This document shows positions 1 to 33,575 of a stretch of DNA of 33,575 bases, in pieces. Under the pieces are notes generated by a model. It saw only the letters and a list, made by a program, of their open reading frames with translations. It was not told the DNA's origin and ran no database searches. A program made the position numbers and the translations under genes. Each line of letters begins with the position of its first letter. The first letter of the stretch is position 1. The stretch covers positions 135,224,068 to 135,257,642 of the forward strand of contig NC_068982.1 of NCBI RefSeq assembly GCF_001194135.2, read 5' to 3'. The stretch is from Octopus bimaculoides. Taxonomy: Eukaryota.

Positions 1-273
1 ATATACAAATAATGAGAAAATGGAGGAAACCTCAGATTAGCAAACCCATTGATTGGACCACGTTTACAGCTTATTTTTTGATACAAATCATGACATAACA
101 AATAGGTGATGTAGCATGCTTTGTATTAGAAAATAATAAGCTATAAAGAAGGGGAAGAAGGACTGAATATAGTGGTTGGTTCACAACCTGAGGGATTGGA
201 CTTGACATGAATGATGGGCAAAAAATTAATGAGTGACTCAGGAATGTTTGGGAGGGTATGGCACAAACTCAGC

Positions 274-276
<3 letters not shown>

Positions 277-309
<33 letters not shown>

Positions 310-520
310 TTTGTGTTTATGTTTGTCCATACCGCCCACTACTTAGCTGATGTTGGTTCATTTAATTCCCCATAACCTGGCAGTTCAGCAAAAGAGAACA
401 ATAAAATATGTACCAGATTTAAAAAATGATTTAATACTGGGATTTAATACTGTTTGGCTAAAATCCTTACAAGGCAATGCTCCAGCATGGTCACAGTCCA
501 TTGGCCATTGTAGAAAGGCA
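277..520 (+). mobile_element. Degraded 3' half of SINE family B with (TG)n
   Basis: Matches the 3' half of the 19194-19630 copy (tgtgtttgtcc...ctccagcatgg). Confidence 0.7.
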
Positions 521-681
521 AAGGAAGGACATAGCTTGCTTATGAGTAAGAGACAGAAGTATTTGCTTAGTTGCTTTGTAGGATAATCTGTTCAGGTTTT
601 TGTAGAATAATATGGCTCATGGCATAATGAGGCAACATTTTCCAAGAATTGTAAAACAGAGTTCCATTTTATATTTTGCAG

Positions 682-752
682 ATACCAATTTTGTTTCAAG
701 TTAACTATATATAACCATTCACCAGGACCATGTAAATATATTGCTGGTGTTG
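682..752 (+). CDS. PON: Paraoxonase/arylesterase-like gene, first exon visible in the window (equivalent to PON exon 2); YQFCFKLTIYNHSPGPCKYIAGV
   Basis: ttttgcag acceptor at 679-681 and gtaagt donor at 753; 71 nt; PGPC motif carries the N-terminal disulfide Cys; splices in frame to the next exon. Confidence 0.88.
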
Positions 753-862
753 GTAAGTATTTTCTAAATATATTTTATGCAAAGGACAGACATTCTGAAT
801 ATGCTATTAACTTTATGAATGTATATTATTTATAGGTATAATCTTTGTTGTAGTTTCACATT

Positions 863-1382
863 GACAATAATGAGGTTCTTCGCTGCACCTCACTACTAAA
901 CGTTGAAGCCACCATTCTTTGCCATTGTCTCCGCTGGGCAGGTCACATCCAGTGTATGGAGCCCTCTTGTCTCCCGAGGGTCATGCTCTATGGAGAACTT
1001 CCAATTGGAACAAGATCCAGAGGAGGTCCGAAATTCCATTTTCAAGACCAGCTCAAACAGACCCTGGCTGAAATTAACACTTAGCCACCCCCATGAGAAC
1101 AGATTGCCATGGATAGAACAGCCTGGAAGACTGTTATCTGCAGTGGAGCCAGCTCCTTTGAGCAGATCAGACAACAGAATGAGGAGGTAAAGCGCAGGAG
1201 AAGAAAGGAACATCTTCAACTTCCTCGATCTGCACCGACCATACTGTGCGAATTCTGCCCCCGATTCTTTCACCATCGACTTTGTCTCCAAAGTCACATT
1301 CAGCACAGACATCTGCCAAGGAGACTGGACTGAAACTGATGAACCCAGTGCTCAGATATAAGCTGGAGCTGCCGATGATGAG
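863..1382 (+). mobile_element. RTE-clade LINE 3' remnant (ORF C-terminus with C2H2-like finger)
   Basis: One frame reads NEVL...LRWAGHIQCM...LPRVMLYGEL..G.RSRGGPK...DRTAW...CEFCPRFF...SHIQH with two stops; ends in gatgatga. Confidence 0.88.
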
Positions 1383-1745
1383 TTCCTCTTGTACAGTTGG
1401 CTTGTACATCAGGTAGCAAGATGTCTCTAATTAACCTGGTTTTGAGTCTAGTCATCTGTATCTCCTCAAGTGATGTTAAGTTGTCTTGGATCTTCTTCAA
1501 AGATGGTCGACTATGTCTTCTTGTGTTTCCCTCTTTTCTTTCATCTCTTTGATAGTGCCTATCATCTTGAGTAGTCATTCTTCTGGCAGTCAGAGAATAT
1601 GACCTGCCAGTCTCATTGTATTATCCATCACAGTCTCCTGCAGGCTGCACAGATTGACTCTTCTCAGGATTTATAAGAGTTTGTGATTCCATCTGTGGAA
1701 GGGATCTTGACTATTCTATGTAGACACCATTGGTGGAATGCTTTC
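1383..1745 (-). mobile_element. Second, different RTE-like LINE 3' remnant
   Basis: Minus strand reads MKAFHQWCLHRIVKIP..DGITN...MRLAGHIL*LPEE*, with frameshifts and stops. Confidence 0.75.
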
Positions 1746-1762
1746 ATATTGTATGTTTTATA

Positions 1763-1975
1763 AGATGGTGAGCTGGCAGAAACATTAGCATGCCAGGCGA
1801 AATGCTTAGTGGTATTTCATCTGTCTTATGTTCTGAGTTCAAATTCCGCCAAGGTTGACTTTGCCTTTCATACTTTCAGGGTCGATAAATTAAGTACCAG
1901 TTGCATACCGGGGTAGATCTAATCGACTGGCTCCCTCCCCCTAAATTTCGGCCCTTCTGCCTAGAGTAGAAAAGA
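1763..1975 (+). mobile_element. tRNA-derived SINE family A, full length, with 17-bp TSD
   Basis: agctggcagaa head and gagttcaaattcc B-box; identical atattgtatgttttata at 1746-1762 and 1976-1992. Confidence 0.92.
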
Positions 1976-2143
1976 ATATTGTATGTTTTATAGAAGCCCC
2001 TAAATACATACATGTAGATACAGCAGAAGGCCAAATCAAATCCAACCAAAAGACTTCCTCATCGCAGTACTCAAACCTATGTTACCATTATAGCAATCTT
2101 TCGATAAACATTACTTATTTATCATACTTGTTATTATTTTCAG

Positions 2144-2199
2144 AAAATGGCTCTGAAGATATGCATACTTTACCAAATGGCTTGACATTCATCACTTCT
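2144..2199 (+). CDS. PON: PON-like exon 3; (E)NGSEDMHTLPNGLTFITS
   Basis: tttcag acceptor and gtgagt donor; matches PON1 GSEDLEILPNGLAFISS, with Ca ligands E53/D54. Confidence 0.95.
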
Positions 2200-2561
2200 G
2201 TGAGTAGAATCTTTTTGCTTTGTTTTTCTCTTATTTCCTCAATGATTGACAGTAAAAGCAAGATACTCTTGTGGAAATGGTATGGGCTTATTGACTCATT
2301 GGTCTGGGGTTGAAATACATTTCAGGCATTTCATTGTTTATTTGCACACTGACAAAATAAAGTCAGTTCATTTATTTGAGGCCCTAACAAAGCTCAGGGT
2401 TCTGTCTTTCTTCTCCTGACTAAGTCATTAGACAAAAAAAAAAAAAAACCTTGGAGTCAGTGGCAACTAATGATTGTCTGTGTTGATGGACACCAATTAA
2501 TCAAATTGTTGTTGATTTGATTAATTTAACCCTAGTATTTTATGGACAGCATGTACAGTAT

Positions 2562-2995
2562 TGTTGGCACTCCGTTGCTTACGACGACGAGGGTTCCAGT
2601 TGATCCGATCAACGGAACAGCCTGCTCATGAAATAAACATACAAGTGGCTGAGCNNNNNNNNNNAACAGCCTGCTCATGAAATAAACATACAAGTGGCTG
2701 AGCACTCCACAGACACGTGTACCCTTAATGTAGTTCTCGGGGATATTCAGCGTGACAAAGAGTGTGACCATGCTGACTCTTTGAAATACAGGTATAACAG
2801 AAACAGGAAGAAAGAGTGAGAGAAAGTTGTGGTGGAAGAGTACACCAGGGTTCGCCACCATCCCCTGCTGGAGCCTCGTGGAGCTTTAGGTGTTTTCGCT
2901 CAATAAACACTCACAACACCTGGTCTGGGAATCGAAACCGCGATCCTATGACTGCGAGTCTGCTGCCCTAACCACTGAGCCATTGCGCCTCCACG
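2562..2995 (-). mobile_element. tRNA-derived SINE family D, full length, with 11-bp TSD
   Basis: Minus-strand A box (tggctcagtgg) and B box (ggtttcgattcc); atgtacagtat at 2551-2561 and 2996-3006; contains a 10-N gap. Confidence 0.88.
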
Positions 2996-3002
2996 ATGTA
3001 CA

Positions 3003-3130
3003 GTATGGCTAAATAGTTAAGAAGTTTGCTTCACAATCATGATTTAAGTTCAGCTCTGCTGTGGGGTGTCTTGGGAAACTGTCCTTTACTTTAGACCTGA
3101 ACCAATCAATGTCTCATATAAGTGGAACTG
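3003..3130 (+). mobile_element. Degraded SINE family B head
   Basis: Similar to the ggctgtgtggtaag...cttgggcaagtgtc...gaaactg head at 15895 and 33349. Confidence 0.6.
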
Positions 3131-3573
3131 ATAAATGGAAACTGTATGGAAGCCTGCCATATGTGTGTGTCTGCCACTCTCTTTCCACCCTTTTTAGAAT
3201 TTACTCACCTACCCACTCACCCAATCCAATCCTCTGTATCATTTCTCTTATATTCCCTTCTTTGTAATTTGTGGGTTTGCCCTGATTCTGGGCTAACCGT
3301 GTATCTTACTTACACCAAGACACCTTTTTTTGTCCCTCTATCCTACATTAACCTCAGATCACTTGGCATAAAGCCACCTGCCTCAACACTATACTCTTCC
3401 TCTTAGTTGGTCTAAAGAAAACAGTGATATGATGTATCCATCCGTTTGACATACTAGCATGGAAAAACAGACATTATACAAACAAAATTTCCTCCTTTAA
3501 ACTTCCAGTTAAAAATCAAACAAACAAAACAATTAATCAAACAAAATGTATTTTATATTTCAACATTTTCCAG

Positions 3574-3745
3574 GGTTTTCTTGTTGATTACCTCGTCCAG
3601 GGTAAGAACACTAATAGTATGGGACGTGTCCTTCTCTATGATATGTCTAAAGACAGTAACCAAGAAATCATTGAATTAGAACTCGAGAATTTTCATCCTC
3701 AGAGATTTGTTCCTCATGGTATCAGTGCTTGGCAAGATGATAATG
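3574..3745 (+). CDS. PON: PON-like exon 4; GFLVDYLVQGKNTNSMGRVLLYDMSKDSNQEIIELELENFHPQRFVPHGISAWQDDN(G)
   Basis: ttttccag acceptor and gtaagt donor at 3746; PHGIS motif (H115). A second in-frame AG at 3599-3600 makes the 5' boundary slightly uncertain. Confidence 0.92.
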
Positions 3746-3887
3746 GTAAGTTGTATTTGAAGTTTTGAGCAATCTTTTATTTTGACTCTGGTTTCAGCCA
3801 TTGGACTGCAACCCATGTTGGACTGTCACCTTCAAGTGCTTTTGGTCCATCATAACCAGTGGCAGCTCATATATAGGCACTGAGGTA

Positions 3888-4070
3888 TATATTAATTATA
3901 TTTCGGCCAGAGTTATTTCGTCACACTTCTGTGACCTCATGAACAGGAATACAAAATGACAGATCGTTAGTAAGGAGAGACACACAAAAAACGAAAGAGG
4001 AAAGCAAAGGATCACTGATGAGGTCACAGAAGTGTGACGAAAGAACTCTGGCCAAAATACAATTAATATA
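3888..4070. repeat. Fold-back inverted repeat, 53-bp arms (3888-3940 / 4018-4070)
   Basis: Arms are reverse complements with 3 mismatches and no indel; 77-nt spacer; lies in PON intron 4. Confidence 0.95.
4009..4053 (+). ncRNA. Hammerhead ribozyme-like motif (type I, minimal)
   Basis: CTGATGA 4015-4021; stem II GTCACA-GAAG-TGTGAC; GAAA 4039-4042; weak stem III AG-aa-CT; CUC triplet; stem I GG(A)TCA/TGGCC. One extra G precedes stem II. Confidence 0.55.
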
Positions 4071-4335
4071 AAATAAAACTGAAGCAAGTGAACACCAAAT
4101 ATATAGTGCATATGTTTTTATTGGCTAAGCTGGCAACATGACCATCCCCAAATACAACAATAACTATTTATAAGTGTTTCACTTTCTCATAGTTTTATAT
4201 CTCTGTCTTCTGTTCTTTCCAGACATGTCCTCTCGGCCTGTGTAATATTGTAATTATATTATTTCCATATGTGTATATATTACATCATTCTGTTGATCTT
4301 AATTTATTTTTGAATCTATTGATATCTTTATAAAG

Positions 4336-4459
4336 GGAAAGTCACTGTTTTTGTGGTAAATCATTTGGTGAAAGGAGACCAAATCGAGTCCTTTGAATAT
4401 CTTCCAGAGAAAAAAGCACTTCGACACGTAACTTCATTTAAAGATGGCAGCATGAGAAA
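4336..4459 (+). CDS. PON: PON-like exon 5; KVTVFVVNHLVKGDQIESFEYLPEKKALRHVTSFKDGSMR(N)
   Basis: taaag acceptor and gttagc donor; VVNH motif (H134); phase 1 in and phase 2 out fit both neighbours. Confidence 0.93.
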
Positions 4460-4599
4460 GTTAGCTTTTTTTTCTTATATTTTCCTTCTACTTTTTTTTT
4501 TTTTTTAAAGAAGAGATCTATTTTGTGCTTATTTATTTTTTTAACTTTTTTTATTGGCATATTTTAGCTTTTGTAAGATTTAACTGAAAGCATCATCAC

Positions 4600-4837
4600 A
4601 TGTGGCTGTGTGGTAAGAAGCTTGCTTCCGAACCACATGGCTCTGGGTTCAGTAGTACCTGTATTTCAAAGGGCCAGCTTTGTCACACTCTGTGTCATGC
4701 TGAATCTCCCAGAGAACTACTTTAAGGGTACATGTGTCTGTGGAGTGCTCAGCCACTTGCATGTTAATTTTACAAGCAAGCTATTCCATTGATTGCATCA
4801 GCTGGGACCTTCGTCGCCATAACCGATGGAGTGCTCT
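4600..4837 (+). mobile_element. Chimeric SINE: family B head joined to the family D 3' module
   Basis: 4600-4653 matches the B head up to its B box; 4654-4837 matches the reverse complement of the D 3' part at about 2570-2800. Confidence 0.8.
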
Positions 4838-5032
4838 CATATTTGACAGAGCAATCTGAATAGTAAAGAGTTAATGCATTAAACACTTTTTTCCCCAAAA
4901 TACGCACTGCTGTAATTGTGGTGCATCTAAGATGTCAGTGCATCTTTTATGCCATCAAATATTGCATTTAAAGAAAATCAAAAATCAAAAACTGGTTTTT
5001 CTTTCTTATGTATTATTGTTTCTTATTTGCAG

Positions 5033-5233
5033 TGTAAATGATGTGGTGGCTACCAGCAACAAAACCTTCTATTTCACCAACTGGTCACACTACAGGAATT
5101 TTATTGGCAGACTCCTCGAGATGTTCTTGCTTTTGCCATGGACCCATGTATACTACCATGATGGCGAGGTTTACCGATTGGTTGCTGAGGATTTAGTTAT
5201 GGCTAATGGCATAGCGATGTCAAATGATGAAAA
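5033..5233 (+). CDS. PON: PON-like exon 6; VNDVVATSNKTFYFTNWSHYRNFIGRLLEMFLLLPWTHVYYHDGEVYRLVAEDLVMANGIAMSNDE(K)
   Basis: tttgcag acceptor and gtaagt donor; ND (N168/D169) and ANGI (N224) are 56 residues apart, as in PON1. Confidence 0.95.
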
Positions 5234-5392
5234 GTAAGTTCTTGCTTTGAAACTATCAAGTGTTTTGATTCTTCACTGATAAGGTTTGTGTTCTGTTAGT
5301 AATTACAAAAGTTGTTATTGAATATCAGGCTGGTTGTATTTCTATGATCATTCATAGAATATGTGAACTCTGATCGAAATGTATTGGGTCTA

Positions 5393-5700
5393 GTGCTACA
5401 AAAAAGAAACTACACCGCATACCAATTTGGCATTTAATCTCTTTTGAAGTAGTTCCTTTCTGAACTTATTGATCTTATTGATGGAAGTGATCTTATTGAT
5501 GGAAGTATTCTTGGAACTCCTCTTTTGGGATAGTGAATAGCTGCCTTGAAATCTTGTTCCTTTCAACTGGGATCTGATTTTTGCCCTGGTTTCAGGGTCA
5601 TAGCCATAGATCCACAATTCTTCATCCGTTATGACCATTTTCAAAAAGTTTTCATCTTCATTGACACAATCATGGAGATCCTGATCTTTCTGAGACAACC
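5393..5700 (-). mobile_element. Internally deleted mariner (DD34D-type) transposase remnant
   Basis: DENFLKMVITDEELWIYGYDPET (cf. FLxRxITGDETWxYxYDPET) joined to a C-terminal IPKEEFQE segment; 18-bp tandem duplication at 5471-5506. Confidence 0.8.
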
Positions 5701-5846
5701 TCACTCTACACACTTTAAGTCCAAGCATGTATGTGTATATGTATATATATGTGTGTATGTCTATATATGTATGTGTATATGTATATATGTATATATATGT
5801 GTGTGCATATGTATGTATGTAAATGTGTATATATGTGTGTGTGTGT

Positions 5847-6160
5847 GAAGGCATGTGACTTAGTGGCTGGGATATATGGCTCACAATCATAAGGTCATGT
5901 GTTCAATTCCTGGTAGCGTGTTGTGTTCTTGAGCAAGACACTTTATTTGTTATTACTCCAGTTTACTCAGGTGGAAAAAATTGAGTTGTACCTGTAGTGC
6001 AAAGGGCCATCTTTGATGTACTCTGTTTCACACTGAATCTCCCTATGAACTATGTCACGGGCATGTATGTTTGTGGAGAACTCAGCCACTTGCACATTAA
6101 TTTCACGTGCAGGCTATTTGTTTGACCATATCAACTGGAATACTTGTCGTTGTTAGTGAC
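5847..6160 (+). mobile_element. SINE with an E-type tRNA head and the family D 3' module
   Basis: Head matches the reverse complement of 29560-29691 (ttcttgagcaagacacttt); tail matches the D module. Confidence 0.72.
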
Positions 6161-6215
6161 AAATGTCAGGCACATATATATGTATGTGTATATGAGTGTG
6201 TATGATATATATATA

Positions 6216-6490
6216 CAAGGTGATTCAAAAGTCTCCATACATTGGAAAAAGTTTTTTTATAAGAAACAGTTTATAAGATCCCTTAGATCCCCTGATCTGA
6301 CCCCTCTTGATTTCTATCTTTGGGGACATTTGAAAGGCATGGTATATTGCAGAAAAATAAATGACATAAATGATTTGAAGGAATGCATCACCAACTCATT
6401 TGCATACATATTACCAGATGTGCTATTACGAGTTCACAATGAGTGGAGTAAACGTATTGCAATGTGTATTCAAAACAATGGTAACCATTC
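6216..6490 (+). mobile_element. Tc1/mariner-superfamily fragment: left terminus fused to a transposase C-terminus
   Basis: TA followed by CAAGGTGATTCAAAAGT; then RSPDLTPLDFYLWGHLKGMVY...RIAMCIQNNGNH. Confidence 0.85.
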
Positions 6491-7330
6491 GATATTCTTT
6501 ATACAAGATGAGAAAGGGCCAATTTTTATCCCAAGCCATCAAGGACAAGAGGGAAGACCGTGCTAAGAAGCTTTTGTACAAATTCAAGCATCCCCTCCAA
6601 CTGAACATGCTTTGGTTTTTCTCGGACAAAAAAAATATCTGCTAGGATCAGATGGTGGGTGAATACACAGAACAACCGTTGGCTTGCCATGTGCCCAAAA
6701 TATGTACTGAGAGTGATAAAAATCAAACATCCAGTCAACATCAAGGTGTTTGGCATGATCACTTGTGATGGTGATATTATGCCTCCATTCATTTCCCCAC
6801 ACAGCCTCAGACTCAACATGGAGGCCTACATCAAGTGCCTGGAGGAGGTAGTGCTGCCCTGGGTCAAGAGGGTGGCTGCTGGAAGACCCTGTATCTGGCA
6901 ACAGGTCTCTACACCATCCCACACTAGCAGGAGAACCCAGTCATGGCTGTCAAACAATTTCTGTGACCACATCACCCCTAACGTCTGGCCACCTCACTCC
7001 CCAGACTGCAACCCTCTTGATTATTATGTGTGGGGTGCAGTTGAATGAGAGACCAACAAAACTCATTGTTATACCAAAGATGAACTGAAGGCAAGGATTA
7101 TGGCAACATTCACCAACTTAAATAAGGAGACAGTCCAGAAGAGTTGCAGGAGATTCCGAAGTCGTCTGGAGGCTGTGGTTGAAGCCAATGGCGATTTTAT
7201 TGAATAAATTTATTCTTTAGTATTTCAAGATACTTTTATGTAATTTTGGTAAATATATCTGTTAAAATGAAATGTCAGTGTTATTTTCATTTTTGTGTAA
7301 TTTAGACGACAATTTATTCACCGCACCCTG
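6491..7330 (+). mobile_element. maT / DD37D transposon, 5'-truncated pseudogenised copy with right terminus
   Basis: FFSDKK, WQQ(V)S and WPPHSPDCNPLD motifs; 37 residues between the second and third catalytic positions; second D mutated to V; ends ...CACCCTG followed by TA at 7331. Confidence 0.92.
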
Positions 7331-7517
7331 TATATGATATGTAAACACACCCATGCTAGCATGGAAGGCAGATGTTAAACAATGATGATGATGGTGATGA
7401 TGTACTGTAATTTGAATGCATAAAGAAATTGCTGATGATACCAGTTCTATAAATAATTGTTTGTAAAGATATTGCTTGATAACAACGTTTAATATAACCT
7501 TGTTATCTCTATTAAAG

Positions 7518-7599
7518 GTTTATCTATGTTGCCTGTACAATGACAAAAGATATCAAAGTGTTTAAACGAGACACAGACAATCGGCTTGTATTTCACCAG
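7518..7599 (+). CDS. PON: PON-like exon 7; FIYVACTMTKDIKVFKRDTDNRLVFHQ
   Basis: attaaag acceptor and gttagt donor; aligns to PON1 YVYIAELLAHKIHVYEK; phases 2/0 fit. Confidence 0.9.
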
Positions 7600-8655
7600 G
7601 TTAGTACTTGTTATCAATAATTTGCTTTACATCTGTTTAGGGCAGCTTTCTTTCCCCAACCTCTTAAAAATTATGCATATCTAAATGTCTGATGCATGTG
7701 GACTTTCACATGGCAATTTCTGTTGTGTCTAGCTCCAGGTTACTCCTGATCCAGTAAGATCTATGATCAAAAGAGTTCATGCCATCTCGTGGACCATATT
7801 GTCTAATATGTACTTCTTTTTTCGTAAGAGAGTATTTCTAGCAGTTTGAGAGACTGCACAGATGTTCTCCATTATTTGTATCTACCATTTTTTTCATATG
7901 CAGTAATCTGTCTATGACTGATGCAGTTCTCAGAATATCTTGTGTTAAGCCTAAGAAAAGTATACTCTTAATTTAAAATTAAAAAATTTATGTTAATTAA
8001 AGATGAATATCTACCTTGCTGCCCCCCGCCCTTGAGGTCGCAGATATTTTGATGTAACTTTTTTTCTACTGAACCAAATCTCAAACTCTTTATGCCAAAG
8101 TGTAACTGAAGGGCTGTCCTCTTTAAAACTATTAACAGTTTGCAATTTAGTTGAGAACTGAATTAGTAGTGAATCTTGGAAGCTGCTGCAATTGACGAAA
8201 TGGTGGACTTAAGAATATATTCAACCACAACCGGGTTGAATGATAGATCACCCATGTAAATTATCAGTTCTTGAATAACGGTGCTTCTTCTTGTCCCATA
8301 ATGAGAACTAAGTCGAATACTCTGAATTAATAAAACTTATTGGGGTGATTCTGTTACCTCTGCTAGTGTCTGCTTTTTCTTTTGAAAGCTAAATGTATTA
8401 GCCACATCATAGAGGTTCTACCTATGGAAGGGTGAGAAGTTGGCACAACGATAGACCTGACCAATTGCATTACACTGTTTAATTGCATAACTCTACATTC
8501 TGATTTCAGTTCTTGTAACTTACCTGGCCCTTTTTCTTCTAAGGGTGTTGTTGGTCAATAAAATAAGCATGTTGGGTTTATTTAATCCTCAATTCCTCTC
8601 AAATATTGGGTTTGCCTGTATGTAAAGTATTTATTTTAATATTGTTTTGCTTCAG

Positions 8656-8787
8656 GAATTTATGCTGGACTCAATTGTTGATAACCTCTCTGTTGATCCT
8701 GAGGGTAATATATGGGCCGGGTGTCATCCTAGATTTTTGAGCGTTGTGAGTTACATGGACAACTATACTCTTGGTTCACCTTCTCAG
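8656..8787 (+). CDS. PON: PON-like exon 8; EFMLDSIVDNLSVDPEGNIWAGCHPRFLSVVSYMDNYTLGSPSQ
   Basis: ttcag acceptor and gtaaga donor; VDNxSVDP (D269/N270) and WxGCHP (C284/H285) motifs. Confidence 0.96.
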
Positions 8788-10097
8788 GTAAGACATAAAA
8801 TAAAGGATAAACATTTTGCTAACACCTGTAATAATTAGACAACTTTGGGTACAAATCTAAAAAACGTACGTATGTCTTAAAAATGTTATATGAATATGTT
8901 GGGGGTTGGCCAATGAACCTGTTCTAAATTTTAGTTTCTTGGTGTTTAAGAAACAAGAAATAAAATTGTCTTTAGGATGGGATGCCAGTCTGTCACAGGC
9001 CTCAAAATATCTGACTCCTCCTCCTCCTCCTGGGGTTACGTTACTTGCAACCAAAGGATGGACAATAATATTTAATCTGTCCCCTGTTTAAAGATGGTGG
9101 GAATATTCCAGAGAGTGTCTAGAATTGTGAACGTCTAGAATTGAAAAAATAATCTGTAAAACAAAGTAATTACCATAAAGGGAAGTAACTTAGTAAAATA
9201 TCGGAATAACAGCGCACTTTATATAACATGAAGACGTTCTGTTATTTGACGAATAACACTGGAAAAGAAATATGGGAGCTGTGTCAAAATTAAAAAAATG
9301 GTAGAAATAAACTCCACTCCTCAATAAACTTATTCATTATTCTTCATACAAATCTGACATTGCAAGCCTTTATTTCACTTCAACGAAATGGAAGCGTAAA
9401 CTTTTCTGTTTCAGAGTAAGTGAAAAATGTAAGGGAGGGAACTTCGTGTTAAGTTATGTCCTTAGAAGCGAAGTGGTATCGTTTGAAAATTTCTAATTAT
9501 TTACATACGTAAATGCATAAATTCATTTATTTGTACGTATAGGAATACAAGCAAGCATACGTGCGTTTGTCCATACAGACATCCATACATCTATCTATAC
9601 ATCTATGTATACATACTAATTCACCTATCTACACATTTATGCATACATCTACATATACACACTTTGATGGATGGAAACATGAGACGTGTACTTCTGTCTA
9701 TACTTGCATACAAACATGGATATATGCAGAAGTCTATCTAGCAATACCTGTATGCTTAAATAAATCTTTGCACGCATGTACATATGTGCAGATACATTTA
9801 TTTATAAATATGCACAAGTTTCACGTGTATACAACTGTTTTTCTATGTCTGCATACATGCATCTACAATATCATTCAAGCCTCTATCTCTACACACATAC
9901 ATGTATATATTTATATATCTATATATACTTAAAGGCTTCTGTCTGTCCATATATGCATACATTTGCCTAAGAATGCATACATGCTTAAATTTATCTATGT
10001 TTGGTCATCTATACATGCATACATCTATCTATCTGTACAAAGCTTTCCTTCAAAATTTCATCTTAATTTATATTTCAAGCATTCTCTTTGATATTAA

Positions 10098-10538
10098 TCC
10101 ATTAGAGACTGCCCCTAGTTCTATGACATAAACTTCCTGTATTTAAGCGGTCTAAATTAAAAGCTTCCATCAAAATTCCATGTTGGTTTATATGCCAAAT
10201 ACCAACTTAATAACTAAAATGTTAGAGAAAAACAACTAGTTTTAAATCACTGAACGAGAGATACACAGTAGCAATACCGAATAGTAAAGTTTATACGCCA
10301 ACAGAATGTGGCAGTCCTTTAAAGGACGATGTTATTGTTGTATCCATTGTTGTTTTATTTTTGTTTTATTTTTTCCTGGGGCTAAAACAACAGTAACATC
10401 GTCCTTTATAGGACTGCCGCATTCTGTTGGCGTATAAACTTTATTAACTAAGATGTTATTTTACTAAATTCTTCATTATTTCCAAAACGAATTAAAACAA
10501 AGGCAGTGAATTTCAACAGAAATATGGTAATCAAAGGG
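10098..10538. mobile_element. TTAA-flanked, piggyBac-like MITE interrupted by a 220-bp insert
   Basis: TTAA at 10094-10097 and 10539-10542; right end AAAGGG; degenerate left end TCCATT. Confidence 0.55.
10282..10446. repeat. Fold-back inverted repeat, 60-bp arms (10282-10341 / 10387-10446)
   Basis: Reverse-complement arms with 4 differences, no indel, 45-nt loop; in PON intron 8. Confidence 0.95.
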
Positions 10539-10614
10539 TTAATTGTGAACTGGGGAGTAAGTTGATTATCAACCATGCAGACAAATGCTGAGGTTAACAA
10601 CCCATTAATATATT

Positions 10615-10825
10615 TGGTGAGCTGACTGAATTGTTAGCACATGGCAAAATGCATAGTGGTATTTCATCTGGCCTTGCATTCTGAGTTCAAATTCTGCCAA
10701 GGTTTACTTAGCCATTCATCCTTTCAGGGTTGATAAAATGAATACCACTTGAGTGCTGGGGGTCAATGTAATCAACTTACCTGCTTCTCCAAAATTCCTG
10801 GCCTTGTGCTAAAATTTGAAACCAG
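10615..10825 (+). mobile_element. SINE family A, older copy
   Basis: ggtgagctg...ttctgagttcaaattctgcc...ctttcagggttgataa. Confidence 0.8.
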
Positions 10826-10986
10826 TATCATTGTTATTGCATTCTCAATGTTTATGCCTATCAAATTATGTTTCACGTGCTACAACTGTTTTTCTATGTC
10901 TGCATATGTGCATCTACAACATCATTCAAGCCGCTATCTGTCTTTTTGCATTTAAGCCTCTATCTTATTCAAGCCTCTATCTTATT

Positions 10987-11213
10987 TCTATATCGCCCAC
11001 AAGAGGCTAAACATAGAGGGGACAAATAAGGACAGACAAATGGATTAAGTCGATTACATCGACCCCAGCGCGTAACTGGTACTTAATTTATCGACCCCGA
11101 AAGGATGAAAGGCGAAGTCGACCTCGGCGGAATTTGAACTCAGAACGTAACGGCAGACGAAATACCGCTAAGCATTTCGCCCGGCGTGGTAATACTTCTG
11201 CCAGCTCGCCGCC
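10987..11213 (-). mobile_element. SINE family A, young copy with 19-bp TSD, inserted in the minisatellite
   Basis: ttcaagcctctatcttatt at 10968-10986 and 11214-11232. Confidence 0.9.
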
Positions 11214-11630
11214 TTCAAGCCTCTATCTTATTGCATTCAGGCCTCTATCTATCTTATTGCATTCAAGCCTTTGTCTATCTCCTGGCATTCAAGCCTCTGT
11301 CTATCTTATTGCATTCAGACCTCTGTCTGTCCTATTGCATCCAAGCCTCTGTCTATCTAGTTTCTGGCATTCAACACTCTTATTATATTGCATTCAAGCC
11401 TCCACCTATCTTCTGGCATTCAAGCCTTTATCTATCTTATTGCATTCAAGCCTTTCTCTATCTTACTGCATTCAAGCCTCCACCTATTTTCTGGCATTCA
11501 AGACTTTATCTATCTTATTGCATTGAACCCTCTATCTATCTTATTGCATTCAAGTTTCTGTCTATCTTATTGCTTTCAAACCTCCACCTATTTTCTGGCA
11601 TTCATGCCTCTATCTATCTTATTGCATTCT
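11214..11630. repeat. Minisatellite of about 26 bp (consensus near GCATTCAAGCCTCTATCTATCTTATT), about 16 copies
   Basis: CATTCAAG recurs about every 26 nt; extra units at about 10920-10985. Confidence 0.9.
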
Positions 11631-11696
11631 TTATGTTTATGCCTATTAATTTTGTTTAGTATTCTGAGATATTCCTGTTTTCTTTTAATTACACAG

Positions 11697-11864
11697 GTTT
11701 TAAAGCTTGAAGTAAAAAATGGATTGATAAAATCAATGAAAGAGATCTATTCCAACGATGGATCCATGCTGTCTGGTTCCAGTTCAGCTTCATTTTATCG
11801 AAACCACACACTTATCGGAAGTATGTGGGAAAAGTTAGTAATATGTGATGTTCTTTATATGTAA
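11697..11864 (+). CDS. PON: PON-like last coding exon; VLKLEVKNGLIKSMKEIYSNDGSMLSGSSSASFYRNHTLIGSMWEKLVICDVLYM-stop
   Basis: acacag acceptor; matches the PON C-terminus (IY..DG..L.GS..AS, LIG, C353-equivalent Cys); TAA at 11862-11864. Confidence 0.95.
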   Translation, partial: VLKLEVKNGLIKSMKEIYSNDGSMLSGSSSASFYRNHTLIGSMWEKLVICDVLYM

Positions 11865-11955
11865 TTTAATATTCCTTAAACTAGATTATAAAATATTCAA
11901 CCATGAATATCTTTAGTTTTCTTATCTTTTCTAAAATGCTTTTCGTGACAATTTC

Positions 11956-11961
11956 ATTAAA
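11956..11961 (+). promoter_or_regulatory. Candidate polyadenylation signal (ATTAAA) for the PON-like gene
   Basis: First common PAS hexamer I found after the stop codon (about 90 nt downstream); no transcript evidence. Confidence 0.25.
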
Positions 11962-11989
11962 TGTTTCCCCCCCACCACCACCGTCTTCA

Positions 11990-12225
11990 TCACCATCATT
12001 ATCATTGTTTAATGTCCCTGTTTCATCATGGTATGGGCTGGATGGTTTGACAGAATTCAGTGGGTCCAAGGAACTGCATCAAGCTCTAATGCTTGATTTG
12101 GCAGGGTCACTCTGGCTGGATGCCCTTCCCTTATGCTAACCATTTTACGGCATGTATTGAGTGCACTTTTTTGTGCCACCAGCACTGTTGAGGTTGTCAT
12201 GCTGCTTGCAAGACTGCGAACCCTG
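11990..12225 (-). mobile_element. Repeat F (LINE-type 3' tail) fragment
   Basis: Reverse complement of the ggaagggcatccagc...acattaaa-(gat)n tail seen at 17225-17368. Confidence 0.7.
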
Positions 12226-12710
12226 ATGGAGAAGATTTACACTTAGAGATGACAGGGTTAAAGTAGGAAAGTAGGGACCAGCGTAGAACAGGTTTTTTGT
12301 TGTACAGAGGCTACATGAACTGCACATGTTTTGGAAGACAGGGTGGATGTGATGGGGTGGAGCTGGAAAGAGATGAAAGTAGTGATGTTGAGGGTGAGGT
12401 GGTGTCAAGGTGGATCCTCAAGGTATGATCTCAGTAGAAGGGGTTGCGGGGTATCATCAGAACTAGGTGTGTTGCGGTGGGTGCAGGTATGGGGAGTGAG
12501 AGACGGGGATGGGTGAAGGGAAGGAACACAAGTGACAGCTGTAAAGATTGGATTGGGTTGGAAGGGCAAGGATGGATGTAGTGAATGCTGGTGGAAGTAA
12601 TTTATTCTTTAAATTAGCCTTATTTGTTGAGAATTTGTTAGGGACTTCTGGGTTTTGGTTTGAGTGATTCATTTTTTTTTTGTATTTGGTTTGTCTAATA
12701 AATCAGAAGC

Positions 12711-12750
<40 letters not shown>

Positions 12751-12751
12751 T

Positions 12752-13036
12752 TGGTGGTGAGCTGGCAGACTCGTTAGCGTGATGGACAAAATACTTAGTG
12801 GCATTTCGTCTGTCTTTACTTTCTGAGTTCAAATTCTGCCAAGGTTGACTTTGCCTTTCATCTTTTTGGGGCCGATGAAATAAGTACCAGTGGAACACTG
12901 GGGTTGATATAATTTACCAGCTGCTCCCCAATCAAATTTCAGACCTTGTGCCTATAGTAAAAAAGGATTATTATTGTTGTTGCTGTTGTTGCTACTGCTA
13001 CTGCTACTACTACTACTACTACTACTACTACTGCTG

Positions 13037-13076
<40 letters not shown>

Positions 13077-13305
13077 AGCGAGCTGGCAGAATCGTTAGCA
13101 TACTGGACAAAATGCTTAGTGGTATTTCGCCTGGTGATATTTTCTGAGTTCAAATTCCGCTGAGATTGACTTTGCCTGTCAACCTTTTGGGGTTGATTAA
13201 ATAAGTACCAATTACACACTGGGGTTGATGTAATTGACTTGATCCTCTCCCCCAAGCTGCCCATGTGGAAAAAATTTTAAATCATCATTATTATTATTAT
13301 TATTA
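12752..13305 (+). mobile_element. Two head-to-tail SINE A copies separated and flanked by (TTA)n/(CTA)n
   Basis: (ATT)n 12714-12750, SINE 12752-12967, triplet run 12968-13076, SINE 13077-13287, (ATT)n. Confidence 0.85.
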
Positions 13306-13412
13306 TCTTGTACTTGCCATCATCAGATTATTGTGATCTGAATACTTGCAACATCAGAATGTTCTCCTCTAAAGAGACACAACTACTGGATGATCCCACA
13401 AAGATGCATATA

Positions 13413-13978
13413 CGTGGGTGAGTAAAAAAGTAATGCCATTTTGTTTAGGACAGGTATAATTACCAACACAGGAACATGTATCATACATCATAATGAAGCT
13501 GGTCCTCTGTGGATCACATCCCTACTTCTCAAAATAGTCACCGTTTCTTTCAATTGCAATGTTCCACCTTCGAATGAGAGCATGTATCCCTGCCCCGTAA
13601 AATTCTGTTGACTGTTCTTTGAGCCACTTCTTTACTACAGTTTTTACTTCGTCATCACTGGACTATCTTCATCATTGGCCTATCATCTCTTTGGCCCCAT
13701 GAAAGAGGGCTTGAGAAGCAAACATTATTCCAGTGACGAGGAAGTGAAAACTGTAATGAAGAAGTGGCTCAAAGAACAATCAACAGAATTTTACGGGGCA
13801 GGGATACATGTTCTCATTCGAAGGTGGAACATTGCTATTGAGAGAAACGGTGACTATGTCGAGAAGTAGGGATGTGATCCACAGAGGACCAGCTTCATTT
13901 TGATGTATGATACATGTTCCTGTATTGGTAATTATACCTGCCCTAAACAATATGGCATTACTTTTTGACTCACCCTCG
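13413..13978. mobile_element. Mariner-derived fold-back MITE with 250-bp arms made from the transposase 3' end
   Basis: TA at both ends; arms 13413-13662 and 13729-13978 have 17 mismatches by hand count and no indel; right part encodes YHLFGPMKEGL...NGDYVEK-stop. Confidence 0.93.
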
Positions 13979-13989
13979 TAGCATATTCT

Positions 13990-14142
13990 ATAAAGTGGTT
14001 GGCATTAGGAAGTGCATCAAGCCATAGAAACTGTGCTGAAGCAGACATGGGAGCATTACACTTTTTCAAGCTGTCGGATCCTTGTTGGACCATCCTGCCC
14101 ATGCCCAATAGGAAAGATGGATGTTAAAAAGTGATGATGATG
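13990..14142 (+). mobile_element. Repeat F tail fragment
   Basis: gtggttggcattaggaagtgcatc...gatgttaaaaagtgatgatgat. Confidence 0.65.
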
Positions 14143-14184
14143 GAGATTATGTGCTTATGTTGCAAAATACTGGTTTCAGTTTTT

Positions 14185-14390
14185 GGCACAAGGCCAGCAA
14201 TTTTCGGTTTCAAGGAAGGAGCAAAGTCAATTACATCAACCCCAGTGTTTTACTGGTACTTAAGTCGTCAACCTTGAAAGGATGAAAGGCAAAGTTAACC
14301 TTGATGGAATTTGAACTTAAAATGTGGAGATGAATGAAATGCCGCTAAGCATTTTGTACAGCATGGTAGTAATTCTGCCAGCTTGCCATC

Positions 14391-14422
<32 letters not shown>

Positions 14423-14640
14423 CCTTTCTACTCTAGGCACAAGGCTTGAAATCTTTGGGGAGGTGGGGATGGGCAGTCGATTAGATTGACCCCAGTACAC
14501 AACTGGTACTTAATTTATCGACCCCGAAAAGATGAAAGGTAAAGTTGACCTTGGCGGAATTTGAGCTCAGAATGTAAAGACAGACGAAATACTGCTAAGC
14601 ATTTCGCCAGGCGTGCTAATGTTTCTGCTTGCTTACCATC
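14185..14640 (-). mobile_element. Two head-to-tail SINE A copies separated by (AAT)n
   Basis: Two reverse-complement A units with (AAT)n at 14393-14421. Confidence 0.82.
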
Positions 14641-15894
14641 TTTAACAAGAATAATGTTGACAGCAACAATAATAATAACGACTGTTTCAAATTTCGACAC
14701 AAACCCTACAATTTTGAGAGAAGTGGTTTTGATAATATCATTTGACTCTGGTGTGAGCTGAAGATGACAGGCACAGTTAACCTGACTGAGATTTGAACTC
14801 AGAACGGTAAGTGTTGGGACAAAATGTCACAAGGTATTTTCCAAATTGCTAATGATTTTATCATTATTCCACACTTAATGATTATTTCTAATTCAGGCAT
14901 AAGACCAGAAAATTTGATGTGGGACAAAGATCAGTTGATTAAATTGATCCAGTATATTATTTAGACATTTCTGTTTGTAACAAGTTTAACATTTTTTCAG
15001 GTATAATGTATCATGGTCTATATTATCCAATATGTTCTTTGTTTCCTTCTTTTAGTTGGTTGTGTATTTGTTAAGAGAATCGGCTGTTATTTCTAGCTAG
15101 GGAAGTTGAAGTGTAGAAATTCCTTCGTCGATTCTGGTGGTCATTACGTAGATGAAATAGCTGGAGTTACTTCCCTTTAATACTAGTGATTTTCGTTTCA
15201 TAGTTATCTCATTTGTGTTCGGAGAATTTCTTATATAGAAAACGTCTTTCTGTTGAGTCTTCCGTCCTAGTTTCGTGTCTCAGCTTTAGGTATATCACTT
15301 CACGTACACCCTTAACTCTTTTTAAAAAGGCATTATGTTACAAACTTCTTTATTCACATTTCTTTTTCCACAAGGATTTTATGCTTTATTCTGAATTCGT
15401 ATGTTCAACTCCTCCGAGACTGTTGGTGCTAGAACAACGAAACTCAAATCCTTAATCCCAGGGAATGACCTAAAGGGGTCTATTTTATTAAGGGACACCT
15501 AACTGGGACCCCCACTGAACCCTCTCCTATTTTTACTGCATTTTATACTAAATACATAGCAATGGCGACCGATATTGGATCAATGACAATGAATTTTATG
15601 CCATGAACTCCCAGGGAGTATTGTAAGGAGATTCAATTTCTGAAGGGCCGCCTAAATGGGGCCCCACTGACCCCACTGTTTTTACTGCATTTACCTCGCT
15701 CCTATGCTTATTGATTAAACTATGACTGGCATCAGTACGTAGCACATTTACAGAAATAAGTTTGTGCATTCTAAATACCTTCATTTAAATGAAGACAAAG
15801 AGTTATAACGGGTACATTTAAAGTATGGCAGTGGAGATGTTTATATTTTGTAGATTATGAAACTTATATCTTGCTTGTATATGTATATGTATAT

Positions 15895-16261
15895 GCAGGA
15901 GTGGCTGTGTGGTAAGTAGCTTGCTTACCAACCACATGGTTCCGGGTTCAATCCCACTGCATGGCATCTTGGGCAAGTGTCTTCTACTATAGCCTCAGGC
16001 CGACTAAAGCCTTGTGAGTGGATTTGGTAGACAGAAACTGAAAGAAGCCTGTCGTATATATATATACATATATATATATGTATGTGTGTGTATATATGTG
16101 CATGCGTGTGTGTATATAGTGTATATATATATATATATGTGCATGTGTGTCTGTCTATATATATTTTTGTATATATATGTTTGTGTATATATATGTATGT
16201 GTGTGTGTGTGTATATATATATGTGTATATGTGTGTGTATATAAATATGTGTATGTATGTG

Positions 16262-16292
<31 letters not shown>

Positions 16293-16313
16293 ATATATAC
16301 ATATATATATATC

Positions 16314-16360
<47 letters not shown>

Positions 16361-16385
16361 ACACACACGTATATATACATATATT
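15895..16385 (+). mobile_element. SINE family B 5' half followed by an expanded (TA/TG/CA)n tract
   Basis: ggagtggctgtgtggtaagtagcttgc...gaaactgaaagaagcctgtcg ends at 16053; microsatellite to about 16385. Confidence 0.88.
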
Positions 16386-16615
16386 ATTTTCTGTAGGTTT
16401 ATGCCATTCCTCTTGCCAAATAAGGTAATGTTTCTCTTTGGACATATTTACAAAGAAGACTGGAACATTGTGACACACCCTGCATGAGGCTGATGCTCAT
16501 TTACTGCTATCACATGATTTTAAGACAAGGACAAGTGCATTTGTGCGTATGTGTGTGTATGTAAAGATATATATATATATATACCGGAGGTAGAGTAATA
16601 TGCTTTATTTATTTC

Positions 16616-16671
16616 TAACAAAACTGTCTGATGAACAGGAGCGTGAAACTCTGAGTAACAGTCTTTTGTTA
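16616..16671 (+). ncRNA. Minimal type I hammerhead ribozyme (Penelope/retrozyme-like)
   Basis: Stem I TAACAAAA-CTGT pairs with ACAG-(tc)-TTTTGTTA; core CTGATGA 16628-16634 and GAAA 16645-16648; palindromic stem III ACTC-T-GAGT; GUA cleavage triplet ending at 16657. Confidence 0.8.
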
Positions 16672-16694
16672 TATTTCTGCTGCTTTTAAATAAA

Positions 16695-16731
<37 letters not shown>

Positions 16732-16961
16732 TATAAAGAAGTATTATTACCGTTATTTATAGTAATAATACTGTGGCTAGTAGGTTCATACCTTTGCAGG
16801 CACAGTATAAAGTATTTTAAGATTCAGTAGGGTATATATAATACCACTTGTTAAAATCAGAGCCGTTGCTCCAAAAACCTCTATAAAAATTACAATAAAG
16901 ACACACATGATTTTAGCAAGTGGTATTATATACCCTACTGAATTAGATATATATGTAATCA

Positions 16962-17368
16962 TTGCCAGAGCAGCTGTCTGGCTTCCGTGCCAGTGGCACG
17001 TAAATAGCACCATTTGAGCGTGATTGTTACCAGCGTCACCTTACTGACACTTGTGCCGGTGGTATGTGAAAAAACATTCGAGAGAGATCTTTGCCAGTGC
17101 CGCTGGACTGGCTCCTGTGCAGGTGGTATGTAAAATACGCCATTTTGAGTGTGGCTGTTGCCTGTACTGCCTGAATGACCTTCGTGCCGGTGGCACGTAA
17201 AAACACCCACTACACTCTTGGAGTGGTTGGCGTTAGGAAGGGCATCCAGCTGTAGAAACTCTGCCAGATCAGATTGGAACCTGGTGTAGCCATCTGGTTC
17301 TCCAGTCCTCAGTCAAATCGTCCAACCCATGCTAGCATGGAAAGCGGACGTTAAACGATGATGATGAT
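16962..17368 (+). mobile_element. Repeat F: internal repeated subunits plus LINE-type 3' tail ending in (GAT)n
   Basis: gtgcc(a/g)gtgg(c/t)a(c/t)gt recurs; tail ttggcgttaggaagggcatccagc...catggaaagcggacgttaaacgatgatgat. Confidence 0.8.
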
Positions 17369-17404
17369 ATATGTATGTATATATACACAGGGAGAGAGAG
17401 AGAG

Positions 17405-17500
17405 AGCTCCTTTCAGTCTATCAAAGCCACTCACAAGGCTTTGGTCGGCCTAGAGCTATAGCAGAAGACACCCAATGTGTCTAACAATGAGACTGAAGAT
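17405..17500 (-). mobile_element. SINE B fragment
   Basis: ctttcagtcta...cactcacaaggctttggtcggcc...gaagacac. Confidence 0.65.
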
Positions 17501-18403
17501 AACATAATCATTTTGTTGGGAAACAATTTTATTGCCTCCAGAAAAATTTGAAGCCACAAAGTCGATGACAGAAATTACAAGTCCAAATGTAATAATGGCA
17601 ATATAGTCAATCTAGCATTTTGCTATTTCTATCACAGCATCACTCTCTGATGTTACTAAATTAAGGATGATGGCCTCCTTCAAACGTTTGTATATTTGAC
17701 AGGAACTATAAATTTGCTTTAAGAGTTCCAAGAGTGAGACATTCAGGTTTTGCTTGTAGTTTGAAATACACTTGATGAGTCAGAGTAATTTACTATTGGC
17801 TTCATTGTTCTTTGGAACATTACATTTATTAATTAGCAAACTATAAAGATACAAGTTGATTAGAAAGTTCTTTTTGTGCTGACACACACATACCCCACCT
17901 CTCACACACTCATACATATATTGTGGGCATAATTCTTCATCTAGTTGTGTGTTGTATTCTATGAACAAGCAGCTAATTTGACATTACTTTAATTGAATTG
18001 AGCACCAGGTGAAGGCTGGTGTAGCTCTAGCAAAGAAGAGCATAAAATCAAATAGGTGGATGGAGCAGCTGGAAAGTAATTTCATTAGTCGTACAATACA
18101 AAACCAGTTGTCAGTACTTGAACCATCTCTTTATTGATCAACAATGTAACATACCTCTTTCTCTGTATTGGAACAGCTATTGCTCTTGTAGTTTTTTCTT
18201 TGGAAGATCAAAGTGTTTTTGTTATTGACACAGTGCAGAACTAATTATAAATAACTGAACCATCTATGTGTCGATCAGCAGTGTAACATCTCTCTTCATT
18301 GGAACAGCCCTGGCTCTACAATGTACATGTTCTTATTTCTATGGAAAATCTATTCTTTTCTGAAGTAATTAACTGCTGGAGTATGTCTCCAATATTGATT
18401 TCT

Positions 18404-18854
18404 TATTTCTTTATTGCCCACAAGGGGTTAAACATAGAGGGGACAAACAAGGACAGACAGAGGGATTAAGTCGATTACATCGATCCCAGTGTGTAACTGG
18501 TACTTATTTAATCTACCCCGAAAGGATGAAAGGCAAAGTCGACCTCGGCGGAATTTGAACTCAGAACGTAACGGAATACGAAATACCGCTAAACATTTCG
18601 CCCGGCGTGCTAACGTTTCTTATTTCTTTATTGCCCACAAGGGGCTAAACATAGAGGGGTCAAACAAGGACAGACAGAGGGATTAAGTCGATTATATCGA
18701 CCACGGTGCGTAACTGGTACTTAATTTATCGGCCCCGAAAGGATGAAAGGCTAAGTCGACCTCGTCGGAATTTGAACTCAGAACGTAACAGCAGACGAAA
18801 TACTACTAAGCATTTCGTCCAGCGTGCTAACGTTTCTGCCAGCTCGCCGCTTTA
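18404..18854 (-). mobile_element. Tandem dimer of SINE A inside a single 18-bp TSD
   Basis: tctccaatattgatttct at 18386-18403 and 18855-18872; unit junction near 18618. Confidence 0.9.
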
Positions 18855-18894
18855 TCTCCAATATTGATTTCTAACATCATCTTGTGTGCTGTGC

Positions 18895-19035
18895 AAGCAT
18901 GGCTGTGTATTTGAGAAGTTTGCTTCACGATTACATGGTAGAGAGTTTTAGTCCAACTATGTTGCACCTTGGGCAAATGTCTTCTATAGTTCTCGGCTTA
19001 GAATGCCTTGTAAATGAATTTGATAGACAGAAAGT
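18895..19035 (+). mobile_element. Degraded SINE B head
   Basis: catggctgtgtatttgagaag...gcaccttgggcaaatgtcttctata. Confidence 0.6.
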
Positions 19036-19063
19036 GTGTCAAAATCCATTGTATGTATGTATG

Positions 19064-19102
<39 letters not shown>

Positions 19103-19193
19103 NNNNNNNNNNNNNNNNNNNNNNNNNNNNNNNNNNNNNNNNNNNNNNNNNNNNNNNNNNNNNNNNNNNNNNNNNNNNNNNNNNNNNNNNNNN
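19103..19193. other. Assembly gap (91 N)
   Basis: N run after (TA)n. Confidence 1.
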
Positions 19194-19384
19194 CATGGTT
19201 CCGGGTTCATTCCCACTGCGTGGCACCTTGGGCAAGTGTCTTCTACTATAGCCTCGGGCTGACCAGAGACTTGTGAGTAGATTTGGTAGACTGAAACTGA
19301 AAGAAGCCTGTCGTATATATATATATATATATATATCGTTCGTTTTTCATTTGACGTTCGCTTTCCATGCTAGCATGGGTTGGA

Positions 19385-19419
<35 letters not shown>

Positions 19420-19630
19420 TATGTTTGTGTGTCTGTGTTTGTCCCCCCAACATCGCTTGACAACCGATGCTGGTGTGTTTACGTCCCCGTAACCTAGCGG
19501 TTCGGCAAGACAGACCGATAGAATAAGTACTAGGCTTACAAAGAATAAGTCCTGGGGTCGATTTGCTCGACTAAAGGTGGTGCTCCAGCATGGTCGAAGT
19601 CAAATGACTGAGACAAATAAAAGAAAGAAT
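19194..19630 (+). mobile_element. SINE family B, near full length (5' end hidden in the gap)
   Basis: Head, central microsatellite and 3' half ending ctccagcatgg...aaaag. Confidence 0.88.
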
Positions 19631-20321
19631 AAAAGTATATGTAAATTTATATCGCTGATTTCTGCGGTTGATAGGTATTTATACTTTTTTAGATTTTAAT
19701 TAATTCTGTGGGAGGTTTTGGAACGTAACATCCACGATAGTTGAGGGATTACTGCATATTCTTGTCAGTAGATTATTTAGTTAACCAGTAGGCTTATTTT
19801 GATTGGTCAATTTGCTAAGAATAGCAATTGAATTTTTCAACTATTTTAGAATATAAATAAAGGATGGACGACTTTGTGTAATATTATCTTGGAATATAAA
19901 AGGAATGTCTTGGAATATAAAAAAAAGAAGAAATGCTTCTGATCATATATTTGCTTAGTCACAGCTTATTGGTGCCAAACAATAACTTATACAAACAAAA
20001 GATATAGAATTTAATGCCTCGAGTGAAAAAAAAACAGCACAAAAAACCCCCATTGCTCTCAGTGAAAGAATTCCCAAACTACAAATGAGAAGACTTTAAA
20101 ATTAAATAATGAAGTAAAATTATACATAGTAAATATGTAATTTGGAGGAAGGAAGAAAATTTATAAATATTTCTATTTTTCTTTGTAAGAAATGAGTTGG
20201 AGAAAGCAACAGAAAAATTCTCCTATGTATCCTTCCAGAGATATTTTTACTTAAACCAAGTTATGTTAGGGGGAAAAAAATTTGATAAAAATAATCTTTT
20301 TTTCTTTTACTTTTTACTTGT

Positions 20322-20625
20322 TTCTGCCATTAGACTGTGGCCATGCTGGGGCCACAGCATGTTACTTATTCTATCAGATCCTTTTGCCAAATTGCTAAGT
20401 TATGAGGATGTAAGCACACCAACACTGGCTGCCAAGCAGTGTAGTGGTGGACAAACAAAGGCATAAAGACACGAACGTACGCACACACGCATACACAATT
20501 GGCTTCTTTCAGTTTCCATCTACCAAATCTAATCACAAGGCTTTCGTCGGCCCAAGGACTGAAACCCTCGAAGTAATGTGGGTGCAAAGCGAACTTCTTA
20601 ACTACACAACCAAGTGTGAATACAC
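20322..20625 (-). mobile_element. SINE family B, degraded
   Basis: Reverse-complement match to the 19194-19630 copy. Confidence 0.75.
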
Positions 20626-21034
20626 TCATACACACGTATACATGCTCATAAACACACACACATGCATGCATACGCATGTGTGCGTGCGTGTGTAATAAAT
20701 TCATGTTAAGAAAATATGAATATCCAGTCCGTTGATAAGCTGAAGGAGCTACTCATTGAATTAATGTGCGAAGTAGCTGAATACTCCGCAGACTCCTGAA
20801 TCCTTAAGATAATTCTCAAATACAATCAGCACGCGAGACAAGACTGGATCATTGAACTGTAAGAGCATTCCATCTGAAAAATTTCTACCCAGGCTCCATT
20901 CATGGCCAAGGTCTTCATCAACTTGAGGTTACACTGAAAGAAACACATGTCCAAGATGCTAGACAGTAAAATCGAACTCAGAATCTTCTGGCTGCAAAGC
21001 GAACTACTCGGCTACACGCACACACACACACAAA

Positions 21035-21902
21035 CGAGGTCTGATCAATAAGTATCCGGACCGTTGTCATAGTAACGAAGTTAAAATACGCAGAGTGAAA
21101 CCGGTTGGTGAAGATTGACCCTGAGCTCTGCTGTGCATGCGCACCAAGTTTTAACGTTCTAGCTCACTTCTGCTGTTTACAACAGTGCTTGAAATGAACG
21201 TGTGTAGCGTTTCATCGTTGCATTGGCCATGACAAAGTTTTGATGACGATATCTGCTCAGAACCCTACGCAAAGTTACAGAAAGTGTATGGAGAGGAGTG
21301 TATGAGCCGCACACAAGTGTACGAGTGGTTCGGATGTTTCCAAGTTGGCAGAAAAGATGTCGCTATTGACGAACGTTCTGGGAGACCCGGAACCAGCAGA
21401 ACTGAGAAAAACATCGCGTATGTGCGTGCAGTTGTGAGGGGAAATCGTTGAATCACTACCCGTGAATTATGAGAGGATGTGCAGATTAATTACGGTTCAG
21501 TTCAGTCCATTATCACTGGAGATTTGGGTATGAGACGCGTGCCTGCCAAGTTTGAGACAAAACTGCTTTCAGCTGACCAAAAAGACACTCGGGTTTCAGT
21601 TGCACAAGATCTCCTGGATTGTATAGAGAACGATGAAAGCTTTTTGAAAACTTTGCGTAAGTCTCTGAGCAGGTATCGCCAAGTTTTAAGCAAAATTTGA
21701 TGCAGATTCTCTGCTCAACTTTCTCTGTCATGGTCAGTGCAACGATTACACGCTACACACCTTCCTTCCAAGCACTGCTGTAAACAGCAGAAGTAAGCAC
21801 GCACAGTAGAGTTCAAGGTCAATCTGTACGAAGCGTCTTCACTCTGCGTGCTTTAACCTCGTTACTATGGCAACAATGCAAATACTTATTGATCTGACCA
21901 CG
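21035..21902. mobile_element. Mariner-derived fold-back element with duplicated 5' ends and a residual HTH-coding core
   Basis: Termini CGAGGTCTGATCAATAAGTAT and the reverse complement of CGTGGTCAGATCAATAAGTAT; TA on the right; plus strand KVYGEECMSRTQVYEWF...ERSGRP...DESFLK; minus strand MTEKVEQRICIKFCLKLG. Confidence 0.9.
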
Positions 21903-22177
21903 TACATACAGACAGTGCAGGCTATCATAACTGAGGTTGTGAACTGAAGATATTTTCTCGTTAATTGAAATTGTAACTTTAATGAAAACAAAAGGCATTA
22001 ACGCCAATGAAAATTATTTTCAGAAAGTGCAAGGGAGAAAACTGCTGAAATTTCAATCAGTAAACGTATTAAATAAAGGTTTGAAGTGTTATGGAGAGAT
22101 AGCCATGCTGATAACTCCAGATCTGGCTGAACCTCGTCAGTGAATTACAGAAGCTCCTTTATGCTTTATTCTTGTTT

Positions 22178-22806
22178 CAGCCATTGGATTATAACCATGC
22201 TGTGGCTCTGTTTTAAAGAGTTTAGTCGATCAAATCGATCCCGTACGTATTTCAAGTTTGGTACTTATTCTAATTACTTTGTAGGTGATAGGGTCTCCAT
22301 CCTTGGGTAACCCTATCCCGTACAATTAATTTTCTTTAATGAAGAAAACGAAAACGCTGAATGAATTGAAGAACAGCATAACAAATATTTATTACAAATT
22401 GCTCAGCCTTACATCTCGGGGTGTCGACTTAGCCAGGTCGCCCTTTATGGTTGGAGTGGAGACGGCGTCAGTGTAGTTGCGTGGTTGGTTAAGTCATTCT
22501 TCACTGTCTCCGTGGTGGACTGTGTTGACTCAAGGTAGAGTTGACGGAACGGCTCTTAGGGACGCCTATTGTCCTCGAAGGTTCAGCGGCTAAGAGGTAG
22601 AGAAAATGCGGGAACACTTGGATATTGGATGACCACGCATGCGCATGAGGGGCTTCCTGCATTCCTCCCGGAAGACTAGTCCCTGCGCATGCGTGGATAA
22701 ACTCAGCGACTGGTATTAGGCACCACTATAACTTTTTGCTAAATCGCTAGGTTTAATGTAATCAAACTAAGCTCCGGTTGTCAAACGCTGAGAGACAAAT
22801 ACAAAG
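22178..22806 (-). mobile_element. SINE B 3' half split by the solo LTR
   Basis: 22178-22279 and 22731-22806 join into the gtacttattcta...ttttgc..aa.cgcta.g...ggttgtcaa.cg pattern. Confidence 0.7.
22280..22730. mobile_element. Solo LTR (Gypsy-like), 451 bp, 4-bp TSD, inserted in a SINE B copy
   Basis: Starts TGTAG and ends CTATA (expected CTACA); ACTT at 22276-22279 and 22731-22734; SINE B sequence continues on both sides; minus-strand AATAAA at 22388-22393. Confidence 0.75.
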
Positions 22807-22807
22807 A

Positions 22808-22985
22808 TATCATCATCATCATTCTCATCAGTTAATGTCCATGTTATATGCTGGTATCGATTGAACGGTTTGACAGAAACCGATATCTCCAAGGATTGCA
22901 TCGAGCTCTAACACGGCTTTATGACCCTTCCTAACGCCAATCATTTAACGGTGAAGACTGGTGCACTACTGAGGTCGCCATGCAA
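22808..22985 (-). mobile_element. Repeat F tail fragment
   Basis: atcatcatc...ttaatgtcc...acccttcctaacgccaa. Confidence 0.65.
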
Positions 22986-23063
22986 TTCGCAGCAGGACTA
23001 CTAACTCTGGTGTGTGTGGAAGAACAGGCACATAAGGAGTTTCTTTGTACTAATTCTCTGACA

Positions 23064-23075
23064 TTGTGTGTGTGT

Positions 23076-23126
<51 letters not shown>

Positions 23127-23130
23127 TGTT
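23064..23130. repeat. (TG)n microsatellite
   Basis: Seen directly. Confidence 0.95.
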
Positions 23131-23804
23131 TGTGTGGACGTATGTATGTGCTGTGTGTATCTTTTACCGAATGATATAATCATTGGCGAGAGATTGAGAA
23201 AATCAGTGCATTACGAAGTAACTTCCTTTAGATATTTGTTCATCACCGAGTTAGCCATACTTCCTTGTAAGTGAATCTCAGTCTGAAATTCTGCAAGCTA
23301 AGCGATTGGCTTAATTCAAAACCTGTAACCAACAGTATCATTGTTCATAGAAAAGAAAGCTCAATATCGCTATTTTTTTTAGAAAAACAAAAACAAAACA
23401 AAACAAAACCAAACAGACATAAAAAACCCAGCAGCGTTTTTACTTATAAAATGTTATATAAACTAAAGTAGATAACTAATATATGTTGACAGTCGGTTGA
23501 ATCGACTCTCTTTTGTCTGCAAGTAGGTAATTTTCTGATAATTGAAGAAAACATTTCAAGCATTCTAAACTGGGCAAACGCTGTTTTTTTTTATGATACA
23601 GATAAATGTCATTTAATGGCAGATAAAATGTACAGTCATTATGTTGTTATTTACATTTATAACTGTGACCTCCACTCATAAAAACATATTGGAAAAGTCC
23701 AGGTATAATACGCTACAATGTTATAAAACCCATTTCGATTTTGGAGTCTAAAGAGTTTTAAAAGCTTTACAATAACATTTATAAAACGCTGTGTTGTATA
23801 AAAG

Positions 23805-24270
23805 TGGATAGTCAACGCTACTGTCGCCAGAATACAGTCACCGACAGACACCCTGACGGACCCAGAGCTGATCATCTAAGGGAAGGTAACTCCATACAAA
23901 TCCTGCATTCTGATAACCACTGGGATCATGACACTTGTTACACGAGACCAACACAAATTTGAAGATCGAGAGAATGAGATTGACTCTGTACAAACCGTGT
24001 CGACAATAATACTCTTTATTGTGCAGATTGTTCAGCAAATCGAGACACTAGCATTATTAATACAGTCACGCTTTCTTCATTGTGCAGTGGTAATAGTGAA
24101 AGAAACGACGGTGATAGACAGAAAATGCAACTGAAATCTTCAGCTTTGACGCTGCTCACAGGTGGCCTTAGGTGATGGTCGTTTTAGCTATATCTTGCTG
24201 AATATTTCATTCGCCGAAGCGACGAGAGAGTCAAAAGCAATTTAATCATAATAAAGCATTATTACATTAT
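23805..24270 (+). pseudogene. Possible heavily decayed ULP1/C48-like cysteine-protease relic (probably transposon-borne)
   Basis: Ordered motifs across frameshifts: G*STLL, SIQILHSDNHW, D-(C)-GRF-AI, FNHNK..HL; recognised by eye only. Confidence 0.33.
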
Positions 24271-24519
24271 TGTATTTATTCTTAATAAAAGTGAACAGGA
24301 AAACTTTGCAGCTCAATACTTCGTAGCCAATGTATTACAAACACTCCTAATTTTAATCTTCATTTCAGTGAAAAAAGTTCGTTAATACACAGAGTTTTAT
24401 GCTAAATGATGTCTTAATGACTACTAAAAACAGATGTTTTCAAGTTTCCCGTACAAGAGCACAAAATGTCTGAAAGAAACATGGATGCACAAAAGTGGTT
24501 TCAAATTTTGGCCCAAAGC

Positions 24520-24635
24520 CAGAAGTTTCGGGTGTGGGGCTAAATCGTTTACATCAACTCCAGTGATCATCTGGTACTTATTTTATCGACCCTGAAAAAA
24601 TGACAAGCAAAGTCAGCCTCAGTGGAATTTGAAAT
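24520..24635 (-). mobile_element. SINE A fragment
   Basis: ctggtacttattttatcgaccc...gcaaagtcagcctcagtggaatttgaa. Confidence 0.7.
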
Positions 24636-25110
24636 GGATGCATAATATTAACCACACATTATAATCCATTTGTCCACAGAGAAAAATATATCGTATAGAT
24701 ATGCCAAACGATGCCCTGAGCATGGCAGGGCAATAATATTCCTTTGATTTTTCCGTTGTTTAACCATTTTTCTGTTCTGTGTATTACAAGATATACACTG
24801 AATATATTTTCCTGGCGTCCATGCATTGTATATGATACACATTTCAATTTTTTTAAACCAATAAAATAACATTAGACTTATGAAAGGAAATATTTACTCT
24901 GGCACGAAACAAGGGGTAGCCCTAAAACAAGCATGGACGTTCGTGACAAACTTATGAAAATGCTTTGGACAGGCAACGGGTTCAGTCACAAAATACCGAG
25001 ACGTAAGTACTGAATATAAAATAATTCCATTTAAATATCATGTTATCCAAGTCAGATATCATAGCTATATTAAATATATATATAAAAAAATAATAAATAT
25101 AAATACGCCA

Positions 25111-25348
25111 TTTTAAAGCCTAGCCAGGCTCATGGGCCCGGTTTCAATAGCGTATGTGTTCCTCAGCTGGACGGGACACCAGTCCATCGCAGCGTTATTA
25201 ATTTTTGCTAACTGAGTGGACTGGAGCAACGTGAAATGAAGTGTTTTGCTCAAGAATCACAACGCGTCACCCGGTCCAGGAATCGAAACCACAATCTTAC
25301 GATCATAATGCTGACACCCCTAACCACTAAACCACGCGCCTCTACCAC
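25111..25348 (-). mobile_element. tRNA-derived SINE family C
   Basis: Minus-strand A box tggtttagtgg and B box ggtttcgattcc; body contains ttcttgagcaaaacactt and gcgatggactggtgtcccgtccag. Confidence 0.85.
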
Positions 25349-25503
25349 GTTAAATATAACTTCGTTTTAAAGTACATTAATTTAACACTAAATAGTAGTA
25401 AGTAAAATAAATAAATTATGATGGACTGTGATAACTGGAAAGTTTAAAATTTCAAAATTTCTTTTATTTATTAAAAGGGGAAAAATGTAATGATAAACAA
25501 CAT

Positions 25504-25701
25504 NNNNNNNNNNNNNNNNNNNNNNNNNNNNNNNNNNNNNNNNNNNNNNNNNNNNNNNNNNNNNNNNNNNNNNNNNNNNNNNNNNNNNNNNNNNNNNNNN
25601 NNNNNNNNNNNNNNNNNNNNNNNNNNNNNNNNNNNNNNNNNNNNNNNNNNNNNNNNNNNNNNNNNNNNNNNNNNNNNNNNNNNNNNNNNNNNNNNNNNNN
25701 N
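25504..25701. other. Assembly gap (198 N)
   Basis: N run. Confidence 1.
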
Positions 25702-26026
25702 GATTGGAATTATACGATGAAGATTTCTATACGATGTTAGAAATTTCGACCTCTTCTTCTTCAATTGAATAGTAATCTTTTTTTTTTTTGTAAAATTGAA
25801 AAGAAAACGAAAAAGTGTTCTCCATATTTAACTGCTCACAAATACAATTTAAGATTTTACCAACGAAAATGAAATGAAGAATGGAAAACATTGAAATTTA
25901 TTGTTGTAACTGACATTTCTCAAATATGCCTCCTCACCTATCGTTTTAGAGAAATGTGAGACTGGATAATTGAGTATGCCGTTTGTGGGTAAAAAAAAGC
26001 AAATAAAAAAACAACAGACCTGTTAT

Positions 26027-26126
26027 CGCTCCGTCTCGTGCGGCTTTCTGCCGCCCGTCTCTCGTTAACCGACTGGCCCGGGCGCGACGGCGTGCCGCCG
26101 CTGGGCTCGCGCAGGCCGAGCCGACC
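26027..26126. other. GC-rich (about 76%), CpG-rich structured island of unknown type
   Basis: 75 of 99 bases are G/C and about 19 CpGs by hand count, in very AT-rich surroundings; nested hairpins on the minus strand. Confidence 0.7.
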
Positions 26127-26133
26127 TTCTTAC

Positions 26134-26186
26134 CTTCTTAAAAAGGAAACTATCTACTGGATATTAAAGTTCTACATGTATTAAGC
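26134..26186 (-). other. Putative 53-nt non-coding internal exon (stops in all three frames)
   Basis: Minus strand: long pyrimidine tract ttttttgtttctttttccttcttcattttAG, then the exon, then AAG|GTAAGA. Confidence 0.5.
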
Positions 26187-26977
26187 CTAAAATGAAGAAG
26201 GAAAAAGAAACAAAAAACTAACTGGTTACAATTTGAATGCTTTTGATCATAATGTCTTCTTGAGGGTTAAATAACAACAACACCGAGCAAATACGTCATC
26301 ATCGATGACAAACTAAACTCCATAATATTTTCTCTTTACTATTTCATTTTGCTCTTTCACCATTTCGATCACTTTCCGTGTAAAGCATAATCCAATTGGC
26401 TGGAGAGTTGGATCATATGTTGTACTTATTCAGATTTGCAATTTTCATATTTGCCGAAGCCATTAAAGTTCTGCTTGATGAGTTTTCCCGTCTATTTCAT
26501 TCCTTCTGTTCCAACTGTTTCTCTGTGTACATAATAACATATGTTAGTTTGTCTATCATTCTTTTATTTTCGTTTCATCTAATCCCTTTCCTTCCTCTTT
26601 TGCATGCAGACACACACATAAAATTATTTATTTACCATCGTATGTACTTAGTCATTTAGTTGGTCTTTCAGGATTAGTGGTATCCATCCAACAAATGGGT
26701 ATTCGACCGGAATGACTTCAATAGAGTTGAATATGGGATATATAACTTCTCTTCTCCAGAGAATTCACGTTGTAAGTGAAGTGAAACTGCTACAAGGGGT
26801 CACAGACTGGGAATTGCAAATATCAGTATGATGCTCGCCACACACTCAGAATTTTCTAATCAACATTTTGGTTAATGTATATCAAAGAATTAAAGTTTAT
26901 CGTTGGTTAACCTGTGTTTGAGCGACGAATATTTTCAGTTAAACAAAACAAATTGACATAAAGGACACAACCACATA

Positions 26978-27200
26978 CATACATACTTCATTTTACGAAG
27001 ACTCGCTTTACGAGACCCCCGGGTTTACGAGTTATATTTTTCAGCTCACTTTTGTATGGTGAGCTGAAATTTTTCAAGCACAAGATCCAAATTTTGAACA
27101 AAGTGAAAAAGTTTCTACAATCATAATAAATGCTTCTGCGTGTTATCGAGAAATTTATAGCGAGCGGAAAAAAGCTTCTTCTAAGCAAACAATTCCAGAC
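26978..27200 (+). mobile_element. Tigger/pogo-family DNA transposon remnant
   Basis: TA then CATACATACTTCATTTTA (Tigger1-like terminus); frame AEIFQAQDPNFEQSEKV...ACYREIYSERKK...KQT resembles the Tigger C-terminus; right end not found. Confidence 0.72.
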
Positions 27201-27416
27201 TTTAGAAATAATACATTTCTAAATCTCTCAGAGAGATTTCAGCAGCAGTGATACGATGAAGTAGTTGTATGCTGTCAACTTAATGTGACAGTACCTTTAA
27301 GGGAATAATACTATTGTTGTTTAGACCTAGGAAGCTGCACCGCTTCTTGTCGGCCTTGACACATTTCCTGTGTCCTTATGTTTACAAGAAGGAGTAGAAA
27401 AGATTATTTCATTCTT

Positions 27417-27885
27417 TAGGCGGCGAGCTAGCAGAAACGTTAGCACGCCGGGCAAAATGCTTAGCGGTATTTCGTCTGTCTAAAGGCCTCACTGCTCATA
27501 TAAAGCAAAGCTTCCCCGCTGAACAAGACGGAGTCTTTTGTGTACTCCTTCTTCATCAGTATATCTCAGAAAAAGAATTGAAGGGGACTAATATCTGGTG
27601 AGCCAAGAACCCGTTACAAACGGCCACGTCTCCTTCCCATCCAGTTACGAAAATTGTCATTCAACTGATCTCTTACTGACGTGGTGTAATGTGCAAGGCC
27701 TTCATTTAGTCTTTCAATTTGAGTCATTAGCTGGTCACTCAACATAAATTCCGCCGAGGTCGACTTTGTCTTTCATCCTTTCGGGGTCGATAAATTAAGT
27801 ACCACTTGCGAACTGGGTTCGATCTGTTCGACTGGCCCCCTCCCGCTAAATTTCAGGGCTTGTGCCTAGAGTAGAAAAGAATATT
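27417..27885 (+). mobile_element. SINE A split into 27417-27480 and 27746-27885 by a 265-bp insert
   Basis: Head ends ...tttcgtctgtc and the body resumes aaattccgccgagg; about 16 bp of SINE is missing and there is no TSD. Confidence 0.85.
27481..27745 (-). pseudogene. Internal Tc1/mariner-superfamily transposase fragment without termini
   Basis: MLSDQLMTQIERL..AHYTTSVRDQLNDNF.NWMGR...*..SPDISPLQFFF*DIL matches the family pattern AHY..VR..LN..F..WIGR.G...WP.RSPDL.PLDFF.WG.L. Confidence 0.75.
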
Positions 27886-28134
27886 GATTTAGTCAGAATT
27901 GTAGCATCCAAACATTTCAGTAGTTGGTTCAATTTGAACTTTGAAACAAAGTCCGAAAAATATAAAGGAAAATCGTATAAAACCTAAAAGCCACATTGCT
28001 TATGACTGTTTTTGAAAAGATGCGATACGATGTAAAACAAAAAAACGAAACAAATTCTGATACATACACGAATGTGCAAAACCGTAGTCAAGAACTTGGG
28101 GAAATAGATCAATAAATTGATTTTGCTATATTGA

Positions 28135-28538
28135 TTTGAAATTTTGGCTCAGGGTCAGCAAGTTCGGTGGAAGCATTAAGTTGATTACGCCGATCCCAGT
28201 GTTTGACTAGTGATTATTTTATCGTCCTCAAAAGGAATGAAAAGCAAAGTCGATTTCGGCGGAAGTTGAACCCAAAAATTGATTTTGATATATTAACAGA
28301 GGCGGTAAGATGGTAGAATCGTTAGCACGCCGGAAAAATGCTTACTCTTTTACTCTTTTACCTGTTTTAGTCATTTGACTGTGGCCATACTGGAGCACCG
28401 CCTTTTAGTAAAAACAAATCGACCCCAGAAGTTATTTTTCGTAAGCCTAGTACTTATTCTATCTGTCTCTGTTGCTGAACCGCTAGGTTACGGAGACGTT
28501 GACACACCAACATCAGTTGTCAAGCGACGGTGGGGGGA

Positions 28539-28594
<56 letters not shown>

Positions 28595-29030
28595 ACAGGC
28601 TTCTTTCACCAAATCCACTCACAAGGTTTTGGTCGGCCCGAAGTTATAGTAAAAGACATTTACCCAAGGTGCCACGTAGTGGGACTGAACCCAGAGACAT
28701 GTGGCTTTACGTTCTGAGTTCAAATTCCACCGAGATCGACTTTGACTTTCATCCTTTCGGGGTCGATAAAATAAGCACCAGTCAAATACTGGGTCCGATG
28801 TAATTGAGAAATCCTTTGCCCCAAAATTGCTGGTCTTGTGCCAAAATCTGAAACCAGTATATCAGCAAGGGTAGCGAGCTGGCAAAATCGTTAGCATGTC
28901 GCGCAAAATACTTAACGACAGTTCCTTAAACTTTACGTTCTGAGTTCAAACTCCGCCGAGATCAATTTTACCTTTCATCCATCGATCGATAAAGTAAGTA
29001 CCAGTTAAGCACAGGAATCGATGTAATCAC
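28135..29030. mobile_element. SINE cluster: A (minus, 28135-28275); A head 28299-28344 interrupted by B (minus, 28345-28705) and resuming 28706-28855; A (plus, 28870-29030)
   Basis: Direct matches to the A and B copies elsewhere in the window. Confidence 0.8.
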
Positions 29031-29358
29031 GTAACAGAAGGCCTGAAATTATGGAGGAAGCCTCCATAATTTCAGGCCTTCTGTCTATCGCAGAAAGAAA
29101 TATATTAACAATGAATTTAATTTTCGAAGTTATAGATTGTAAGCAAAGTGGTGACTTAGAAGACGCGTTAGAGCGTGTGACAAAATGCTTTGCAATATTT
29201 GTTCCGAAGTTTGAATTCGATGCAATACTTGCCAAGGGGCGATGGGTCGACGGAACTTTTAGGAGTATTTGCTTTGGTTCTTTGTGTTCTAAGTACCAAA
29301 GCATACGTGTTCTGTATGTGGCTGATTAGATTATGTCTTGTAAAAAGTACCAGTTGCT

Positions 29359-29691
29359 GAGACCCCCTTCGGTCATGAATGACCATGGGATTGCACCTAG
29401 AAAGTTACCCTCCCAGGCACAAGTCCGGGCAAGGTTGTTTATAGAAGACCAGTAGTCGCCCATGCATACTAGTCTCCCCTCTCCACGCCACCGATGTTAT
29501 CCAAGGGAAAGGCAAAGACCGATACAGCTTGGCACCTATGACGTCGCAACTCATTTCTACAGCTGAGTGAACTGGAGGAACGTGAAATAAAGTGTCTTGC
29601 TCAAGAACACAACACGCAGCCCGGTCCGGGATTCAAACTCACAACCTCACGATCGTAAGCTCGACGCTCTAACTACTGAGCCATGCGCCTT
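29359..29691 (-). mobile_element. tRNA-derived SINE family E, full length
   Basis: Minus-strand A box tggctcagtag and B box gtttgaatccc; ends ...gaagggggtctc. Confidence 0.85.
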
Positions 29692-30349
29692 CTGGAGCCA
29701 TGCCCTAACAGGAGTAGGGCAACAAGAAACCACCACTGTACATTCTTGCGATAATAACATGACAAGCACTGTGCTCTTGACATGTGATTCTCTAGGAGTC
29801 GTTCGTTGACTTCATTGTACAAAAAGAAATGATTAACAAATATTATAAGCAAACAGAGTGAGTGTCATCATACTATAATAAAACATACTATAATGAAGAG
29901 AGAGAGCCCGATAAAGAAACGGAATTGGTAGAGCGCCAAATTACTTGTTCTACGGCGTTATTGTGTTAAGTTCCGATTTCAAATTCCGTCAGTACTCAAA
30001 GATGTCTTTCATTCTGGCATTGTGCCAATATGAGAAATCTATTATTGGGAAAGATTTCGTAGATCAAATCAATTTGAAAACAATCTAGAAATATTGAAGC
30101 GTGCTTAGAATATTAAATATGGGAATGAATCTTGTCAAAGAGACATATTACACTGAGGCGTCAATAAAAAGATTCATTCAAGAATTTTTGCACTTTTATC
30201 ATCTTTCACCTTACACTTTTCATATCCACACATTACACACAATCTATCTATCTATCGACCGACCTACCTACCTACCCATCCGTCCGTCCGTCCGTCCGTC
30301 TGTCTGTCTATCTATCTATCTTTCTAATAAAGTAAAAGTTGTGAAGGAT

Positions 30350-30598
30350 ATTGGCTTCAAATTCTGGAACAAGGCCAGCAATTTTGAAGGAGAGGTTAAG
30401 TCGATTACATCGACCCTAGACCTCACCTAGTACTTATTTTATTGACCTCAGTGCTCACCCGGTACTTATCTTATCGATCCCGTAAGGATGGAAAGCAAAG
30501 TCGACCCCGGCAAAATTTGAACTCAAAACGTAAAAGCGAAACAACATGCTGCTAAGCATTTCGCCCGGCGTGCAAACGATTCTGCCAGCTCACCGCTT
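30350..30598 (-). mobile_element. SINE A with a short internal duplication
   Basis: gtacttatt is repeated at about 30430 and 30462; head gccagctcaccgc. Confidence 0.8.
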
Positions 30599-30895
30599 TT
30601 GAGGAATAGAAAGAAATATTAGAATATGCTTTACACTCGTGCTAACGATTGCTTTTTGTCTCACGGTGGTGCTCCAGCATGATCACAGTCACCTAGCTGA
30701 AACAATAAAAAAAATAAAAGAATAGTGTAGATATCTGAGAGAGAAATCAATGCCTTGGGCTGGGCCGATAGATTTGTTTATTACATCAAAAATTGACAAG
30801 CTTGGTTGTTCACGACTGGACAGCCCAACGTGAAGTGAAAGTCAACTTTTGACATAAGCACACACACACACACGTTTATGTATATATATACATAC

Positions 30896-30898
30896 GTG

Positions 30899-30959
<61 letters not shown>

Positions 30960-30960
30960 A
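30896..30960. repeat. (TCTA)n microsatellite
   Basis: Seen directly. Confidence 0.95.
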
Positions 30961-31525
30961 TAAACGCTAACGCAGAACATCTAGGCAGTTAGGTGATACA
31001 AGAAAGGGACAAAGCATATAGATAGACGATACAAAGAAAACACTGACAGGTCATTTGGAGCTTTCTTTCTTCAGTCGAGATCCAGATTATCTTTGCAATT
31101 TCGGCTGGTTATTCTCGATATTGCTCCAATATGGTCAGCCCTAAGGAAAAACTAAGCTAAGAGCATTAGATTCCTTGGAAGAAAGCAGCGAATGTATACA
31201 AAAACAAGGACGGAAAAAAAACGAACAATGTCACACAAATACAGTAAAAATAATAACAGGACATAACAACGGATAGTCATATACGTATATATCTGATCGG
31301 TTGCACATTCATAGTGTATGCATTTTGGTGATATACATCAAATTTGCTGCGGATTATAGCGTCCGGAGAAAACTCCTCAGACAACGTCGAGTGTTAAAGA
31401 ACGCCTGAATGTCACAGACCACCCAAAACAACTTGTCTCATAATCATCGAGAATGGTAGATATCAATGTTTCGTCATTATTATGGCTTATGAATACCATG
31501 TTCTATGGCCATCTCAAAGTCAAGT

Positions 31526-31597
31526 GAATCATTGGTCTATGGCTTATATGCAAATAGAGCGAAGTCTCTTTGCATATAAGTCATAGAGCAGGCATTC
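31526..31597. ncRNA. Pri-miRNA-like hairpin (candidate only)
   Basis: 18 consecutive pairs (31536-31553 with 31570-31587, one G-U), a 4-bp apical stem and an imperfect basal stem of about 10 bp. Confidence 0.35.
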
Positions 31598-31679
31598 TCT
31601 TCCTTTTGTTTTGTCATCCATTGTCGGGTTTGAAGCTAAATAGTCTGGTCGGTTATATCCATTTAGAGTAGAATCTTTA

Positions 31680-32280
31680 TTTGTTTCAGTTATTGGATTG
31701 TGGCTATGCTGGGGAACTACCTTGAAAGGTTTAATCGGATAAACTGACCCCGGGATTTATATTTTGAAGCCTAGAACTTATTCTGCTGGCTTCTTTTGCC
31801 GAAACGCTGAGTTACGTGGATGCAGCAAGCCAATACTAGTTGCCAAGCGGTGTAGGGGACAAGCACGCCACCCCCTACACGGCTGTCTTTCAAACATTTT
31901 CCTTCTACCAAATTTACTCTCAAGGCATTGTTCGGTTTGGGGTTATACTAAAAGACACTCGGCCAAGGTGCCGCGCAGTGAGACTGAACCCTAAACCATG
32001 TGGTTTCAAAGCGAACATCTTCACCACAGTCATACCTGCGCCTATAGATAGACAGCGATGTCGTGGGATTCGGACAAAAGCAATGACACGCACGCGCACA
32101 CAAATACACACACACCCCTATTCTCAACTGGTACTTATTTTATAAACTCTGTAAGGAGAAGGGCAAAATGGGCCTCAGTTGAATTTGAGCTTAAAGCGTA
32201 AAGCGGAAAGAAATGCTGCTCAGTATTCTGTCCGACGTGGTAACACTTCGTCCGGATTGCCGCCTTTCAATGCGCAGATA
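31680..32280 (-). mobile_element. Degraded SINE B (31680-32040) and SINE A (about 32125-32280)
   Basis: Reverse-complement matches to the B and A copies. Confidence 0.7.
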
Positions 32281-32561
32281 TTAGAAATAGATAGCTTAGG
32301 AGGATTTTACACATTTGTGCCAGAACATGTCAGTGTGCATGCTGACTTTATTACATTGGCATAGTAGTAAACCTCAGGCGTCATGGCGATAAATGAGGAT
32401 GACAAGAATCAAGTGAGATCGTCTGCAATGAATGATAACTTTGGGCTTTATTTGACACATTCTATTATTTATTCACTCAGCAAACACCCACATCTGTTGA
32501 CTATGAATGTCTTCTGTAGGAGAGGTGACAATCTTGTTATATTTAATGAACCTGGATCGAC

Positions 32562-32562
<1 letters not shown>

Positions 32563-32630
<68 letters not shown>

Positions 32631-32660
32631 GCTGTCTGTCTGTTTGTCTGTCTGTCTGTC

Positions 32661-32712
<52 letters not shown>
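32563..32712. repeat. Compound (TCTA)n-(TGTC)n-(TC)n microsatellite
   Basis: Seen directly. Confidence 0.95.
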
Positions 32713-32714
<2 letters not shown>

Positions 32715-32888
32715 GTTTACAAATATAGTATAGGTAAATTCAAGAAAAAAAAGTACTCCATCCAGAGAAAGGAAAATACTTATTTAATACACAATTACGA
32801 AAGAGTTACAAATAGTTTCATGCTTAGCGACACTTTAAATGTGCAAGTTTATAAAGCACGTCACGTATTTCCATGCAATCTTCCAGAC

Positions 32889-33196
32889 TCTGTTCATACG
32901 TTAGGTGTATTTAAAAACCAGGACGCTGGACTGTGAGAAAATGAAAAGAGAAACAATAGGAGAAAAATAAAAAGAAAATAGCGTGAAGACGCTTGATGCA
33001 AAAAGCAAAACAAGAAGTAAGAAAAGAAGCGTATTGCTTCTACAAACAAAGAGGACGAAGGTCTTAGTTTCTTTTCTTTTCTTTCTTCTTGTTCCAGTTT
33101 TTGAATCAACCATCACGTTTCCTCCACTCGGTTTTTTTTTCTTATTTTCTCAGTGTAGCGTCCTGGTTTTTAAATACTTCAAACGTATACACAGAA
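32889..33196. repeat. MITE-like fold-back with arms of about 60 bp
   Basis: Perfect 21-bp inverted core gtatttaaaaaccaggacgct at 32907-32927 / 33157-33177, with imperfect pairing on both sides. Confidence 0.8.
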
Positions 33197-33348
33197 CCTG
33201 AAAGAGTGCTTGGAGATTCATGGCGTGTTTAACACATCTGCCAATTTTATCTGCCAATATTTGAGGCAACGGAAATTGCCAAAACTGACTGTCAGTATAA
33301 GGAATTCTCGAACGGTGTTTTCGGTGGATTACAGTCTTTGACAGTATA

Positions 33349-33575
33349 GGCGTAGGAGTGGCTGTGCGGTAAGTAGCTTGCTTACCAACCACATAGTTCC
33401 GAGTTCAGTCCCACCGCGTGGCACCTTGAGCAAGTGTCTTCTACTATAGCCTCGGGCCGAGCAAAGCCTTGTGAGTGGATTTGGTAGACGGAAACTGAAA
33501 GAAGCCCGTCGTATATATGTGTATATATGTATATGTATGTGTGTGTATATGTTTGTGTGTCTGTGTTTGTCCCCC
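33349..33575 (+). mobile_element. SINE family B, young copy running off the window
   Basis: Near-identical to the heads at 15895 and 19194, with CpGs retained. Confidence 0.9.

What the first reader, a model, noticed from the sequence alone, without database searches (positions are those of the whole stretch)
3888..4077. Hammerhead-like motif in PON intron 4 caged by its own antisense copy
Seen: on the PON sense strand, CTGATGA (4015), a 6-bp stem II with GAAG loop, GAAA (4039), a CUC triplet (cut after 4048), stem I GG(A)TCA/TGGCC, and AATAAA at 4072-4077. Most of this is the right arm of a 53-bp inverted repeat. The left arm (3888-3940) is transcribed first, and read on the minus strand its core is broken (TTCATGA). 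Established: Penelope-like elements carry minimal type I hammerheads and often leave inverted terminal copies. Inference: the long hairpin would sequester a ribozyme that could otherwise cut the pre-mRNA about 290 nt before exon 5. It could be passive neutralisation or a switch; two A-C mismatches would be favoured ADAR sites. Caveats: an extra G before stem II and a 2-bp stem III may make it inactive or dimer-dependent.
Basis: partly seen in the sequence, partly recalled or inferred. Interest (0 to 1): 0.72.

Follow-up and report, generated by a model that had tools for sequence, protein, structure and literature searches.

The report
Penelope-type hammerhead relic in octopus intron
The hammerhead-ribozyme motif inside an inverted repeat in an octopus paraoxonase-gene intron is real, but it looks like ordinary debris of a Penelope-like retrotransposon insertion that is decaying at the neutral rate, not a regulated 'caged' ribozyme.

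Summary
The window is Octopus bimaculoides chromosome CM046602.1. The feature lies in a 590-nt intron (3746-4335) of a PON3-like gene.

The motif at 4009-4053 fits the published descriptor of the minimal type I hammerhead (min-HHR) of Penelope-like elements (PLEs). The 'extra G' is a hallmark of that class, not a defect. A full-descriptor scan gives 2 hits in 157 kb of octopod DNA against 0.01 in shuffles.

The 53-nt inverted repeat is the stump of a larger one. The orthologous intron in the O. sinensis/vulgaris assembly has 154-nt arms, so the right copy runs to about 4165-4169. Its end is A+C-rich and abuts ATTTAT.

Head-to-head copies with one 5'-truncated are the known PLE insertion architecture. 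A second, unrelated min-HHR about 12 kb upstream of the window start has the same layout.

There is no sign of selection. Between species the HHR is 91% identical, against 87-91% for the surrounding intron, and helix II is damaged in the other species. The hairpin outcompetes the ribozyme fold by 47 kcal/mol. Even without the left arm, helix I forms with probability 0.005.

Verdict: an ordinary transposon relic. PLE ancestry is inferred, not proven.

The parts
3574..3745 (+). Upstream coding exon of the PON3-like gene (ends ...PHGISAWQDDN-G); donor GTAAGT at 3746
3746..4335 (+). 590-nt intron that hosts the element. It lies between coding exons 5 and 6 of NCBI model P0001 and is homologous to vertebrate PON intron 4.
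3825..3887 (.). O. bimaculoides-specific junction segment with no clear counterpart in the ortholog. It marks where the outer ~100 nt of the left arm were lost. The other species has 2.8 kb of SINE-rich DNA here.
3888..3940 (-). Left arm: an inverted copy of the element, 5'-truncated inside the CUGAUGA box. On the minus strand it reads TTCATGA...GAAAT, so the core is broken. Only the inner 53 of the ancestral 154 nt remain.
3941..4008 (+). Spacer between the arms, present in both species at 89.7% identity. It is possibly the 5' continuation of the right-hand copy; its origin was not determined.
4009..4053 (+). Minimal type I hammerhead motif: helix I 4009-4014/4049-4053 (A4011 bulged), CUGAUGA 4015-4021, unpaired G4022, helix II 4023-4028/4033-4038 with loop GAAG, GAAA 4039-4042, helix III 4042-4047, C17 = 4048 (putative cleavage after 4048)
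   Evidence: class features from PMC4209133
4016..4169 (+). Right arm at full ancestral extent: the 3'-terminal fragment of the inserted element. The last 40 nt are 70% A+C, and the arm abuts the AT-rich flank ATTTATAAG.
4072..4077 (+). AATAAA hexamer. It is lineage-specific (AATATAG in the other species, on both arms), so it is not a feature of the element.
4336..4459 (+). Downstream coding exon (G-KVTVFVVNH...GSMR)

Best explanation
The feature is the decaying relic of one insertion of a Penelope-like element, or of a non-autonomous element mobilised by PLE machinery, into this PON-like intron.

The insertion happened shortly before O. bimaculoides and the O. sinensis/vulgaris lineage split. 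Two 3'-terminal fragments were laid down head-to-head. This is expected if the PLE endonuclease/reverse transcriptase cuts and primes on both target strands.

The right-hand copy is sense to PON and kept a complete PLE-type min-HHR about 120 nt from its A+C-rich 3' end. The left-hand copy was truncated at position 4 of the CUGAUGA box. Later, O. bimaculoides lost the outer ~100 nt of the left arm, which left the 53-nt repeat.

In the PON pre-mRNA the two arms form a long intronic hairpin. That is a generic ADAR-type dsRNA substrate. The hammerhead is inert baggage.

Shown: the motif, the repeat, its larger ancestral form, the neutral divergence, the thermodynamics, and the recurrence of the layout.
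Inferred: PLE ancestry, the both-strand priming origin, and the lack of cleavage in vivo.
For: 1) Fit to the published PLE min-HHR class (PMC4209133):
- CUGAUGA/GAAA/UH core.
- An unpaired nucleotide between A9 and 10.1.
- A G10.1-C11.1 pair.
- A 6-bp helix II.
- A 5-bp open helix I.

2) Descriptor statistics. There are 2 hits in 157 kb of octopod DNA against 0.01 in 200 dinucleotide shuffles. The same descriptor finds two PAc-like min-HHR motifs in an Anolis PON2 locus, used as a positive control.

3) The ortholog has 154-nt arms, 84% complementary, with a 72-nt spacer. All 10 variable columns in the inner 55 nt of the four arm copies are singletons. The arms were therefore identical at speciation, and the ancestral right copy had the intact HHR.

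4) Architecture and geometry match published PLE biology:
- An inverted 5'-truncated copy adjacent to the unit (PMC8557442).
- Dual min-HHRs on opposite strands 100-700 bp apart (PMC4209133).
- The Anolis PLE protein cleaves and extends both strands, starts reverse transcription in an AC-rich stem-loop roughly 90 nt beyond the HHR cut site, and targets AT-rich ATT sites (PMC11167929).
- Here the arm ends 117-121 nt past the cut, its last 40 nt are 70% A+C, and the flank is ATTTAT.

5) A second, unrelated min-HHR (L001 ~3232-3170, minus strand) is also one arm of a head-to-head repeat whose partner has a broken core.

6) No constraint is visible. Identity between species is 41/45 for the HHR, 90.8% and 90.6% for the arms, 89.7% for the spacer and 86.9% for the rest of the intron. 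In the other species helix II reads GUCACA/UGUAAU, with a C-A mismatch.

7) Octopus genomes carry many Penelope families (PMC13282606).
Against: - No PLE ORF, pLTR homology or any other copy of this sequence family was found in the ~157 kb of cephalopod DNA available.
- A translated-arm protein search and an exact-pattern metagenome scan also found nothing. Family membership therefore rests on motif and architecture only.
- Loop 3 (AA) is not palindromic, unlike the class consensus.
- No target-site duplication is visible at the ends of the full repeat in the ortholog.
- Rfam hammerhead models give no hit. They also miss the two control min-HHRs.
- The main PLE expansion reported for O. vulgaris (~56 My) is older than this insertion appears to be, although recently active Penelope families are also listed there.
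Confidence: 0.75

Rival explanations
1. One reading: an active self-cleaving hammerhead that could sever the PON pre-mRNA is held in check by its antisense copy, either as selected neutralisation or as a switch (for example, ADAR editing or unwinding of the hairpin releases cleavage).
For: - The hairpin does exclude the HHR fold at equilibrium.
- The left arm is transcribed first.
- O. bimaculoides has exceptional hyper-editing of inverted-repeat dsRNA (PMC5625713).
- O. bimaculoides retains the ancestral, intact HHR sequence.
- Retrozymes are reported to be depleted from introns in Xenopus (bioRxiv 10.64898/2026.07.22.740005).
Against: - There is no excess conservation of the HHR or of arm complementarity, and helix II is damaged in the ortholog.
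- Even without the left arm, helix I forms with probability 0.005.
- Helix III cannot close as a monomer, and a dimer would carry A-A mismatches.
- No cis partner copy exists.
- PLE min-HHRs are inactive as monomers, or protein-assisted (PMC4209133, PMC11167929).
- The same layout occurs at an unrelated locus and is the standard PLE insertion product.
- Intactness in O. bimaculoides is unsurprising. About 2 substitutions are expected in 45 nt per lineage, giving P(0 or 1) of about 0.4 (hand calculation).
Confidence: 0.03
2. The inverted repeat is a non-autonomous DNA transposon (a MITE or foldback element with long terminal inverted repeats), and the hammerhead-like motif at its inner arm boundary is coincidental.
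For: - The overall shape fits: 380 bp in the ortholog, 154-nt arms, a short loop, and AT-rich surroundings.
- No retroelement ORF lies nearby.
- TIR elements expanded about 25 My ago in O. vulgaris (PMC13282606), close to the apparent age.
- Mariner-like remnants lie in the same gene.
Against: - No target-site duplication and no recognisable superfamily terminal motif are present.
- The full HHR descriptor is about 200-fold enriched over shuffles in this DNA.
- It carries class-specific extras that were not imposed by chance: an unpaired nucleotide after A9 and a G10.1-C11.1 pair.
- The second HHR locus has the same head-to-head layout.
- The A+C-rich end and the ATT-type flank match PLE insertion biochemistry.
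Confidence: 0.12
3. The hairpin itself is the functional unit, for example an ADAR-recruiting element that affects PON splicing or a small-RNA precursor, and the hammerhead is irrelevant.
For: - The structure is very stable (z = -11.5).
- Generic miRNA-hairpin Rfam models score on it below threshold.
- It is retained in two species.
- Both A-C mismatches arose by G-to-A change in the O. bimaculoides lineage.
Against: - The arms accumulate uncompensated changes in both lineages: 3 mismatches in O. bimaculoides and 6 in the other species over the inner 53 nt.
- Two thirds of one arm was deleted in O. bimaculoides.
- The Rfam hits are to plant or unrelated families, far below gathering scores.
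- A 53-bp stem with a 77-nt loop is not the shape of a pre-miRNA.
Confidence: 0.05

Closest known systems
Minimal hammerhead ribozymes (min-HHRs) of metazoan Penelope-like elements (Cervera & de la Pena 2014, PMC4209133)
   Same: Type I topology; the CUGAUGA...GAAA...UH core; an unpaired nucleotide between A9 and 10.1; a G10.1-C11.1 pair; a long helix II (6 bp); a short open helix I (5 bp); a tiny helix III; mostly solitary dispersed copies; pairs on opposite strands 100-700 bp apart.
   Different: Loop 3 (AA) is not palindromic. No pLTR or ORF context was shown. No genomic family with covariation was shown. Cephalopod examples did not turn up in the papers searched.
PLE insertion architecture: an inverted 5'-truncated copy next to the unit, from both-strand cleavage and extension (Craig et al. 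2021, PMC8557442; Frangieh et al. 2024, PMC11167929)
   Same: Head-to-head copies with common outer (3') ends; one copy truncated; an HHR about 100 nt from an A+C-rich 3' end; an AT-rich target.
   Different: Both copies here are very short (154 nt, and at least 160 nt). No full-length unit, tandem pLTR or 30-40 bp 'tail' could be identified.
Non-LTR retrozymes and HHR-bearing SINE-like elements (Schistosoma Sm-alpha; Cervera & de la Pena 2020, PMC7229834; bioRxiv 10.64898/2026.07.22.740005)
   Same: Short non-coding elements that carry a type I HHR and are thought to depend on PLEs. The second locus (L001 3127-3599) even has a tRNA-like head.
   Different: The window's element is not tandemly repeated, and no circular-RNA unit can be defined. 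Canonical retrozyme HHRs have helix I/II loop contacts, which are absent here.
Conserved intronic hammerheads of amniotes (Rfam HH9/HH10; de la Pena & Garcia-Robles 2010, cited in PMC7229834)
   Same: A hammerhead motif on the sense strand of an intron of a protein-coding gene.
   Different: Those are ultraconserved, stable monomeric ribozymes. This one evolves neutrally, is thermodynamically marginal, and gets no Rfam hit.
Inverted-repeat retroelement pairs as ADAR hyper-editing substrates (Porath et al. 2017, PMC5625713)
   Same: A long, nearly perfect intramolecular dsRNA formed by two inverted copies of a repeat in one pre-mRNA. Octopus is an extreme case, and lizard Penelope elements are heavily edited.
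   Different: Editing at this locus was not examined. Nothing distinguishes it from the many other such hairpins.

Membership tests
PLE-type minimal hammerhead (min-HHR) | Catalytic core C3-U-G-A-N-G-A9 ... G12-A-A14 ... U16.1-H17 in type I order | tested here: met
   CTGATGA 4015-4021, GAAA 4039-4042, U4047-C4048
PLE-type minimal hammerhead (min-HHR) | Unpaired nucleotide between A9 and 10.1 | tested here: met
   G4022; the feature is listed in PMC4209133
PLE-type minimal hammerhead (min-HHR) | G10.1-C11.1 pair and a long helix II (6-8 bp) | tested here: met
   G4023-C4038; 6 Watson-Crick pairs; loop GAAG
PLE-type minimal hammerhead (min-HHR) | Short (4-5 bp) open helix I | tested here: met
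   GG(A)UCA/UGGCC gives 5 pairs with one bulge and one G-U. Helix I is weak: probability 0.005 in the 150-nt context.
PLE-type minimal hammerhead (min-HHR) | [quoted passage not shown] | tested here: inconclusive
   G15.2 and C16.2 are self-complementary, but loop AA is not. A dimer helix would be A-U, G-C, A.A, A.A, C-G, U-A. The cofold prediction did not use it.
PLE-type minimal hammerhead (min-HHR) | Belongs to a multi-copy genomic family that shows covariation in helices I and II | not testable with these tools
   No octopus genome search was available. There are 0 further copies in 157 kb. The only comparison, with the ortholog, shows one disruptive and several neutral changes.
PLE-type minimal hammerhead (min-HHR) | Self-cleavage (as a dimer or protein-assisted) | not testable with these tools
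   Needs experiment
Penelope-like element insertion | RT plus GIY-YIG ORF, or demonstrable pLTR homology | tested here: not met
   No such ORF was seen in the window, L001 or L002, nor in the 2.8-kb extra segment of the ortholog. These were checked by ORF lists and visual inspection of six-frame translations, not by a profile search. Absence is expected for heavily 5'-truncated copies, so this does not exclude PLE origin.
Penelope-like element insertion | Inverted 5'-truncated copy adjacent, with common 3' ends facing outward | tested here: met
   154-nt arms head-to-head in the ortholog; the left copy is truncated at U4 of the core
Penelope-like element insertion | 3' end in an A+C-rich segment about 100 nt past the HHR; AT-rich (ATT) target | tested here: met
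   The arm ends 117-121 nt after the cut site; the last 40 nt are 70% A+C; the flank is ATTTATAAG. Compared with PMC11167929. This is suggestive, not diagnostic.
Rfam hammerhead families (RF00163 and relatives) | Covariance-model score at or above the gathering threshold | tested here: not met
   No hammerhead hit even at E<=10 on a 63-nt slice. The same models miss the textbook min-HHR at L001 3222 and a PAc-like Anolis min-HHR motif, so the test has no power for this class.
MITE / DNA transposon | Target-site duplication and a superfamily-specific terminal motif | tested here: not met
   The flanks of the full repeat in L002 (GTTGAAAC | ... | ATTTATAA) share no duplication

The most novel reading that the evidence does not exclude
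The intact sense-strand hammerhead in O. bimaculoides is a conditionally active ribozyme. Heavy A-to-I editing, or helicase unwinding of the intronic hairpin, frees it, possibly with help from a PLE-encoded or host chaperone. It then cuts the PON pre-mRNA 287 nt upstream of the next exon. That would couple the exceptional RNA-editing activity of octopus to transcript abundance.
Probability: 0.02. Interest if true: 0.75.

Novelty: new member of a known kind. Interest (0 to 1): 0.17.

Why it matters
As it stands, this is a clean worked example rather than a discovery.
- It shows that PLE-type minimal hammerheads occur in octopus genes.
- It shows that they sit in the head-to-head inverted pairs that PLE insertion produces.
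- It shows that such pairs automatically create long intronic dsRNA. That is the kind of substrate behind the very high hyper-editing load of octopus transcriptomes.

A practical point follows for genome scans. Rfam hammerhead models are blind to this abundant class, so descriptor-based searches are needed, and 'caged ribozyme' configurations will turn up routinely as by-products.

Only if cleavage were demonstrated in vivo would it bear on ribozyme-based gene regulation.

Tried and rejected
- Rfam at gathering score and at E<=10: no hammerhead hit. The only hits were sub-threshold plant or other miRNA-hairpin models on the long repeat, which I judged spurious. Controls show the hammerhead models miss min-HHRs in general.
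- Searches for further copies all found nothing: the window, all cephalopod loci by blastn and nhmmer, JGI metagenome contigs by exact degenerate 28-mer, and papers by sequence string.
- A protein search with translated open segments of the arm consensus, meant to fish ORFs called on other copies, gave no hits.
- The idea that the 2.8 kb present only in the ortholog next to the left arm is a full-length PLE was rejected. It has no long ORFs, its translations look SINE-like, and it contains a tRNA-Arg-like SINE head.
- A PLE ORF starting at the AUG inside CUGAUGA, as in the Anolis PAc element, was rejected. All copies share a TAA stop 17 codons on.
- I tried to obtain a PLE RT query from Argonauta and Anolis loci. 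Only LINE-type RT fragments turned up.
- The supplements of the two key PLE papers are not held, and Lunse et al. 2017 is not held.
- The bacterial promoter/terminator scan is irrelevant to a eukaryotic intron.

Full report
**Where the window comes from**
A concatenation of the PON-like exon peptides found in the window hits 'serum paraoxonase/lactonase 3 [Octopus bimaculoides]' (P0001) best. The next hits are an O. vulgaris/sinensis protein (P0002) and two Argonauta hians paralogs. The locus that encodes P0001 (L001; GCA_001194135.2, chromosome CM046602.1) is 100% identical to window 1-14864. The finding lies in a 590-nt intron, 3746-4335, between exons 3574-3745 and 4336-4459. In the NCBI model this intron lies between coding exons 5 and 6. 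It is homologous to vertebrate PON intron 4.

**The observation**
- GG(A)TCA, 4009-4014.
- CTGATGA, 4015-4021.
- An unpaired G at 4022.
- Helix II GTCACA/TGTGAC with loop GAAG, 4023-4038.
- GAAA, 4039-4042.
- A 2-bp helix III around loop AA.
- C17 at 4048.
- TGGCC, 4049-4053.
- AATAAA, 4072-4077.

The inverted repeat has arms 3888-3940 and 4018-4070, 53 nt, 94% complementary, with a 77-nt spacer. Its 25-nt core occurs only at these two places, with 0 expected. The three arm mismatches include two A-C. Taken alone, 4005-4060 folds with helices I and II as drawn. Its energy (-9.7 kcal/mol) is no better than shuffles, with z = -0.67.

**Is the motif more than chance?**
- Core plus a helix II of at least 6 bp plus GAAA is expected about 0.01 times per window in dinucleotide shuffles.
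- I used a fuller descriptor: core, 0-1 extra nucleotide, helix II of at least 4 bp, GAAA, UH, and helix I of at least 4 bp. It gives 2 hits in 157 kb of octopod DNA against a mean of 0.01 in 200 shuffles.
- The same style of scan finds two PAc-like min-HHR motifs in an Anolis PON2 locus, which I used as a positive control.
- Rfam hammerhead models do not hit the motif, even at E<=10 on a 63-nt slice. They also miss the textbook min-HHR described below and the Anolis one. The Rfam negative therefore carries no weight for this class.

**What class of hammerhead it is**
Cervera and de la Pena (PMC4209133) define the minimal HHRs of metazoan Penelope-like elements by these features:
- A long helix II.
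- A short open helix I.
- An unpaired nucleotide between A9 and 10.1.
- A conserved G10.1-C11.1 pair.
- A vestigial, palindromic helix III that implies dimeric action.

The window's motif meets all of these except the palindromic loop 3. The same paper notes that most such motifs are solitary, and that some occur as pairs on opposite strands 100-700 bp apart.

**The repeat is a stump of a larger one**
The orthologous intron in assembly GCA_006345805.1 (L002) carries an inverted repeat with 154-nt arms, 25086-25239 and 25312-25465. The arms are 84% complementary with a 72-nt spacer. By my own knowledge this assembly is O. sinensis, formerly labelled O. vulgaris.
- The window's right arm aligns over its whole length, so the right copy extends to about 4165-4169.
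- The left arm in O. bimaculoides is cut off at 3888. Window 3825-3887 has no clear counterpart in the ortholog. The other species has 2.8 kb of SINE-rich DNA there instead.
- The last 40 nt of the arm are 70% A+C, and the arm abuts ATTTATAAG.
- AATAAA is an O. bimaculoides-specific change from AATATAG.

**History of the four arm copies**
In the inner 55 columns, all 10 variable positions are singletons. The two arms were therefore identical at speciation, and the ancestral right copy carried the intact HHR that O. bimaculoides still has.
- Both left copies begin at TGATGA, preceded by unrelated sequence. That copy was 5'-truncated inside the core from the start.
- Later hits to the left copies: G-to-C in O. 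bimaculoides (giving TTCATGA), and G12-to-U in the other species (giving TAAAG).
- In the other species' right copy, helix II has become GUCACA/UGUAAU, with one wobble and one C-A mismatch.
- Between species, identity is 41/45 (91.1%) for the HHR, 90.8% and 90.6% for the arms, 89.7% for the spacer and 86.9% for the rest of the intron. This is the neutral intronic rate.
- About 2 substitutions are expected in 45 nt per lineage, so an intact motif in one lineage is unremarkable (hand calculation).
- The homologous introns of the two Argonauta paralogs (758 and 855 nt) contain no repeat, no HHR and no similarity.

**The architecture is generic**
About 12 kb upstream of the window start, in the same gene region, L001 ~3232-3170 (minus strand) reads CCCAAGACAC-CTGATGA-A-GGCTGG-AGAGTATA-TCAGCC-GAAACGTT|G.
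- This is a textbook min-HHR: an extra A, a 6-bp helix II, no loop 3, and a palindromic CG.
- It belongs to an unrelated sequence family.
- It is also one arm of a head-to-head inverted repeat, with arms 3127-3293 and 3433-3599, 167 nt, 93% complementary.
- The partner arm has a broken core (CTAAAGA).

PLE insertions are known to carry an adjacent inverted 5'-truncated copy (PMC8557442). The purified Anolis PLE protein cleaves and extends both target strands. It starts reverse transcription in an AC-rich stem-loop roughly 90 nt past the HHR cut site, and it prefers AT-rich ATT targets (PMC11167929). The geometry here matches those properties. Octopus genomes contain many Penelope families, and the O. 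bimaculoides/O. vulgaris split is put at 13-33 My (PMC13282606).

**Mechanism in the transcript**
- The arms fold into a hairpin of -78.4 kcal/mol, with z = -11.5.
- Forcing helices I and II of the HHR costs +46.7 kcal/mol, and their equilibrium probability is 0.
- The ribozyme fold is marginal even without the left arm. In 3941-4090, helix II forms with probability 0.98 but helix I with only 0.005.
- A 2-bp helix III cannot close over a 2-nt loop (standard RNA folding rule: minimum hairpin loop is 3 nt). A dimer would have two A-A mismatches, and there is no second sense copy.
- Published min-HHRs do not cleave as monomers and cleave poorly as dimers (PMC4209133). The Anolis one cleaves only with its own protein and is dispensable for insertion (PMC11167929).
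- Long inverted-repeat hairpins are the standard ADAR hyper-editing substrate. O. bimaculoides is an extreme case, and lizard Penelope elements are heavily edited (PMC5625713). Editing here is plausible but would be generic.

**What remains unproven**
- I could not search an octopus genome.
- No other copy of this family and no PLE ORF or pLTR homology was found in the DNA available.
- Indirect fishing also failed.
- No target-site duplication is visible.

PLE or PLE-dependent ancestry is therefore the best-supported inference (about 0.75), not a demonstrated membership. A long-TIR DNA element with a coincidental motif remains possible (about 0.1). The 'caged or switchable ribozyme' reading is not excluded by sequence alone, but it has no positive support (about 0.03).

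**Verdict**
The identification as a Penelope-type minimal hammerhead with an inverted partner is supported. The functional interpretation is not supported. This is a new example, in a cephalopod gene, of a known kind of transposon relic. Interest is low.

Noticed in passing
L001 3127-3599 (O. bimaculoides; locus position = window position + 15174, so about 11.6-12 kb upstream of the window start): A second, unrelated min-HHR lies on the minus strand at ~3232-3170: CTGATGA-A-GGCTGG...TCAGCC-GAAACGTT. It sits in a head-to-head inverted repeat with arms 3127-3293 and 3433-3599, 167 nt, 93% complementary. The partner arm's core is broken (CTAAAGA). The 139-nt spacer holds (AAT)n/(AAC)n and a tRNA-like SINE head, which suggests an HHR-bearing SINE-like element. 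No ortholog was seen in the L002 stretch fetched.
   Followed up: partly
window 1760-1990: A copy of an abundant tRNA-derived octopus SINE, flanked by the direct repeat TGTATGTTTTATA. At least 15 related copies occur in L001 and L002.
   Followed up: no
window 6126-7045: Frameshifted Tc1/mariner-type transposase remnants (…DLTPLDFYLWGHLK…, …PHSPDCNPLDYYVWG…) inside a PON intron.
   Followed up: no
window 11222-11629: A 26-nt minisatellite, 15.7 copies, 75% matches (consensus TCTATCTTATTGCATTCAAGCCTCTA), just upstream of the last PON coding exon. It produces long spurious ORFs.
   Followed up: partly
window 3898, 3915 and 4054: All three arm mismatches in O. bimaculoides are changes specific to that lineage. 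Both A-C mismatches arose by genomic G-to-A substitution, one in each arm. With n=2, this is compatible with ordinary transition bias.
   Followed up: partly
window 3900-4058 (minus strand): The Rfam plant MIR395 model scores 36.6 bits (E 2.7e-06; gathering score 56) on the long hairpin. Other miRNA-precursor models also score weakly. I judged this an artefact of any long, near-perfect hairpin.
   Followed up: partly
L005 10890 (+) and 17169 (-) (Anolis carolinensis PON2 locus): Two PLE-type min-HHRs (CTGAGGA-T-GCCTGC...GCAGGC-GAAACGTC) lie within 36 kb of the lizard PON2 gene. They were used as a positive control. Rfam hammerhead models miss them.
   Followed up: partly
L002 17800-19077 and L003 25220-26557: Intact-looking LINE-type reverse-transcriptase ORFs of 426 and 446 aa (YLDFAKAFDKVDH…SYADDTK) lie in or near the PON loci of the O. 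sinensis/vulgaris assembly and of Argonauta.
   Followed up: no
window 2655-2664, 19103-19193 and 25504-25701: Assembly gaps (runs of N, 299 bases in all).
   Followed up: no
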